The notes under the pieces were generated by a model. The model was not told where the DNA came from. It saw only the letters and a program-made list of their open reading frames with translations, and made no database searches. A stretch of DNA of 64,000 nucleotides from Eukaryota sp. GEM-RC1 (Eukaryota): assembly GCA_040285855.1 (NCBI GenBank), contig JAUFOQ010000016.1, positions 1,736,001 through 1,800,000 of the forward strand, in the 5' to 3' direction. Of the stretch, positions 1 to 64,000 are shown one piece after another (within the stretch, counting starts at the first letter, position 1; the number at the start of each line of letters is the position of its first letter). The position numbers were made by a program, and so were the translations under genes.

Positions 1-125
1 CGAACAATAAATATTGCAATCAACCATGACAAAAAATAAATATTTCAATATGTGATGGAAAAAATAAATATTTTTATGCAATAATATTTCAATATTTAAA
101 TAGAAATATTTTTTTTCAACCCCTG
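1..125. mobile_element. Probable right end of a hAT-like non-autonomous element, cut by the window edge
   Basis: Ends ...TTTTTTCAACCCCTG (reverse complement starts CAGGGG, like the other hAT ends here) and has repeated AAAATATT subterminal motifs. The partner end is not in the window. Confidence 0.35.
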
Positions 126-154
126 ATTCAATCTACTGAATGAGAATAATGCTA

Positions 155-1156
155 CACTGTCATTGACAATTAGTCTTGGTGAGACTAATTCTTAAGACAC
201 TTTCAATCAGGTGCACATATTACATTTTTTATGTGCTTCTGTATAAGTCTCTATATCTCTATATGCAATAACAGTGATGTTGATCTCAAAACAGTGTTTT
301 ACAGTACCTCTTTCGTTGGACAAATGCAAAGTTGTATTGTATACAATTCAATGAACATTCTTTTGATATCACAATGTGAATTGGTTTAAAATCAGTGAAG
401 TTAGTGTATGGTTGTGGGATTCAACCAAAACTTTTGATCGAAAGTCTGTTTTACCCATATTAACGAACAATGTAAATCGATACAAAACCATAAACGGTTA
501 ATATCGTGTAAAATACTGAATGAAATATGGTTTAAAGACCATTTATTAAGACACCAACGTCCACTGTTTGACCTTAAAGTTGAAACACATTTTCTGTAAA
601 GAGTATGTGATCAACAGTAACAGTTGTTTAATGAGATTGGTCAATGAGAAGAGGATGTGCGTTTTCGAGCTCTCAACTCAGCTTAAAGACTTTCAACAAG
701 TTCTGAACACAGTTTTGAACAAGAAAACACTACGTCGTCCCCGGTACAAAGTGTTGTTTCAAACGATTAGTTCCAGTGACGTACTGGTGGACACAATGAC
801 GACAATGAACTGTAGCTTCTGATACAACAGAACCTTTGGAAGGAGGTTGGTATACAATTAAAGCGTGATGCCAAATAATGTGGGATTTTGATACATCTCG
901 AAAGGGATATGGAATATAGAGAATTTCGAGGACATGTATCAGCACGACGAAGAAGATGTTTATTTATAGGGTGTCTCAAGTTCAAAATCAAAATGCGCAG
1001 AAATGCGCGCATCTGGCGCATTTTGACGCATTTCATTTCTGGAAAAAGTGCGCGGGTGGTGTCAAGCACGTCAAGAAAACACTGAAAAATAGTCTCCCCA
1101 AGACTAATTTATGAGTGAGACTATTTGCCTAATGAGACTAATTGTCAATGACAGTG
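155..1156. mobile_element. TIR DNA transposon derivative (TA-flanked) carrying a BED zinc-finger remnant
   Basis: Perfect 22-bp TIR CACTGTCATTGACAATTAGTCT (155-176 / 1135-1156), TA on both sides, subterminal AGACTAATT repeats. Minus ORF 730-945 reads IWHH...CRHC...GTNRLKQH. Confidence 0.85.
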
Positions 1157-1159
1157 TAC

Positions 1160-2250
1160 TAGTACATGTTCAGATTCAACTGAAATGCTATAACTATGAC
1201 AAATAACTGGACCTGCTCCAAATGATGCTCCACAATGGTCTTGATGTTGATACATGCTAACTTGTTAGGATTCCGAACCTTGGCGCTACCATGACATTCT
1301 TCTCTACATTCTTGGCACTTGCATCTCAACAAAGCGTGATACTTTACCAGAGATTCCTTCTTTCCTTTCCATGGTTTTGGATTAATGATTTTTTGAACAC
1401 TTTAACTGGCTTCCAACAAGTAGGACCCTTACAGAGTCATAGAAGGTTTCATAAACGGTTGACTTTGAGTTTTCTTTGGATGATGCCGACTCTTCTTGTT
1501 CAACTGTTTTTCCATCTTGGACAATGAATTTCTGTTTCTTTCCTCTTCTAAACGTTTAATGAATCTTGACCACCTGGACCATTCTGTTTCTGTCAATCTT
1601 AGCCACTCATATTCTTTGTCTCTTCTTTCTCGGTCTTTTTCTTCAGGAAATGGCCTATTTACTTCTCTCTGAACAAAAATAGAGTAAATCTGTTTTTCCA
1701 GGGTTAATAACACTTTTGTTTTCAATGAAAACTCGTCAACATCATAGTCTTGAACATATTCTTCTTTACTGGAGAACTTTGCACTGTCTGGTTTAAATAA
1801 CATTCCCACACATTCCTCTCTGGTAAGTTCAACACAAGCAGAGAAACCATCAGTTTTTATGGTATTGTTAAACTTATAACCTTTCTTTTAAATGGACGAT
1901 TAAAATTGACAAAGTGCGACCAGAATAAGTTTTGTTGTTCAGTAGATATTTTTGAGTTTCTCCTATCGTATTCCACTCAGATTGTCTTTTCTTGAATTCA
2001 CTTGTTGTGTTGACAAAGTGGAACGTAATAATCTCCAAAGACCTTGAGTGATGATTGTCACTGCAATTATGTGACGAATCTATTTAATGAATTCAGTAAC
2101 CCTATAAGCCAGTTCTATTGGGTCATAGCTAATTTTTTTCTCAATTTGAGAAAATTGCGAACCAAAAACCTCCTCAAACAACATTTTGTACACTCAATGG
2201 ACATTTCAAGTTTCACACTTCAAGTGAAACGTACTGGTATTAGCTCATTC
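1160..2250 (-). pseudogene. Decayed Fanzor (TnpB-like) gene
   Basis: Frameshifted minus-strand motifs in Fanzor order: FWSHF..., KFNNTIKTDGFSACVEL (~1830-1875), VINPGKTDLLYF (RuvC-I with D to N, ~1700), INPKPWK, and HALLRCKC...RNPNKLACINI (Zn finger/RuvC-III, decayed). The RuvC-II segment is missing. Confidence 0.75.
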
Positions 2251-3689
2251 TCAAAGTTCAACATGTTTCTATCAATGTTGGGTTCATTTGACAGCTTCGC
2301 AAGAATGACTTCAACTGAATTATTTGAAGGTGGTGGACGTTCATCAGCAATTAATGACATAATTAGTTTCTCAATTGTCTTTGTTTTTACCAGTATATCA
2401 GGCCCACCATGTATAAACTACAGCTTTGGTCTTGAGAAGTGTAACTCTCACAATTCTTTTCAACTGATTGACTGTGTGAATCATTCAAATTTTTGAAAAA
2501 TGTCCGGTGAACCTTTGTTGAGATACGCTTCACATGGAGAAATTGGATCAGTAGTTCCTTCAATGTTCAATTGATATTTAATTCTAGGAGGAACTTTCAA
2601 ATTAAGCATTGCAGAAATTTGAAGCAAGAAATTACTGTTAGAGCTAACTTTAACTATGAACTGAACTATAAGAGAACAAATTGGTTTTTCAGTGATGACA
2701 GTCATTTTTGACCAAGGTGTTGTTTTCACCAAACGTTTGAATTCACTAACAATAGCAAAATGAAGTTTAAACGTTGCCTTGATGTCAAGGATCCAATACT
2801 AAAAACATCTGAAGACCCAACATGTTCACATGGACGTGCTTTTGAAAACTCTGCTCCAAAAGATGGATGTACTAATACTTCATACATTGGCAGATTCAGT
2901 TCATGAATTGTGTTCAAAAAGTTTCACAACTACTGATGTTCTCAAGAAATTATGGATTTTTAACTCTATCAGCCAATATATGACGAAGTTATGTCGAGTA
3001 TCCTTGTTTGTATTGTTTTGAAGGTTGTAAAGAGTATTCCATTGAACATTCCTGTTTAGTAATGTTGTTCAGACCAAGACAGCAGTTGGTAACCATTTCA
3101 TTTTAATGGCATATTAATCCACTCATCTGAATATTCATTTGGAATTATATTGTGATAAATCTCACTTATGAATTCTGTTTTTGATCATCAGACAGCTGAA
3201 TTTGGTCTCTGAAATTGTGTGACATTGTCCAAATTTCCTTAAAAATCAACCATCATTTAGACATGTATGGCATAAATAAACTATACACAGACGGTTTTTT
3301 CTGTCTAGGAGGATTGTTGACTCTGAAAGAAATTTTGGTCAAAAATATACGAATAACCAGGTTCAATATTTTTTCGAGGCGAAAAAATTGATAGCATTCT
3401 ACTCTATCAAATTGAGGAAAATCGTTGAGTTGGTCTTCAGATCCAAAAAAACTACTTTGCGCTGACTGACTCGAAATTTTGCTTGTTTTACTAAGAGTTT
3501 CTAAATATGTTTGAACAAATGTGTTCATTATTTGGCTACAAGTTCAAGAGGTTGTACTGTAAGAGTATATTTGCCTTTTCGCTTAGTAAATCAATGTATA
3601 GAGATGTTGCATCCAAAAGTATAAGTTGTTTTAGACGTTCTGTAAATCTTTGTTTCCAAATTTTGTTACTCCTCTCCTAAAAGCCTTCT

Positions 3690-4423
3690 ATGGATCGCGA
3701 CCCTTCTATATTACCGACAAGATTTAATCTTCAACAACTCTCAATTCAACTGAAATCTGCAGTTGATGGTCACTCTCTTTTAAAACGAAAATCTGATGCT
3801 CTACTAGCTCACAACCACAAAGTCACACGTCAAATAGCAAAAGTTCAGCAAGCAGTTGACAAGTCAGTAAAGGACGCTCTTTTAGTCTCTCACAAGTTAT
3901 TTGGGTTTCAGGATCTGATATATCATACTTATCTGAACAATGTCCGCCACATGCCTCTGTTAAAGTTGTCACTGACAGTTTTACTGTTGCTGGTGTCAGA
4001 CTTCCCGTTCTTGAGCTGCGAAAAGAGCGATCGACTGATCTCGATCTCACAGGATTGGCGAAAGGAGGTGAAGCCATCAGTCAATGTAGAACTATGTTCA
4101 TCTCCGCAATCGATCAGATCGTTAAACTTGCATCTCTTCAAACTGCCATACAATCATTGAAAGAAATCATACTAAAAACAAATCGAAGAGTCAATGCTAT
4201 TGAACATTTTATCATACCAAAATTAGAAGCCACTGAGAAGTGGATATCTGCTGAACTTGAGGAACAAGAAAGAGAGGAGTTCTTTCGAATGAGAATGGTT
4301 CAGAAAAACAACAAGAAGCGGCAGAAGGAGTCTCTCGTGATCAAGGATGTTGATTTTGTCAGTCCGTCTGATGTCGACCTTCTCAAAGCAGGATTAGATG
4401 ATGATACTATCATTATTATTTAA
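3690..4423 (+). CDS. ATP6V1D: V-type proton ATPase subunit D (one frameshift near 3950, probably an assembly error)
   Basis: Motifs PTRFNL, GHSLLKRKSDAL, TNRRVNAIEH and ELEEQEREEFFR across ORFs 3690-4160 and 4055-4423. Confidence 0.95.
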
Positions 4424-6239
4424 ATATTTATTGGAGATGATTGCTGAGCTTATCAGTTTGTCTTACCATTCACTGGGTGATGGGAATCAATTGTATATAT
4501 GTTCTGAACTTAGATTTTTTTCTCGATATTGAGCTCTTTGTAGGGGTTTTTGGAAAGTTCTGTGATAACAACTTTGACGGGATAAAGTAACGACACTTGG
4601 TCGGTATTATTGTGTTGCTAGTAAGTTTGAGATGTCGCAGGAACGCACTTCTATCTGGTTCACAAAAATTCTTCAAAGAAAGACCTAGACACAAGTAAAT
4701 ATGGAAACACTATGCACCAGAAAAGTCTGATCAGCAGCATCACAGTTCTACTTAAAATTGACTTCGAATAGAATAATAAAAATTAATAATAATTCCAAAT
4801 TGAGAAGACATTTCACCAGTTCAATTAAAATAGGAATAACAAATAGAACAAATACAAATATCGTTTAATTTGATTACGATTTGAACACTACTGGAACATA
4901 CATTTTTATGTGTTTTTCGGCCGTTTCTGAGTCAATACAACCATTTGAAAGCAGATTGTTGATATAAGCATTGAAAGAAACAAATAACCTTGTACTTTCA
5001 TTGATATTTTGACTGGAATCAATAAAGGAACAATGTAAGTCTCCTCAAAGAGAATTGTTAATTAAATAGAGATTGAACTTTGTGAATAGCAGTTCAACTT
5101 ACATATAAATGTGTTCATTCTGGTGTAACAATGTTCTGTTATATACATCTGTGAAGTACACAATGCCAGCATAAATGTGGTCTCTCATCTCTTCTATCCA
5201 GCTACACTGATTTGTTAATCCTGGATTAAGGTCGTAGTCCCCACTCAAATCTACTTCTGAAACAAATATCTGATTTGGTAGTATAAACGATAAGGGTTGT
5301 GAGTTTGTCGATTGAGAAAATTTTCAATATGTCAGATTGATATTCAGTTGATTGACTTCCCTATCTCAACTTCGAAAATGCTGGTGCACTTGTCCAGTGC
5401 TTTTCCAAGGAATTCCAAAGCTCATACATACTAGTATGTTTAATGGTCAAACCTGACTTCTGACGTCCTCTTTTCGTCCGACCCTAGTTTACTGTATCAT
5501 CCCCGGTTGGTATAATACTAGATTCTTTTTTTAATCCGGTAAAGGCTGCAAAAAATTCAAGCATTCCAAGTATGACTCCCAAGAAGAAGAATTAGATGAA
5601 AAATCAAATTTAAAAAATTTGTTTTACAACCTTTGGTTGTTCTCTTTTTCGATCGATTAGCAGGTGAACAATTTTTCAAGAGTTTTAAAGAACTGAGTTA
5701 AGAAAAGAAGCGTCAGTTTAAAACGTCTGAATGTAAGAACCATGTGTTTTCTACTTATCAGATTCTGCTTTCTCTTTCTCTCGATTAGTTGAGAAACTAT
5801 ACAAATTAGGTGTGAAGGTTACCAGAGCGGGATGAAGTCGTTTGGATTTAGCCTTAATGGTGTCTATTTGCTTTTGCAATTTCATATTTGTTTAGGAATG
5901 TTACCTTTTTGGGGACCGAATTCTGTGTAATTACTCTTGTCATTATTTACCTTACATTAGAGGATGTTAAGCTGTAAAGTTTGAGTGTAACGAAAAGCTG
6001 GTAATTTACAACTTTTCCAAACTAAATTATTGTAATGTACTGTCATGATTAATAACGGTTTAGAACAGTCGAAACACTGGAACGCATTTCGTACATCTAC
6101 AAGATGGTACAGTAAACTGTCTTAACATTCGTGGAGATGAACAATAGAATGTCTAAGTATGCAGCATATAGTGTGAAAGACATGATGTACGTATGTAACA
6201 AAGGCATTGAGTAATTCAATTACTAGTTGATTATTAGTA

Positions 6240-6314
6240 CAGTCAAAACTGTTTATAGCGGGAATATATGTACCTACGCTATATAGAGTTTCACGCTATA
6301 AACAGTTTTGACTG
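6240..6314. mobile_element. 75-bp Tc1/mariner-pogo-type MITE
   Basis: 21-bp TIR CAGTCAAAACTGTTTATAGCG (6240-6260 / 6294-6314) flanked by TA on both sides. Confidence 0.8.
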
Positions 6315-6363
6315 TAGTGCTTTTAAAACAAAAAATTTATTCACAAGTGCTAGTAAAAGAAGT

Positions 6364-6834
6364 TTAAGATCTGAGAGCTCGTAAAACTTTGGACATACGA
6401 GACTTAGGATGATGATGACAATCCTTCAAAATTTCATGGAACTGTTCACGGGTGGAAGATTCATCACGAACAAGAGGCATGAGTTCAGTAGCTTTGGGCT
6501 TTAAACATTTTTCACAACGCTTTTGGAACTTGGGATACTCTTTCCTTTCGGAACAAAATGCGTCAACAACATCTACGTCAGACATTTCAGGATGTTCTAA
6601 GGCGAACGCGCGGAGTTTCAAAATCATTTTCTTACCATGATGCTTTGGATGTCCTTCACGGTCCCCTTTTACACGATCCATGGCGGATGACATTAAGTGT
6701 TTGGAAAGACGAGGTACGTCTTTGAGTTTTCTACCCATGCCCGAACGGATTTTCTCCATCAGTTTAGGTCGAGGTTCTTCGACGGCAGCTGCTAGTACAA
6801 CAAGGAGGAGAATAGCGACAAAGTAGATCTTCAT
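6364..6834 (-). CDS. Hypothetical secreted basic protein
   Basis: Signal-peptide-like start MKIYFVAILLLVVLAAA in an uninterrupted ORF. No family recognised. Confidence 0.7.
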   Translation of the reverse strand: MKIYFVAILLLVVLAAAVEEPRPKLMEKIRSGMGRKLKDVPRLSKHLMSSAMDRVKGDREGHPKHHGKKMILKLRAFALEHPEMSDVDVVDAFCSERKEYPKFQKRCEKCLKPKATELMPLVRDESSTREQFHEILKDCHHHPKSRMSKVLRALRS

Positions 6835-7391
6835 TGCAAGAAAAATGATTGTTGTGTGCGGAAAATAGCAAAACAACAATCATTATCTGCCAACGTTGCA
6901 ATGCAAATGTTGCTGAACGTACCCACTTCTTATGGAATCTTCTTAGTCTGATCCAGACTAATTCTTTATCCAGACTAAGTACTCTGAATACTGCAATATC
7001 TTACTAACAGAGTTCTTATTGCAAGTATCAGCAGGAGTGAAATGCATTATCCATTATATGTATAACTCGACTTTAATTATCCGTGGTTGTGTGTGTTTAG
7101 TGTAATTGTTCCTCGTTAAAATTAAATGTGGTACGGCATTTATTTATTTGTGTTAAACAGTTGAGCGTGCTCTAGGTTCTGTGGGCTTTGTCACTTGGCA
7201 ATTGACTAAATAGAAAGAGTCAGAATAACAAAAATCAATTCTGTTACAGAAATTTTACGTTGATCGTTACAATCTATGGGCCAATTATCCAGGACTTTGA
7301 AGGACTGATTGTTTTCTTGATACATGTTCACAATATTTTCGATACTTTATCCAATGTGTCATACGGCTTTCATCAAAACTGCGCCACAGTT

Positions 7392-7465
7392 GCTCTGTTA
7401 GCTCAGTTGGTTAGAGCGTGGTGCTAATAACGCCAAGGTCACAGGTTCGACCCCTGTACAGAGCA
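7392..7465 (+). tRNA. tRNA-Ile (anticodon AAT)
   Basis: GCTCTGT/ACAGAGC acceptor stem, D arm TAGCTCAGTTGGTTAGAGC, anticodon loop CT-AAT-AA, T arm GGTTCGACCC. Confidence 0.97.
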
Positions 7466-7471
7466 TTTTTT
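7466..7471 (+). terminator. RNA polymerase III terminator (T6)
   Basis: T-run immediately after the tRNA. Confidence 0.8.
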
Positions 7472-7819
7472 GTGGTTGAAAGCCATCAATTAAGACAATC
7501 AATATATATTTATACCTATATATCTTTCACACTAATAACAACACATTATGAAACAACACAACTTTTCTTTTTTTAAGAAAAAAGTTGGGATCTATGGGAT
7601 ATATTCAGAAAAGTCCCAACTCTATTCTGTCCCAAGTTTAGTATCTCCCAACTTTCTTCAGCCCAACATTTTTACAAATACGGTATGGTATTAGAGCTAT
7701 GAGAGTATTTGCAAAAATGTACATCAATTCTTTTCTAAACATATTTCGATCATCAATGTAACGTAATGCCTTGCTATTTCTCTCGTTTGGTTTTAATTGT
7801 GATAATAGAACAAAAACTA

Positions 7820-8360
7820 CTCTCTTCACAACAATTAGTCTGAAACAGACTAATTATGAATGTCCAGTGAAACAGTACCAAGCAATAGTTACTCTGATTC
7901 AGACTAATTACTGATTCAGACTAATTGATGACTGGGAATATTAGTCTGAATCAGAATAATTATGAATATTCATATTTAGTCCGAACAGCTTTCTCCCACA
8001 AACGGAATTCCTTGACCATAAATTGTTGTTATGTCTTCACAAATGTTATATTGAACACCACGATCGTTGTTTGCACCGTCAATGTTTGTTTTAGACCGAA
8101 GAAATTCAGAAACAGGACTGGTCTGCTAGCAGTTTGTTAAAAATTGATTAGTAAACGAATTGTCCTTCAAAAAAGTGTCAATGGTGTGGGACAAGATTTG
8201 TATCCGTCAATTCAAACAGTGTCTAGAACAAAAATGAAATCTTTAAAGGGACTGTTTCATACCATTTCACTTAAAAATGTTCGACATCCCTAAAGTGATC
8301 AAACAATAATTAGTGTGATTCAGACTAATTATGAATTCAGACCAATTGTTGTGAAGAGTG
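7820..8360. mobile_element. TA-flanked MITE related to the 155-1156 element
   Basis: 24-bp TIR with 2 mismatches (CTCTCTTCACAACAATTAGTCTGA versus the reverse complement of 8337-8360), TA flanks and internal TCAGACTAATT repeats. Confidence 0.75.
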
Positions 8361-9545
8361 TAGAATTCAATAACATTACAGCACCATTCATTGCCATTGA
8401 AAGTCACAGCTTCTTTTTTTAAACATCTTTTGATGATAAGAGCTAAATGAGCTTTTGACAACATAACAGGAATGATTTTAACGATTGTGAAGACGGTGAG
8501 GGCCAAAACTTATGATCAAATGTCTTGTAAATTCTTTGTTTATTAATTTCCTCAAAATCAAAGAGAAAACAAAGTGCATAATGAAACGAATATTTCATTG
8601 CGTATCTTTATGAGGAATGATATATCAATCAATCATTTTTACCAAGTCGTTAAGTCACCCATTTATTTTTCCGTCAGAAGTTTTTCCCAATTAAAAAGGA
8701 GGTTATTAGTATTAGATTTGGTAAATTGAAAACTACTACTAGTATTTTAGTACTGAAAGTATTAAATTTTCCAACTAAATCAAGGGTAAGTTCAATACAG
8801 ATTGAGCCCAAAATCTGGGTCACTTTTGAAGCAAAGCAAGTAGTCAAAAATGAAACTGAAATACGGTTACTGAGTTTCAGGTCCACACTCAGTAAAAGCT
8901 GAACGAAATAATTTCCGATGACTCATCCAAATAATACAACACTTGATTGCATCTCAAGTTCAATTGAAAAATAGAAAGGGGTGGGCTTTTCAAAATGACA
9001 CTCTTTTTTGACTCCGAAGAGTGTGGAACCAATATGATGTATCTTTCATCTATGTGCTTTCGAAGACGTCAAAAGGTAGATCTACCGTCCAAAGCTACCC
9101 CTGACCAGCTTGAAGCAACTGTTCACTCAAGCCTTAAGCCAGAGATATATCTGCTGTAGAAGTGGTGGTGAAGATACCATTTCCGAAGTTGTCCGGGTTT
9201 GAATAAAAGAGGAATGCAACGAATAATGAATAGACTGAACTCATGTTGTACTGGTGAATTCTTTGCCATAATGTGTACAAAAGTTTCAAAATGTGATTCT
9301 ATACAATAATATTATCGAAAGTCTGAATGCGAAAACGGATGTTACCGTGCTAGTGTAGCACGTTTGAAGAAAAACATTTGAAAAGAAAACAGGAGACTGG
9401 GTTGTAGTTCGACTGTTGGCAATAGATCAATGAAGGAAAATCTGTAAACAATGGTGATCAAACGGGTATTTGTTTGGTCAATTGAACAAATAAAAACAGA
9501 ATGCAAGTAGTTGAAGATGAGGAGGAGCTGATGAACGATCTGATC

Positions 9546-9918
9546 CAGTGTTCGAAAACACACGTGTCATTCAGAAAACGAACGTGTGAAACACGTTTCC
9601 GAACCGCACACGTGTCCGAACTGTGTGAATTCAACAATTCCATCCTTTCAAAGATTTCTCACTCTCCCCTCATTTCAAGATGACTGGCTCTCAACAAATC
9701 CTAATGATGATGACATTAACGATGTAACTGACGTTGAAGACTCAGAGGATGATGTGATATAGGACCCTTTTCTTGTATGTAGTGACTAGTGACAAAATAA
9801 AGTACCTCTACTTTTTGAGAACAAAAGGTGCACACGTGTCCAAAAACAAACCGAACGTGTGAAACACGTTTCCGAACCGCACACGTGTCCGAACGTTTCC
9901 GACACATTTCGAACACTG
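9546..9918. mobile_element. hAT-type MITE
   Basis: 12-bp TIR CAGTGTTCGAAA, exact 8-bp TSD ATCTGATC (9538-9545 / 9919-9926) and a duplicated subterminal GAACGTGTGAAACACGTTTCCGAACCGCACACGTGTCCGAAC block. Confidence 0.9.
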
Positions 9919-9997
9919 ATCTGATCTATGAGATTTCAAGAGTGATTCATTCCAAGTCTACCACAGTCTGATTCTATTTTCGTCTCTTGATACTAAT

Positions 9998-12315
9998 ATG
10001 TTTCAACACTTCTGTGGTCGCTCACGAGTAGATAGTACTTGCACCAACTCTATAGGTCTTGCACTTGATGTTGATTATGCAGGGAGAGATCGTGTTGACA
10101 GTCTTGGGGTAAGTTCTCCTGTTTTTACACAGCAGCTTCATCGCGATGCTCCCTCAACATTGTCGCAATACACAAAGGTTGCGAAAGTTGGTAGCGGGGC
10201 CTCTGGTGAAGTTTGGCTTTGTCTTAATGCTGAGAAACAGGAAGTTGCCATGAAGATCATCCCACTTAAGCGTACTCATGGTCCTGATTTGTTATCCAAC
10301 GAAACATTACGAGAAATTGCCATTCTCCGCAAACTTGACTATCCCAACATTTTACGCTTGCAAGATTACGTTGTGGACCCTGATGCTCGAAAGATCTACA
10401 TCGTCACTGAGTTCTGTGATATGGGTCCATTGATCAAAGACAGTGACATTGGTTCTTATAAGCCTCTATCTCCTGCCAAATCACGCAAAATCTTTGGTCA
10501 AATAGTTGCTGGACTGCACTATATACATTCAAATGGTATCGCTCATAACGATATTAAACCGTCTAATATTCTCCTAAGTCGCTCTAAAGATGCCTCGCTG
10601 CGGGTTGTTATAGCTGATTTTGGTATCTCATCTCGTCTGGGCAGATCGGTTTCTTACTTTCAAGGCTCTCCGCTGTTCCTTGCTCCTGAGTGTTTAACAC
10701 AAGAACCTGGAGGTGATGACTTTTCTGACGGCACTGCTGCTGATATCTATGCCTTGGGTGTTTGCCTCTATGTGCTCTGCTTCGGTCGTTCTCCGTGGGG
10801 AGACGTTATCACACGTGATGGACTTGAACAAGCTGTTTCCAGATTATGTAGCTGGAAAACGAATTCTAGAAGTTCCTGCTGGTGGAGATGAAGCTCTTGA
10901 ACATCTCATCCGCTCCATGTTACACCCTAATCCCACTAAAAGAGCAACAATCAAAGAAATCCTTGCTGATCCTTGGCTTATGGCTAATACTGATTTGCCT
11001 ACCTACATCAATGCTGACAATAACCGCGCTCTTTCAATTTCCCTAAGTAGAACGGACATTGACAACGCTGTAACTGTTGTTTCAAACATCGACTTCGAAA
11101 CAAGAGTTGGAAGTGACACGTGGTCTGCTACTCATTTGTCTGAAGCTCAACGTAACCTACTTGTTTTCCATTCTGCCATTAATCTATTGAATCTTTGTAC
11201 TAGGTTGATGGATCTTGCTGGAGCTCACTGTTCACCCAATAGATCCCGCATTACTGAACAACTTCTGTCCTGGACCTCGTCGTGTTGTGATGAATCCGTA
11301 GACCCCGCTGACGTATGCTTTACCAGTCTTCAATATGGACTGACTTTTATTGAGTGGTCCAAGGCTCTTGAAGAGGACGTTGTATCGTCAATTGATGACG
11401 TTACTGAAACAAAGAGATATGAATTCAAGATGAAGCAACTTGACTATGTTAAGAATAAGGTACTGCCTATCTTAAAACAACGTATTCAAGAACTTGTATT
11501 TAGATTGAAGGCATCAGAGGTCAATCCTAATCATAACATTGATTGTGTGGGGCCGTGGAGGTATTTCAAAGCAAAGAATATCTGTAATAATTTTAAAGCA
11601 GTTTTTGATGCTATTTCACATAATCCTGATTCATCATCCAGAATTCATTTCATTTGTAATGCACAATGCGTTCTTAAGCCACCGTGTACTTCGCTTCCTG
11701 TCCACACCATTCACCTGGATGTTGGTATATCTGATGTAGGATTTTCTGATCACTTTTGCTCCTCGTCTGGTGATGAAATGGTCCTACCAAAGACTCATAC
11801 TTCTGACAAGGAATTGATTAATCCTGTCTATCTTCCCGCTGTTGCTGTTGACATCCTTCGTGATTTAATTTGTAACTCTCGAAAGTATAGTCCTCCTGGT
11901 ACTGTGATTAGAGCTGCTGTCTGGAATCAGATGAATAAGGGTCGGAATTACCTTCACATGGGTGTAAATGATGCTGGAATTGGCATGGAGGATCCTGAAG
12001 CTCTAGTTCAATTTGGAGCCACGGGAAATCAAGAACGTAGAGGTTTTGGAAGAGGATTTGGTCTTACAAAGTGTTTTGTCACTGTTACGTCGTTTTTGAA
12101 TGGTACTTTCTCAGTGACCTCACTTCGAGATCGTGGTACTTGCATTCAAATAGCTATCCCTGTACCAGAAGAAGCAAAGGTCAATATTGACACTCGCCCT
12201 CCTTGGATTTTTTGCAGGTTCTCAACTTAACGTCGAAGAAGTAAGTCAGTTTGATGATATTGATAGTGACGTTTCATTTGACAGTGACTATAGTGATGTA
12301 GAAATGTTTGACTAG
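9998..12315 (+). CDS. Ser/Thr protein kinase fused to a histidine-kinase-type HATPase_c domain, copy 1
   Basis: Kinase motifs GSGASG, VAMK, HNDIKPSN, DFG and APE. C-terminal N box (RDLICNSRKY), G1 (NDAGIGM), G2 (GRGFGLT) and GTCI. Frameshift near 10840; an acidic tail runs to 12315 in the +1 frame. Confidence 0.88.
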
Positions 12316-13231
12316 GTTTGTTACATTATGTCTAGTAGTTTTGGACTTACTCTGTTTTCTATGAATTACACTGTTTGTTGGGTAGAGATATTGTTTGTTT
12401 TTGATTTATAATGAACTTTGTCCTTACTTATCTCCATGACAGATCTCTCTGTTGTAGTGTACATTTTGACTGCAAAATTTTTGAGTCATCACCAAACACA
12501 CGTCAACTATCTCTCATTCACATAAAATCAAAAATCCACTGTATCTATAAACTCGACACCCACCGAAGAAGTTTTAAAAGGGTCATTCGGATGTGACAAT
12601 TTGTTGATGAAACTCTGTAAATACTAGTATTGTAGCATGTGTAGTCATCCAATTAACAACTTCCAACTTTCGATATCAGGTGGTAGTAGAGCAAGAAAAG
12701 GATAACATACTAGCACATACAGAAAAAAGCCAAATATAATTATCCTTAGGTCAGGTCCTTCTTAAAAGAGAAGAGAAGAGCCTAGAGAGTTTTAAACAGC
12801 ATAATCCCAGCAAAAAGGACACTCCAGCATATTTACTACATTTACTGAATTTGGCAAGTCTCCTAAAAGAGAAACAAATTCCAAATTTGTGTTTCAACCT
12901 TTTGCCAAAAATTTGCCAATATCTATTACCAAACTTATCTGCCAAATTTCGAGTTGATTGTTTAGCTCTATTGTTTCACCGTTTGTACTTTACCGCTTTG
13001 TTTTCTCAAATGTGTACTTCAGTGACAGTTGCTTTTTCAATATTGATTTCTAGCTGTTGTTTTGGTCTATTGTGCCTGTCGAGTATTGACTGACGTAAAT
13101 TCTGTCCTTCCCTTCATACTTACTTCACTTGTCAATGATACTTTCTACATTTTACAACAATCATTCAAGTATTACAGTTTCAATATTTGTTAGTCTGCTT
13201 TGTACTGTAGTATTGTATTAAAAATAATTAT

Positions 13232-16010
13232 TTGATTTGCGGAGATTGTCTCTCTGTTGATACTCTTCGTCCTCCTGTGAAAATTTCGAATCAACTCAGC
13301 CCCAAAGGTTCCATTCCTTTTTCTATTGCTTTTCGGTCTTTTACTCTAGCGCTTTCACTAGGTTCTTGGGATGTTCTTCACATCTGGAAGTTTTTTCTTG
13401 AGAAACAATCTCAATCCTGCACTCACCCTAAGAAAGTGTTTGCTCCAAAGAAATTACCAAAGGAAAATATTGTACGTCAACAACTTCTTCGAGGTAGGTA
13501 TGGTTCAGCTAAGAATGCCATATTTTCATCAGATCTCGCTCCTGTTTCTGATGACACTGTTTCTCAACTTCAGGCTCTTCATACATTGGAAAAATTTTCT
13601 CCTGTCAAGCCTATGCCTTCTTTGTATTGGAAAGAAAACCCCATTAGAGTGGATGAGTTGATTAGTTGTATTTTAAAACTCCCTTCAGAAAAAGCTCTTG
13701 GACCTTCAGGTATTACTTTTGATATGCTCAAATCTGTTTCACGTCAAAATTCACTTATTGTTGAAGATTTATGTCTCTTTTTCAACAATGTTTTGTTATC
13801 GAAGGTTGTTCCTCCTAAAGAGTTGTCTGCTTCTGGTTTGGTTGCACTGATTAAGCCTAACAAGAAAATCCGTCCTATTGCTGTCGGTGAAGCTACTTAC
13901 CGTCTGTTTGCTTCTGTTGTTTTTGGAAGAATTTCCAACAAAGCCAAGGATTTCTTTTCACCTTACCAATATGGTATTAAAACCATTGATGGAGCTTCTG
14001 TGGCTGCCCTTTCTTCTGATGTTTTCTTCAACGCGGTTGAAATTAATTGCATTTTGAATTTGGATTTTAAGAATGCTTTTAATTCTGTTAAACGATCTGC
14101 CATTTGTTCTGAATTGGAAAAGAGTTTTCCCGAATTAGGTACCTGTTTTCATTGTTTTTATGGTCACTCTTCTGACTTGGTTTTTAATTCATTTGTTCTT
14201 AATTCTGTTTCTGGTGTTAAACAAGGAGATCCTCTTGGTCCCTTCTTTTTTTGTTTGGCTATTCATCCAATCTTGAAAAACTCAAAGAAGAACATGCAGA
14301 CTTAGAAATTGTAGCTTATATGGATGACATTTCTTTTATTGCTCATATGTCAACTCTTCGTATTATTGCGAATCAGGCTGCTGATTTGTACGATGCAATT
14401 GGACTTCAATTAAATGTGCAAAAATGTTTTTGATTGCCAAAGTACCTGTAACTTTAATTGTTAATTCTTTAGAGGTTCCCTTTGTGAACTACTTATCTTC
14501 AAGCTTTAGATTTCTAGGTTGCTATCTTGGTTCACATGACAACATTGTTAAAGATCTGAATGTATATTTGGATTCAATGCGAAAAGAATTAGATCAAATT
14601 AAGGAATTGCAATTGGAAAAACATTTCAAATTCTTTATGCTAAAAATTTGTTATTCAGGAAAAGTTACTCATCTGCTTCGCTCTTTGCCCCCTGTACTTA
14701 CCTATAACTTCTGTAGAAGCTTTAACAAAATTTGAACTGACTTTCTAGCATTTTTGTTATCAGTGGATCCTGATGCTTTGAACAATCACATCTTCTCAGA
14801 TCCTCATCTAGGTGGTATTGGTTTTACTTCGTCTAAATGGTGGACCAAATCTGCTTCCATTAGTGGTGGTAAGAATTTTGTCTTTGAGTTCTGTAGACAG
14901 TACCCAAGTCAAGAAAATCTTCTTGTTTCGACAAGTAGTTTTTTATTTGTAAATTTGAGATCAGAATTGTCGCTAATTTCACCTGACCTCTGGCAAACTT
15001 GTTTTCCAGCAGATATTTGTGAAATACCAGAACGATGTGTCACCTCGTTAAAATTTGCTCTTAAGAAACTCCAAAAACACCTTTTAAAACATTTTGAATG
15101 TTTGGATTTTAAAATTCGTCTTGGCTCGGCCAAAGAAAAAATCCAGCTTTCGCAAATTTTTAAATCGATTTGAAGGACAGTTCTTCAGTTGCTTTGATTA
15201 ACCAAATTCCTCAGATTTATGGTTTGTTGTTGAATGATCATCAATGGACTACAACATTTAGACTTCGATGTTTCTTGTGGCCCTCTAATTTACCCAATGA
15301 TCTTCAATGCAAATGTGGTAAATTAGTTATTTTTTCTCACCTTTTGAGTTGTAATCGTTTCATTTCTTATAGAACTTGTATTCATGATGCTGTCAGAGAT
15401 CAAATTCATGCAATGTGTAAGTCCTACAAAATAGAATCTTTCGTTGAGCCACTGTTGAGATCACTGGAAATCAATAATTCAAAAAATAGTGATTCTGATA
15501 AGACTTTTGGTAAACGAAGAGCTGATGTTATAGTTCCATCAGTTAATGATGAACTAACCGTTGTTGATGTGATTACTGTGGATGTTTGCAAAAAAAGTGC
15601 ATTCAAGGATGCTAAAAATGAAGTTTCTCCACTGAATTCTTCAGAACAATACAAGAGAAACAAATATGATGAACCATTGACTGCTCTCCAACATATTAGA
15701 CATGTTGAGTACAAATTATGTCCTTTTGCAATTTCAATTTATGGTCGACTTGGTAGAGATGCTCTTTGTTTTCTCTCTGATTTTGAGACAGTGGTCCAAA
15801 AAATGAACCAGAAATGTACCAAAAATTTTGGTTGAATCGTTTTGTTTTTACAATATTTAAAACAATTCCTGTCATGATTTCAAAAGCTCTATTCGCTCTC
15901 AGTGTTTTTTATGAAGAAAAAGCTGATGTGAGTTTTAATGGCAATGATTGTTGCTTTAATGATATTGAGTTCTAGTTTTTGTATTTCACTTACTGTTTAT
16001 GTTCCATAAA
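13232..16010 (+). mobile_element. Non-LTR retrotransposon with RT and C-terminal restriction-like endonuclease (CRE/R2-like, family A), disrupted
   Basis: RT motifs GPSG, RPIAVGE, LDFKNAFNS, GVKQGDPLGP, YMDD (14317-14328) and FLG. CCHC (CKCGK..HLLSC), HDAVRD and RADV..VVDV..KRNKY follow. There are several frameshifts and an in-frame TGA, and the 5' boundary is not determined. Confidence 0.92.
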
Positions 16011-16659
16011 GAAAAAATACTTTAAGTATTGCAATATTGGTTAAACAATTTTAATATTGATTTTGTGGCTGAAATGCTATGATATTTACAGTGTTGTGTT
16101 GTGATCCTACTTCAGAATAGGCTAGTATAGAATCAAAATACTTAGACATTGCTCTAAAAAGGGGAACTGACATCCTTGCTCTTCAATAAAATTCGTCCCA
16201 AACTGTTTACACAATTTTCCCAATAATTTTATACAAACATTAGTAAAAGTCTGAATGTGGTTTCTTGATATGTATATTTCATGTTGCACATAAGGAGAAT
16301 AAATTTGAAAGAAAATTGGAGACTGGTTTGTAGTTCGAGTATCTGGTAAAAAGTGGGACCAAAAAGAAAGTATTTGGTGACTCTGAGAACCTAAACCATC
16401 TCTGATCAACTGAAGGAGAAGGTGTTGTATGGGAAAGTGTGCTCTAATGTGAAACGGGTTTCGCCAGCTGTTCGAAGATTGCAAAGATTGAGAAGGCTTA
16501 TCAAAAAGACAAATGTAGTGGCTTGGCACCACGATCATTGGACAACAATCAGCGAATAGGAAAAGTACAAGAGTTGATAACAGTATATAAACTGGGATAA
16601 TCATCCAAACTGGGAAACAACCCTAGAGATCAAAAGTAATTCATTCAAGTCTGCCGTCG

Positions 16660-19007
16660 ATTCTATTTTCGTCTCTTGATAGTAACAAGCTCCCACACTT
16701 CTGTGGCCGCTCTCGTTTCGATGGTACTTACACCAACTCTCAAAGTCTTCAAATTGATGTTGGTTATGTCGGGAAAGATCGTGTTGACAGTCTTGGGGTA
16801 AATTCTCCTCATTTAACTCGTCAGCTTCATCGTGATACTCCCTCAACATTGTCTCAGTACACCAAAGTTGCGAAAGTTGGTAGCGGTGCCTCTGGTGAAG
16901 TTTGGCTTTGTCTTAATTCTGAGAAACAGGAAGTTGCTATGAAGATCATCCCACTTAAGCGTCATCATGGTTGTGATCTGTTATCTAGCCAAACTCTGCG
17001 CGAAATTGCCATACTCCGCAAACTTGACTATCCCAATATTTTGCACTTGCAAGATTACGTGGTCGATCCGGATGCTCGGAAGATCTACATCGTCACTGAG
17101 TTCTGTGATATGGGTCCATTGATCAAAGACAGTGACATTGGTTCTTATAAGCCTCTCCCTCCAGCCAAAGCACGCAAAATCTTTGGTCAAATAGTTGCCG
17201 GGCTGCACTATATACATTCAAAAGGTATCGCTCATAACGATATTAAACCATCTAATATCCTCCTCAGTCGCTCTAAAGATGCCTCGCTGCGGGTTGTTAT
17301 AGCTGATTTTGGTATCTTGTCTCGTCTGGGAGGATCCGATTCTACTTTCAAGGCTCTCCGCTGTTCCTTGCTCCTGAGTGTTTAACACAAGATCCTGGAG
17401 AAGATGACTTCTCTGACGGTACTGCTGCTGATATCTGTGCCTTGGGTGTTTGCCTCTATGTGCTCTGTTTCGGTCGTTCTCCGTGGGGAGACGTTATCAC
17501 ACGTGATGGACTTAAACACACTCTTTCGGAATATGTTGATGGACAACGAATTCTAGAAGTTCCTGCTGGTGGAGATGAAGCTCTTGAACATCTGATCCGT
17601 TCCATGTTACACCCTGATCCTTATAAAAGAGCTACAATCAAGGAAATCCTAGTTGATCCTTGGCTTTTGGCTGATACTGATTTGCCTGCATATTTCAATG
17701 TTGACGACAACCACGCTCTTTCAATTTCCCTAAGTAGAACGGACATTGACAACGCTGTAACTGTTGTCTCAAACATTGACTTCGAAACAAGAGTTGGAAG
17801 TGACACGTGGTCTGCTCATTTGTCTGAAGCTCAACGTAACCTGCTTGTTTTTCATTCTGCTATTAATCTATTGAACCTTTGTACTAAGTTGATGGATCTT
17901 GCTGGAGCTCACTGTTCACCCAATAGATCCCGCATTACTGAACAACTTCTGTCCTGGACCTCGTCGTGTTGTGAAATGGACGAAGAATCAGCAGATTCCA
18001 ATGATGTGTGCTTTACCAGTCTTCAATTTGGACTGACTTTTATTGAATGGTCCAAGGCTCTTGAAGAGGACGTTGTATCGTCAATTGATGACGTTACTCG
18101 ATCAAAGATATATGAATTCAAGATGAAGCAACTTGACTATGTTAAGAATAAGGTACTGCCCATCTTAAAACAACGTATTCAGGAACTTGTACTTAGATTG
18201 AAGGCATCAGAGATCAATCCTAATCATAACATTGATTGTGTGGGACCGTGGAGGTATTTTAAAGCAAACAATATCTGTAATAATTTTAAAGCAGTTTTTG
18301 ATGCTATTTCTCATAATCCTGATTCATCTTCCAGAATTACATTCATTTGTAATGGGCAATGCGTTCTAAAGCCACCGTGTACTTCGCTTCCTGTCCACAC
18401 CATTCACCTGGATGTTGGTATATCTGATGTAGGATTTTCTGATCACTTTTGCTCCTCGTCTGGTGATGAAATGGTCCTACCAAAGACTCATAGTTCTGAC
18501 AAGGAATTGATTAATCCTGTCTATCTTCCCGCTGTTGCTGTTGACATCCTTCGTGATTTAATTTGTAACTCTAGAAAGTATAGTCCTCCTGGTACTGTGA
18601 TTAGAGCTGCTGTCTGGAATCAGATGAATAAGGGTAGGAATTACCTTCACATGGGGGTCAATCTGCTGGAATTGGCATGGACGATCCTGAAGCTCTAGTT
18701 CAATTTGGAGCTACTGGAAATCAAGAACGTAGAGGTTTTGGAAGAGGATTTGGTCTTACAAAGTGTTATGTCACTGTTACTTCGTTTTTAAATGGTACTT
18801 TCTCAGTGACGTCACTTCCAGATCGTGGTACCTGCATTCAAATAGCTATCCCTGTACCAGAAGAAGCAAAGGTCAATATTGACACTCGCCCTCCTTGGAT
18901 TTTTTGCTGCCTCTCAATTTCATGTTGAAGAAGTATGTCAGTTTGATGATATTGATAGTGACGTTTCATTTGACAGTGACTATAGTGATGTGGAAATGTT
19001 GGATTAG
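16660..19007 (+). pseudogene. Ser/Thr kinase-HATPase fusion, copy 2 (pseudogene or error-broken gene)
   Basis: Near-identical to 9998-12315. The ATG matching 9998 is AAG here, and there are frameshifts near 17340 and 18660. Confidence 0.8.
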
Positions 19008-19272
19008 ATTTTGGATTTATGTATAGTAGTTTTTGAAATACGGTACTCTGTTTTGAACGAGTTTTACTGTTTATTGTGTAAAGATATCGTTTGTTTTTGA
19101 TTAATTGAACGTTTCTAGAATCATTTAACAGGCTAGGTTCTATAGAAATGGACATCACACAGCAGGTTATACTGTTCAGATGCAAGTTACAGACCTGTTC
19201 ATGTTGACAAAGTACCGACCAATGCTTAAAAAAAAGTGGTAGAAATTTTCTCGATCAGACACATTTGACAAA

Positions 19273-20013
19273 ATGTTAGACCTGAACCGGAAGTGTAAGA
19301 CCTCCAAGGACTTTGTCATTCTCGCAGAGGAGCTACGAGTTTCTGGATCAGTAGTACAATATATAGCTGTTGTATCTCTTCACTTACAGTTTCTTGAGAA
19401 ACGAAAGGAGCATAGCCAGCTTTCCAATGTTCTCATGTCTTTTGTTCAACATCTACACACCTTAGTCATTGTTTTTGATTCTGATACCACTCTAATATAC
19501 CGTCAATCCATACTCACCAAATCTCTTCCTGTTATAGAACACCACCTTAAACATTTCAATTCCTTACAACTGCTTCGATGCTGTGATCTTCTTCACCGAA
19601 TGTGCTTAGCAACTGAACATTACTCAGATGCTGGCTCTTTCTCCTATCGTGTTGCCTCCTCTCTGCCCACTTCATGTTCCGCTTCGCGTGCAAACCTCCT
19701 TCGTAAAACAGTGGAGGCTTTTCTGAACTGTGGTCAATATCAGACCGCTTTGGATGTCAGTTTTGAACTTAATCAAGTTACAGAATTCGTGACAACTACG
19801 GATAGACTGTTGTCATTGCTGCTTTCATTGTTTCTTAATGATTTTAAAACTTCAGAAGAATATCTCTCTCTGTTAGGTTTGGACAACTCTTGCTTACGTG
19901 GCATTGAGATGAGAAAGTGGGATTCCCTCAGTGAGGAAGTTCAGAATTTGTTTAATCGATTTAAAATTATTAACATTTTTGTAAATGAGTTGATTGATAT
20001 TGTTTTTGATTGA
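19273..20013 (+). CDS. Hypothetical alpha-helical protein
   Basis: 246-aa ORF with coding-like composition. The 5' end may extend upstream. Confidence 0.6.
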   Translation: MLDLNRKCKTSKDFVILAEELRVSGSVVQYIAVVSLHLQFLEKRKEHSQLSNVLMSFVQHLHTLVIVFDSDTTLIYRQSILTKSLPVIEHHLKHFNSLQLLRCCDLLHRMCLATEHYSDAGSFSYRVASSLPTSCSASRANLLRKTVEAFLNCGQYQTALDVSFELNQVTEFVTTTDRLLSLLLSLFLNDFKTSEEYLSLLGLDNSCLRGIEMRKWDSLSEEVQNLFNRFKIINIFVNELIDIVFD

Positions 20014-20850
20014 TTTTTGATTTCTTGCACTTTTTCTTGCACGAAGTTTTTTTCTGGACTTAACAATCAGTCGTAAGTGAATTTTCTTAATTGTTCTATT
20101 CTGATCCATCGATTTTGTAATTTTTACTACATTGTGTTACTTGAATTGTTTCAAAGCTCTACTCAAGGATTAGACCTTTTCCATTATTGTAAGGATGAAC
20201 GATATGGGTTTCACTCTTGGTTTCTTAGAAGAAACTCTTTTCCATCTTATTGGCACCATCTAGTTGGATCCGTATTTTCTCATGAACATGCTGATAGTGA
20301 AGAGTTAGGTCTCAAATGTACAGCAAAATGAAATTACAAAATTTTAAAACATTAACTAAATATATTTTTGTAATCATAAATTTATTCTAAATGTAATAGA
20401 CAAAACAACACCCGTCGCTATCAAATCTTACAACAACTTTGTCCTCATTAAAGGAACTCACAGCTAATAGAGCTTTGGAGATAATTAGGGTAATTTTTTC
20501 AAAAATAGTTTACTACTAGTATCCAACCATAACAGATGATCAAAACGTTTGTGCATCCTTTTTTTACGATTTTTCCGAAATCGTTTAAAAAAGTCAATGC
20601 ACTATTTCCTAAACGTCCATAGATTGGAAACAGCAAAAGGGCATAATTCATATTCAACGTGTTTTACAAGCTTTAGAGGTATCAATTGTTCCTTGTACTT
20701 ATCCTGTTTGGCTTGTTCAGAAATGTCTAAAGGGGAAGTTTCAGAGTAAGCATTCTTCTAGTTTAAAGATGTCTTTTTACAAACATCCACTGACACTACA
20801 TCAACAACAACATCTGCTATTAGGTTATGCTACACCATATGTAATTAATG

Positions 20851-21788
20851 TCAATGATTACAATCATTCATCGGATTGACTGTATCCGTTTGACAATCAA
20901 TTTCTAGCTGGGACTTAGACAAAGTTGTTCCCATCAACTTGTCCTCTATAAAACTAATTACAGTAGGAAGTGTACAGAACAGAATCGAGCAAGCTACACC
21001 AATTACAACCATAACAATCCCAGCAACAAGAAGAATCTCCCCAATGTTAGACTTCTTTCCATCGACACCTACAGTTAACTCTTGTATTTCTTCTCCAAAA
21101 CTCTGCAAAATAACTCGAGCATTGGAAACCCAAGACAATGTCACAATCACTTAGATCACAGTCGATCTTTCTACAATCACTTAGATCATGTATCGTTTGA
21201 TCGAACTCAAAATTGATAGAAACGGACCGACCAGAGCTACTCTCATTTTCAAATCTACAGTTATCGTATAAACAGAACATACATAAAATAATAGAGATCA
21301 GTGGAACCCATTGAGTTGATGGGAGCTGTATAATCACACACATTGTCAGAACACCAGCTCTCCCCAGTAGATTTCATGAACCATTTGTAAAAGTTATCTC
21401 TCCCTTTAACAACTGTTTTCTTAATCGAGGAATGCATTCCAATGGCTTTAGCATGAACTTTGGAGCCCGCATTGAGATTGACAGGGAGAAACTTACCACT
21501 CTTATCACTGATCGATGTAGAGTATTTGTGGTTGTAAATGGCTGGAGGAGAAGGACGACCAAGAGGAGGATCTTCAAAACACATAAAAGCCTTGAACGCT
21601 GATTCTCTTCCTCCAGAAACTTGAACAGTGTCACGAGGTTTCATAAAAGACAAATCAAGAGTACTGTGGGGCAGTAGTGGAACACGGAAAAGGAGAGCGT
21701 AACCAAAGATGATGAGTATTACTCCAACAAACACGACGGATGACATTAGATGGGCTTTACCCCGCAATTTGAAAGGAATTGAAGACAT
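20851..21788 (-). CDS. Hypothetical two-TM membrane protein with a Cys-containing luminal domain (frameshifted)
   Basis: Overlapping ORFs 21261-21788, 21047-21343 and 20851-21150, with hydrophobic helices near both ends. Confidence 0.6.
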
Positions 21789-22664
21789 TGAACAGAAGAA
21801 GTATCACAACTTCCCAACTACTTCACAACTGAGAAATCAGTTGTGGTGATGGGAAAGTGCGTTTCCAAATGAATCAAATTCGGAAACTTATGTCACGCAC
21901 AAATAGCTCTGTTTTCTCTTCATGTCTGATTAGATGAATCAGACTATTCTTTTGCTTTCGTAGGTCTCTGGACAGGTACAATTCATTGTGTTTCGTTCTC
22001 TTCAATTCACCTTCTAGTGTTCCTTATTAATACAAACTTAACGACGATCACAACTAAATGTTTTTTCTGTGATCTTTCTATCTTCTTTCTTGTACTATCA
22101 GAAGAATTTACAACACTGTAGTAGTACTACCGATCGTTATCCTCAAATTCTGTACTACCTTTTCTTCATATCATAATGTAACACTTACTGAGTCAACACA
22201 GCAGTCTCTACTCTTTGGTGTGTCATTATTGGTCTTAGCCAACAACAGCCGAATCTCAGTCATTGCAACCAAGGTCTGACCATCATTTATGCAACCAAGA
22301 CCTAAACACACATGCATCTTATGATCTTAGCATTTAACCAAGACATGGACATATAGTCTCACACCACAAACGAAAGAAATATGATTACAAGAAGTTTTTG
22401 AATTGATGTGACATCTGTAATAACAAATGAAACTCATTTCCAGCACTCGAAAGTCACAAGCTTGGGATAAACTCTTTTGCAGAAAAGACGGAAGGTGAAC
22501 AATACCGGTAGAGTAGGTTTTTCCTGAAAGAATTGTTGATCCTTTTTAAGTTACTAGTAAGTCTTTGTGCAATAAGTATAAAAAAAAATATGAATTCCAT
22601 ATCACTATAAATATTTAAATAATATAAAAACAAACTAATAATACTGCACAACCAATGTCAATAC

Positions 22665-24077
22665 CTACCTTCTACTCTTCTTGCTTCCTTTCTTCTTCAG
22701 ACCCCCATAAGCAGATAACCTACTAAATCCTTTGTCCCCATCATCACTTTGCCTTCTCTTCCTTCCCTTAGATGCTTTAGAGCTTTCCTTAGAACCATCA
22801 GCATAAGGTGCAATGGATTTAAGACCAACTTTTCTATTCAGTTCTTCAGATGTTGAGGTTAATATATCCAAAACATCGAGGCCAAAGTCGTCTGGTTCAA
22901 CATTCTTGTACTTAAATCGACACTTAACGTCACCAACAACGTCCTCGTAATCAAGAGCGTAATATTGATCTAACAGACGTTCAATTTCGACCTCTTGCTC
23001 AATCAATGTCTCTTCCTCAATCGTTTTTGATAGTGAACCTGATTCAAAAGCTTCGCGTAACCTTCCCAATCTGAATCTCACTTCAGTTTCCAAATCATTT
23101 AAATACGATTCATCTTGAAACTTATCAAAATTGTTTTCAATAAACTCATCAAATTTCGTCTCATCATAGTCTTCATCTACCAGACTAATATTCTCAGCTT
23201 GTGCTCTATCCTCCTCTGTAAACGTCATCCCCATGGAATTCTCAAGAAAAACAAGCTTATCTAGAATAGAATTCCTAGCAGTTGCTTTCCTGTTCTTAGT
23301 TTCATTTTCCAATTGTGATTGCATTGACTTCTGTCGTTCCTTCTTGGATTCACGTTGTCGTTGCCTCTTTGACAGCTTTTGTCTGACCGAACCTTCGATA
23401 ATACGAGAATGCGAAATAACTTCTGAATTTTCAAATCTGAAATTGAAATCTTCTTCAAATTGATTTTCACGATCAATATGTTCTTGATCACGTTCAATCT
23501 CCTTCAGAATCTCCTCAGCACCTTCTGGATCTCCACCCTTCCATTGTTCATTCAAAATATACTCTTTTAAAAACTGCTCCTCTTCATTTCCTTCGTCAAA
23601 TACAGTAGTGTCAATATCTTCAGGTAATTGATTGACTGATTCAGCTGTGATTGGAACAATACGTTCAAAGAGCTCATTATCAGAGTCTTCAGATGATTCG
23701 GCCAATTCCTTTAGTGCAGCTCTTTCAGATTCGTCATCAAATTGGGGAGCAGAAAGCATAGTGTCTTCATCGGGAAGTTCAGCAAGATTTAATGAAGCTT
23801 CGTATTGGGGAAGTAACACAGAAGGTTTAGATGAACGTAAGGAATGTTTAGCTTCTAATGTGGACAATAGCTTTTTGTCATCAAGTTCTGAAAAGAAGTT
23901 TTTAGTTGAATCTTTAATAGAGGGATCATTTGAACGAATAGCTGATATTGTGGATAGAATTTCCTTAGAAACTTGTTTATCTAGAAGAATGGCATCATCA
24001 TCTTCATCGGTTGAAGAATCAGAGATGTAGTCATCATTTGGGTCTTGGTCTTGAATGGGTGGTGGTGAAGGTGACAT
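22665..24077 (-). CDS. KRI1: Kri1 (KRR1-interacting 40S biogenesis factor)
   Basis: FLKEYILNEQW, FNFRFE, and C-terminal YYALDYEDVVGDVKCRFKY...DFGL...LKSIAPY. Confidence 0.92.
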   Translation of the reverse strand: MSPSPPPIQDQDPNDDYISDSSTDEDDDAILLDKQVSKEILSTISAIRSNDPSIKDSTKNFFSELDDKKLLSTLEAKHSLRSSKPSVLLPQYEASLNLAELPDEDTMLSAPQFDDESERAALKELAESSEDSDNELFERIVPITAESVNQLPEDIDTTVFDEGNEEEQFLKEYILNEQWKGGDPEGAEEILKEIERDQEHIDRENQFEEDFNFRFENSEVISHSRIIEGSVRQKLSKRQRQRESKKERQKSMQSQLENETKNRKATARNSILDKLVFLENSMGMTFTEEDRAQAENISLVDEDYDETKFDEFIENNFDKFQDESYLNDLETEVRFRLGRLREAFESGSLSKTIEEETLIEQEVEIERLLDQYYALDYEDVVGDVKCRFKYKNVEPDDFGLDVLDILTSTSEELNRKVGLKSIAPYADGSKESSKASKGRKRRQSDDGDKGFSRLSAYGGLKKKGSKKSRR

Positions 24078-24118
24078 TTTGAGTTTTGACTTCTTGTTGG
24101 GAATTTGCTATACATATT

Positions 24119-25366
24119 ATGTTGGTGGCGGCTGTTGTTTCTGCCACTTGTTGTATCATTGTTGTCTTTTTTGCATGTAGTTTCTTCAAAACTCCTTCTC
24201 TTGGAGTTCTTGATTTGGCTGTCTTTGAACCTCCAGCAGATCATCGAATTTCCAAGTCTAACTACATGGACTTCCTTGTTTCAACTAATTTCTTTTCCCA
24301 AGAATCTCTCAACTTTCAAGAGAAAATACTCTATCTCTCAGGACTCGGTGATGCCACTCCGCTTCCTGAAGGCTTTACATCATCATCGTCCACTTTTTCA
24401 TACGAGGAAACCCTTCAAATCACATGCAAAACCATGTTTGCCACATGTGCCACTCTATTCTCCAAAACTTCAATAGACCCGCAGTCCATCCAATACGTCA
24501 TTGTCACTTCTTCTTTCTTCTCAGCCACTCCATCCCTAGCCCATCGCATCATTGACCATTTCTCTCTCTCCGCAGAAGTTCCTATTGCTCTTGTTGGAAT
24601 GGGGTGTGCGGAGAGTTTAATAGCTGTTGATCTCCTCAACAGAATCACGTCATCATGCCCTGGACGTTGTCTTGTTGTCTCGATACAACCTTTTACTTCT
24701 TCTTTCTACAAGGGAGCTAATAGATCCATGCTCATTCCCAATTGCCTCTTTAGATTTGGTTGTTCTGCTGTCCTTTTATCAAACCTTCCTCGTGATCGAG
24801 CTCTTTTCAAGTTTACTCTCAATCACATTCATCGCTCTGTTGAACCTGTTGGATCAGTCCACGCGTTGGAGTACAAGCAAGATAAAGAGGGCCATGTTGG
24901 GTTCTTTTTGTCACCGGATTTATTAGAACATTATCTTAAAGTTATTCGAAAGAATTTAATGTTTTTAGCACCAAAGGTGTTCTCAACATCAGTCATAATA
25001 TCATATCTTTTTGATTTTTTGAAATTTCTAATCAACCCGTCGTTTAAACTACCGCCTTCATGGCCGTCATTTTCTAAAGGTGCTGACCATTTCTGTATAC
25101 ATGCTGGTGGTAGAGGTGTTTTAGATGCTTTGGAACAAAGTCTTGACTTGTCTGATAGTCAACGGGAGTCAGGACGTCAAGTGCTGGAAAACTATGGAAA
25201 TATGTCGGGATGTTGTGTTTGGTATTCGTTATTATGGTTAATGGATAATAACAAAATTCTACCACGAGAAACAGTGTGGTTGCTGGGGTTTGGTAGTGGG
25301 ATGGAATGTGTGTCATGTGTATTGAAAAAACAAGGGGTTAGAAGTTTATTGTACATTTTGAGATGA
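24119..25366 (+). CDS. 3-ketoacyl-CoA synthase (FAE1/KCS-type very-long-chain fatty acid condensing enzyme)
   Basis: GMGC (catalytic Cys), RSMLIPNCLFRFG, HFCIHAGGRGVLD, YGN, GFGSG, and an N-terminal TM helix. Confidence 0.9.
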   Translation: MLVAAVVSATCCIIVVFFACSFFKTPSLGVLDLAVFEPPADHRISKSNYMDFLVSTNFFSQESLNFQEKILYLSGLGDATPLPEGFTSSSSTFSYEETLQITCKTMFATCATLFSKTSIDPQSIQYVIVTSSFFSATPSLAHRIIDHFSLSAEVPIALVGMGCAESLIAVDLLNRITSSCPGRCLVVSIQPFTSSFYKGANRSMLIPNCLFRFGCSAVLLSNLPRDRALFKFTLNHIHRSVEPVGSVHALEYKQDKEGHVGFFLSPDLLEHYLKVIRKNLMFLAPKVFSTSVIISYLFDFLKFLINPSFKLPPSWPSFSKGADHFCIHAGGRGVLDALEQSLDLSDSQRESGRQVLENYGNMSGCCVWYSLLWLMDNNKILPRETVWLLGFGSGMECVSCVLKKQGVRSLLYILR

Positions 25367-25422
25367 ATTCGGAGAGCTTATGTGCTTCTCAATAAATATC
25401 AACTGATATTAAATATTTTAAA

Positions 25423-26637
25423 TTATTCGATATGCGATGAACTTTGTCTGAGACAATCAACAATGGGAACTTTGCGTGTGGTTTTGATGATTTTAGCCTT
25501 TTGTTTTGATCTCTTGCTAATTTTAAATGAATCTGATTGAGTTGATGACGATGGCGGAAGGTTAAAGGAATCATAATCACTTAACGAAACTGATTGATCA
25601 ATCGTGACAGGATAATTGACTGCATTGCGATTGGCTTTAATCCAATCAGAGCTCACCATTGATTGACTTTCCAATAATTGTAGATTAGGTACTACTGGTT
25701 TTGGCGATGGTGCTGGAAGTTTATGTTCTGATGAAAACTCTTGTAAATCGTGTTCTAAAAGAGACATATCGTCTGATTTCAAGCCTTGGTATTGATCTGT
25801 GAGTGGAGGTGGTGACGTAGACAAGGGCTCAGGTTGAATGGGTTGATGATGTGATGGTGATATGATAGGTTCAATCAATTTGGGAGATGGTGGTTTCTCT
25901 CCTTTTTCGGAGATTTTTGTTTTTGGTAATAAATCAACAGCCAAAAACTCATCAAATAATTCTCCTTTCTTCTTCAAAATTTCAATTTCCGATAGTAATT
26001 TAACATTAGATACTTGTAAACCATCAACAGTCTCTTTCAATTCCTCAATATACTTCAATTTGGGCTCCACCAACTCCAAAACTCGTTTATCAAACACTGA
26101 CTCCATCTTCTCAGCCAATTCCTTAATCCTCTGATCAACTTGTACCAGAATTCTGTTTTCCACTTCTTCATCAACACAATTACAACTGCATGGACTAGAA
26201 GGAGAAGACATAGGCTGAGGGGATTCAATATCAGCCTGTATAGATGCTTCAACTGAGTTTGGAGGTGGAGATACTGGGGAGAAAGAATAAGATTCCCTTG
26301 GAGAAGTGTGAGTGATTTGTCTGACAAGTCCTTGGATAACTCTGTCTGATTCTGAGTGTAGAGATGTTCGATCAACGTTGGCAGTAAACTTTGGTTGGGT
26401 AGGAGACGTGAAAGAGCGGTAAGAGAATTTAGGAGATTCAGGAGGAGGGGTACGTTTTGTAAGAAGGTTTTTACTGATTCTCTCGTGCTTACGACGTACT
26501 AGGTCTTGTGGAGAAGCCCTATGAACAGACAGATCCTGAATGGTGGGATCCCAAGAAGGTTTTGGTCTGACAGGTCTATGAGAAGGTGCTGATTTAGGAC
26601 GTTTTCGTCTACTACTACTCCTTGAGGAAAATGACAT
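25423..26637 (-). CDS. SPICE1-like centriole protein
   Basis: N-terminal WDPTIQDLSVHRASPQDLVRRK resembles the conserved SPICE1 motif, and the middle is coiled coil. Confidence 0.6.
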   Translation of the reverse strand: MSFSSRSSSRRKRPKSAPSHRPVRPKPSWDPTIQDLSVHRASPQDLVRRKHERISKNLLTKRTPPPESPKFSYRSFTSPTQPKFTANVDRTSLHSESDRVIQGLVRQITHTSPRESYSFSPVSPPPNSVEASIQADIESPQPMSSPSSPCSCNCVDEEVENRILVQVDQRIKELAEKMESVFDKRVLELVEPKLKYIEELKETVDGLQVSNVKLLSEIEILKKKGELFDEFLAVDLLPKTKISEKGEKPPSPKLIEPIISPSHHQPIQPEPLSTSPPPLTDQYQGLKSDDMSLLEHDLQEFSSEHKLPAPSPKPVVPNLQLLESQSMVSSDWIKANRNAVNYPVTIDQSVSLSDYDSFNLPPSSSTQSDSFKISKRSKQKAKIIKTTRKVPIVDCLRQSSSHIE

Positions 26638-26697
26638 TAATGAATTGGATGACCAATGTTTGTCAGAGGTATTTGGGAAGCAAATCCAATTTTTCCC

Positions 26698-27345
26698 ATG
26701 TCATCAATCTGGTTCTTTCTAGCTCTTTTTGTCTTAGCTTTTGGTGATCCACATTATGGAACGGACGCTTGTAAGGGCAGCATATCATACGCTCTTGGTA
26801 ACAGAGTTCCAGTCTTATTTCTCGTGGAAGATTCTGAATACACACTTCCCTTCTATCCTGCAGTTGACGAGTACTCAATGATGCATTTCTATGAAGCAGG
26901 GGCTCATGCTTTATTCTACAAGAACCCTAGTACCTCGTTCTACCTAGAACTTCAAGGTGGAGTGAATGGAACAACTACTTCAGATCCTATCTCTTTCAGT
27001 GATGATGAATACTTCCTCCCATATGTCACCCTGGTCATCAATCTATTTGAAGGAAAACCTCTCTCGATTGTCATTGACAGACCTTTGCCTGACAGAGTTC
27101 CCTATGGTGAGAAGGATTGTACTAGCAGCCAGTGTGATCCTATTGTTTACTTGGCTTGGGCAGGAACTGATGTCAACGGTCTACGGTGTCATTCAGTTGA
27201 TTCTATTTTCTCCCGTTTGAGAGCTTTCTCTGTAAAGTCAATGATTGATACGAGTATGGATTTCTATGGTGACGTTAAGGACTCGGTTAAGGATTTAGTT
27301 GATGATGTACGTAGTCATATTAGTAAAAGTGTAAAGTTTTTGTAG
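26698..27345 (+). CDS. Hypothetical secreted protein
   Basis: Signal peptide MSSIWFFLALFVLAFG in an intact ORF, with a C-terminal VYLAWAGTD motif. Confidence 0.75.
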   Translation: MSSIWFFLALFVLAFGDPHYGTDACKGSISYALGNRVPVLFLVEDSEYTLPFYPAVDEYSMMHFYEAGAHALFYKNPSTSFYLELQGGVNGTTTSDPISFSDDEYFLPYVTLVINLFEGKPLSIVIDRPLPDRVPYGEKDCTSSQCDPIVYLAWAGTDVNGLRCHSVDSIFSRLRAFSVKSMIDTSMDFYGDVKDSVKDLVDDVRSHISKSVKFL

Positions 27346-27516
27346 ATTTACTAGTCGATTGATGCTGTTTTTGTTCATTTGATTGTGTTGTTGTTCTACG
27401 ATTGGAACTTGCAATTTTACACCAAAATGGATATACTGTAGTTGACCAAATGCAAAACAATTGTTACAACATTTAATTTGTACAATACATCTTTCTAAAA
27501 AATACATCACCTATAA

Positions 27517-30003
27517 CTAATCTAAATCTCCACCTAATGCAGCAATAGAAATTCGAACCTTTGACAACGAATCCTCCAATTCTTCCATACTCTCTCTCAA
27601 TTCAGAGTCTAACTTGCCAACTCCACTTAACTGATGGGCAATATCAGCCTGAACACTACCCATTTGAGCTTCAACAGTTTCAATTCTGCCTTCAAGTAGT
27701 TTTCTTGCTTCAAAAGCTTCGTTCCGTATGGTCTTGATTCGGTCCATGAGATTGGAAGTGGACAATTTCGATCCTTCAGTTAACACATCATCAGAAGACA
27801 TTAGGTTAATGGAATCCTTGATCCTGTGGATTTCAGTTTTAAGGTTGGTGACGTCAGCAGAACACGTTTCAATGGTTGATTGGAGTTCAGTGATTTGATG
27901 AGCCACGTCGGATGATTGAGATGAAAATTTGGATGATATCGACTCAATCTGAGTAGAGAAATCAGATTTGATTGCTTCAAATCGTGATTCAACTGAAGCT
28001 TCCATTTCCTTCTGGAAAGCAGAGAATTTAGTCGAAAACAGGTCATTAAGTTGCTCCTCACGTAAACTTGCCTGTTCATCAAAATCAGCAAGTCGTTGAT
28101 TGATTGTATCTGATTGAGTATCAAGTTGCCTCTTAAAGCCACCAGTTTCCTTCTTCACTTCTTCAACATCCATATTTACTTTAGCCACAACTCCCTCAAT
28201 CCTCTCTCCAACTGCTCTTTCCACCTCCACAACTTTCTCTCCAACGGCTTTCTCCACCTCCATAACTTTCGCACCAACTGATTTCTCCACCTCTACAACC
28301 TTCTTAAAGACCTCTTGTATCTCTTCCTTTGCTGCTTCATCACCTTCTTGGATCGCCTTCTCCAATAGTTCAGTGATAGTATTAAGAGACTCACGTAGAC
28401 TACGCTCAGACTCAGCTACTTTTCTACTTAGAGACGTTACTTCCTTTGATTGAGAAGAGCCCACCTGTGATAGTTTTCTCTCGATATCGCCATCAGCAGA
28501 ATTCACACGATCTTCCATTAACTTCATGGATCGTTGGATTTGATTTAACACCACGTAAAGTTCTGAATGGACCTCACTATTCTTTTCTTCAATTGAATCG
28601 ATTTTACCAGTCAATGTCTTCTCAGCAGTCATTCGAGCGGCAAGAGCCTCTTGATTATTTGATAGACGAGCTCTAATCAAGTCCATTGATTTCTTAACAG
28701 TGGTCACATCACCAGTGATAGACTCAAGAACTTCGTTGATAACACTGAGTTGATTCTCGGTTTGACTGTCATCATTCAGTTTTGATAGCTTGTAATCAAC
28801 CTTTCTATCAATTTCAGTTGCCAATACCGTAGCGACATCTCCAATAGAACAATGAGATCTGAAATACCCAGCTAAAACGTCAGCAAGGGGGTCAGAATGA
28901 CGATATGATGGAGAAGACTTGGGACCATCACTTAAATCATAGGAAACCTCTCCAGATACATCTAAAGCGTTATCATCCTCTTCATCTTGGAAACCTCCGT
29001 CTAGCCCAAGTTGTTCACAGAAAGGATTTAGCTCAATCATCCATATCTCATCTAAAGCACTGGTACCATCGGGAGTACCTCCAAAAGCACAGAGGAATCC
29101 GATTGACTCGTATGACGTGACTGTGAGTGAGAAGAGAAAGCGGGGTGAGGGAGCAGAGAAAAGGGAAGAATCGTTCCATTCACCATCAATGGATTCGGCC
29201 TTAATAACAGGAGATTTGCTTTCGAAAAGGAAGATAAAGGCGTTGTTGCATGAACCACCGCTGCGTTGTCCACCAAGTATGATGATTGCATCGTTGGCGA
29301 TAGCAGCGCATCCAGCATGAGCTAAGGGCGTGGGAGTAGGAAAGTTAGGGGAGAATGTGTATTGAGAGAAAGTCATGGAGGATAGAGAGAAGATCCATGC
29401 ATCAGCTAGGCGGCGACTTTCAGAGGCTGTTCCACCAAAGATGAAAAGAGCTTCCAAGAGAGGAATGTATTCCATAGATTGACCATAACGAGGAAGAGGT
29501 TTGGAAGAAGCAGTCCTGTCAGGGGAAAGGCAGGTCCATTCTTGGGTTGCAGTATCGAAGCACCACAAGTCATTGAAGAAATGAGCAGGTCTTCGTTGTT
29601 TGACTCCTCCAAAGAGATAGATCTTGGAGCCAAGGGACACCATGGAGTGCCCATATCTGGGAGGTGGGGAAGATGTTGAAGAGTGAATCTGAGACCACTT
29701 TCGGGCAGAGATGTCAAAAGACCAAAGATCATTGAGTTCTCGCTTTTTGCTGGACATACCACCAAAGACGTAGGCATGCATTCCACAAGCAGCACCAGCA
29801 GATCGATAACGAGATTCAGGACCTTTTGTTTGTTTTTCAACAACTGACCATTGAGCAGAGGCGCTATCAAAAATGTAAGAATCATGTTGATATATGCCGC
29901 GTCTAGAGATTCCGGAAAAGATAAAAAGAAACTGTGATACAGGAATCCCCACATGTCCAAAACGTTCAGTTGGGCTTGTTACTTGAACATTGAGTTTTTC
30001 CAC
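27517..30003 (-). CDS. Kelch-repeat protein with C-terminal coiled coil
   Basis: Repeated R-x-x-H...FGG...ND-L-W kelch units and a long heptad-rich C-terminus. Confidence 0.88.
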   Translation of the reverse strand: MEKLNVQVTSPTERFGHVGIPVSQFLFIFSGISRRGIYQHDSYIFDSASAQWSVVEKQTKGPESRYRSAGAACGMHAYVFGGMSSKKRELNDLWSFDISARKWSQIHSSTSSPPPRYGHSMVSLGSKIYLFGGVKQRRPAHFFNDLWCFDTATQEWTCLSPDRTASSKPLPRYGQSMEYIPLLEALFIFGGTASESRRLADAWIFSLSSMTFSQYTFSPNFPTPTPLAHAGCAAIANDAIIILGGQRSGGSCNNAFIFLFESKSPVIKAESIDGEWNDSSLFSAPSPRFLFSLTVTSYESIGFLCAFGGTPDGTSALDEIWMIELNPFCEQLGLDGGFQDEEDDNALDVSGEVSYDLSDGPKSSPSYRHSDPLADVLAGYFRSHCSIGDVATVLATEIDRKVDYKLSKLNDDSQTENQLSVINEVLESITGDVTTVKKSMDLIRARLSNNQEALAARMTAEKTLTGKIDSIEEKNSEVHSELYVVLNQIQRSMKLMEDRVNSADGDIERKLSQVGSSQSKEVTSLSRKVAESERSLRESLNTITELLEKAIQEGDEAAKEEIQEVFKKVVEVEKSVGAKVMEVEKAVGEKVVEVERAVGERIEGVVAKVNMDVEEVKKETGGFKRQLDTQSDTINQRLADFDEQASLREEQLNDLFSTKFSAFQKEMEASVESRFEAIKSDFSTQIESISSKFSSQSSDVAHQITELQSTIETCSADVTNLKTEIHRIKDSINLMSSDDVLTEGSKLSTSNLMDRIKTIRNEAFEARKLLEGRIETVEAQMGSVQADIAHQLSGVGKLDSELRESMEELEDSLSKVRISIAALGGDLD

Positions 30004-30088
30004 GGCCCAGAATTACGAGCTGAAGACGGTGAGGAAGGCATTTTGTTCGAAATGAGTTTTTCAATCCTCTCACCGCCCAAAAGCCTTC

Positions 30089-31396
30089 ATGTCTTTAATA
30101 GAGCGTCTTCGCTCCATCGCGCTCAAACATACCATACGCTTTGATGATGTTTTTGTAGACTTTGATCCTCTGCGCAGTGGTAAAGTTACTCGCCCTCAAT
30201 TTGAACGAGTTGTATCAACTATGGGTTTTAACTTAAAACCCGATGAATTGACTGAACTCTCAGACTCGTATCTATCAGACGTAACCTCTCTTGTTGAAGT
30301 CGTCAACTACAGACACTTCATTAATGACCTTCATTGCGTATTCACTGACCCAAATCTCCATAAGGATCCTGATCTCAATGTCACTGACGTCAATGTCTAT
30401 AAGCGCATGGAACAAATATCCTTTGAACGCCCTTCTTCATCCAGACTAGAACTACTACTATCCTCAATACAACAGGCTGTCACTACTCGTCGCATGGTGA
30501 TGAAGTCCTTCTTTGAATCCTTTGACAAGGACAATGATGGTTGTTTGGTCAAGTCTCAATTCACTCGCTGTTTCCCCTTTCAAATATCGCCCGAGGATCT
30601 TGAACTCATTTGTAATTATTTCAAGCGTCCCTGCACAAGCCCCTCTACTTTCCTAGTTGACTACAGATCCTTCCACCGCGCTGTTACTGAAGATGACGAG
30701 TCTTCTGTACCACCGCCACGTAAGCAAAAGGTCACTGCTCCTGCTGTCTCTGAGGATATCACCATCAATTGCGAGATTGTTGATAAGATTGCCCTACTAG
30801 TCAATGAGCTCAGGGTGGACCTAAAGCCCTTCTTTGAGCAGTTTGACCCTCTTCATAAGGGTTATGTCTGCCAGAGCTACTTCTTGACTGCTATTGGAAT
30901 GGCTAAACTTCCTTTGACTCAAGAAGACTATAACGGACTACTGATTAAGTATCGTACTGCGGAGATTGGAATGTTTGATTATCGTCAACTCTGTTTTGAT
31001 GTGGAAAGCTTTGTAATTACAAGTAATCTTGAGAAAACAGAGGATTTCGATTTCTCTAGTCTGGAAACCAAACGTTGTCGATTTGATGGGATATCCGGCC
31101 GTCGTCGTCATATCGAAGCCATGACGAGTGAGATCTTTGATTGTCTGGCACGTATTTCTAAAGAAGTTTTGACCAGACGCATCCTTGTAAAACAATACTT
31201 TAGAAACTTTGACAAACTTAACCGCGGTTACGTAACTCATTCGCAATTCTACCAATGTCTTTCTCTAGCTGGACTGAAGATCTCTACTAGTGAGTTCCAA
31301 TTGCTATTAGATCAATTTGGAGTGAGAGGAACTGATGATTTGATTGATTACTTTGGGTTTGTTGCGATTGTCGATCCTGAAGCCCCAAAAATTTAA
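30089..31396 (+). CDS. Multi-EF-hand protein (axonemal type)
   Basis: Four repeated modules F-x-x-FD...G-x-V...QF...DYR. Confidence 0.82.
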   Translation: MSLIERLRSIALKHTIRFDDVFVDFDPLRSGKVTRPQFERVVSTMGFNLKPDELTELSDSYLSDVTSLVEVVNYRHFINDLHCVFTDPNLHKDPDLNVTDVNVYKRMEQISFERPSSSRLELLLSSIQQAVTTRRMVMKSFFESFDKDNDGCLVKSQFTRCFPFQISPEDLELICNYFKRPCTSPSTFLVDYRSFHRAVTEDDESSVPPPRKQKVTAPAVSEDITINCEIVDKIALLVNELRVDLKPFFEQFDPLHKGYVCQSYFLTAIGMAKLPLTQEDYNGLLIKYRTAEIGMFDYRQLCFDVESFVITSNLEKTEDFDFSSLETKRCRFDGISGRRRHIEAMTSEIFDCLARISKEVLTRRILVKQYFRNFDKLNRGYVTHSQFYQCLSLAGLKISTSEFQLLLDQFGVRGTDDLIDYFGFVAIVDPEAPKI

Positions 31397-31501
31397 TTAT
31401 TTAAAAACATTGTACTTTAACAATAATAAAACAAAACTAAAAACTAAATAGTTCTACAAGAGAACTTCATTTTTCTAAATATAAATACCTCTTTTCCAAA
31501 A

Positions 31502-32489
<988 letters not shown>

Positions 32490-32573
32490 TTAAGAGAGGA
32501 GAGGAATTTACAAAAAGTTTTGCAAAAAAGTTTAAACGACCATTATCAATGAGAACAATTGTCTGATGTACTG

Positions 32574-33285
32574 CAGTGATGTACAAAAATAGCGTACCGT
32601 ACACTATTTGCCGTACACTACCGTAAAATACGGTACGGCACTATACTCGGTATCCGTAAAATACGGTAACTGTAAAAATACGGAAATTATTTATGGTAAA
32701 TGTTACCGTAGTGAGAATATAAAATACTCTTTGTGTATACCCCATAAATCGAAACATCAAAGCATTCTTAATCATTTTGATCAGTTCTGTAACAACTGCG
32801 CCATTCTATGTTGCCCTAGTACTTTAAAGATGAGAATTGACTGGGTCGGGTGCATGACAAGAGCTGAAATACTTAGAAGCTGGTACAACCTTATTGCTTT
32901 TATTAATCAAATGTGATGATCTTGCTAAGACAACTTGAAAAACCGTATTATGTTGCCATCGTCATCGTTTGAAGTGGACACCTTCAAGACGTCAACTTTT
33001 TCTTTTCTACATAGAAACTGCTTGACACCGTTGAAACGGTTCTGCATGCAGGTCATTCAGAAGAATAATCACATACCTATTCTGATTAGTGATGGATCAC
33101 GGTTTTGATCTTTATTTGCTCTTAGTGTGTGTAGTTTGAATTATAAAAATAATTTTCCGTATTTGGCGTATTCTCACTTCGTTTCAAACTTGCCGTAAAC
33201 TACGGCACATGTAAAAATACGGAAATAATTTACGGCAAAGTTGAAAATGTACCGTATTTACGGCTACTATTTTTGTACATCACTG
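32574..33285. mobile_element. hAT-type non-autonomous element
   Basis: 19-bp TIR CAGTGATGTACAAAAATAG, exact 8-bp TSD ATGTACTG (32566-32573 / 33286-33293) and many subterminal TACGG/CCGTA motifs. Confidence 0.92.
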
Positions 33286-33644
33286 ATGTACTGTACTAGT
33301 ATTAATTCATTCAAATTATGAGTAATCCGGAGCCGCATCCGTTGTTGATGTGTTGGAACAACCAAACAATAAGACACTATTTTGGGGACTGAAAAAGAGA
33401 AAGACTGATAAATATTCGGACAGAATGCAGAATCTGAATTCTGATAGAACTGTACTTAATAACTTTGTCTACAAACACGAATGTTGAACTCAAGCGGATA
33501 GTAACTGAAATTTAGAGAGTGTTAACCAAGTCCAACAAATAGAACTTCATTGTTGAATAGAAAGAATGTTAAAAGTTAATGGTTTTGAAATAAAAAAAGT
33601 TTATGTGAAAAGAAGATTAAATAAACAACACTGGATCAATTTCA

Positions 33645-35596
33645 TCATGTTTTGGCTTTCTTCTTCTTAGTAGTAGCTGGTTTCCGTGTCTTCCTAACAA
33701 CTTTTTCCTTCGGTTTAACTTCCTTCTCCTCGTCATCACTTCCACCTGCTATTGAGTCAAACATTACACCTTTAGCCTTCAAAGTCCTTGTCAACTTTGC
33801 CTTGACCTTAGGTTCAACAGATGGTAGAGACATTCCAGGGAAAACATACTCGTTATTGAAGAATCCCCAGTCATCACGGTCAATCTGATATTTTTCCATT
33901 AATTCAACGACTGAATCGAGACCAGCTGAAACGTCATCTGATTGCACACTGATTGGTAAAGTGAGTTTTCGTAATAAATACGGTAGGTAATCTAGAGAGA
34001 ATGATGTTGATCCAGCTAACGTCACAGGATACGATCGCAAAGATAAATATTTAAATATTCGTTTGAATTTGCTAGTTTTGGAGTATTTGCCCAAAAACTG
34101 TGGAAAATCTGTTCTTTTTAAATCGCCACTGACTTTAACACCGGGATAAATACATGAAGTAATTGCTTTACAAGGCATCAAATGCCACGATTGATCTTCC
34201 ATAATTGACCGTCCAATTATATCTGATTCAGAAAACGATTGAGCTGCAACTGCCAAATTCTGCAATCGTTGATTGACGGGGACATTAAATGGAGCTTCAC
34301 TAAACAGATAATTCTCTTGAACCATTAACGGAACAAGATCGTCAACAAAATAATCATTCATACGGTCATAAATCCACGGTTTCTGTTTACCAATCATAAG
34401 TGATGAAGGTGGTGGTTTAAACATTGCAGGAACAACGGACCATGCGTTCTTTGATAGTTGTTTTAAATCTAACTTTTCAGCCACGTCAAGAAAGGAAACT
34501 GACCGTGATAATCCCAGAGCGAGTGATTGGAGTGCAGTGATGCTATATCTGACATCTGACTGTGACATTTCAATCAATTTTCGTAATGCATCGTCATCAA
34601 TTGCCACGTTTTCATTTTGAGCTATAGCACGTAACCGTGGTAGAACTTGATCAACAGTTGGAGGTCGGAACACCAAAGCCAACGAATAATTCTTTAAAGT
34701 TTTAAATTTTGGATCTCCAACATCATTACCAATACAAATAACAGGATGTTTACTTTTCTTAGCTAACTGAATCAACTGGGCTAACCCCCTCTATCCCCCG
34801 TACTCATTCCATCTACTTCATCCATAATAAGAACAGTTCTGTTAGTTCCCTGGCTTAACATTGACTCAACAGAGAATGAGGTCAAAAAGTCACGTGTTAG
34901 GTCATTAAGAAGTGTTTTTGAGCGTGTGTCTGAAGCATTGAGTTCCAGTTTCTTATAACCAAGTTCAGCTGCGATTAAGGAAGCTGCAGATGTTTTACCA
35001 ACACCTGGAGGGCCTGACAACAAGGCAATGTTATGAGGTCGGTCCTTGGAAGAGTAGAAGTTGTTAAGGAAAGTTCGAAGTGCTTTAATTGAAGTAGGAT
35101 TTCCAACGAGATCATTAGAAGTAGAAGGTCTGTACTTATCAGGCCAAACTGAGGAGTTAGAGCTTGGGTTGAGCTTAGGGACAAGTTTGGGTTGTGATAG
35201 GCTTGGCAGAGGTTGGGATAGGCTTGGCAGAGGTTGGCTACGAGGTAGTTTGAGTTTTGGCTTTTGGAGAACAGGAATTCTGAGAAGTGGTTGAGAGGTA
35301 GAGGTAAGAGTTGGTCTTTGATCTGAACGGGATCGTTCCTTTACCATGTCAAAAAGTTGTTGGAGGGTGATGGTTTTTGTGTGATTTTGGAACTTTTTCA
35401 AGAGATTTTGTAAAGGGGGAGAGATGTTTGAGCCCACTATGGCGAAGTCTGTGCGTTCTGAAGGTGTGATTTTGATTTGGGCTGAGTATTGTTCACAGTA
35501 TTGTTTTATTTCTGTGCTTGTGAAGGGGGAAAAATCACCCAGGACACACATAGAAGTGTTACGAAGACATCCAGGTGTACCTTGAGGGGGTTGCAT
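33645..35596 (-). CDS. RFC1: Replication factor C subunit 1 (frameshift near 34780)
   Basis: BRCT-like N-terminus, WPDKYRP, Walker A GPPGVGKT, ELNASDTRS, MDEVDGMSTGDRGG and the RFC1 C-terminal domain. Confidence 0.95.
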
Positions 35597-36095
35597 TGTT
35601 TCTCAACTAAGCTAAAAACACTTGTGTTGAATTCATTTGGGGTGCATACTCCCCAAAATCATTCTACATGTAGTTTTACCCCAAATACTCTTCACCCCAT
35701 AACCACATATCCCCAATCTGATACACTTATACCTTCTTTGATGGATTCCATACATCTTTTGATATCAAGTGTTGAGCTTCTTTCAAGATAGAGACGTGTT
35801 TGCAGGTATTCGTTCTTAGAATTGTGAACCGTGTTCAACCATGTCATGAATAAACTCAACGTTGTACAACAATCCTACAACACATACATCACATTGACAT
35901 CTTATCCTCCAAAGGAAAACACTAAGGTTTGCTACAACTCTGATCGTGTAATACACTGCTGTGTCTTCAGTCATTTTTGACTGCATTTTTCAATTCTATC
36001 AGATGCTATCTGGAATGAGACTAAGGTCAACGACATCAAGTCCATGAAGCTTCATTCATCAGAAGACACAAAGACACCAAGTTATAACTACATGT

Positions 36096-36740
36096 ACAAC
36101 ATTTGTAATGACAACATTTGGTGATACAACATTTGTAACTACAACATTTGAAACTACAACATTTGTAATGACAACATTTGGTGATACAACATTTGGTGAT
36201 ACAACATTTGGTGATACAACATTTGTAACTACAACATTTGTAACTACAACATTTGTAATGACAACATTTGGTGATACAACATTTGTAACTACAACATTTG
36301 AAACTACAACATTTGTAACTACAACATTTGTAACTACAACATTTGTAATGACAACATTTGTAATGACAACATTTGGTGATACAACATTTGTAACTACAAC
36401 ATTTGAAACTACAACATTTGTAACTACAACATTTGTAATGACAACATTTGTAATGACAACATTTGGTGATACAACATTTGTAACTACAACATTTGTAATG
36501 ACAACATTTGGTGATACAACATTTGTAACTACAACATTTGTAACTACAACATTTGTAATGACAACATTTGTAATGACAACATTTGGTGATACAACATTTG
36601 TAACTACAACATTTGAAACTACAACATTTGTAACTACAACATTTGTAACTACAACATTTGTAACTACAACATTTGTAATGACAACATTTGGTGATACAAC
36701 ATTTGGTGATACAACATTTGTAACTACAACATTTGGTGAG
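36096..36740. repeat. 15-bp minisatellite, 43 units
   Basis: Invariant ACAACATTTG followed by TAATG, GTGAT, TAACT or AAACT (last unit GTGAG). Confidence 0.97.
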
Positions 36741-36858
36741 AATCAATCTCAATCAACGTGTCCTATGTGTATTGAATTCTTATTGCTCATAATTTTGTCT
36801 TCTATATATAATGTCGTTAAACACAACCAATAAAATATACAACCTCAGTTTATCAAAC

Positions 36859-37970
36859 TTAACTAACACTACTATATCCCCCCATCACCCTCGCAAACAT
36901 CACAGCCAACGAAAACGACTCCTTATATCCAATCCCACAACAATACTCACACATCACTTCACGAAATTCATCCAATATTCCCAAACAATGTTCATCACAC
37001 ATCACTTCATCATTTAAATCTAATATCGACACAACAAAAGTATTGGTCAACGACAACACATTAAAGTACTTGTCCCTATCATTCAAATGAAAACTCAAAA
37101 TTTTGGCCATTATTAAATTTAAATCTTTTAACAACTGAAGTTTCAATTTCATATGTGGAAGACAATTTGATGTTGTATCATTTTGGTTCCAGTGCAGTGG
37201 TACAATATTGTGGACAATTGTGAGAACCTTTGTTTCTGTCTGCATGGAAATAGTACGAGTATTGTTCAAGTTGTTTTCAAAGTCTGTCTGAAGACCAAGT
37301 GAATTTGTTATTCTGTTGATAGATTCAGTGTCCTCATGATCTGTAACTTTTCTTGATAATTTCAAACTAGGTAAATTCGAATTTGGTTTGAGAGTATTTC
37401 GAGACAATAGATTTGGTCTCAATTTAGGCAAAGTAGTAAATCAATACGACGTTTTGGTGAAGGAAAAACGACTTGAGATGGAGTATCGTTAATGCGAGTA
37501 TTGTCACAAGCATGTAAAAGAGTAGGAGACTGAGGCTGAGGAGGAGGAGGGGAACGAGCAATTGTAACTCGTTTAACGTCTTTGAGTAGATCCTTAAGAT
37601 GATTTAGAGTTGAAGTTGTTGATTGAAGTGGAAGAGATATGTCACGCTTCTCATAAGAACCATCAAAAGGAAAGAGATGAACAGTTTCTAGATCAACATC
37701 TAGCACAATGGCAACGGCTGCTTTGTAGTTGAGGCAAAAATCCATGGTACCCTTTTTAAGATCATCTGGTAAGTCAGATGTTGACACTTCCGTTATGTGG
37801 ATGGATTTAGTTCTCCATGAATTGTATGTTCCATAAGGAAGAAGAACAAGTGACAAATTAACTGCATGCTTATCAGCAAGCTTTACAACAAGTTTCATAT
37901 ATGTTTTGATGGTACGGGAACGACTTTCTTGTTCAGAAGTATTTCTGAGTTTGAAAATTGAGTAGGACAT
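36859..37970 (-). CDS. Orphan ORF(s) inside the Fanzor element (183 aa + 190 aa, possibly one frameshifted gene)
   Basis: Overlapping ORFs 37419-37970 and 36859-37431, divergent from the Fanzor ORF. No motif recognised. Confidence 0.5.
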
Positions 37971-38117
37971 GGGAAATTCTGGTATAGACTTTATTACAGA
38001 TTTCGTTTTTTAACACGTGAATTCCCACACACATGTCCATTACAGTCTGTGTGGGATTTCATTTTCCTTCCTCCTACAGTATAAATGTCGTTTGTTCTGC
38101 ATCCAAACAGACGTTGT

Positions 38118-38492
38118 CCGCCATTCTGTCCTTATCTGACTCAACTTGTGACTGTTTCCATTGCACGGTTTCGGGCTCAGTTGAGTTTAGATAAGGACAG
38201 TTCTTTCCCTCCACTGCCTCCGCTTCTGTTGCTTCTCCCTCTACTGCCGTTGCTTTCCCCACTTCTGTTGCTTCGATAATGCCGCCATTCTGTCCTTATC
38301 TGACTCAACTTGTGACTGTTTCCATTGCACGGTTTCGGGCTCAGTTGAGTTTAGATAAGGACAGTTCTTTCCCTCCACTGCCTCCGCTTCTGTTGCTTCG
38401 ATAATGCCGCCATTCTGTCCTTATCTGACTCAACTTGTGACTGACTCCATTGCACGGTTTCGGGCTCAGTTGAGTTTAGAAAAGGACAGTTC
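38118..38492. repeat. Three tandem copies of a unit containing a 75-nt hairpin
   Basis: Hairpins at 38126-38200, 38290-38364 and 38415-38489. CTGTCCTTATCTGACTCAACT pairs with AGTTGAGTTTAGATAAGGACAG. Confidence 0.9.
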
Positions 38493-38526
38493 ATTCTGTG
38501 TTTTATCAACACATACATTTATTGCC

Positions 38527-41500
38527 ATGAAGTACTCGTCTCCCCTGTTTATCCCTTCCCATCCTCCGTTCCCAAAAGACCTCACCGCTGATGGTGATAT
38601 TGAATCCAATCCAGGACCCGTAACTCAAGAAGCCATAAACTCAGTTTATCCTAATCAATGGGTTGATGACGAAGCGATAGTGGAGTACTGTAAAGTGATA
38701 TTTCAAGAAGCAGGGTTAGACTTTGAAAGCATGTTTATCCATCCGACCACATGGCTTCAATACATTGTTTCACCAGATGTCCCGCTAGATCAATGGTTGT
38801 TGACGAAAATTGAGAAAAATCAAATCACAAACTCCAAGTATCTCTTTGTTCCCCTTAGTGATACCATGACTAGAAATACTAATTATTCCAGAGAAGGTGT
38901 CACTGGTTCTCATTGGGGTTTAGCCATTATAGACTGTTGTGAAAAGGAATGGATCTTCATTGATCCAATGTTAACTACCGTCGATATGACTAAGTCTATG
39001 GTAAAATCAGCTGTAGACATATTATCCGAAGTACTTGTGCCATGGGGGTATGTTTTCCGTTATGTACCTGTGACTAAAAGTCAGTCTGCTAACGACTGTG
39101 GAGTTTATGTCATTGCGTATATTCAAAAATATGTTGAACTTTTTAAAAGACTCATGTATGTTCCGTCTCTGATGTATTTGGAAACTTATTTGGTCCAAGT
39201 GAACAATGAACTTCAAGCAGACATATTTCGTGAAAAAATTCGGGATGTATTGTCTCAACAAAGGACACTTTATCTACAACAACGTCAAACCACAGTAGCT
39301 CCTATTGTACCATCGTTACCCATTCAACCTCCTGCCGGTAAAGAACATCCAACCACTTCAATTCCTCTCACAGGTTCACGTCTTGCTAGTACTAAAACAT
39401 CTACTGGTTTAAGCACTAAAAAAAGGAAAGCCAAAATTTCAGATGTTCCATCACCACGAGGTTCACCTTTAATTCAACGAAATAAATTTAGAACTACCAG
39501 CTCCCTTGTTTCAACTGGTGACACTCCAATACGAAAGACCCACCGCCGTATGTCCACATTGGAATCATCGGAATTACCACAATCTGAACTATCATCACCA
39601 TCTGAACTATCATCACCATCTGAACTACCACCATCTGAACTACCACCAAAATCACAGGCCTCCATTATGTCGTATCCATCGCCAATTCAAGAAGAAATCC
39701 AAAAAATGAAAGTAAATCTACACACTGAGCCTATAGAAGAAGAAATTCAAATTCAAGACTTTCTTAAATCCCCTTTACTTTGGAACAATCTGCCAACTTT
39801 TTGTTTAATTCATGTTCAAAGTGATTTTGCCAGTTCAGAAAGAATTAATGGCAAAAATGTTCAACTTGTTCAAGATGATGATGACATTGAAACTGTTGAA
39901 GGTGAAGCTGAAGATCAATTAGAAGTTAAACGTGATTCTTCTGTTGATCCGATTGTATCAATTTCCATCCAGATCATTGATCACAATGAATTTAATGAAA
40001 AGCATTTATTTTCTCATGGTAATTTTGATACTACAAACTTGGATTTGTGTACTTTACATATTTCAGATAGTGAATCCAGTATGCTTAAAAACTTCATTTC
40101 CTTCATTACTCAACATTGTCCGCGATTGTTTGTGAGTTATGACTTTCACTTAGATACATTTCCCTTTCTTGTATCACGTTGTCAAGTCCTCAAAATCAAT
40201 ACAACGTTTACTTTTCCAGAATTTAAACCCTATATTCCCTTTTGGTTCAACAAATGGTGTAAGGAAACAACTTTTGGTCCGTTTTTTAGTCTCGATTTGA
40301 ATGCTGTATTGAAGAATTTTTATGTCTTTACTGGTGGCCGTTTTTTGGAAAATGTTGTTCAAATTTTTCTTGAAATGAATAATTTTTCTAAAAATGAAAC
40401 TGTCAAACGCTTGGAAGAACTTGATCATGACTCTGATCCTGATGAAGTTCAATTGGTCAATGATGTCCAAAACTTGCATGGCATAATTGACAGTATTAAT
40501 GTTTTAGTTCCAGACAATCCCAAAGTGAAGGTCGATAAGATTAAAAAGAAATTTGTAAAAAATTTGGAGAAAGTAAATGAACTTTGGGCCAAGGAATCGA
40601 CAAGACCGCTATTGTTGATGAACTCAATTCAACAATTACCTCTGATTGAATACTTATTGGCTGACCTATTGGATCCCAAAAAACAAACATTACGTTCAAA
40701 GTCACCAATGAAAGTGGTTAAGAAACGACTAGACAATGTTGTATCCAAAGCGAAGGTTAAATTTATTGAATCTCGTGTTAAGAGAGCTCACCAAGTAAGA
40801 GTCCGTAGTACTCTCTTTTTGAAACATTTTTTTGTTCATAATTTTCACCATTCTGGTATTTTAGGTTACATTCAGAAGTTACTGCCTGCTGCTGTTCCAA
40901 ATGTAACTGTTAAGGAAGAAATGAATTCTGATACAGATGAGTCAACTGACGAAGAAACAGATGTACATTCAGAGTCTATCGATGCTACTGCTCCTCCCGT
41001 TAAATTAGAAAATATTGAAGATGCGAGTGGTGAACCTGAACCTGACCTTTGGACTAGAATTCAAACTACCAAAATTGAATTGCCAGACTGGAAGAATTTT
41101 TTTACGTTGAAATCAATGGAACAAGTGTTATCTATGATGACGATTAGGGACTACAAACTTGTAAACAATCAGAATCATATTAGGACTGTACAAGAATCGT
41201 TAACAAACATAATTTCTAAACCAAATGATGGCTCAACTCAAAATCAGTTTGCTCAACATTTCTTGATGCATTACATTCCTCGTTTAGAACTAGCTGCTCG
41301 ATCTGTTGGACTTGATAGGATTGTGTTTCCCAGTAGCCTCAATTTATCTCCTATATTGCATTACATGGCTACAGAAATTATTACAAATTACAAGACTAAC
41401 ATGAGTGAACACTTTCACGAATATGTTTTTCAAGTATTTAATTTGGTTACCCTGAAAAAAGATAGACTTAACAAGCTTACTGATAAGAATCAACGACAAG

Positions 41501-43589
41501 AGTTGTGTACAAAGCTTAATGAAGTCAGACAGTTGATCATTAATGGGGAAATTTCAAAAATTAATTTTCAAGATGTTGAAGTGTTTCCTGATCCCAATTC
41601 TAGACTGAGTTTACTATTTTTTAACTATTTGTTTACTTTTTTTGAAGGTAAAATGGAAAAAACAATTCATTATGCTGAAAAAGTAGATCCTTTGAAATTC
41701 TTAAGTCATGCAGTGTATTTGAAACGTCTTGTTGAGGACTCTTGTACTGGAGTTACTGCCAACAATCCTTTTCCTCTGACAAAATCATTGATTCCTAATC
41801 ATATCAGATTGGATACTACATGGTTTAAAAAAGTTTATGCATCAGAAATTAAAGGTAGCTTTGATGACGTTCGAAAAGATATTTGGCACTCAGTTTTGAA
41901 ACCAAAGTTTCTTCCAAAGTCATTGTCTCATGACTTCAAATACAGTTCTATTTCTACAGATGGAGTTAGCTGTAGTTTAATGATGATGCGGAAAGATCTG
42001 CTTGATGGGAGAGGAAATCCTCATAAGAAGGTGAAAGCTGTTGACTACACAGCTACTGAAAGGTACATTGATTCTTTGAGTTCCACAGAAATTCAAAACT
42101 TAAATTTGAAATCAAAAGGAATTGTTGCTATTGATCCTAATCAGCATGATTTGATGTATTGTGCTTCTTTAAAATCTAAGGAGGAAAAGAAAATCGAAGG
42201 TTTCGATACATCAGCCAATCTCAGAAGAAGAAAGATTTGTCCAAAATCGTCAAAGAAAAAAGGAAGCTTGAAAAAATTAAAAAAGGAATTGAAGGATTGG
42301 AAAGACGCACCTACTATTGACAAACCATCAACTGTCAAGTTGAAAAATCGAGACAATTGGAAAGTATTCAGATACACTGCTGGGGAACGCAATGCCGATA
42401 TTAAAAAAGTCTCCATGGAAAAGAAAAAAACAAGTAAGGAAAGAAAAAAGAGCTAAGAGGAAGAAGAGGAAGCTGGAGAAGAAAATAAGACGATACAATC
42501 TCCACCGTTTATCTGAATCCGAACGGTTACAACAATATTCTACTCAATTTATTCACATTCCAGATGGCAGACGCATTGACATAAATGGGCAACAAATTTT
42601 AGATCAATGGGGCTCTAACTCGCCAGGTAGTAAATCTTGTGAATTGACTCAGTATTCTGCTTTTGTTCTTGGTAAAGAAATTGCCTGCTCTTTACTACGA
42701 TCACCCACTACTGATCAAAAAACTACTGAAGGAATTTACGAAGAAAAGTGGTTTAGACGGAATCGTCTCACACAGTATTCAAGAAAGGAACGAAGTGAGA
42801 AAAACATGCTTCACAGATTTACTCTCCAGTTTGGAAACCCAGATGAAGTCGTTGTTGGGTATGGAGACTGGAACGACACTGCTTTTCGTCGAAGAAGAGG
42901 TAAAGCATCTACTGTAAAAGGTGCTTCAATTCGGAAATTATTGAGAAAATTTGGATTTAAAGTGTTCCTAGTTGATGAATTTAAGACCAGCAAATGTTGC
43001 TCTGCATGTGTTTCCAGAAACGACGAAGGTATCTGTTCCAATCCTGAAAGGATAAAAGTCACTGATCCTCATTGGAAGAAGAAGTTACAGAAGGAAGAGA
43101 AAGAATTAAAAAAGGAAATTATGGAACACAATCAATTAGACAATATTGTGGAGCGTAACTTTGATGATGAATGGACCAAACAGTTGACATTATCGAAAGA
43201 AAGATTGAAGAGCAAAAAAGTCTCACCATGGGGCTTAGTTGAATGTGCCAAATGTCATGTCCTCTGGAATAGAGACTTCAATTCTGCTATCAATATTTAC
43301 AATATTGTAAATGGAACCATTCAAGGTCAAGGTAGACCTGCCATCCTCGAGAGACCAAAATCTCAAACAACACCTGTCGTGGATGGCGGGAATACAGATC
43401 AGATTCCAAAAGAAAAAGACTGTGAGTAAGGGTAAGGGTAAAGCAAAGCGTCCTCTAACAAAAGTCAGAGGTCCTAACAAGTGTGGTATATGTTTTCAAC
43501 CTGGACATAACAGAGCAACTTGTCCAAATAAGCCTAAGAAAGATGTACCCAAGGACTCACATGTAAACCAGAAAGATCAGGAATCTTGA
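38527..43589 (+). CDS. Multidomain Fanzor: 2A peptide, Ulp1/C48 protease, PolB exonuclease-like, Fanzor RuvC nuclease, CCHC knuckle (two +1 shifts in A-runs near 42420 and 43410)
   Basis: DLTADGDIESNPGP; SHWGLAIID..IDP..QSANDCGVYV; STDGVSCSL; VAIDPN (D 42133); VGYGDW; LVDEFKTSKCCSAC (E 42977); CAKCHVLWNRDFNSAINI (D 43274); CGICFQPGHNRATC. Confidence 0.88.
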
Positions 43590-43708
43590 ATCTATGAAGT
43601 TAGCTCGTCTTAAAAGACTTTGCGAATGAGGACATTTATTTGTTCAAACTGTGGGTTTTGCTCTATGAGATCATGAAAATGTGAAGGGTTATTCCCTTAT
43701 GCATTTGG
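43590..43708 (+). ncRNA. Candidate Fanzor omegaRNA scaffold (3' part)
   Basis: Non-coding segment between the Fanzor stop and the inferred right end, ending in a 12-bp hairpin (43677-43706). The 5' extent is unknown. Confidence 0.45.
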
Positions 43709-43771
43709 AATGAAATTCACAGTTGTGTTTCAGAACCACATTTTGGAAAATAAAGCACAAATTCCACAACA

Positions 43772-44526
43772 ATGGCACAAAATAACCCAGCCCCCTCCCA
43801 ACCTGCTCCTGTCCCTACACAACCTGCTCCTGTTCAGCAACAAGCTCAAGTCATTCATATGCCTGCTCAGTACACCATCCCTCAGATGGGGTATCACCCC
43901 GGTTTAGCTGCTCCTCCAAAGAAGGGAGCTGTTAAACAAATCGTGGTTGTAGTCGCCGTTATTTGTATGTTTGTAGCTTTCTACTCTAACCACAGTAGTT
44001 CTTGCGGTTGTGATCGGAATCAACGCCTTCGATCTGGGCCTCGATATTCAATATCCCTACACAGTCTCAGTCTCTGGAGGTGCTGCAAGTTTTGGTATCA
44101 AAGGAGGAACGTATGGAGTTGATAAAGCCAACCACAAGTTTTACGGTGAGCTTGATGTCCCCTTCATTTCACTCTCAGGGGAACTGTTCTGCCTCAATGA
44201 CAAGATAAGGGCCAAAATTCTTGGACAATGCACTCCACAATTTCTTTCAGTTTCCTACGAATGTGATAAGTTGATAGACTTCGTTGGTTTGTTATGTTTT
44301 GCCTACTTATCATAGTTCCTGAGATCCCTTCGAGTGCCAAAAGACTGGTGAAAAGAAGAAAGTAGATTCTTTCTATGGTTTCCCAAGAAAGTGCTCGGTA
44401 TATGAAGATGGTAACAATACTTGGTGTGCCATCAACAACCGTATTTACGAACGGTGTGTTGGCCCTGCGTGTTTTACCTTTGAAAAGCACTCATTTGCAT
44501 CTGCAAGCGATTTTGAATGTTCGTGA
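43772..44526 (+). CDS. Type II membrane protein with Pro/Gln-rich N-terminus and a 31-nt intron (43965-43995)
   Basis: Splicing GTATGT...CTAACCACAG joins ORF 43772 to ORF 44010 through a TM helix. A further frame break lies near 44310. Confidence 0.75.
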
Positions 44527-44629
44527 GATTAATGACTCGAAGACTTAGACCGAAATATAGAAAAAGAAAATAATAGAATTTATAAAAAATAAACAATCCG
44601 CAACTAAAACAAAAAAAAGAAAAAAATCC

Positions 44630-47600
44630 TTATACTTCCGGCTCATCTTCAAGAGTCTGAAGTTCAAAAGCAACCAGATACAAGGGGTTTTCATAAGGAG
44701 AAAGTCTCTTTGGGATGGTATTTCCAAACATTTTCTTAAAAAAATCTTTTTTCCGATGGAATATAATCTCTACTACAATCAATCCAAAGGACAAAGTAGA
44801 AGAAATACCCGCAACTGACCCAAGAACCCCTCCAACCTTTGATACCAACGTATCTTTATACCTTTTCTCAGTAACTAAAGCAAACTGGGATTCATCCAAT
44901 TCAACAACAATTGAAAGACCAGATGAATAAGAGAAGTCCTGATTAGCCACCAACTGTCCTTCCTTTTTAGAATCTAGTCTTATATGATATCCAAAAGAAG
45001 TAACTCCATTAGATTGATCATGGAACTGAGACTTGGTTGCTTCAAAGGCAAACACATTAGGTTTGGTTCCTCTTAGGATCATGTCTGTAGGTGCAATGAT
45101 TCGTTCTGAGACAAAAGAGTTGTTCCAGGGGGAGAGAAGAGGAGGATGAGATGTTGAGCTCGATTGAATGAGCAAAAATGCTAGAATCAATGGTAGTAAA
45201 AACGACTCTACTCATAGATGAAGAAGCTAAACACTCCGAAAGGACTAGTTCAAACAAACAGCCATCACTAAAATCTAATGGAAAGATCAAATCAAAATCT
45301 AAACACTCGAAATTTTCAAAATTTACTGAGAAATCACCATCCTGGCAGCTTCTCTGAGGGCCAGTTGCTAGTACAGTCACGTTTCCTGTGAAGTAAACAT
45401 CAGATTGGAGGAGGAAGGAAGGTTCCGTTGACCGGTAGTAGGCAAAGTTATCCATTTGGTATTCAACAAAAGGATAGCAGAAAAGGCTAGCGCAAAGATG
45501 ATGAACCAGAAGGAGAAGAGACCTCCAAGACGAGTTTTCCTCTTGGTGATGACTTGGTCGTTTTCAGTGAAATGTTGACGTGAGAAGAGATCAATAAACA
45601 CTAATTTTGAGCTATTGGCTCCCATAAACGCAACCAATATTAGCACGAGCACAGCCAAGATATACGAAATTACTAGTATACTATTAGAAACAGCTGCAAC
45701 TCTATCTGTATTAGGTTCAGGAAGTCTAGGTTGACTTGAAATAGAATGCCCACCAACAGATGTATTAGTTGGTCTCGGGTACAGCGATCCTACTGGGCAG
45801 TACTCATCCTCACTACAAGGGAAACAAGAAGAAGATCCAGCATAAGGTTGATAGGTTTGCGCTGGGCAAGGTAGACAAGACTCAGATCCAATGACTGCGA
45901 TAGTATCTGAGAAGAAGCCAGGTGGACAAGGAACACAGATGGATTGGGAACCAGATGATGTACCATAGAGTCCTTCTCTACATGGAGAGCAAATCTCTGG
46001 TGACGTGGTATTCTGTTGACTTCCTAAGAAACAATCAAGTTTGCAATCAAACCCACGTGATGTGAAGTCGTCACACGTGATTGATCTTAAAAAGAGTGAC
46101 GACAATCCAAAATTGGAAACCGCGGTCAAACTTCGTACTGAAGATCCACCAAATATAAACACTTGATCCCCATAACCAACAGCTGAAAACTCTAAAATAG
46201 GGTCAAAATAATCATGTAAAAATTCAAAAAGTGAAGTCCAGTGGTTTCAGTAGTCGTCAGTTCTGGAACATAAAGAAAGCTCACAGATCCCATGTAAGAA
46301 CCCCATACCGATCCTCCAATGTATAGCAAAGTATCTCCAATTAAGAGGGAAGTGTAGCTATCTACTTGAGAAAGAGCATCATCTAGAACAAGACTCTGGG
46401 AATACCAATAAGCCTCGTTATCATTTAAAATAGAAGAAGTACTGACCTTGAACAAAGTATTCTGCATGGCAGTAAACGTGCCCAATCGACCACCAGTCAA
46501 AAATCAAGTAGGGATCATCTGATTTTGTAACGATAACTAATTGACAACTATCAAGACCTGGGGGCCGGAATCCTGTAGATTCAACTTTCTTCCAAATTCC
46601 CAGTCGAAGATTCAATACATACAACCTATTGGATAAAGAAGAAGAGGTTCGGCCACCATAAACAAACACGTGATGTTGATACCTGGTAGAACATGCCCCT
46701 GACATGGGTGTTGGAACATCTCCAGTGACCTCAAGAATTGACCATTGAGTAGCAGAAGTGTCATAAACAAAGACCGATGACGTCAACTCTCCTGAAGTAG
46801 ATGAACTTCCAAAAGAGAGAAGATGCGGCGTCCAAAAGAGACAACTGAGTGACCAGTGTAGTAGTCAGGAGCAAAAGAAGAAACTACTTCATCACTAGAC
46901 CAAATAAAAGTAGACAAATCCAAGTACCAAACCAATGTCTGAGTACCACTGAGTTGTGACCTTACTCCTCCGATGAGAAACATCCTGTTACCAACAGTGA
47001 CAGCCTTGTGTTGAGTAAGAGCAACAGGAGAAGGGAAGTGGTGGGAGCTGATGTGGAAGTGGGGATCGGATAAGTCCTTGAGATGGAGGAGGAGGAGAGA
47101 GTTCTCAACTCTATTAGAGTAGTAACCACCAAAAACAAACAGACGATCAATGAATAAACTACAAGTACCAGAGTCAAATGCAAAGTCTTCATGGTTATCA
47201 CCTCTAACTAAGGGAAACGACTTCCATTGCCACGTGGCAACATCAGGAGAATTGTGTGTGGATAGAACTTGCACTACATCAGAAGGACGTTGCAGGACAC
47301 GTAACCACCCGCCTAAGATAACCAAGTCACCATCCGGAGTTAAAGTAGAAGGAGCAAGGTAAGTAGCAATGGGTGACCCTGAGATTAAGTTAGAGACGTC
47401 AGTTAAGTTAGCACTAAAGGAATCGCCATCTTTAGTTAGTTCAACTAACCAAGTATCATTCATATCCCTTCCTGATACCCCTGCGTTGGTTCTACCTGAG
47501 TAGAGAACGAAAGTGTGGGTGAGAAAGGGAAGTACAGCGGTGAAGGGGGCTTGTCTTCCTGAGAAAATAGAACCAGGTGTAAGAACCTTGTACCAATCTA

Positions 47601-48121
47601 AAGAAGAGAACTTCAGGATCCAGATCTCGTTCAAGTAACCTTGAGCACTTGATCCAGCGACGACTATTCCGTACTCCCTGGTTATCAAAGGTCATACTTT
47701 GACAACTCATGCGCATACGAGACGGAGGTGCAGAGTGATCGTAGGGAAGAGTAGCCCATGAGAAGTCAACAAAGGAGTAGATCGAGACTAGGTTCGTATC
47801 GATTCCAGAAGGGGCAACTCCACCAAACATGATAAATTCATTATTGTAGTACCAAAGACAGCCGTGATGTGAGGAGACTTTGGCACCAAGAGCTGGTAGT
47901 TGGCGCCATATGAGAGAAGTCATGTTAAAAGTCCACATGTCGGAGACGGGATTGTTTATAGAGTCTAGTCCTCCCCATATATATAGAGTATCTCCAACTG
48001 TTACGGACATGGCTTGTTGACGAGGAGAGGGAGGAGTGCGTTGTTCAGGAAAAGCATGCCATCCAGCAAAGACAGATGGTATTGCAATGATGAGGACATA
48101 GACAAGGGAATTAACCAACAT
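44630..48121 (-). CDS. Large surface protein: signal peptide, kelch repeats, Cys-rich (ephrin-receptor-like) repeats and TM helices (multiple frameshifts)
   Basis: Chain of ORFs from 47492-48241 to 44630-45190 with kelch GG/W motifs, CPPGFFS and CPAQTYQ repeats, and hydrophobic helices. Confidence 0.8.
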
Positions 48122-48362
48122 GACTACTGTACTAGCAGCTCTGCACGAAATCTTATTTACCGTAATTGGAAGGTTCCAACACGTGTTGTACATGGTGAGT
48201 CTTTTCAAAAGACACCAGAACCGTCCTGATATCCGTCCCACTACACTCTGAATTACTTACATAATGGTCAAGGCCAGGGACCACTGGATGGGAAAATTCA
48301 GTTAAGTAACTTAGCTTGACATGTACAGTGCTAAAAATTTGACAATTGTTCGTTAACACCAA

Positions 48363-49631
48363 ATGTCTCTTCGTTCGGTCATATCACAACTGACAGTCAA
48401 CGATTTTGCTCCACCCACGGGAACTGACCTTGCCCGTGTCGCAAAACTCTCTCATGCTTCTTCAGCAAACTGCCTTCAAATTGAAAACCTCCTTCTTAAA
48501 AAAGCTCAAAGACAATTCTCATAATGTCAAACTCAAAGCCCTACAAGTTATACGCTATCTTCTCGTAAACGGTGCTCCAGCTCTTAAACGTGCTTTCCGA
48601 ACTCGTCAACTTTCTCTCATTATCAAACAACACATCCCACTCGAAGGAACTAGTGGTGCTATAATCCAACTCAAATCCAAGGATCAATCTTCCAAACTTT
48701 CTGAACTTCGAAGTACGGCTTCTGAAGTCCTTAATCTTCTTCTTGAAACTGATGTCTCTTCCTCCGCCTCTTCTTCTTCGCAGTCATCCCATGAACCGAC
48801 TGCTTCCGTTGCTAAGGGGCTTGGCTCAAAGATTGAAACTAAGAAGGAAGATAAATCATTCTTATCACAGGCCGCTAACTTCTTCACTCCACTTTCTGAA
48901 ACTCATAAAGTCTCCAGGAATTCTAGATTTGGAACTCTGGACGGGGTTGGAAAACATGAAATTCCCTCTGATTTCGATCCAGAAGTCAAGCAAAGTCTTT
49001 CAGAAGGTATTGAACCTCTAGTCTCCATGGATACTGACCAGGAGATCTCTCAGAAACGTGCTATTGTACGTGTTTTGAATGATGCTTCAGAGTCTGCATC
49101 AATGATGAGATATGCTCCAACTAAGACAGAACTTGACCAGTTTTCTAGGAAAGTTGCTGTGTTTGAATCGTTTTTGTCTTACAATCAATGCTTGAATTCA
49201 TTGAAAAACCAGGCCTACAATGGTTCAAAAAGGCTTTTGTTTTTGGTTTGTTTGAGAACTTTGCACGTCAGTCTGAGAATTATCACGCAGCGGCTGAGCT
49301 TCTTGAGCTTGGTGCTAATAGGCAATCAGTGGAGTCGTTGGGGTCAACAATCAAACAGATTAAGAGTGCTGTTAATCGGTTGCTCTCTAGTTTCCCAGTA
49401 GAAGTCCAATCATTACCAAGTAAGCCAGTCAATAACGACTGTGATGGTCTCTTTGATGGGTTGAATGTGGACGGTCATGAAAGTGTTGAACAGAATGGAT
49501 TCAATTTGATTGATGATGATATTGAGGATACCTTGATTGGCACTGATTTCTCTTCTAATGAGCCTGTCAATGAAAAACCACACACCAAAAATAGCTTTGA
49601 TTTTGTCGATGATTTGCTGTCCAATCTGTAA
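48363..49631 (+). CDS. Tepsin-like ENTH/VHS protein (AP-4 accessory), frameshifted
   Basis: LLKKLKDNSHNVKLKALQVIRYL ENTH helix, a second helical domain and C-terminal GLFDGL and SFDFV motifs. Confidence 0.7.
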
Positions 49632-49825
49632 TTTGTTTATTGTTTTATTATTTGTATTATTTCTTAGTGTTTCTAAATCGATTGATATAATGTTTTCTTT
49701 AATGATAAGGTCAGAGTCTGCTCATTATGACAAACCTTTCACAGAGACTAGCTTGACATGGGAGGATGATAAATGTGTTTCTAAATTTATCGCGCTTTGG
49801 AAATGATGAGCAATTTCTCAGCTCA

Positions 49826-52319
49826 ATGTCCACCAACATAACTCCTCTTCATTACACTCTCTTCTTTGATCCCAACTTTGATGACTTCACTTTCACTGTT
49901 GAGACACGATTGTGTTGTACAGTTGACTCTCCTGCTACCACGATTCATCTTCATTCTCTCGAACTAGAGTACCTCGAACAACCAACCATCCACACAGAGT
50001 CAACTTCTTTCAACTGTGCATACACTACTAACGATAAGTCTGAACTTGTAACCTTATCTCTCCCAGAGGAAATCGAACCTCAAGAAATCACGATCCACCT
50101 CAAGTGCAAAGCGATCCTCAATGATAACATGCAAGGGTTCTATCGATCTTCCTATATGTACAATGACGAGAAGCATTGGATCGCATCCACCCAATTCGAA
50201 GCAGTTGACGCTCGAAGAGCGTTTCCCGCATTGATGATCCTGCTAAAAAAGGCCAAGTTTTCAGTTGGTTGCTCAGCTCCAAAAGGGTTCACTGCCCTCT
50301 CCAACCAACCTATTCTCGAAGTTCAACACAAAGAGGATAAAGACATTTACTACTTTGATGAACTCCAGCTCACGCCCACTTACCTGGTAGCCATCGCCAT
50401 TGGTGAATTCGAGTATATTGAGACAAAACTCCGTGATGACCGCCCTGTACGATGTTACTGCCGCCTAGGACAAAAGAATAAGTTGGACTTTGCTTTAGAT
50501 GTAGCTAAGAGAAGTCTTGAATGGTTTGAAGACTACTTTGGAATTAAATATCAAGGCAAGAAGATGGATCTCCTGGCTATCCCTAGCTTTAACTACGGAG
50601 CTATGGAAAACACTGGACTGGAGACCTACAGAGAAACATGTCTCTTCTGTGATCCCATTTCCCCTTCAATTCAGTCTCAACAGAGAGTAGCCATGGTTAT
50701 TTGCCACGAGCATTCCCACCAATGGTTCGGGAACTACGCCAGTTTAAGTTCTTTCAAGTACCTCTATGTTAATGAAGCCTTTGCTGAGTATCTTGGGTTT
50801 TTGTGTGCTGCTAATCTGTTCCCAGAGTGGAACTATACCGATACTATGGCTGCTGAGACGATTCTACCAGCAATGAAGCTTGATGCTCTGAGTAGCAGTC
50901 ATCCTATTGAAGTGGAGCTCAATCATCCACGTGAGATTGATGAGATTTTTGACCATATCACGTATCTTAAAGGTTGTTCTCTAGTTCGTATGATTGCTGC
51001 CTACATGGGAGAAGATGGCTTCAGAAAGTCTCTCTCTAACTTTCTCTCCACATATGCCTTCTCCAACGCTAACTCCGAACAGCTTTGGTCTTGCTTCTCA
51101 ACTGACGACAACAACTTGGTTGATTTAATGAAGACATGGGTTACCCAGAAAGGATTTCCTCACGTCCGAGTATCTAAGTTGACCAGCAGGGTTTGTCTAC
51201 GTCAGGAGGCTTTTAAAGGAAAAGAGAAGACGTTGTGGCCAATTCCTTTGAAGTTGGTTATTCGAAATAAAGAAGGGGCTCAGTTGTTTGAGAAGGCAAT
51301 CATTTTAGATGATGATTTGGCTTTGATTGATTTTCCTGATTTGGAAAGTGATCATGTGTTGATTGTTAATCCAGATAAAAGTTCTTTTGCAGGGTTGAAT
51401 ATGCTCCTGAACTTCGATCAAATTTGATGAACTCGCCTCATGCTTTGTCATCAGTTGATATGCTTTCAATCACTGATGACGTGTACAATATTTCCAAAAA
51501 TAATGGCAAAATGTCTTCATTTAAGAAAGTTGTTGATTGTTTTATTGACTTCATAACAGCAGAACAAAAATGGACAGTCATCACGCTGTGATTGAAGCAA
51601 TCACTTCAGAACTATCAGAATTGATTGCCTTACTGGAACCTTCCATTCTTGTTCCTCTCTTCGGTGACGTGCTACTTTCCATTTTGAATTCCATTGGATA
51701 CACTGGCGGATCCCTTCTTTTTGGTACCATTAGAAACTCTGTAATGAGACTCTTGGTTCAATTGGGCGATGAGTCAGTCATTGCTAAATGCCTTTCTCTA
51801 TTTGAAGAGGAGTCAATTGACGCTGACATTAAAGTAGCGGTGTACACTGCATTTGGACTTCAATCAATGGAAAATTTCAAAAAGTTGATGGGTATGACTA
51901 AAAGTGCCAGCGATGACGCCCTTGAAACCTCAAGACTTCTTCGTTCTCTTGGTCACGCTGCTGATACTACTGAGAAGGTTGAGCTTTTATGGGAGTTTTC
52001 TCTTTCCGACAATGTCCGGAGTCAGGATTGGACTATTCCTATGAGATCTCTTGGATCAAGACATGGTACTGGTACCACTCTTTGGCGCCTGTTCTCCTCT
52101 CAGTTTGATTCTCTCTTGAATACTATACCCCAATCTATTCTTACTTCAGGTTTCTCGTCCATGTTCGATAGTTTAACTGATAGTGATGTTGTAGAGGAAA
52201 TGAAAGTGTTTTTCACTGGCAAAGAGTTGCCCTTCATGAGGATGACTATTCCTCAGGTTGTTGAGAGGGTAAGTGTTAACATTGAATTTGTTGATCGATT
52301 TGTCTCTGAACAAGTTTAA
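49826..52319 (+). CDS. M1 family (puromycin-sensitive-like) aminopeptidase, frameshifted
   Basis: STQFEAVDARRAFP, GAMEN, HEHSHQWFGN...NEAFA, IFDHITYLKG and an ERAP1-like C-terminus. Confidence 0.93.
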
Positions 52320-52452
52320 AATAGTAACATGTTTGAAACAAATAAACTGTGAGTACAATTTTTACATTCGATTTTCTACTAGATATTATTAGGGAACCAG
52401 AATCTCAAATAATGTCCCCATAAATGTGACTACGTGAGATAGTTTCACCTCT

Positions 52453-52886
52453 CGACTGTTGATCCTTGCAATTCAAGATCAATTTCCAAAATTTTTGATG
52501 ATGATTTTTCTGCTCTTGAAGTGGCTGAAAAAGGAAAAAATACAAAGTACTGTCACTTAATTAACCAATTGAATGTTGACAGGTACAATTCTTTTGTGTT
52601 TCAACCTTTTGCGATGTCGATATACGGTAATATTGGACCAGCTGCACAAGGTTTTTTAACTTCCCTTTGGTAAATTGTGTTCTGAGTACGGTAAAGTTTT
52701 CAAGGAAAATTTTTGGTTGAGTAGGTTAACGTTTGCGTTGTTTCGTTCAATGCACAGATATTTTAATTCAATTTTAGGTAAGTTGTTCGGTGATGGACAG
52801 AAGGATCATAGTTTAGATACTTTAGTTAGTGTCTGTTAGTTATTGACTTCTGCAAATGCATTTATTTCACTGACTGATCATAAACC
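52453..52886 (+). mobile_element. 5'-truncated copy of RLE retrotransposon family B
   Basis: Near-identical to 58963-59396, ending GATCATAAACC. Confidence 0.85.
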
Positions 52887-53253
52887 TTGTGAAAGCATCT
52901 CAAATTGTCGTTGTACTCTGAGTTTGGAAGTGTTCCATGAGTACTTGTGGTCCAGTACTAACGAAAACTGATCAAGCTTTCAAGAGTCCGTGGAAAACGT
53001 ACAAGCATGTTTCAATCCAGCCGTGGGTTGTTGCTACTATTCGTATACGCAGTACACCTCAGAAAAATAGTTGCTGTATTATGAATTGTCAGGACAAATT
53101 CACAAGAGCGCTTTTTAAAAGGGTAAGACAAAAATAGACTCAGTGAAGCTCAATCTGAAGTGAGACTGACTGTTTCTTGAAGATTCTAGGTGTTTAGCTT
53201 TTTATGTTGAACACAACCCAAAATTTAATTTTTTCACTCACACGGATATACTG

Positions 53254-53463
53254 ATGTCTGACACTACTATTCTTCTTCCTGATGGGATCAAAATCTGCCC
53301 AGGGTGTGGCGAAGGGATAGAAAAAGACGGTGGATGTGATCATGTAACCTGCAGATGTGCTTGTGAATTCTGCTGGCAATGCTTAGGATTATACAATGGG
53401 ACAAACGGAATCAGAACTCTCGGTAACAAAGCACACGCCAATAACTGTCGTCATTTTAGTTGA
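53254..53463 (+). pseudogene. RBR E3 ligase RING2 (Rcat) fragment
   Basis: CPGC..IEKDGGCDHVTCRCACEFCWQC. The upstream region is degenerate. Confidence 0.65.
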
Positions 53464-54103
53464 CTTTTGTGTGATTAAGTGTAGAGTTCCTCTCTTTCCA
53501 ACCCATTCTTGTCACGATGTTGTAGAAGTTGTTGATACTCTTCGTTTGCTACACTTGCTGTTGACAAACAATTGAAGAGCTGTAATGATAAATATACGAT
53601 TACGTGAATGGTTTCATCTTATTTCGAATTCATTGTTTCCTCTTAAAGGACTCTATTAAAAAATCAGGAAATTGAATATATTAACTACTGCACATGGGTT
53701 TATTGAAATTGACATCTACAACATGAAGCTAATTATTGAATAACACAACAAGCAATGCATTACATCTATTTATTCCAATTCACATTTACAATGGGAATAA
53801 ACTTCAAGATCACAACGAAGTCATTTTGTTTAAAGAGTGAGCATAATAAGAAAAACAACAATTAAGAAGGAGTATTAGTGCTACTCTATGCAAAGTAGAA
53901 TCCAGAAAGTCATTATGTGTATTTTAAAGTACTTTGAAAACAGCAATCAATTGAATTTCTGACAAAAATGAGTAATCCCGATTACTGTTTTGATTGATCG
54001 ATCGTCAGTTTAACAGTTTATAGGATTCCCAACTATAACCAGCACATCCTTTCTCTGTCACTAAAAAACCAGTAAAACGGTTTTCGAAAACGATCACAAT
54101 ATA

Positions 54104-57100
54104 TTACCTTTTTCGTAATAAATTCAAAAATCCGGTCCAAACAGTTAGAAACGCGTTACACGTGGAGGAAACTAATCCCTCCGGCTGATTACCATCAATA
54201 ATACCAACAACGTCATCAGAAGAGGTCAGAAAGGTTCTCAACCTTCCTAAAAGGGAAAATGCCTTCATCAAATTCATAACGTGAGTTCTTGTAGGGGCAT
54301 AGTGAAATGAGGCTTCCTCACCAAAATTTTTCAATTTTTCAAAAGGTTTGAAGGCTATTTCAAGATCATAAATGGCAAAGGAATTAATTAATTCAAATAG
54401 CGAACCCGTGCTAAAAACATGACTAACGCTATTAACGATGTTACGGGACGGTATCCAGGAAAAATTTAAAATAATTGAAGAAATTTTCAGTCTCGACAAC
54501 TTACTTGGTGAATCTTCACTATCATCGGTATGTGAAGACTCAGACTTTCTAGACAAATTTAAACATCTATAAAAGACTAATAAAAATTCAATTAATTCAT
54601 CGGATACACTGACAGAAAACGGAGAAATTTGAAAATGTACAGAATATTCACCATTTAGTATTAAAATTTCACATGATAGCGCTCCCAAATCAGAACTGAT
54701 CGATTGAGTGGGGCACGACAAAATTTGAAAATTTTTGGAATGTATACAGCTGTTGGCAGATATTCTGGAAATTGAAAAATTGAAAACCTTAGGGGATAGA
54801 GGATCAAACACTTGGAACGTCAGTTTTGGTCGTTCAAGAGTAACAGATACAATATCAGATGATAAAAATTTTAAATTTCCCAAGAAAGGTATTGACTTAA
54901 CAACCTCAGAAAAATTTTCAATACCAGAAACATTTGGATAACCATGAATAGAAATCAGAATACTGTTGAAATTAAAATTGAGAGCGAAAGTTGGCTTTTT
55001 TAAATTTTGTTCAGATTTTCCTTTGCGAAGCAGATAACAAGAGTCGATCAAATCGAACAAATTCTGATGTCTGGGAGACAATGAGAGGGAATAATTTGAA
55101 TTTTTTAATTTTTTCGATTCGGAAAGCATAAGTGCCGGAACACTAGAAACTGTAGAAGTATCACTTTCTTCGGGCAAAAATTTTGAAATACTAGACTTTT
55201 CCACAAACGATGTAGTAGCTCTCACGTCAACATCGTCTTCTGTTGAACTAGAGGGAAAATCTTTTTTTAACAAATTTAAAATATCAAATACACAATTTAG
55301 AACTGGAATCTGTAAATTCACAAAAGCATGTCCAGAACTTAATGATTTGGCTTCAATTGAAGTGCTTAAAAGAATAAGAATTAATTCGATCTCAGAAAAC
55401 GAGAACAAAATTTTAAAATCATCTTCTATAAGTCTGGATAGACAGTTTGATTGATCATCATGTGTAAAGCGAGAAAAATCAACAGTTAAAAACCCTGAAG
55501 ACTTCACTAGCAAACCGCATGAATTGACTTGGACAGACAATGATGAGCTCAATCCAAGATCAGAAAGGTCAAAAAGACTCGTGATCCTTCAATCAAAAAA
55601 CAAACTGATTGATCTTGACGCTGTGCAAAATTGATAGTCGAAAAACAATCAACTAAAATTATATCAAGATTTAATTTTTGTGGAGGAACTTCAATGGTCA
55701 TCAGTTCAGGACCTGTTGGTTTAAAATATTTAAAAATTCCTGATTCGATCACAAAACTACGATAGAATATTAAAATATCTGAGTAATTGGGTGGATTCAA
55801 AGCAATATTTGAGAGACGCAATCTAATTTGATTGATTGAATGAGAATCCTGATGGACAGAGAGAAATATACATGGAATGGATTTGGTTTCAACAGATTCT
55901 AAAAAGCTGTAGAATAAAGACTGAACATTTGCATTAGAATTGTTAATATTTGAATTGTTAATATTTTTAATATTTGGCGTGTTGGGACCGCTTAAAGGAC
56001 TGGAAAGTGGAGAAACAAACTCTGCTAATTCAGAATCTGAAATATTTGAAACATTCGAGCCATGGTCAGAAAACGAATCGAAAACGGACGGAAAATTTAA
56101 AGTATTCGAGAAGATTTGAATTTGCTTAACCATGAAGAATATAGTAGATTCGCAACTCAAAAACAAATCACAGGTAATATCCGTTAAAACCGTAGTCAAA
56201 TAACTATCAAAACAACCAACACGGAGTTTAAAAGAGCTCAATGACACGTTGACCCAAGTCAAATCAGTGACAATCGAATGAGCTTTACTGTCGTGAATGT
56301 CATTCTCAGAAATAATAGTGTAGAATTTAGATTCATGAGGTCTGGATGCAGAAGGTAAATCTACAGAGACAATAGAATTTAATAAATGCAAGAGATTTGA
56401 AAATTTTGTTCCATTTGAATTATTGATGAAGAATACCGCCTCTGAAATGGAAATCTTTGCTTGTTTTTGCGAATTGTTCTCATAGAAATGTGAAACAGTC
56501 AAAAATGATTGATAATCGGATTCTAATTGTAAAACAGAGGGCGCGTCATCAAATGATTGATGCGAACCAGGACCATCGCAATCACTGTAGACTTTCTGAG
56601 GAGGATATATTGGAACATTTGATTGAAATTGCTTATCATTTGATAGAAACGTCATGTCGACATTGATTTTGTTACAGAAATACCACAAATCCTCGGAATC
56701 TTCTAAAATTGAGTTAAAATCAGAAGTATGGGTCAATCCAACACAAAAATCAAAGGTCAAAATTGATTGGAAAGAGTCAATTGAAGAGGTTAATTGATTC
56801 AATTTGATAAAAGCAAAGTTTCTTGGAGATGAAGGTGAAGATATAAGAAAAACAAAATTATTTAAAAACAATGATATTTTAGCATTAACGGGTTCTGATT
56901 TTGATTGAAGTGATGACGATTTTGACGGAATCAATTGATGAAGAAAGGAAGCATGTTGCAATTTAAAACTTAAAAGAGACAAAAGAGATTGAAACAGTAA
57001 AAGGTTGCGAATTTGAAGAATTGTAGAAGATACAAAAACGTGATTGCAATCAAATTTGATCGATTTGTCGTGAATAGTTTTTAGTGATAGATCGTCTACC

Positions 57101-58131
57101 TCTAAAACGAGAGTTGAATTAAATTGAATCGTAACTGTGGAAACTTGCAAATCGAAATTCTGGGTGGAGTGTGAAATTAAAATTTTGGGACAGTTTAAAA
57201 TTCCTCCAAAGCAATCAGCTAAGCCGAATGAAACGGTACAATCAATAATTGTGACCTGAAATTCAAACATTAGATTGCTTATAGAATCGAACGATTCTGC
57301 AACTACGTCAAAATCTTCATTGTCTAAAATTTTGGAATATTTTAATAACTCAGAATCTGTCAAACAAACCGAGACAATATCCGGAGCAAAATCAGAATCA
57401 AAAAGTTCCCAATCTGTAAAAAAGGAGGACAAAAAATCAACAAAATTTAAAACATTGGTGGATAAACAGAATTCCAGAGCTACACCAGCAACAGTTGTAT
57501 CAACCTTAAACAATGAGTTTTGAAAAGAAAAAAGACATTCCAGTGACATAATATTTAAAATATTGAAGGAAATAGAATTAGATTGTGCACTAAGTTGAAT
57601 TTTGGAGATCTCCAATTTTTTGAAAAAATGGTGAACACTTGATTGTGTGAGTAATTGTGGCATAATAGACAGGCGATTCATTGAACACTCAATCAGATTT
57701 GATTGACACGGTGACACCATTGATAAAACTAAGCCATCTATTTCAACAATTGAGACCGAAGCAAGTTTCTGGAGAAGAGATTCAATGAGAGGACTAAGAA
57801 AAGAGAGAATACCAGAAGAATCGAAAGCATCATCCGAAGACACATCATCCGGTGTGGAATTGAAGAGAGAAAACAAGGAGGAAGTGGGTGAAGCAGAGAT
57901 AGCGATATCTTTGATGAATAGAGATGTTTTCAGGATGTTAACTTGGAGAAGAGAGCATTTAACACTGTGGAAGTGGAAAGGGAGGTTTAGAGTGTTCAGC
58001 CAATTCACATCAAGTTCGGCGTCAGAAATGGAAACTTTGCCAGTAAAAGAAGCAGAGACAGACTGAGGTGCACATGGATTGATGAATGGAAGTCGTTTAA
58101 GTATGTATGTCAGAAGCATAGCAAAGAGCAA
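54104..58131 (-). CDS. Divergent ATG2-like (chorein family) lipid-transfer protein, frameshift near 55550
   Basis: Chorein-N-like start (LLTYILKR...ISDAELDVNWLN..LPF), beta-rich body and ATG2-like C-terminal ILNFSWIP...LFELIN. Confidence 0.6.
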
Positions 58132-58309
58132 GGAGCATTATTTGAACAAAGATGTCTGAATGAATGTTCGCAATTTGCTTGACAATATACTATGATAGTA
58201 TATTGCACTTCAATACCACGATTGCTGAAACGTAGCAACTGCAGCTTTACAACAATTACATCAGTAATCGTGTTCTCATTAACATCTGATTTGGTTCAAA
58301 GAAAACTTC

Positions 58310-58502
58310 AAAATTTGGGTTGAAGAAGTTAACGTTTGCGCTGTTTTGTGCCATGCATAGATATTTTAACTCGATATTAGATAAGTTGTTTGGTGAAGGA
58401 CACAAGGATCATAGTTCAGATACTTTAGTTAGTGTTTTTAGTTATTATTTTGCTGTACAATGTATATTGCAGTAGTTATTTCACTGGGTTGATCATAAAC
58501 CG
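58310..58502 (+). mobile_element. Diverged 3' fragment of RLE family B
   Basis: Similar to 59215-59396 (TTAACGTTTGCG...AAGGATCATAGTT...GATCATAAACC). Confidence 0.7.
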
Positions 58503-58769
58503 CGTTCTGTATCTATGTATTGACTTAAAATGCGTATAAAGTGAACTACTCTTACCATAAGCCCTTCTAAACTTCGTACCTAATTCTGACCACAAATTTT
58601 GGAAACAAAGTGTAAAGTTCCTATCAGCACAATAACCAAAATTTGCTTGTAGAGAATCTAACCCCAAGGCTAAGGAGATGATTGTCTTTAAAAGCCTCGT
58701 CACAAGATCTTACACCAGTGATTGATAAGGCTGGTAGAATGACTGCACTTCGAATCATCAAATCGATTA

Positions 58770-59396
58770 AATCGATATTCATTTTCGATCAATTATTCAC
58801 AACAGTATCCGAGATACATGTTTGGATAAGTTTAAGGCTAATGGTTTTCATGGAAAAATTGAACCTTTACTTGCTAATCTTTCTGATCAGCCAAAAGTTG
58901 ATAGAAGTCGTGGTGATTTGATTGGTCCTTGGTTATCTTGTCAGGAAATTATCATGGATTTCACGACTGTTGATCCTTGTAATTCAAGATCAATTTCAAA
59001 AATTTTTGATGATGATTTTTCGGCTCTTGAAGTGGCTGAAAAAGGAAAAAATACAAAGTACTGTCACTTAATTAACCAATTGAATGTTGACAGGTACAAT
59101 TCTTTTGTGTTTCAACCTTTTGCGATGTCGATATACGGTAATATTGGACCAGCTGCACAAGGTTTTTTAACTTCCTTTGGTAAATTGTGTTCTGAGTATG
59201 GTAAAGTTTTCAATGAAAATTTTTGGTTGAGTAGGTTAACGTTTGCGTTGTTTCGTTCAATGCACAGATATTTTAATTCAATTTTAGGTAAGTTGTTCGG
59301 TGATGGACAGAAGGATCATAGTTTAGATACTTTAGTTAGTGTCTGTTAGTTATTAACTTCTGCAAATGCATTTATTTCACTGACTGATCATAAACC
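58770..59396 (+). mobile_element. 5'-truncated RLE retrotransposon family B
   Basis: HNSIRD, IEPLL, RGDL..IMDFTTVD..KNTKY and PFAMSIYG, a restriction-like endonuclease homologous to the family A C-terminus. Confidence 0.85.
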
Positions 59397-59432
59397 CCGT
59401 TTTTTTTTCAAATCGAACTAATTTCTTTCTAG

Positions 59433-61383
59433 ATGTCTGATAATCTTCGATATGCAGACCAAAAACCAAAATCTGATACCAAATCCATGTCGTTCCCAGA
59501 TCAAATTGATCCCATTGCTCCCTGCATTGAGAAGCCGATACTGTCTTCTACTGTCCCACCATTGCCCCTTCATCATTCTATCACAGAACGCCCTAAAGAA
59601 GGAAAGAAGTGTCTACAATTTCAGCAATCTTTGCTGGTTTTGATTCATCTTCACTTGTTACGACGTTATGTGAAGTCTTTTCTTGATGCCAATCATTCAC
59701 ACTCCAATCCTCGTTCACTTAAATCATTAGTTCTAAATATACACCAAGACCTCATTCCATTCTTTAAGAAAGTTGGCTTTGTCAGCGATCGTTTCATGGA
59801 ATCTTCCCTTCTGGCAGCAAAGTTGTTTGTTGAGACAACCACGTTTCCTGTTATACCTAACGATCTTTGTCAACTTGTCTCTTTGGCCTCCTTCTTTGGA
59901 ACACGTGTTCAGTCTATATTCTTGAAGGTAGACGATACCTTTAAAGCACGTGATTTTCTTTGCTATTCAGAAATCATTTCCGGATTGGAACTTAATTTAA
60001 AAAAATCCAAAAGACTTGGAATTTCTGAATAAGTCTTCTCTTTTCTTTCCAAATCTAGAGAAAATCCATGCACGTGTTCACTATTCTGTTTTTATGTTAC
60101 TGATGGAATTGTTAAACAATAATGAGACAGTGACAAGTATTGACCTCAGTTGGAACTCTATTGGATTTGAAGGTGCTAAAGTATTGGCTGAGACATTAAA
60201 AGTTAATACTACTTTGCGGTTTATTAACCTGTGGAACAATGATCTGGAAAATGAAGGTGCTAGTGTACTGGCAGACGCTTTGAAAGTCAATACCGCATTA
60301 ACACGTATTCAGCTCACTGAAAACTATATTGAAGCTGAAGGTGCTAGAGATTTGGCAGAAGCTTTAAAAGTTAATACTACAGTTATAAGTGTTAATCTGT
60401 GGAACAATGATATTACAGATGAAGGTGCTAGAGATTTTGCAGAAGCTTTAAAAGTTAATGGTACCTTGACCAATCTGGTCCTGAGTGGAAATGCTATTGG
60501 AAATGAAGGTGCTAGAGCATTAGCAGATGGGTTGAAAGTTAATGCCACAGTCTCAAGTCTTAGTCTAAGTGAAAACTGTATCGACGATGATGGTGCCAAA
60601 GCATTGGCAGAGGCATTAAAAGTCAATAATGTACTAAGAAGTTTGAATCTGTATGGAAACTGTATTAAAAATGAAGGTGCTATAGCATTGGCAGATGCAT
60701 TAAAAGTCAATACTTCGGTGAACACTATTAACCTATGTGGAAACTCTATCGAAGCTGATGGTGCTATAGCATTGGCAGATGCATTAAAAGTCAATGTTGA
60801 CGTGACAAGTATTGGATTAAGTAGAAATTCTATTAAAGATGACGGTGCCAAAGCTCTGTCTGAAGCGTTGAAAGACAATGTCAGTGTTAAGAATTTTGAT
60901 CTGAACGGAAATTCTATCGGATCGGAAGGTGCTAGAGCGTTGGCAGATGTGTTAAAAGTGAATGTTGTTGTGACATATATCAATCTGTATGACAATTCTA
61001 TCGGAGCGGAAGGTGCTAGAGCATTGGCAGATGCGTTGAAAGTTAATACTACAATTAGAAGTATTAATCTGGCTTACAACTCTATTGGAGCTGAAGGTGC
61101 TCGATCATTAGCAGAGACACTCAAAGTCAATGATACTGTGACAAGTATTAATCTGAGTGGGAACTCTATTGGAGATGAAGGTGCTATAGCATTAGCAGAA
61201 GCTTTGAAGGCCAATGATACAGTGACAACCATTGCTCTGAGATTCAACTCTATTGGAGATGAAGGTACTACAGCTTTGATAGATGCTCTTCAATTCAATA
61301 CTACTGTTGTTAGTTTAGATTTGAGTCAAAACTCATTTGGAGACGAATGTACTAGGTTGTTAACAGAAGCGTTAAAGCTTTGA
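59433..61383 (+). CDS. Ribonuclease-inhibitor-type (NLRC3-like) LRR protein with a lineage-specific N-terminus (frameshift near 60000)
   Basis: About 15 repeats of 28 aa, consensus LxxNxIGxEGAxALAxALKVN. Confidence 0.9.
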
Positions 61384-61540
61384 CAATAAATAACAGAATT
61401 AAAGTCGAGGATACTGTCGTCGTTATGTATTGATTTGTTAACGATTGTTTATATACGTATTTTTCAACATTTCTCAGCTGTGATCAGAAAAAGATATCAA
61501 CTGAGGTAAACACAGGACTAAAAGGGGTATCTCAAATTCT

Positions 61541-62504
61541 ATGCGATTGGCTATAACGGGAGGAACAGGATTCATTGGTCAACGCGTGGTAGCCAAAGCA
61601 GTCCAAAGATACCAAATTACAATGATGAGTAGGGATCCAACCAAAGTAGAACCGCTCAATGAATCTCACAAAATCATACAAGGATGTATTGAATCACTAC
61701 ATGATTGCGTACAAACTTTCAGAGGTTGTGAGGTGGTTCTTCATATGGCAAGTTTAAGTGGCTGGAAAGACATTGGAAGCAAAAGAATCATATCAGATAC
61801 TTTGAATGGAGCGACGAACGTAGCAAAAGCCTGTCTGATCAACAAAGTTCGGAGATTGGTATATATATCATCAGTGGCTGCTGTTGGTTATTCAAAGCAT
61901 CCATCAATACTAGAGCTGGACGAAACATCTTATCTGAAAGAATTTGATGATATGTATTACGCTGAAGCAAAAGTAGAAGCTGAACGATTACTGAAGCAAT
62001 TCTGTTCAGATAATGCCATTGAGCTAATTATTCTATGTCCTGGTGAAGTTTATGGCTCACACGACTACAAGAAGGTAACATGCAAGAACATTGTAGATAT
62101 CATGAATGCAACGATTCCTATAACTGTTAGACGCAGTGGGGTCTCCATATGTCATGTTGATGATGTTGCTATTGCAATAGTAACAGCTATTGAGAAAGGA
62201 AATCCAGGAGAGCGTTATATATTGGGTGGGGATAACCTAACATTGATTGAGTTTGCTTATCAAATTCGACAAATCGCACACAAACCATCATCTGTGATTG
62301 CATTACCATATTTTATTTTGAAATTGATAATGTTCTTTTGTTCGTTAATTTTTGTTCCAAAACCAATTCCCCCCTGCTTTATTGCCATATCTAGGAAAGT
62401 ACTGGTGGACTTCATCTCAAAAGGCAAAACAATATCTTGATTATCGACCACGAAGTGCAGACTTAGTTTTGACCGAAGTTATTTCTTGGCTGCAGTCTTT
62501 GTAA
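61541..62504 (+). CDS. NAD-dependent epimerase/dehydratase (extended SDR, dihydroflavonol-reductase/HpnA-like)
   Basis: TGGTGFIG, YISSVAAVG, YAEAK and GERYILGG. The C-terminus continues after a frameshift near 62370. Confidence 0.88.
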
Positions 62505-62584
62505 TTGATGGTCTAATTTGTAAACGCAATTACCAAATAGTATTTTAATGAGAATACACAAAGGTCTGTCTAATAAATCGAATT

Positions 62585-62942
62585 GTTGTCAAGAGAAACA
62601 AATATGATGAACCACTGACTGCTCTTAAACATATTAGACATGTTGAGTACAAATTATGTCCTTTTGCAATTTCAATTTATGGTCGACTTGGAAGAGATGC
62701 TCTTTGTTTTCTCTCTGATTTTGAGAAAGTTGTCAAAAAGAATGAAAAACAAAATTGATTTCAAATTTTGGTTGAATCGTATTGTTTTTACAATATTTAA
62801 AAGAATTCCTGTCATGATTTCAAAAGCTCTATTAGCTCTCAGTGTTTTTTATGAAGAAAAAGCTGATGTGAGTTTTAATGGCAATGATTGTGGCTTTAAT
62901 GATATTGAGTTCTAGTATTTGTGTTTATTTTAGTGTTTTTGT
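62585..62942 (+). mobile_element. 5'-truncated copy of RLE retrotransposon family A with a target-site duplication
   Basis: Near-identical to ~15651-16009 and flanked by TCTAATAAATCGAATT at 62569-62584 and 62943-62958. Confidence 0.92.
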
Positions 62943-64000
62943 TCTAATAAATCGAATTCAGATGTCTGATAAAAATTGAGCTTCGACGATACGAACTACA
63001 CACAGAGGAAATGGAGAAATTGACCAAACAAGTATGGACAGGTCTTGAAACAATTGAATTTCCAATCAATAGATTGTAATATATAATTGGACCGGAAAAT
63101 TGGAGAGCGATTAATTACTCAATTAATTGCTATTGTTACAGATGTTTTAACTGCTTGAAATGAATAAGAGTTACACTGTTAATGTATACAAGCAGTTGAA
63201 GAACATATCAGTTCCCATGTTCATAAATCCTTTTTTTAATCTCATGTACTTGGTGCTGGATGTAAGGAGTCCAAACTAACACCAATTTAAGGCATCTTCA
63301 ATCACACAAATCAAGAACAGATTCATTAGTAAAACAAATCTAATGAAGTCTTGTCAATTTTAATCATATAGTTATTTTTTACTTGACCTTTGAAATGGTG
63401 GACCTTCTGGATTTATGTCTCAAATTCCTAAGGTGTTTGGATTACATCTATCTGATGAAGCTTGGATGATCGATATGCGTCTTCGTTTGGCTATTTGGCC
63501 TGTAAATTTATTAAACTATTAAACTTGCTCTTGTGGAGCTGATGGTGTTTTTCGTCATTTAATTAATTGACGTGAGACAATTTTAAGACACAATGTCTTG
63601 AGACTGAGGAGAGTGAGGAAAAGGACGTCGTTACTGAAGATGAGAGTGAAGAAAACTTAGTTTTACAAACTTTTTAGTCTACCTTAACCACTAGCAGTAG
63701 GCATTTAGTGTTGATTTCCACTTTGATCATTTGAAGGGAGTAGATGCAACGAACTCTTGACCAGTTCTTTGCATCATCTACTCGCCACAGCTCTTACACA
63801 CCAAAGAGCAAATCCAAGAAACTTTCTCCTGGAAAAAACCTACCTTCTCCTTCTTCGTTACCACGGTCATCATCTCCTCTGCAGATATTAAATCTAGATT
63901 CACCTCTCTCTTTAACAACACCTGACGAAACCTCTTACGCTTCTGTGTTTCTAGAGATAGTATCTTCGTGTAAACCCCATGTTCTACTTCCAAATGAACG

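Follow-up and report, generated by a model that had tools for sequence, protein, structure and literature searches.

The locus described here raises the question of where a Fanzor1-carrying element begins and ends, by what kind of transposition it arrived and which guide and TAM its nuclease would use. The source is a single-celled eukaryote and the element is an 8-kb, many-copy one. Within the 64-kb stretch of DNA that was analysed (the window), an insertion of about 8 kb lies between the host RFC1 gene and a divergent host gene, and a Fanzor1-carrying mobile element inserted in a short divergent intergenic region is supported (Table 1). The first ORF of the right neighbour has no Pfam match, and the reading frame resumes in other frames past an intron-like GTATGT...CTAAC...CAG near 43965-43996. 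A preliminary description of this DNA placed the element at 35641-43708, and removal of this interval does restore a divergent intergenic region of 107 bp, the two comparison pairs having 60 and 85 bp (position 30003, in one of them, is a putative GTG start). However, removal of the interval between the outer repeats described below (35628 joined to 43730) also leaves 74 bp, hence the intergenic length fails to discriminate between the end pairs.

Table 1. Features of the element and its neighbours, in positions of the window.
Feature	Position	Strand	Remarks
Host RFC1 gene, left neighbour	33645..35596	-	ATG 35596; Pfam BRCT, AAA, Rad17 and RFC1 C-terminal matches
Left 11-bp direct repeat ACACTTGTGTT	35618..35628	+	likely target-site duplication; 9-bp reading 35619-35627
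Predicted left-end DNA hairpin	35625..35668	+	core 35636-35657; extension 35625-35632 with 35661-35668
Likely left terminal inverted repeat, imperfect	35629..35648	+	weaker similarity to about 35670
15-bp satellite	36095..36735		43 units, 5 types; core CATTTG
Passenger gene Y, 3′ part	36859..37437	-	of no known family
Putative internal deletion junction, gene X to gene Y	37437..37440		protein matches
Passenger gene X, 5′ part	37440..37970	-	of no known family; P0070 92% over 178 aa
Three tandem copies of a 118-bp block	38118..38524	+	spacing 164 and 125; start of long ORF
Fanzor1 polyprotein	38404..43589	+	Pfam; structure matches
2A-like motif DIESNPGP	38596		in Fanzor1 polyprotein
Ulp1/C48 domain	38794-39138		in Fanzor1 polyprotein
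polB-exonuclease-like domain	39784-40209		in Fanzor1 polyprotein
Fanzor1 part	from about 40708		RuvC D 42133, E 42977, D 43274
Zinc knuckle	43482-43523		in Fanzor1 polyprotein
Predicted omega-RNA scaffold	43620..43722	+	folding prediction
Likely right terminal inverted repeat	43698..43718	-	contains right CATTTGG 43702-43708
Right 11-bp direct repeat ACAGTTGTGTT	43719..43729	+	predicted guide start 43719-43723
Right neighbour, likely spliced host gene	43772..44525	+	presumed host gene; of no known family

The element encodes a polyprotein of about 1700 aa in which a DIESNPGP motif, presumably 2A-like, and the Ulp1 and exonuclease-like domains precede the Fanzor1 part. The RuvC D-E-D triad is intact, the residues lying in IDP, DEFKTSKCC and NRD; the glutamate stands a few residues ahead of a C4 zinc finger (C-x2-C twice), the C-terminal RD and an STDG containing the TDG motif of Fanzor1 are present and Pfam recognises the TNB domain. 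In structure searches, the window's own ORF matches only SpuFz1 and PpFz1, and the family profile only PpFz1, SpuFz1 and GtFz1. By these sequence features, the protein would be closer to Fanzor1 than to Fanzor2 or TnpB. Two +1 frame breaks fall within A-runs, near 42420-42445 and near 43410, and the reading frame is continuous in relatives (4 of 4 other proteins across the former, 13 of 13 across the latter). The copy number of the 118-bp block also differs among relatives.

Close relatives map to at least 54 locus-tag clusters in one source, with at least 26 loci in subfamily A; the tag lists cover 15 of the 26 members of the largest cluster, and N- and C-terminal pieces never pair up in them. 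The 66 relative proteins mapped on the window delimit copy homology from 38085 to the stop at 43589 only, and none crosses an element end; genes X and Y stretch it out to 36862. Calls of the ends come from one locus, the homology to other copies being at the protein level. Neither element end has a second copy within the 64-kb window, and the exact 24-base right-end pattern has no match in metagenome or viral contigs. The Fanzor C-terminal ORF has no relative in the viral contigs. Around 80 metagenome Fanzor loci (25-34% identity), none of 700 ORFs matched the Ulp1/exonuclease region, gene X or gene Y, and only 3 DNA matches to the element ends were found, at chance level.

The reading preferred here, with a probability of about 0.6, places the ends at the outer repeats, so that the empty allele would be 35628 joined to 43730, the guide would begin at 43719-43723 and the TAM would lie upstream. 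The two 11-bp direct repeats are identical at 10 of 11 positions, with one C/G mismatch, and the shared 11-mer pattern has exact matches at only these two places in the window. Flush with them, the likely element termini form an inverted repeat matching in 15 of 21 columns (a score equalled by 2 of 3000 random pairs) and, over 42 nt, in 26 of 44 columns (8 of 3000). A duplication this good is found alone in 85 of 400 random zone pairs. Taken jointly with the flush inverted repeat it scores 33 and is the top pair in the real zones, a score reached by none of 400 random zone pairs (null maximum 28); all these end scores were picked after seeing the sequence. The inverted repeat between 35629-35648 and 43698-43718 contradicts the earlier statement that no terminal inverted repeats are visible, while the reported absence of a transposase holds, as no transposase or recombinase family was matched among the 9 + 19 + 2 proteins or ORFs scanned.

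Other sources of these ends were considered and discarded. A host promoter motif does not account for the 11-mer, as its 8-mer core has 6 occurrences against 6.2 expected and the 11-mer is exact only here. Ends of the TGT...ACA type with a 4-bp duplication are Ginger-like; at 35625 and 43721 such a duplication matches at 3 of 4 positions, and the ungapped 24-bp inverted match of 16 is equalled by 23 of 300 random pairs. An IS607-like (Fanzor2) origin would find a GG in the 7-mer discussed next, but the protein is a Fanzor1 and no recombinase was matched.

The ends proposed originally relied on the heptamer CATTTGG. As described, it occurs at 35634-35640, with 37 bases separating it from the RFC1 ATG at 35596, and at 43702-43708, directly past the hairpin 43684-43698. 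The reservation that a 7-mer match can arise by chance was justified, a shared 7-mer being found in about 26% of random 64 x 74 base zone pairs and, when pinned within 12 bases, in about 3%. The window holds 29 occurrences of CATTTGG, of which 12 fall inside the element's own satellite, and taken alone it is weak boundary evidence. A second 7-bp repeat in the same zones, TTGTGTT (35622 / 43723), extends to 10/11. The inverted-repeat score of the proposed ends is chance-like (775 and 1065 of 3000 random pairs), and both CATTTGG copies pair with element-internal sequence, as do bases beyond them. The near-palindrome noted at the joined flanks is even better than claimed (18 of 23 columns), its anchored dyad score being reached by none of 1200 random 7-mer repeat pairs, but this "palindromic empty site" is two inverted repeats joined. 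The original placement is supported to within about 20 bases and not in its exact positions: a better-scoring pair lies 11-12 bases outside, and the proposed ends are probably too far in, the true ends likely lying about 10 bases outside.

Folding predictions bear on the same boundary. The left hairpin is more stable than most shuffles (z -3.2, 1 of 200) and its arm 35636-35642 overlaps the left CATTTGG; in a control with random upstream sequence, 15 of 1000 12-mers give an equally good fold, and the control weakens with 19-mers (64 of 1000). On the right side, bases outside CATTTGG pair with the element interior in a manner equalled by 3 of 600 and 9 of 600 random flanks or, with a longer scaffold, by 20 of 600. 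The predicted hairpins at both ends take in bases earlier called flank. The predicted omega-RNA scaffold consists of a stem-loop at 43622-43644, a 4-nt linker and a stem of 43649-43664 with 43707-43722 around the hairpin 43677-43706. Its fold is best when ended at 43722 (z -2.81, 3 of 200), compared with -0.78 at 43708 and -1.19 at 43718, and the long stem pairs at 0.88-0.91 with random guides and at 0.01 with a scaffold that stops at 43718. When ended at 43722, the fold would share the layout of SpuFz1, given in excerpts of PMC10432273 as stem 1, linker, stem 2 and guide, with a short linker here. The two Rfam matches are both under the gathering score.

The preliminary description drew the guide from the right flank and made the empty allele the target, by analogy with TnpB and Fanzor; this general scheme is retained, and its exact guide and TAM are not. 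With a guide start at 43709, the 6 upstream bases compared do not distinguish the predicted empty site from the right junction of the element itself, being identical at the two. Because the TAM of Fanzor1 is 4-5 nt long, according to excerpts of PMC13565253, these 6 shared bases cover it and the nuclease would cut its own locus; with the proposed TAM and guide, the right junction of the element would itself be matched perfectly. In Spu-1, as excerpted from PMC10432273 and PMC3627910, the TAM CATA of SpuFz1 extends 2 nt past a TA duplication. The published rule (3′ duplication in the scaffold, 5′ duplication in the TAM) would make elements with 7-12-bp duplications self-cutting. For guide starts at 43719 or 43723, no upstream base is in common with the own right junction.

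The mechanism that we propose is as follows. Between the two divergent genes sits a multi-copy element with a Fanzor1, likely reaching from 35629 to 43718-43722. It is likely a MULE-like transposon of the non-autonomous, cut-and-paste kind, whose inverted ends are short and imperfect and whose target duplication measures 9-11 bp. The insertion would have been made by a transposase supplied in trans, or lost in an internal deletion. A 3′ RNA from about 43620 would run beyond the right end, and the guide would start at the right duplication copy, at 43719 with an 11-bp duplication and at 43723 with a 7-bp one and an element end at 43722; it is expected to stop some 15 nt further on. The TAM would lie upstream of the left duplication copy (TAAAA or ACAC) and differ from the element's own right end. 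Cleavage by the nuclease would fall on an allele that is empty or was cleanly excised and leave its own locus intact, and repair off the occupied chromatid would restore the element, a restorative homing proposed by analogy with TnpB.

Two variants of the outer ends predict an identical empty allele. A 9-11-bp duplication with flush inverted repeats is possible, at somewhat less than even odds; the long RNA stem, which needs 43719-43723, counts against its 11-bp form, in which these would be duplication bases. A 7-bp duplication with the end at 43722 is doubtful and would make the inverted repeat asymmetric by 4 nt. A more specific proposal seems quite unlikely in its entirety: the element would end on the right in ACAG, which closes the RNA stem at 43722 and would mimic the host ACAC upstream of the 7-bp duplication, so that the last TAM base alone would separate empty from occupied sites; the guide would begin with the duplication, the mobilising enzyme would have been lost in the X/Y deletion, and the 2A-like signal and Ulp1 would process the polyprotein. 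If true, this would imply a new Fanzor1 guide-boundary rule, a new element type and dozens of natural guides readable from one assembly.

Several observations speak against the outer ends in general. The duplication mismatch would fall at guide position 4, and the CATTTGG direct repeat within the inverted repeats is left as a coincidence of about 1 in 1000 by arithmetic. Published Fanzor1 scaffolds take in the 3′ duplication (excerpts of PMC10711439 and PMC13565253), which runs counter to a guide starting with it; these published cases have short constant duplications. 

The proposed ends can be kept only if they form a constant core of Crypton type and the guide starts inside the repeat. In such a Crypton- or Starship-like element, which we regard as unlikely, CATTTGG (or TTTGG) would be the constant crossover core used by a tyrosine recombinase acting in trans, the element would span 35641-43708 with the 107-bp empty allele, and self-cutting would be avoided only with a guide start at or before 43704 and a TAM such as TTCA or AATT. 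A single dyad axis is common to both virtual junctions, the spacer being 7 bp and the arms 4 and 6 bp long, which is equalled by 15 of 60,000 sampled 7-mer repeat pairs, but the same dyads are simply the inverted repeat under the outer reading, and the arms are 4-6 bp rather than 11-13. Both CATTTGG copies pair with element-internal arms, as expected of a constant core; the pairing of both host flanks with the element interior would then be due to chance, and the host site would have to be a 23-bp near-palindrome with the 10/11 repeat exactly flush. Cryptons have terminal direct repeats of 4-6 bp, a part that CATTTGG or TTTGG may play here although it is possibly internal, and an inverted repeat, which Cryptons lack, is present, though readable as recombinase arms. 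According to excerpts of PMC3212892, most CryptonS end in TATGG repeats, some carry a C48 peptidase, and recombinase-site spacers are 6-8 bp; a Fanzor element, MCi-2A, holds a Crypton fragment. The scanned proteins and ORFs gave no tyrosine recombinase match. The bases downstream of the right CATTTGG are AATGAAATTC, and those upstream of the left copy are GAATT.

Rolling-circle transposition (Helitron2-like or Replitron-like), with hairpins at both ends, a variable duplication and only the right end fixed, as in the Chlamydomonas elements CRe-1/2/3, appears highly improbable. It would fit the hairpins at both ends, the left one containing the 5′ asymmetric repeat as in Helitron2, and the variable left region, with gene Y in 4 members against at least 26 subfamily-A loci; the CRe elements carry Fanzor1 and 7-19-bp duplications (excerpts of PMC3627910). 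Nevertheless, such elements should have their 3′ asymmetric repeat 20-30 bp from the end and ahead of the 3′ hairpin, and in this element the inverted repeat comes after the hairpin. Judged by eye in both orientations, no TTTT-like tetranucleotide precedes either candidate duplication, and the element has no Rep/helicase match. It is very unlikely that the locus is a composite, in which the left part of a gene-Y element would be joined at 37440 to a Fanzor element, or that these zones, AT-rich and near-palindromic as they are, hide the true ends at other positions, such as the TGT...ACA at 35625 and 43721, with repeats partly due to chance. The chimeric junction is real, gene-Y tags are not adjacent to listed Fanzor tags and nine direct repeats of at least 5 bp exist between the zones, but the two outer ends are linked to each other by the inverted repeat and the duplication flush with it, and the tag lists are incomplete.

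With the outer ends preferred, the element ends resemble MULE-type Fanzor elements. MULEs have terminal inverted repeats of 14-500 bp, which may be short and imperfect (PMC6446971), and the 15/21 and 26/44 columns agree with this; the candidate duplication outside the ends would be 9 or 11 bp, with one mismatch and at one locus, MULEs having 8-11 bp. No DDE transposase of MULEs was matched among the scanned proteins and ORFs, and the element is filed as MULE-like in its ends only, not as a MULE member. Ulp1 is known from plant MULEs, and some MULE groups have CCHC fingers; Ulp1 is also cargo of Crypton, CACTA and Ginger elements.

The closest counterparts are the MuDR-type Fanzor1 elements ROr-4, PBl-3 as well as MCi-4 of Mucorales, which, in excerpts of PMC3627910, likewise carry Fanzor1 with no transposase on board and have inverted ends that are short and imperfect and begin with G or C plus A, a duplication near 9 bp and a protein of >1100 aa. 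They were assigned through end similarity to confirmed MuDR elements. The present element differs in its 9- or 11-bp duplication with a mismatch and in carrying two passenger genes and a satellite besides the 2A-like, Ulp1, exonuclease-like and zinc-knuckle parts. In the same excerpts, MCi-2 of Mucor circinelloides shares an 11-12-bp duplication, a variable 5′ region, a size of about 9-10 kb and a Fanzor1 at the 3′ end, but has no recognisable inverted repeats, an ATAATT-patterned duplication and, in one subfamily, a Crypton fragment. TvMULE1-4 of Trichomonas vaginalis (excerpts of PMC2725143) share 20-38-bp imperfect inverted repeats, 10-14-bp duplications and many near-identical copies, but encode a MULE transposase and no Fanzor. 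SpuFz1 of Spu-1 and PpFz1 (PDB 8gkh, 9cf0; excerpts of PMC10432273 and PMC11423790) are the closest solved proteins; Spu-1 differs in its inverted repeats of about 30 bp, TA duplication and TAM CATA, and the TAM of PpFz1 is ATN. CryptonS and CryptonF, as excerpted from PMC3212892, would share short terminal direct repeats (TATGG, 4/5 to TTTGG) and share C48 peptidase cargo, but encode a tyrosine recombinase and have no inverted repeats, in contrast to the inverted repeat and the lack of a recombinase match here.

Fanzor1 on non-autonomous DNA transposons is already known and the class is not new. A search for Fanzor in this lineage found no paper, and the metamonad, Ulp1 and 2A literature had no mention of Fanzor among the matches listed by a weak search; because of this, the polyprotein combining 2A-like, Ulp1, exonuclease-like, Fanzor1 and zinc-knuckle parts may be undescribed. 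A nuclease test designed on the originally proposed guide and TAM would likely use the wrong ones, and with a family of at least 26 close loci the guide start and TAM should be readable from one alignment.

The left part of the element contains a chimeric X/Y junction. P0070 aligns to 37970-37440, after which 111 aa are missing from the window, and P0067/P0068 align from 37437-37440 onward. An internal deletion in this copy may account for the missing transposase. The first ~103 codons of gene Y are absent from this copy, the N-termini of other members being unmapped in the window; its 4 other members have 90-97% identity. Three gene-Y copies with visible locus tags sit 38-141 tags from any listed Fanzor piece, hence co-travel of gene Y with Fanzor is unsupported. 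Gene X has no Pfam match, and the Atlas search gave no usable match for it. Both junction zones modestly resemble the satellite unit, 35617 being among 4 positions at 18/24 and 43702 among 5 at 11/12, a likeness partly owed to CATTTG itself.

The CATTTGG repeat that the preliminary description used to place the ends of the element at 35641 and 43708 is indeed present at 35634-35640 and 43702-43708. Removal of 35641-43708 leaves an intergenic region of 107 bp (60 and 85 bp in the comparison pairs), and the joined flanks are nearly palindromic: 18 of 23 columns agree with their inverted counterparts, a level that none of 1200 random repeat pairs attained. A non-random feature marks the insertion site, but the 7-mer by itself is insufficient to fix the element ends. 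CATTTGG occurs 29 times in the window for 12.6 expected, 12 of these lying within the element's own 15-bp satellite, and two random zones of the relevant size have a 7-mer in common in about 26% of cases, a share that falls to about 3% when its position is restricted to 12 bases.

We give a probability of about 60% to ends located further out, at 35629 and 43718 (or up to 43722), bordered by an 11-bp direct repeat. Immediately inside this repeat, both ends start with GAATT and align over 15 of 21 columns, a score equalled by 2 of 3000 random pairs, which goes against the earlier remark that no terminal inverted repeats are visible; the ends first proposed align at chance level (775 and 1065 of 3000). 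When duplication and flush inverted repeat were ranked jointly at this single locus, 35629/43718 came first and a 9-bp variant (35628/43719) second. The top joint score was reached by none of 400 random zone pairs, a count that, like the others for the ends, overstates the true odds because all end scores were devised after the data had been seen. The duplication alone was equalled in 85 of 400 random zone pairs, and its 11-mer is infrequent as a motif in the window. Furthermore, folding predictions pair the formerly supposed flanks with the element interior at both ends: 35625-35632 with 35661-35668 (controls as good in 15/1000 and 64/1000) and 43707-43724 with 43647-43664 (four controls: 3/600, 9/600, 20/600 and 1/600). 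With the outer ends, the palindromic empty site first reconstructed would simply be one inverted repeat placed against the other, and an allele free of the element would have 74 bp of intergenic sequence. The earlier observation is confirmed in part and its interpretation supported in part; the details of its prediction are probably incorrect, the outer pair being the likelier ends.

The outer ends leave unexplained the CATTTGG direct repeat inside the inverted repeats, the single mismatch in the duplication and the need of the RNA stem for 43719-43723. A variant ending at 43722, with a 7-bp duplication (TTGTGTT) and the same empty allele, accounts for the stem and has no mismatch, at the cost of an asymmetric inverted repeat. 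It is unlikely that CATTTGG is instead a Crypton-like recombinase core at the ends first proposed, although the two virtual junctions then have a dyad axis in common and a 7-bp spacer, an arrangement matched by 15 of 60,000 sampled repeat pairs (out of 161,613). This arrangement fits Cryptons, described in an excerpt of PMC3212892 as having 5-6-bp end repeats, mostly TATGG, and sometimes a C48 peptidase; Crypton membership fails because no recombinase was matched and inverted repeats are present. The remaining explanations, taken jointly, are equally improbable.

The guide was earlier proposed to start at 43709. In that case the empty site and the right junction of the element itself agree in all 6 upstream bases compared, so that the nuclease would cut the element that encodes it, which argues against this guide and TAM. 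With a start at 43719 or 43723, these sites have 0 upstream bases in common. A guide from 43723 would agree fully with the outer empty allele and over only 7 nt with the element's left junction; one from 43719 has a mismatch at position 4. The predicted scaffold folds best when ending at 43722 (z -2.81, versus -0.78 at 43708 and -1.19 at 43718), in the order stem 1, short linker, stem 2 and guide, as in SpuFz1 (PMC10432273, excerpt). However, published Fanzor1 scaffolds contain the 3′ duplication (PMC10711439, excerpt), which speaks against a guide that begins with it. Excerpts describe the Fanzor1 TAM as AT-rich and 4-5 nt long (PMC13565253) and the SpuFz1 TAM, CATA, as reaching past its TA duplication (PMC10432273). 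By analogy with TnpB work reviewed in PMC13565253 (excerpt), the nuclease would cut the empty allele and repair would restore the element.

Both junction zones modestly resemble the satellite, whose units are possibly binding sites. Just inside the left end, four CCCCA motifs (35649-35713, spacings of about 28, 16 and 16 bases by eye) resemble subterminal binding repeats. Thirteen bases at 3133-3145 are identical to the centre of the empty site first reconstructed, which may be chance.

Coordinates of the features of the element in the window
Feature	Position	Description
Outer direct repeat, left copy	35618-28	ACACTTGTGTT
Outer direct repeat, right copy	43719-29	ACAGTTGTGTT
15-bp satellite	36095-36735	43 units, core CATTTG, three frames open
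Long ORF	38404-43589	DIESNPGP, Ulp1/C48, polB exonuclease-like domain, Fanzor, zinc knuckle
DIESNPGP motif	38596-38619	immediately upstream of Ulp1 domain
polB exonuclease-like domain	39784-40209	upstream of Fanzor

The Fanzor part of the long ORF has a D-E-D triad and a C4 finger, its structure matches are Fanzor1 structures only, and by the features tested the protein is a Fanzor1. The DIESNPGP motif, which we take to be 2A/StopGo-like, could free a short leader from the polyprotein; it is also found in most of the N-terminal relatives compared. In at least three subfamilies, the polB exonuclease-like domain precedes Fanzor in the same protein. Since its first acidic motif looks degenerate in the present copy, it may be inactive here. 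Two +1 breaks in A-runs are peculiar to the window copy, and the relatives spanning them read through (4/4 and 13/13), hence an assembly error is likely.

No transposase or recombinase family was matched among the proteins and ORFs searched; the preliminary description, too, saw no transposase. Passenger genes X and Y, both on the minus strand, are fused at 37438-37440 (37437-37440), X contributing its 5′ part and Y its 3′ part. Since full-length relatives of X and Y carry 111 and 103 residues absent from the window, this copy appears to be an internal-deletion derivative, or a composite, short by at least ~640 bp. The segment missing at this junction could hold the mobilising enzyme.

The ends look MULE-like, MULE duplications being 8-11 bp (PMC6446971, excerpt), but the element is not filed as a MULE because no transposase was found. 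MCi-2 (PMC3627910) resembles it in its variable 5′ region and in its 11-12-bp duplication, with which the probable duplication here would agree. Helitron2 membership fails on repeat position and IS607 membership on protein type; excerpts on Starships (PMC10104507), Replitrons (PMC10288648), grapevine (PMC2528002), PMC10530073 and PMC11423790 were also consulted. Fanzor1-carrying elements are a known kind, of which the present family is a variant.

The relatives that carry the label 'Eukaryota sp. GEM-RC1' fall into four clusters (11, 26, 14 and 13 members) and some singletons. Locus tags give lower bounds, with 11 cluster members outside the listed tags: at least 26 loci in the closest subfamily (mostly >85% identity), at least 14 in the second, at least 13 in the third and at least 54 in all subfamilies together. 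With so many copies, the family offers an easy test of where guides begin on elements with long duplications. Two pairs of Fanzor pieces are separated by only two locus tags (P0030/P0051, 004212/004214; P0020/P0034, 012190/012192), which suggests tandem or nested insertions. C-terminal zinc knuckles vary by subfamily: P0021 and P0052 each have two, P0038 has one, and none was seen in P0066. Fanzor1 relatives were found at 169 metagenome loci, and the 80 taken from these (L001-L080) show 25-34% identity.

Follow-up and report, generated by a model that had tools for sequence, protein, structure and literature searches.

A 2A-like motif, a cysteine protease, an exonuclease fold, a Fanzor1 nuclease and a zinc knuckle are almost certainly fused, at the level of the gene family, in a dispersed multicopy family of a single-celled eukaryote; one copy of this family lies at positions 38527-43589 of the 64,000-nucleotide stretch of DNA analysed here (the window; features are on the plus strand). 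The family protein is predicted to be ~1,686 aa long, because sister copies read through both of the frame breaks that interrupt the copy in the window. The Fanzors described so far are small nucleases with a single enzymatic activity, and arguments about what they do for eukaryotic transposons still draw on homing in bacteria. We found no description of a 2A/protease/exonuclease/Fanzor1 architecture in the literature, and the fusion of Fanzor1 with a protease and an exonuclease fold is apparently undescribed.

The nuclease core consists of a Fanzor1 WED/REC region with RuvC-I (40708..42443), followed by the bridge region, GDW, RuvC-II, a split C4 zinc finger and RuvC-III (42450..43407). Its motifs are TDGVS at 41956, RuvC-I IDPNQ at 42130 (D1203 at 42133, and N1205), YGDW at 42860, VDEFKTS at 42971, the zinc finger halves CCSAC at 42995 and CAKC at 43244, and NRD at 43268. 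Fanzor1 proteins carry a RuvC D-E-D triad in which the Glu lies six residues ahead of the zinc finger (PMC13565253), and the same arrangement is found in the window: D1203, the RuvC-II Glu at 42977 six residues before the Cys at 42995, and the RuvC-III Asp at 43274. These residues are kept in sister copies, and the RuvC residues are identical in 45/45 retrieved proteins with located motifs, bearing out the intact triad claimed in the preliminary description. The motif order of Bao and Jurka (D...[TS][TS]xx-C4 finger...RD) is likewise present, with a D-to-TS spacing (283 in P0060, 281 in P0115) a few residues above the published range of 125-275; PpFz1 has a RuvC insertion as well.

Profile, PDB sequence and structure searches all matched Fanzor, as had been proposed from the letters. 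The Cas12f1-like_TNB Pfam profile was matched with E 7.7e-9, and the PDB sequence search, in which only Fz1 structures were hit, returned SpuFz1 (E 2.5e-12 for ORF1, 3.7e-7 for ORF2), PpFz1 (2.8e-5) and GtFz1 (3.2e-4). For the relative P0115, an AlphaFold model of residues 255-1445 superimposed best on SpuFz1 (Z 25.9, 3.3 A over 558 residues), with Z 21.5-25.9 for Fz1 structures vs 11.0 for ApmFz2 and 10.4 for TnpB. As modelled, the P0115 core is thus of Fz1 type with an enlarged REC, nearer to Fz1 than to Fz2 or TnpB, and is immediately preceded by the exonuclease.

The copy in the window is divided over three open reading frames: ORF1 (38527-42456; 1,309 aa), a single frame from the 2A-like motif to RuvC-I, ORF2 (42344-43429), in frame +1 relative to ORF1, and ORF3 (43311-43589), in frame +1 relative to ORF2; joined, they give 1,686 aa by arithmetic. 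The breaks lie in A-runs at 42444-42449 (break 1) and 43408-43411 (break 2), each with one surplus A compared to sister copies, which are continuous across break 1 in 6/6 and across break 2 in 13/13 cases, and the earlier joining of the three frames into about 1,690 aa by +1 shifts therefore stands. Premature ends of sister proteins fall at runs of 6 or more bases in 21 of 38 instances, vs 8.7% of positions, and frame breaks of the family recur at the same homopolymers. Judged from these comparisons, both breaks are probably assembly errors, although true DNA slippage in living cells favours homopolymers too and counts against this reading. We consider it likely that the copy at 38527-43589 is intact in the living genome. 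A host-like RFC1 gene in the same 64-kb window carries a G-run frameshift as well.

It is very unlikely that the copy is dead through true frameshifts and that its N-terminal modules were captured neutrally and do nothing for the element. Such decay would fit the two breaks that interrupt the nuclease half, another two 1-nt deviations of the 5' monomers from sister frames, the loss of exonuclease residues and the state of the 96 retrieved window-type proteins, all of which are fragments (longest 1,098 aa, none full-length). However, an open frame of 3.9 kb persists, the breaks recur at shared homopolymers, the dead exonuclease fold is maintained in three subfamilies, and the catalytic residues of protease and nuclease are kept across types that are only 20-45% identical. 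The sisters P0012 and P0029 likewise span the 2A, C48, exonuclease fold and Fanzor start. Two other accounts of the breaks were rejected: introns, because sister proteins retain the residues inside the two candidate intervals that GT-AG pairs delimit in a suitable phase (one of 19 nt at 42434, the other of 22 nt at 43422); and programmed frameshifting, because sister copies are already in frame.

Upstream of the gene, three tandem ~118-nt monomers (38118..38524), each with a ~21-bp hairpin (38126-38200, 38290-38364 and 38415-38489), are preceded by a further hairpin at 38017..38062 (no strand assigned; 0/300 shuffles fold as well). The monomers appear as a variable translated leader in sister gene models, and their type is not constant between copies, the hairpin monomers being swapped. 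Further upstream, 11/12 residues encoded at 36054..36089 equal the N-terminus of sister P0020 (tblastn E 0.07), possibly marking the distal 5' region of the element or a repeat next to it, while minus-strand ORFs at 36859-38009 had no match in Pfam, NCBIfam, PHROG or PDB. A 2A-like StopGo motif (DIESNPG/P; 38563..38619, with DIESNPGP at 38596) agrees with the D(V/I)ExNPG/P consensus and is present in 38/242 retrieved proteins. Skipping at this putative 2A would detach the leader, so that the remaining chain starts with Pro31; it is the only 2A of the gene and lies upstream of the protease, with none between protease and nuclease.

The adjoining domain (38617..39261) is a C48/CE-clan cysteine protease of NEDP1/SENP8-like fold (Peptidase_C48, E 1.6e-5, above the curated cut-off). 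It shows the fold, His-Asp-Cys triad, oxyanion Gln and Trp lid that define the clan, with W45, H129, D146, Q186 and C191 all present. NEDP1 ranked first (Foldseek E 9e-8; VIA Z 16.7), level with NopD (Z 16.3 vs 16.7) and followed by SUMO proteases (Z 14-15), and ESM features assigned the domain to C48/SENP8 (0.96). In these comparisons the protease is closest to NEDP1, and its substrate could be NEDD8, SUMO or ubiquitin. Among copies the cassette occurs in 11 types with 12-43% identity to each other, H-D-Q-C being retained in 9/11 element-type protease clusters; some copies carry other protease types or two proteases in tandem, with a recurring Cys-to-Ser change in the second domain in 12 copies. 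The protease is borne on a ~160-aa Ser/Pro/Thr-rich linker (39307..39786) that contains 18-nt repeats and the basic patch KKRKAK; the linker is predicted to be disordered and gives no sign of a fixed contact in a model of pTM 0.45.

This fast-changing appearance, with its many types, tandem copies and altered second domains, and the long disordered linker are what would be expected if the protease were counter-silencing or anti-defence cargo acting away from the cut, possibly self-freed by its own cleavage, with the fusion merely ensuring co-expression with the Fanzor. NeSL and Utopia retrotransposons carry Ulp1-like proteases as cargo (PMC4640811), and the fold matches include viral CE-clan proteases with a role in polyprotein processing. 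Nevertheless, we regard cargo as an unlikely explanation: the position of the sole 2A speaks against it, no protease-linked cleavage motif was identified, and a conserved GG in the exonuclease occurs in the protease-less P0115 too.

The next domain (39787..40689) has the proofreading exonuclease fold of family-B polymerases, assigned by Pfam (DNA_pol_B_exo1, E 3e-7, above the curated cut-off) and structure comparison; as to its origin, Pol delta, Pol epsilon and viral matches tie (Z 13.7-14.4). The residues of an active DEDDy enzyme (Exo I DxE, Exo II Asp, Exo III YxxxD) were not found in the window copy, where HVQ (Exo I) and HLDTF are read instead and Exo II lacks the Asp. By its motifs, the fold of the window subfamily appears catalytically dead, and only more distant members of the clade have it intact: the complete DEDDy set is seen solely in P0115 (D281, E283, D409, Y546, D550), and in P0117 for Exo I/II. 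P0115, a deep relative of 1,473 aa, is unbroken and combines a 2A, the intact DEDDy exonuclease and Fanzor1 without a protease, and the protease is therefore dispensable for the clade. All exo-Fanzor proteins form a single clade (FastTree support 100). Of the domain list first drawn up for this gene, the 2A, C48 protease, exonuclease fold and CCHC knuckle were all located, but the exonuclease is degenerate and the protease is not fixed in the clade. Pattern searches for related loci gave no confirmed match in viral (0/108 and 0/2) or metagenome contigs (0/130 and 0/38).

The strongest predicted RNA hairpin of the gene starts where the Fanzor core ends (43325..43398; lowest z of 258 windows, 0/300 shuffles as good) and by its position is a candidate start of an omegaRNA scaffold. 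Rfam gave one sub-threshold match only in 35500-45000, and a search for a fixed guide to the window yielded five 12-mer matches vs 5-24 in seven control regions. The protein ends in a basic tail and stop codon (43412..43589) with a CCHC zinc knuckle (43482-43523), located as a motif and by a zf-CCHC_2 match under the cut-off (E 0.0014); two knuckles occur in the P0051 subfamily and none in P0115. If the tail belongs to the element, its right end must fall in the flank before the next host-like gene (43590..43771), where no terminal repeat, poly(A) or CTRR was seen.

The locus yielded neither a transposase nor a reverse transcriptase, and neither terminal repeats nor element ends; inverted and direct matches between 35600-38120 and 43560-43790 did not exceed shuffles, and the true ends were not located. 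Of Helitron features, strong 5' hairpins are present, with no CTRR in 43590-43771, no ATIR pair and no RepHel. A provirus origin is unsupported because the flanking genes are host-like. A non-LTR reverse-transcriptase element lies elsewhere in the same 64-kb window. This neighbour, the swappable 5' tandem monomers and the lack of terminal inverted repeats could indicate that the element is RNA-copied, as a non-autonomous LINE-like unit with borrowed reverse transcriptase, the knuckle binding its own RNA and the Fanzor cut perhaps serving as priming site. An N-terminal 2A is known from non-LTR elements (excerpt of PMC3708506), and an Ulp1-like protease and DEDDy exonuclease cargo from retroelements (PMC5408684), while Mucor MCi-2 Fanzor elements are without TIRs and have variable 5' regions (excerpt of PMC3627910). 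We judge this quite improbable: no reverse transcriptase is present in the gene or in the matched parts of 242 retrieved proteins, the 3' flank (43590-43771) has no poly(A), A-run of 5 or more or microsatellite, and a 2026 review finds no Fanzor-encoding retrotransposon (PMC13565253). Nor do the retrieved copies show strong 5' truncation, since N-terminal and C-terminal pieces occur in similar numbers (19 type-A protease domains; 26 C-terminal cluster members).

On balance, we lean towards an RNA-guided homing function: the gene product would serve a mobile element as its homing nuclease, and the protease attached to it would strip NEDD8/SUMO-type tags and thereby favour copying of the element. 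Translation would begin with a variable leader encoded by the 5' monomers, which the 2A would split off, so that protease, exonuclease fold and nuclease remain joined in a single chain of ~1,650 aa. As in the family, the core would bind RNA of the element 3' end and cut a matching element-free site beside a short TAM. The tethered protease could then remove ubiquitin-like modifiers near the break and so promote homologous copying over end joining, or lift silencing; that it acts in cis on break repair is about an even call. The ancestral exonuclease may have been an active end-trimming enzyme that now serves as a nucleic-acid-binding or spacer domain. Fanzors are regarded as homing nucleases (PMC13565253), and homing is only assumed from the family here, because the search turned up no transposase, no guide, no empty site and no element ends; the element probably depends on factors in trans for its mobility. 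The link between neddylation and repair comes from human cells, where loss of neddylation raises homologous recombination (excerpt of PMC4333419), and not from the host of the window. Like the preliminary description, we infer that DNA cleavage is linked to the stripping of ubiquitin-like modifiers. A wider picture is doubtful: a selfish element without its own transposase or reverse transcriptase, spreading by RNA-guided cutting and repair-choice enzymes and possibly RNA-copied as the first retro-mobilised Fanzor. Equally doubtful is the sequence of events it implies, with an end-trimming exonuclease as ancestral and an exchangeable deNEDDylase cassette added later in an arms race with the host.

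A lineage in which Fanzor1 was joined first by an intact exonuclease and afterwards by exchangeable ubiquitin-like proteases suggests that such elements are limited by silencing or by control of the repair pathway, an idea testable with single catalytic mutants, and the element design likely enables both DNA cutting and steering of host repair or silencing. The Fanzor N-terminus evidently tolerates large natural enzyme fusions, whereas SpuFz1 editing fell when T5 exonuclease was fused to it by engineering (PMC13434818); P0115, which is unbroken, offers a ready candidate.

Several known systems share parts of this architecture. NEDP1/SENP8 (PDB 2bkq, 2bkr), Ulp1, SENP7 and NopD have the fold and W-H-D-Q-C residues of the window protease, which is 18-24% identical to NEDP1/SENP8 and other C48/CE-clan proteases and is, unlike them, embedded in a mobile-element polyprotein. 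NeSL and Utopia share the N-terminal Ulp1-like protease as a kind of accessory module (PMC4640811), L2/CR1/Crack/Rex1/Ingi elements share the 2A (in an excerpt of PMC3708506), and rotifer retroelements carry DEDDy cargo that is RNase D-like (PMC5408684), whereas here it is family-B-polymerase-like; all of these elements encode reverse transcriptase and no Fanzor. The TIR-less Fanzor1 elements MCi-2, MCi-5 and CMe-1A, as an excerpt of PMC3627910 describes them, also have no recognisable TIRs, 5'-variable subfamilies and no clear transposase of their own, but their variable 5' DNA is apart from the Fanzor frame, whereas here a variable protease and an exonuclease are fused in frame. SpuFz1, PpFz1 and GtFz1 (PMC10432273, PMC11423790; PDB 8gkh, 9cez, 9cf1, 9cer) share the WED/REC/RuvC/TNB fold, a match that takes in almost all of the SpuFz1 chain, with D-x-N in RuvC-I, the Glu six residues ahead of the finger and NRD. 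Unlike these, the locus showed no 30-nt inverted repeats, and compared to the 600-700 aa of most Fz1, the family protein of ~1,690 aa adds the N-terminal 2A, protease and exonuclease fold and the C-terminal CCHC knuckle.

The Fanzor gene at 38527..43589 (+) consists of ORF1 (38527-42456; 1,309 open codons), ORF2 (42344-43429) and ORF3 (43311-43589), at the positions assigned to them in the preliminary description. In ORF1 the 2A motif DIESNPGP comes first; a C48 protease (Pfam E 1.6e-5), a linker that is disordered, an exonuclease domain of the family-B polymerase type (Pfam E 3e-7) and the front half of a Fanzor up to RuvC-I follow in that order. ORF2 carries GDW, VDEFKTS, a split C4 finger and NRD, and ORF3 the CCHC knuckle. 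Since 2A, protease, exonuclease fold and RuvC-I all lie within the open ORF1, the fusion is independent of any frame repair. The Fanzor identity proposed earlier was borne out by a sequence search of solved structures, in which both halves matched the Fanzor1 protein SpuFz1 (E 2.5e-12 and 3.7e-7). The gene is a real Fanzor1 with an enzymatically loaded architecture, kept across a deep clade.

Sister copies were collected by homologue searches and cluster look-ups (96 proteins; the largest cluster has 15 of its 26 members among the matches listed). Ninety-five of the fetched proteins are labelled Eukaryota sp. GEM-RC1 at NCBI, spread over 12 contigs; P0066, a fragment of the window's own gene, was excluded from counts. 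Sisters of the window's subfamily are ~85-100% identical across common parts, except for chimeras with other 5' modules. The A-run at 42444-42449 (ORF1/ORF2) is read through by all six sisters spanning it (P0052, P0060, P0061, P0067, P0068, P0069) and ends none of the 95 fetched proteins, and at the A-run at 43408-43411 (ORF2/ORF3) KKKTVSKG is present in 13 of 13 spanning sisters, upholding the joining of the frames through +1 shifts. One A is surplus at each break. Three sisters (P0060, P0067, P0068) hold the full D-E-D triad and the knuckle within a single frame; no full-length window-type protein was found among the fetched proteins. Premature ends of sisters fall at runs of at least 6 equal bases in 21 of 38 cases, compared with 8.7% of positions, these ends not being independent (7 of the 21 lie at a single T-run). 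The adjoining conserved RFC1 gene, which served as a homopolymer-error control, has a frameshift in a G-run (34781-34790 (-)). The breaks in the window copy are probably assembly errors. Slippage in living DNA shows the same homopolymer bias, and a dead window copy carrying its modules as neutral cargo is very unlikely. An M1 aminopeptidase gene at ~51570 also switches frame.

Across the homologues, 51 protease domains in 42 of 243 proteins formed 12 clusters. The cluster of P0223 looks like cellular SENP8; the other 11 share 12-43% mutual identity, and H-D-Q-C is retained in 9 of these 11 (one being a truncated fragment) and in 18 of 19 members of the window's own cluster. A tandem subfamily (P0021, P0023, P0040, P0048 and others) carries a second domain in which Ser replaces the catalytic Cys and His replaces Gln in 12/12 copies; this domain is possibly a ubiquitin-like-binding decoy. 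Protease and exonuclease are joined in the window and tandem types, and a common linker suggests the same for the P0111 and P0120 proteases; the remaining types were seen linked to 2A only, or without linkage. In an AlphaFold model of window protein residues 27-800 (23 sequences, pLDDT 65, pTM 0.45), the protease matched NEDP1 best (Z 16.7, 3.2 A, 190 residues), followed by NopD (Z 16.3) and SENPs and Ulp1 (Z 14-15), and the exonuclease matched polymerase exonucleases (Z 13-14.4).

A deep search with ORF1 residues 14-1210 against 1.84 billion representatives returned 188 matches, 150 of them listed. They include P0115, a deep relative whose unbroken chain of 1,473 aa combines 2A, linker and exonuclease with a complete Fanzor1 and lacks protease and knuckle. 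Its exonuclease has every catalytic residue (D281, E283, D409, Y546, D550), and the homologue P0117 has intact Exo I and Exo II. The window type and two further subfamilies carry replacements of these residues (HVQ, EIE/EIK, DFK) and have lost the Exo II Asp. Among 73 representative Fanzors of at least 550 aa, our own HMMs found the exonuclease only in P0115 and C48 in none. A FastTree analysis compared 8 rows from the clade with 56 Fanzors from outside it, a sample that covered neither the remaining listed Fanzors nor any solved one; N-terminal parts were removed and 2 rows were under half filled. It placed the clade rows in one group (support 100) and P0115 as sister to the rest of them (support 99). 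P0115 is likely the ancestral form of the clade. On the simplest reading, which draws on the N-termini of types other than P0092 and P0053, the ancestor was an active-exonuclease fusion, inactivated later, and the protease was gained afterwards; alternatively, the protease may have been lost in P0115. An unrelated Fanzor1, P0185, has an N-terminal extension of ~225 aa without Pfam match.

Upstream of the gene (38118..38524) lie three ~118-nt monomers, each with a ~21-bp hairpin (0/300 shuffles each); a further hairpin is at 38017-38062 (0/300 shuffles). At least five monomer types are translated as leaders in sister gene models, mixed freely with protease types, and every leader ends at the same 2A, so the 2A would serve to shed whichever leader was read. 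Among 258 windows spanning the gene, 43325-43398 gives the strongest fold; it sits where the Fanzor core ends, and control windows went down to z -2.8. According to excerpts of PMC10432273, the omegaRNA of GtFz1 overlaps its last codons and that of SpuFz1 follows the stop; by analogy of position, the fold is a candidate omegaRNA, which would be long or begin later because the common knuckle tail lies downstream. A match to the start of the homologue P0020 (11/12) at 36054-36089 hints at a unit that may extend upstream by another 2 kb. A 15-bp satellite, open in several frames, follows directly (36095-36735; 43 copies). Two overlapping ORFs at 36859-38009 (-), ~370 codons in total, run divergently from the Fanzor gene; they match no family and may represent a second gene belonging to the element. 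The sequence flanking the gene yielded no TIR, target duplication, CTRR or poly(A). CCHC knuckles bind RNA. Copying of the element through RNA is quite unlikely.

Elsewhere in the window, 1432-1887 (-) holds a second Fanzor relic, distant and broken (hhalign 94% against a Fanzor alignment), and 13211-15832 (+) a non-LTR retrotransposon, likewise broken, that encodes RT (Pfam RVT_1) and whose C-terminal part presumably resembles a restriction-like endonuclease by motif; partial copies lie near 52450, 58771, 62590, 8361 and 20417. It is flanked by a gene duplicated at 91% (9936-12419 and 16630-19113), encoding a protein kinase with a histidine-kinase-like ATPase domain.

SUMO and NEDD8 participate in transposon silencing, and the protease might be counter-silencing cargo; we regard this as doubtful and favour a role in repair. 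The proposed mechanism builds on architecture, catalytic residues and copy number, which were observed directly, and takes RNA-guided cutting and homing from the Fanzor family (excerpts of PMC13565253). The 2A would free a ~1,650-aa chain with the protease still tethered to the nuclease, and the protease would strip NEDD8 near the break, favouring resection and homologous repair. Neddylation inhibition has this effect in human cells (PMC4333419), and NEDD8 removal would thereby meet the need of a homing element.

The architecture of Fanzor1, 2A, protease and exonuclease is apparently undescribed, in line with its unfamiliarity in the preliminary description: no natural Fanzor fused to any of these modules was described in the consulted portions of PMC10530073, PMC10432273, PMC6338049, PMC13565253, PMC10711439, PMC11423790, PMC13434818, PMC4640811, PMC10288648, PMC5408684, PMC10691335, PMC3627910, PMC3708506, PMC4333419 and bioRxiv 10.64898/2026.06.03.729735, a scope outside Repbase and the Fanzor-survey supplements, where such proteins could appear. 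P0115, unbroken and combining 2A, intact DEDDy exonuclease residues and Fanzor1, is the best experimental candidate. Its AlphaFold model (residues 255-1445; 84 sequences, pLDDT 74.6, pTM 0.69) stands in for the window's nuclease half. The first 300 residues matched polymerase delta/epsilon exonucleases (Z 12-12.7), this part stopping ~12 residues ahead of WED. Compared with known RNA-guided nucleases, the model of this relative matched the Fanzor1 fold, aligning with SpuFz1 residues 18-633 (Z 25.9, 3.3 A, 558 residues), PpFz1 (Z 25.6) and GtFz1 (Z 21.5), versus Z 11.0 for ApmFz2 and Z 10.4 for TnpB.

Follow-up and report, generated by a model that had tools for sequence, protein, structure and literature searches.

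A conserved DLTxDG-class 2A-type peptide heads a predicted protease-exonuclease-Fanzor1 open reading frame and probably releases a variable leader

Within the 64,000-nucleotide stretch of DNA analysed here (the window), a peptide of the 2A or StopGo type lies near the start of a long open reading frame (ORF) whose predicted product carries, behind the 2A, a SENP8/Ulp1-like protease, a dead PolB-type exonuclease, Fanzor1 and a zinc knuckle, in that order. Judged by sequence, the 2A on this unusual Fanzor1 polyprotein is real and conserved. It is of the DLTxDG class, and we consider it probable that skipping at this site sheds a variable leader and leaves an enzyme whose first residue is proline, at the boundary of its leading domain.

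The 2A motif

The peptide FPKDLTADGDIESNPG followed by proline is encoded on the forward strand at 38569–38619, an extent set by the positions conserved in divergent representatives and by the match to a tested class. Its aromatic anchor, F, lies at 38569, and the predicted skip falls between Gly (38614–38616) and Pro (38617–38619). DLTADGDIESNPG followed by P is the sole NPGP across the six frames of the window. A preliminary description had placed a perfect D(V/I)ExNPGP about 30 codons after the ATG at 38527, and this is correct: the core reads DIESNPGP, and a count from that ATG reaches Gly at codon 30 and Pro at codon 31. Positions 38578–38619, given there for the motif, do encode DLTADGDIESNPGP in the frame of the ORF 38359–42456; the K quoted with it belongs to the preceding codon, at 38575. 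Upstream of the motif the frame is open for at least 30 codons from ATG 38527, and for 71 codons from a second in-frame ATG at 38404.

A motif this short might match a consensus by chance. However, the six-frame composition of the window predicts only 3.6e-5 matches to D[VI]ExNPGP and 1.2e-6 when the preceding G is included, another six residues ahead of the core agree with a known class, and the motif is conserved across families and species, so that coincidence is improbable in the extreme.

The whole 2A region reads FPKDLTADGDIESNPGP and was compared with motif 4 of Li et al. (PMC12846837), the DLTxDG class. In the parts of that work that concern this class, the motif opens with WV(R/K)DLTx[acidic]G and has Asp and Ser at p12 and p15, respectively. 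An example is reported to be nearly 100% active in reticulocyte lysate, and mutants of the characteristic upstream residues were almost always inactive. The window has FPKDLTADG, that is, DLTxDG with a W/F-x-(R/K) lead, together with D12 and S15. Its anchor is F where motif 4 has W, and F or W fills this position in nine of nine representatives. Rao et al. (PMC12338488, Table S1) list the iflavirus peptide PnPV-2A2 (activity 0.48), with which the window agrees at 14 of its last 15 residues, and EoPV-2A2 (activity 0.99), with which it agrees at 13 of 15. The tests in the same source include 17 class A peptides, 14 of which skipped and three of which were inactive, and short 2A versions were weak; Table S2 holds the window's 14-mer as a single entry, predicted and unclassified. 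We found no 2A activity assay in any metamonad in our literature search. With a class that is experimentally active elsewhere and the DLTxDG lead in place, the earlier assignment is borne out, and at the level of sequence we confirm the motif as a 2A/StopGo-type peptide.

Conservation and distribution

The nearest proteins, 87–93% identical, are named Eukaryota sp. GEM-RC1, and a more distant family is named TZLM3-RCL. Both are Skoliomonas, free-living anaerobic metamonads, whose assemblies were made from nanopore reads with Illumina correction, according to sections of bioRxiv 10.1101/2023.05.03.539051. Judged by similarity, the window belongs to the same organism or to a near one. It had been proposed that homologous copies be checked for loss of the motif; they keep it, in 15 of the 15 close copies that reach the protease start and also in the second species. 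The remaining 18 of the 33 cluster members examined begin downstream of the protease start. Across 238 collected proteins and the window, 47 family sequences contain the GD[VIT]ExN core, 43 in canonical and 4 in altered form; sources were looked up for all but ten of the 47. Four proteins were dropped before this count, one with a chance core (P0138) and three that are virus-like with multiple 2As (P0177, P0202 and P0203). The latter three are unnamed, 683–982 amino acids long and carry up to four DLTxxG-class 2As; P0177 has no Pfam match, and all three are probably RNA-virus polyproteins.

When nine divergent representatives are anchored on the skip site, L−12, G−8, D−7, E−5, N−3, P−2, G−1 and P0 are invariant, positions −13 to 0 are conserved, and position −16 is F or W. 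Eight divergent representatives match the window at 9–14 of the 15 motif residues, and their flanks are 12–35% (next 60 residues) and 13–30% (preceding 30 residues) identical to the window. This pattern bears on the alternative of a relic motif, which would either have no activity on host ribosomes or lie upstream of the real start, and would be carried along with the 5' region of the element. The four altered cores would suit such a relic; however, conservation peaks sharply at the very residues required for skipping, between flanks that are only 12–35% identical. Pfam family PF26935, found on P0208, was considered as a 2A family and rejected; it also marks the short Fanzors P0150 and P0237.

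In TZLM3-RCL the motif occurs on intact 2A-exonuclease-Fanzor proteins of 1394–1494 amino acids that have no protease. P0056 (1473 amino acids, 33% identical) is an unbroken 2A-linker-exonuclease-Fanzor1 protein of this kind with ExoI, ExoII and ExoIII intact, and P0182, P0208 and P0226–P0228 resemble it. Because the 2A is retained in these proteins, it is not part of the protease. The preliminary description spoke of a protease-Fanzor; across the family, what stays with the 2A is the exonuclease-Fanzor unit, and the protease is an optional addition. ORFs with 2A and protease occur in both Skoliomonas species. The Fanzors of the two species form one group (SH-aLRT 99) in a quick tree with long branches, built without a Fanzor2 or TnpB outgroup from 71 Fanzor N-halves (6 from Skoliomonas, 41 protein matches of 560–850 amino acids, and 24 of 80 viral loci). 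The 2A-exonuclease-Fanzor unit is probably older than the split of the two species, and the protease probably either a later insertion or lost in one line.

Several arrangements within the family deserve separate mention. In P0056, P0182, P0208, P0226, P0227 and P0228 a PolB-type 3'-5' exonuclease whose catalytic residues are complete is fused to Fanzor1, and five of the six reach the full C-terminus. The subfamilies of P0005, P0024, P0040 and P0196 have two tandem Ulp1-like domains behind the 2A. Leaders, proteases and exonucleases are mixed between subfamilies.

Beyond Skoliomonas, no 2A was found in 80 viral Fanzor1 loci (773 kb), which were those kept from 174 and are all ordinary Fanzor1. 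Word-based searches, which are weak, returned no long relatives outside the two Skoliomonas assemblies. A metagenome scan with an alignment of 2A and protease gave 461 pattern matches, and the 20 loci kept have the motif only, with a protease behind the 2A in none. Metagenome contigs L085 (791–1030), L087 (755–994) and L090 (757–1029) contain frames of 80–91 codons that end 12 residues past a DLTGDG-class 2A.

Domains behind the 2A

A predicted cysteine protease of the Ulp1/C48 type (CE clan) occupies 38620–39294 on the forward strand, as indicated by Pfam, profile search, AlphaFold and fold search. Peptidase_C48 covers residues 90–204, and H129, D146, Q186 and C191 (numbered from ATG 38527) supply the His-Asp-Cys triad and the oxyanion Gln expected of the fold, which is itself recovered in the model. 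A profile of 15 protease sequences compared with solved structures ranks SENP8 first (E 1.2e-16), with Ulp1 at 7e-15. The AlphaFold model has a pLDDT of 85 and its closest fold is NEDP1. Residues 1–30 are predicted to be disordered and the first helix to begin at residue 34, which places the predicted skip site three residues ahead of the first protease helix. A Ser/Pro/Lys-rich linker of low complexity follows (39295–39780, forward strand, defined by composition), and its basic stretch may be a nuclear localization signal.

A domain like the 3'-5' exonuclease of family-B polymerases lies at 39781–40690 on the same strand (Pfam, alignment with relatives), with DNA_pol_B_exo1 at residues 420–561. 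The ExoI, II and III acidic residues are lost in the window copy and intact in the TZLM3-RCL proteins; the AlphaFold model of this region is poor (pLDDT 46).

The Fanzor1 core is divided between two frames as assembled, both on the forward strand. Its N-terminal half (40699–42408), recognized by structure-sequence matches and comparison with viral Fanzor1, has the RuvC-I Asp at 42133. The C-terminal half (42401–43429), in the next frame, contains the GDW motif, the rearranged Glu (42977), the C4 zinc finger and the RuvC-III Asp (43274); Pfam finds the TnpB zinc ribbon (PF07282) in this frame following that of the ORF. The RuvC Asp, rearranged Glu, C4 finger and RD motif of Fanzor1 are thus all present. 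Among solved Fanzor and TnpB sequences only SpuFz1 and PpFz1 match, which on this measure places the window protein closer to Fanzor1 than to Fanzor2 or TnpB. The 2A had been described as lying at the N-terminus of the Fanzor; the two do share one long ORF, but the Fanzor core begins near 40700, about 700 residues past the motif. From Met to RuvC-I the window protein measures about 1200 residues, compared with a median of 383 and a maximum of 400 in the 80 viral loci.

A basic tail with a CCHC zinc knuckle (43482–43523) lies in a further frame at 43401–43589, forward strand, and is fused to the end of Fanzor in homolog P0054. The candidate omega-RNA region, 43400–43760, has a folding z of −1.08, and no Rfam match to it was obtained at the gathering score.

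Frame breaks and the variable leader

As assembled, the window copy shifts frame by one base at four places, near 38207, 38371, 42405 and 43410, and all four coincide with base runs; the break within Fanzor is at the A run 42403–42408. All GEM-RC1-type copies examined are fragmented as annotated, a state that a relic would share, and other copies break elsewhere. Of 34 fragment ends, which are not independent of one another, 23 lie within 24 nucleotides of a run of at least six in the window sequence, compared with 17% of positions. Two further genes in the window, RFC1 (33645–35602, reverse strand) and V-ATPase D (3681–4423, forward strand), are also split at base runs, which suggests that the window sequence contains assembly errors left uncorrected. 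Given this clustering and the breaks in RFC1 and V-ATPase D, the frame breaks are probably assembly errors, with true slippage mutations as the alternative, and fragmentation of this kind argues against a decayed relic.

The leader is encoded at 38085–38568 on the forward strand by three copies of a 120–164-nucleotide repeat, spaced 164 and 125 nucleotides apart, as defined by repeat analysis and by homologs that read through. It contains ATGs at 38085, 38279, 38404 and 38527, and two of the frame changes, near 38207 and 38371, affect one and the same C run of the repeat unit. In the near-identical homologs P0009 and P0010 a single frame that opens at the equivalent of ATG 38085 runs through the tandem repeats. 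The in-frame repeat units of other subfamilies, about 23–58 residues long, are unrelated, and these subfamilies have no equivalent of ATG 38527. Annotated relatives have leaders of about 30–336 residues. The exceptions are four proteins that begin at a Met within the motif and so have too short a leader; these starts are possibly a choice of the gene caller. Gene callers choose the longest frame, so that in-frame leaders may be over-counted. Homologs read through from the equivalent of 38085 and leaders vary, so ATG 38527, which is indeed in frame and gives the leader of about 30 codons first described, is one candidate start among several.

A start past the motif, as a relic might require, would fall inside the protease fold in the window. 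The first Met after the motif is residue 69, past two protease helices in the AlphaFold model, so that a start there would harm the protease fold. Most TZLM3-RCL copies, on the other hand, have a Met in the linker 34 residues past the motif, so that internal initiation is possible there; for these copies, whose downstream Met favours the relic, the argument fails. With the evidence from conservation and frame breaks also considered, we regard a relic as unlikely.

The leader might itself be functional, as a signal or a small peptide, with partial skipping giving two locations or products. Some leaders do contain stretches of 12 residues that are hydrophobic (Kyte-Doolittle mean up to 2.8), and 2A-like signal sequences provide a reported precedent (PMC4981915). 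However, the window leader from ATG 38404 peaks at 1.57, and no sequence is common to the leaders of different families, whose length varies tenfold. A functional leader is therefore a decidedly unlikely explanation.

Proposed role of the 2A

In the favoured reading, leader release, the tandem-repeat leader offers several AUGs, any of which could start translation; the ribosome would then skip the Gly-Pro bond, and the repeat-encoded leader would be let go. Pro, lying where the first domain begins, would become the first residue of the protease-exonuclease-Fanzor, with an identical N-terminus in every copy. Such a uniform N-terminus would leave the leader repeats free to expand, contract or be exchanged. 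Some ribosomes may also stop at the 2A and so limit the amount of the DNA-cutting protein.

The last step may instead be the selected effect, with skipping real, stalling or drop-off limiting a genotoxic nuclease, and the N-terminus immaterial. Attenuation was put forward for the ORF2p of retrotransposons (Luke et al., PMC3894237), many eukaryotic N-terminal 2A-like peptides reduce protein abundance in a published survey, and the 2A of the present family persists when the domain behind it changes. In contrast, the class is reported to be nearly 100% efficient in vitro (PMC12846837), the skip site lies three residues ahead of the first protease helix, and leaders so variable would need to be removed in any case. 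We judge attenuation as the selected effect to be a lesser, though appreciable, possibility; it is compatible with leader release rather than exclusive of it.

A motif of 15 residues yields no phylogeny, so that capture from a virus or retroelement is indistinguishable here from convergence. The DLTxDG class is commonest in RNA viruses. The retrotransposon in the window, at 13211–15835 on the forward strand, has no 2A; it is a frame-broken non-LTR element, which we take to be CRE/R2-like, with RVT_1 followed by a CCHC finger and what looks like a restriction-like endonuclease. Two related protein-kinase genes flank it (9932–12230 and 16627–18698, forward strand), the first with a histidine-kinase ATPase domain. 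Elsewhere in the window, two long ORFs of 494 and 862 codons at 54104–58137 on the reverse strand have no Pfam match.

The surrounding element

The Fanzor family is multicopy and likely a mobile element: 33 named proteins with many gene numbers, on at least nine contigs, represent many dispersed similar copies. Divergently transcribed from the 2A ORF is a truncated gene (37440–37970, reverse strand) that, by cluster comparison, corresponds to the first 177 residues of a multicopy 505-residue protein with 16 cluster members. The missing C-terminal part of this protein is probably a second C48 protease; the C48 call on the 505-residue protein comes from visible motifs and from Atlas leads at 0.91. 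When the divergent gene and the 2A-linked protease were compared by profile, the probability was 0.4%, which is not significant, and a PDB search with the divergent gene found no match. A MADS-like look of its start was set aside, being without Pfam support. A 193-codon frame without a Pfam match (36859–37440, reverse strand) is joined at the cut-off of the gene. Further left, repeat analysis and homolog comparison define a region at 36054–36735 on the forward strand with a 15-bp tandem array of 42.7 copies plus a short stretch common to P0003, which starts with 36054–36086, directly left of the array. The array, at 36095–36735, has open frames on both strands, and the region likely lies inside the left part of the element.

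No transposase families were found in Pfam scans of ORFs at and around the locus, and of the 538 inverted pairs in 35500–44200, the 25 longest include none that is convincing as a pair of element termini. Reverse transcriptase and APE endonuclease are absent from the window ORF and from its intact relatives of 1394–1494 amino acids. The element is possibly non-autonomous. More speculatively, and with only a modest chance of being right, it might be a transposase-free selfish element built like a viral polyprotein, in which the leader is shed and an RNA-guided cutter, an end-trimming exonuclease and a NEDD8/SUMO protease together steer host repair into copying the element.

Significance and comparison with known systems

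Each part of this arrangement is known, but our searches did not find the predicted combination of a 2A with a Fanzor1 polyprotein in print, nor any pairing of a 2A peptide with Fanzor in the literature searched. The word Fanzor is absent from the main text of recent 2A surveys (including PMC12846837), which in the portions available name RNA viruses, reverse-transcribing elements, RapGEF, and death-domain and ankyrin proteins. Metamonada, TnpB, Ulp1 and Helitron are absent from the available supplements of PMC12338488, as are both motifs and the names GEM-RC1 and RCL from those of PMC13405545. Ulp1, OTU and exonuclease go unmentioned in the passages available from Bao and Jurka (PMC3627910), and the 2A-protease-exonuclease-Fanzor architecture is absent in main-text passages of PMC10530073, PMC10432273 and PMC3708506, a scope that excludes Repbase and supplements.

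With a conserved 2A at the head of a Fanzor polyprotein, the known range of StopGo would widen to include RNA-guided DNA nucleases and Metamonada, and leaders of 30–336 residues, with or without a protease, offer a natural series for the role of N-terminal 2As in cellular proteins. If the transposase-free reading were true, no earlier case would exist in nature of a Cas12-family nuclease, a DNA element that is not a retroelement, or a metamonad using StopGo. Fusions of nuclease and exonuclease are a design made by hand in genome-editing groups; the intact TZLM3-RCL proteins would be natural, directly testable examples.

Ulp1-carrying DNA transposons include the Mutator-like Kaonashi, Zisupton and Ginger. 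The locus resembles such elements in its ubiquitin-like protease cargo, its divergent second gene and its CCHC knuckle, but neither a DDE transposase nor a SWIM domain nor a TIR was found in it. The 2A-bearing ORF2p of retrotransposons likewise has an N-terminal 2A ahead of a long, nuclease-bearing ORF of a mobile element, and some algal ORF2p have N-terminal deubiquitinase domains comparable to the protease described here. In contrast to ORF2p, the window ORF has neither reverse transcriptase nor APE, its nuclease is Fanzor1, and its protease belongs to the CE clan rather than to OTU or Josephin. The predicted protease is like SENP8/NEDP1 in its best profile and fold matches and in its catalytic residues, although identity is below 21% and Ulp1 scores close behind SENP8.

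With the viral 2As of the DLTxDG class (PnPV-2A2, EoPV-2A1 and EoPV-2A2, as represented in parts of PMC12846837 and in PMC12338488 Table S1) the window shares [FW]x[KR]DLTxDGD[IV]ESNPGP, the break falling ahead of the final P. However, the viral peptides lie between polyprotein domains, whereas that of the window, whose activity is predicted, belongs to a chromosomal multicopy element of a protist and lies near the N-terminus behind a repeat leader. The nuclease is like the Fanzor1 proteins SpuFz1 and PpFz1 in having the D...TS-xx-C4...RD motif, as outlined in part of Bao and Jurka (PMC3627910), GDW and the rearranged Glu. To this known Fanzor1 plan the window protein adds an N-terminal 2A, a protease, an exonuclease and a C-terminal knuckle.

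Follow-up and report, generated by a model that had tools for sequence, protein, structure and literature searches.

At position 38617 of the window (the whole 64,000-nucleotide stretch that we analyzed, positions 1,736,001 to 1,800,000 of contig JAUFOQ010000016.1 from Eukaryota sp. GEM-RC1) begins a SENP8/NEDP1-like cysteine protease domain, preceded by a 2A-like motif and followed in the same frame by the first part of a Fanzor1 nuclease. On balance, we favor a reading in which this protease, as first module of a probable Fanzor1 polyprotein of ~1,650 residues, would act in trans as an isopeptidase, removing NEDD8 or ubiquitin (less likely SUMO) at the Fanzor particle or at guide-RNA target sites. 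The modules run in the order repeat-derived leader, 2A, protease, basic linker, exonuclease, Fanzor1 and zinc knuckle:

38016–38062, no strand assigned: hairpin just 5′ of the first ATG, a candidate left-end or promoter feature (from the DNA fold)
38085–38577, plus strand: leader, starting with the ATG at 38085 and containing three tandem repeats of 118 nt (38118–38524) (from the repeats and the start Met of sister models)
38578–38619, plus strand: 2A/StopGo-like motif, DLTADGDIESNPG followed by Pro, the sole NPGP in the six frames of the window
38617–39270, plus strand: SENP8/NEDP1-like C48 protease domain (from profile, alignment, AlphaFold2 model, Foldseek and VIA-align)
39271–39783, plus strand: Pro/Ser/basic low-complexity linker without Gly-Gly (from sequence)
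39784–40665, plus strand: PolB (Pol delta-type) 3′–5′ exonuclease, catalytic acids lost (from Pfam and a motif check)
40687–42453, plus strand: Fanzor1 N-terminal part to RuvC-I (Asp 42133, IDPN), in the same frame as the protease
42424–42449, plus strand: A-runs where the nuclease frame changes, read through by sister models P0028, P0035, P0036 and P0037
42344–43429, plus strand: Fanzor1 C-terminal part (Pfam Cas12f1-like_TNB, 36 bits against 26.3)
43410–43589, plus strand: C-terminal tail with CCHC zinc knuckle (43482–43523), in the third frame, stop at 43587–43589
43590–43770, plus strand: non-coding stretch, the expected place of the omega-RNA and right end (from position)

The protease domain and the 2A motif in front of it

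The protease frame is that of a 1,365-codon ORF (38359–42456, plus strand), which contains all four catalytic residues. The original prediction had put these at 38911, 38962, 39082 and 39097, and our reading recovered the same coordinates, all in one frame, as codons CAT (His), GAT (Asp), CAG (Gln) and TGT (Cys), respectively, with Trp 38659 and Trp 38914 placed alongside them and the motifs WVDDEAI, FVPLSD and GSHWGLAIID starting at 38659, 38845 and 38905. The triad and oxyanion Gln run in the clan CE/C48 order H, D, Q, C. Pfam Peptidase_C48 matched the domain at 25.3 bits, above its cut-off of 20.7 (E 1.6e-5), which supplied the profile match whose absence had been named beforehand as grounds for abandoning the C48 assignment. 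AlphaFold2 run on a 31-row alignment returned a protease model with pLDDT 92.7 and pTM 0.91 (without an alignment it returned pLDDT 41.8, which was unusable). When this model was searched with Foldseek, the four top-ranked chains were all NEDP1/SENP8 (E 6.5e-8), and VIA-align aligned 184 of its residues with NEDP1 at Z 17.2 and rmsd 3.0. By profile, residue order and fold the domain is thus a clan CE/C48 peptidase, for which activity is predicted, and the proposed SENP8-like label was borne out, with NEDP1 first by element-made profile, Foldseek and VIA-align.

The motif directly upstream fits the class A 2A consensus GD(V/I)ExNPGP given in PMC3708506, with the predicted skip falling between Gly (38614–38616) and Pro (38617–38619), the latter being the first residue of the protease. 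NPGP occurs only once in the six frames of the window (chance expectation 1.2e-6), and the identical 14-mer is listed in the supplement of PMC12338488 as a predicted class A 2A whose activity was not tested there. Where the start of the first protease domain is intact, a 2A-like motif lies directly before it in 34 of 35 cases, a count biased upward by a search query that itself contained the motif; the motif is also found in P0113–P0115, which were retrieved with a RuvC query. By motif and conserved position we classify it as a class A 2A (StopGo) peptide and predict skipping, with the proviso that natural 2A-like motifs are often weak and that the motif by itself is no guarantee of skipping (PMC3708506). 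Upstream of the motif, the leader frame contains two changes in the window copy and none in sister models, of which P0011 and P0012 begin at the same Met as the leader ATG. The leaders of other subfamilies also consist of repeats, with a different sequence. The DNA around the hairpin (37990–38090) folds at z −3.8, with 0 of 200 shuffles equally stable.

Remaining modules and the reading frame

Within the linker that follows the protease, KKRKAK (39418–39435) looks NLS-like. The exonuclease behind it scored 30.5 bits against a Pfam cut-off of 23; in the window its ExoI motif reads H-V-Q (39811–39819), the ExoII Asp is replaced by Thr (40156) and there is no ExoIII YxxxD near 40621, such that this copy lacks the DxE, D and YxxxD of an active DEDDy enzyme and is predicted to be catalytically dead. 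The C-terminal part of the nuclease carries RuvC-II Glu 42977, a C4 zinc ribbon (42995–43009 and 43244–43255) and RuvC-III Asp 43274, and the best PDB match of the Fanzor1 nuclease is SpuFz1 (E 1e-13). A RuvC D-E-D with a shifted Glu, together with the zinc ribbon, are the defining features of Fanzor1 (10.1101/2023.08.09.552727; PMC3627910), and on these sequence features we assign the nuclease to that group. The first description of this locus had mentioned neither the 2A motif nor the nuclease frameshift, and had passed over the exonuclease that separates protease from nuclease.

Neither the omega-RNA nor the right end was located in 43590–43770 (fold z −1.5, best local z −2.1), and an Rfam search of the same stretch gave no match at gathering score. 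Terminal inverted or direct repeats at the element did not rise above those of shuffles, no transposase was found among the scanned window ORFs, and the minus-strand ORFs upstream had no Pfam, PHROG or Atlas match.

The protease had been described as fused to the nuclease. In the window copy this holds up to the first aspartate of RuvC (42133), whereas the RuvC glutamate and last aspartate lie in a second ORF, the Fanzor1 frame being broken at 42424–42449 and again near 43410. Four sister models (P0028, P0035, P0036 and P0037) continue gap-free through the first break, and P0028, P0035 and P0036 share with ORF1 an overlap of 267 residues (94% identity); 12 sister models read through the second (43411). 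An intron at the RuvC break, for which 13 formal GT-AG candidates exist, was ruled out by sister models that are colinear without a gap. Pieced together from overlapping copies (window residues 30–1041 plus 644 of P0028), the chain between the skip-site Pro and the stop at 43587 would comprise ~1,656 residues, and is likely a single ~1,650-residue polyprotein. Among the retrieved gene models none contained both the protease and a complete RuvC, the longest being P0014 (1,040 aa).

What broke the frame in the window copy bears on whether this particular copy is alive. Host genes in the window, RFC1 among them, also shift frame; in RFC1 each of seven formal frame-restoring introns deletes residues of a box that we take to be conserved, and an indel is the likelier cause of that break. 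Sequencing error is a likely cause of the frame changes in the element because sister copies read through, because breaks fall at homopolymers, because the assembly behind the sister models was built from nanopore R9.4 reads with Illumina (PMC11316075), and because host genes are shifted as well. Specifically, of 24 sister models that end early, 18 do so no more than 10 nt from a homopolymer run (10 of 15 when counted by distinct site), compared with a background of 11%; the 24 are what remains of 42 window-type models after setting aside 12 that read through 43411, one with a natural stop, the window's own and four of a diverged subfamily. Genuine slippage is possible, as homopolymer runs are also prone to it during replication, and the window copy might then be a dead member of a live family, with four frame changes in ~5.5 kb, two of them in the leader. 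We regard such a dead copy, which concerns the window alone and is compatible with the mechanism proposed below, as a serious but minority possibility, in view of its 1,308 codons free of in-frame stops, the homopolymer bias of the sister ends and the frameshifts in the neighboring host genes.

Copies of the element and the likely substrate of the protease

In two homology searches, 3 of 3 and 8 of 8 matches came from Eukaryota sp. GEM-RC1, known in the literature as Skoliomonas sp. GEM-RC, a metamonad that is anaerobic and free-living (PMC11316075), and clusters for the RuvC half contained 58 sequences. These copies mark the sequence as a multi-copy element, which we interpret as a Fanzor1 mobile element. 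A profile-free search of 1.84 billion representatives returned 29 matches: 20 element-type, 7 cellular-type C48, one multi-2A (P0092, rejected as a relative, having matched solely through its 2A motifs) and one chance match (P0088, fibronectin repeats). The source was looked up for 10 of the 29, giving 8 from GEM-RC1 and one from TZLM3-RCL, with the other element-type matches classed by their sequence. In a 43-row tree a 99/98 branch separated the GEM-RC1-type proteases, of many lineages, from the 7 cellular-type sequences and the RCL element protease; having long branches and no SUMO-protease rows, this tree does not speak to descent from SENP8 as opposed to SUMO proteases.

A profile made only from element sequences scored SENP8 at 57.2 bits, Ulp1 at 52.7 (just 4.5 bits behind), NopD at 42.9 and SENP1 at 36.8. 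In VIA-align, NEDP1 was followed by NopD/XopD (Z 16.1–16.4), SENP5 (15.5), SENP2 (14.6) and Ulp1 (14.0–14.2), SENP1/2 and Ulp1 together spanning 13–14.6, and viral I7L and pS273R lay lower still (12–13.5). Modifier specificity is not readable from this modeled fold, NopD/XopD being within about one Z unit of NEDP1. Both of the cellular-type matches tested (2 of the 7) were SENP8, with P0091 scoring 152 bits against 33 for Ulp1 and P0084 116 against 44, and neither was of the SENP1/Ulp1 type. Both conserved Trp of the protease, which we take to be its Gly-Gly tunnel residues, are kept in the element; the first of them is mentioned in PMC4961225. A long loop (38863–38907) precedes the catalytic His, a NEDP1-type feature defined in the same paper as the VR-3 insertion. 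Residue 1 of the protease model aligns to NEDP1 residue 12, the 2A motif occupying the place of the N-terminal VR-1 beta-hairpin and the predicted skip product being without it. Although NEDP1 and SENPs use this hairpin to bind the modifier, ChlaDUB1 also has no VR-1 yet cleaves ubiquitin and NEDD8, and in XopD, where VR-1 is disordered and proline-rich, SUMO activity survives VR-1 mutations (PMC4961225).

Together, sequence and model make NEDD8 or ubiquitin the more likely predicted substrate than SUMO. The emphasis originally placed on SUMO was stronger than these data allow, as the nearest cellular sequences, the fold and the pre-His loop are all NEDP1-type, with Ulp1 only those few bits behind. 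A role as a SUMO protease that works against SUMO-dependent silencing or alters break repair nevertheless has more in its favor than any other role we weighed against the isopeptidase reading. The near-equal Ulp1 score, the high rank of NopD/XopD (solved with SUMO and ubiquitin), the tolerance of XopD to VR-1 mutation, which makes the loss of VR-1 compatible with SUMO activity, and the precedent of Ulp1-bearing VANC/KIU anti-silencing proteins (PMC13317346) all fit it; the type of the tested cellular matches, the lower Z of SENP1/2 and Ulp1 and the NEDP1-like loop do not, and we consider it unlikely. The broader suggestion of a counter-silencing or repair role stays plausible.

Comparison among copies shows the protease to be both conserved and optional. 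Representatives of the element lineages are 17–42% identical, and across them His, Trp, Asp, Gln and Cys are near-invariant; of the 37 domains that extend from His to Cys, 32 have kept the Cys, and the five exceptions all belong to one second-in-tandem domain type. Among two-domain elements, P0074 has both domains intact, whereas the second domain of P0067, P0068, P0094, P0102 and P0004 has Cys replaced by Ser. P0094 and P0102 carry a B-type double protease on an A-type (window-type) body, and such tandem and joined domains suggest amplification and swapping, as would be expected of cargo in conflict with its host. A RuvC query aimed at long proteins yielded three clusters, of 6, 4 and 12 members, all of them from TZLM3-RCL, a second species. 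P0113–P0115 have leader, 2A, linker, exonuclease and Fanzor1 in one ORF, which is complete in P0113 and P0114, and no protease. Their exonuclease retains DxE, D and YxxxD, and that of P0115 has DNA polymerase delta as its best solved match (E 4.8e-6). TZLM3-RCL also has 2A with protease, in P0087 (4 members, the downstream part not seen). Because P0113–P0115 combine 2A, exonuclease and Fanzor without it, the protease appears from these sequences to be optional cargo of the element. A C48 match or 2A motif was found at 0 of 60 other Fanzor loci, a weak control with many short contigs. Scans of viral and metagenome contigs turned up no DNA of relatives, and a further query gave only distant Fanzors.

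That the protease is dispensable, and that one subfamily retains a dead second copy, could also mean that the domain was captured as a passenger, or binds without catalysis, and leaves the spread of the element unaffected. We find this improbable, given the near-invariance of its catalytic residues at such low overall identity and the contrast with the adjacent exonuclease, which lost its catalytic acids while the protease kept its own.

Slightly less probable again is a self-processing enzyme that frees itself from the nuclease in the manner of viral CE proteases. The location of the protease in a polyprotein, its lack of the VR-1 hairpin and the Gly-Gly that subfamilies A and B have before the zinc knuckle would suit such a role, one that the original prediction had raised. 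However, the protease–exonuclease stretch is without Gly-Gly in P0001, P0014, P0094, P0068, P0004, P0072 and P0077, the sole Gly-Gly of ORF1 falls within the exonuclease fold (and is present in P0113–P0115 and missing in subfamily B), Gly-Gly counts equal chance, the viral enzymes rank lower by structure, and protease-less relatives share the same body; with 2A already offering an N-terminal cut, polyprotein processing is disfavored.

The remaining idea, that skipping is inefficient and that the retained leader/2A peptide serves as a VR-1 substrate arm or as a specificity switch between two forms, draws on the position of the motif, the proline-rich XopD VR-1 and the frequent weakness of natural 2A-like motifs, but we give it the least credence of all because the motif also heads protease-less relatives and is missing before internal tandem domains (the second domain of P0074, and P0079), and so is not part of the protease.

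Proposed role and comparison with known systems

Returning to the isopeptidase reading, we envisage that the ribosome would skip before the final Pro of the 2A motif and the variable leader would be shed, leaving the protease as the fixed N-terminus of the nuclease chain. The chain would then stay whole and enter the nucleus. The protease would probably remain attached because the linker is without Gly-Gly and the only Gly-Gly of ORF1 is inside the exonuclease fold and present in protease-less relatives, and its substrate would lie outside the chain because the tunnel Trp are kept but the linker offers no Gly-Gly. There it may keep the foreign nuclease from being silenced or turned over through ubiquitin ligases, or alternatively tilt repair of the cut towards copying of the element. 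In either case it would be an accessory counter-defence, dispensable for cutting. We favor counter-defence cargo acting on host proteins because the enzyme seems to have been kept active, yet was duplicated, diversified, swapped and sometimes lost.

A wider reading, which we put forward tentatively and think doubtful as a whole, is that the element is a natural RNA-guided eraser of ubiquitin-like marks. In that scheme a swappable cargo slot behind the 2A (holding SENP8-like protease arrays in one lineage and only an intact proofreading exonuclease in another) would let the guide RNA bring chromatin or repair editors to the cut site, and the element would spread by homing without a transposase. 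Homing by cut-and-copy is a mechanism of TnpB, and for this element is a lead.

Ulp1-type domains have been known on many transposons for twenty years, to our knowledge none with a tested function. Here the protease sits on a programmable nuclease, is present or absent in close relatives and has dead and tandem variants, which would make the role of a transposon Ubl-protease testable at a chosen locus. The full-length natural exonuclease–Fanzor fusions P0113 and P0114 are candidate editing tools, and the arrangement, if true, would be a natural counterpart of engineered Cas-effector fusions.

We found no report of a Fanzor with a protease, exonuclease or 2A in the literature searched, from which supplements of Fanzor papers, Repbase and subscription journals were outside scope; term checks were likewise empty in the accessible text of PMC10530073, PMC10432273, 10.1101/2023.08.09.552727, PMC3627910, PMC12338488 and PMC13405545 (the last two with supplements). 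In one paper that names both Fanzor and Ulp1, the latter is a reagent. Transposon Ulp1 domains are already known, and the protease–Fanzor fusion is unreported in the literature searched. Ginger1 and Mutator transposons are known to carry Ulp1 domains (PMC2836005), and so are KIU/VANC elements, for which PMC13317346 describes the function of these domains as unknown; Ulp1 and OTU domains turn up repeatedly on transposons that are not related to each other, and anti-silencing or repair roles have been proposed for the Ulp1 domains (PMC2836005; PMC13317346). The element resembles Kaonashi/KIU-VANC MULEs, Ginger1 and Mutator in bearing a C48 domain, but theirs accompanies a DDE transposase or a VANC partner, whereas here it is found with an RNA-guided nuclease in a 2A-led protein.

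With the non-LTR retrotransposons L1Tc, Ingi, CR1, L2 and Crack the element shares a GD(V/I)ExNPGP placed close to the start of one long ORF, at the protein's N-terminus (PMC3708506), but those encode APE and RT and the window element neither; if the reading is true, 2A recoding, familiar in RNA viruses and retrotransposons, would also occur in a DNA element. The exonuclease is likest to the proofreading domain of DNA polymerase delta, the best solved match for P0115, but the element has no polymerase domain, and its exonuclease is predicted to be dead in the window subfamily and intact in P0113–P0115. The protease matches the deneddylase NEDP1/SENP8/DEN1 best by profile and fold and shares its catalytic residues and long pre-His loop, but at ~18% identity; after the predicted skip it has no counterpart of residues 1–11 (VR-1), and unlike NEDP1 it is fused, multi-copy and in places tandem or dead. 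Finally, the nuclease has the RuvC D-E-D of SpuFz1, PpFz1 and GtFz1, with the Glu six residues before the zinc ribbon, but most Fanzor1 proteins are 600–700 aa (PMC11423790), compared with ~1,650 aa here with 2A, protease, exonuclease and CCHC knuckle, which, if true, more than doubles the usual size of Fanzor1.

DNA upstream of the element and frames of the host genes

Between RFC1 and the element, and farther upstream in the window, we annotated the following features:

36095-36735, array of about 40 copies of a 15-bp unit
36859-38009 (-), two overlapping ORFs, with an ATG at 37970
13211-14305 (+), reverse-transcriptase ORF (RVT_1, 49.4 bits)

The repeat array maintains open frames on both strands. 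The overlapping ORFs, which probably represent one frameshifted gene, are divergent from the element, with a 115-bp gap between them that contains the hairpin, and they had no match in Pfam, PHROG or the Atlas; they could belong either to the host or, as its second gene, to the element. The reverse-transcriptase ORF is flanked by near-duplicate kinase genes, at 9932 and 16627.

The RFC1 gene changes frame at 34775-34800 (-), adjoining a run of five G residues, and other host genes likewise continue in another frame (kinases near 10800 and 17350, and a kelch gene near 47600; also 55560). The window sequence probably contains indel errors.

Relatives of the element's protein

In the second species, the protease-less relatives P0113, P0114 and P0115 have the full-length 2A-exonuclease-Fanzor1 chain encoded by a single ORF (complete in P0113 and P0114). 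All three retain every catalytic motif of the proofreading exonuclease, and two are assigned to the precomputed family PF26935. They constitute a natural exonuclease-nuclease fusion, of interest in its own right.

The locus tags of P0074, which has two intact protease domains, and P0099 are two apart (008387 and 008389), which suggests that the double-protease type may also occur upstream of a window-type exonuclease-Fanzor body.

P0092 (940 amino acids) contains at least three 2A motifs closely resembling that of the element. This protein looks like an RNA-virus polyprotein, and is a possible hint at the origin of the element's 2A motif.

Other Fanzor loci

Four other loci contain long Fanzor-like ORFs (850-920 amino acids), the N-terminal parts of which had no Pfam match:

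L055, 5627-8389
L043, 320-2977
L057, 1701-4340
L047, 191-2758

At a fifth locus, L031, two genes lie about 3 kb apart:

1673-3676 (+), Fanzor1
6495-9572 (-), complete family B DNA polymerase gene

Fusion of an exonuclease with a Fanzor could originate from such an arrangement.
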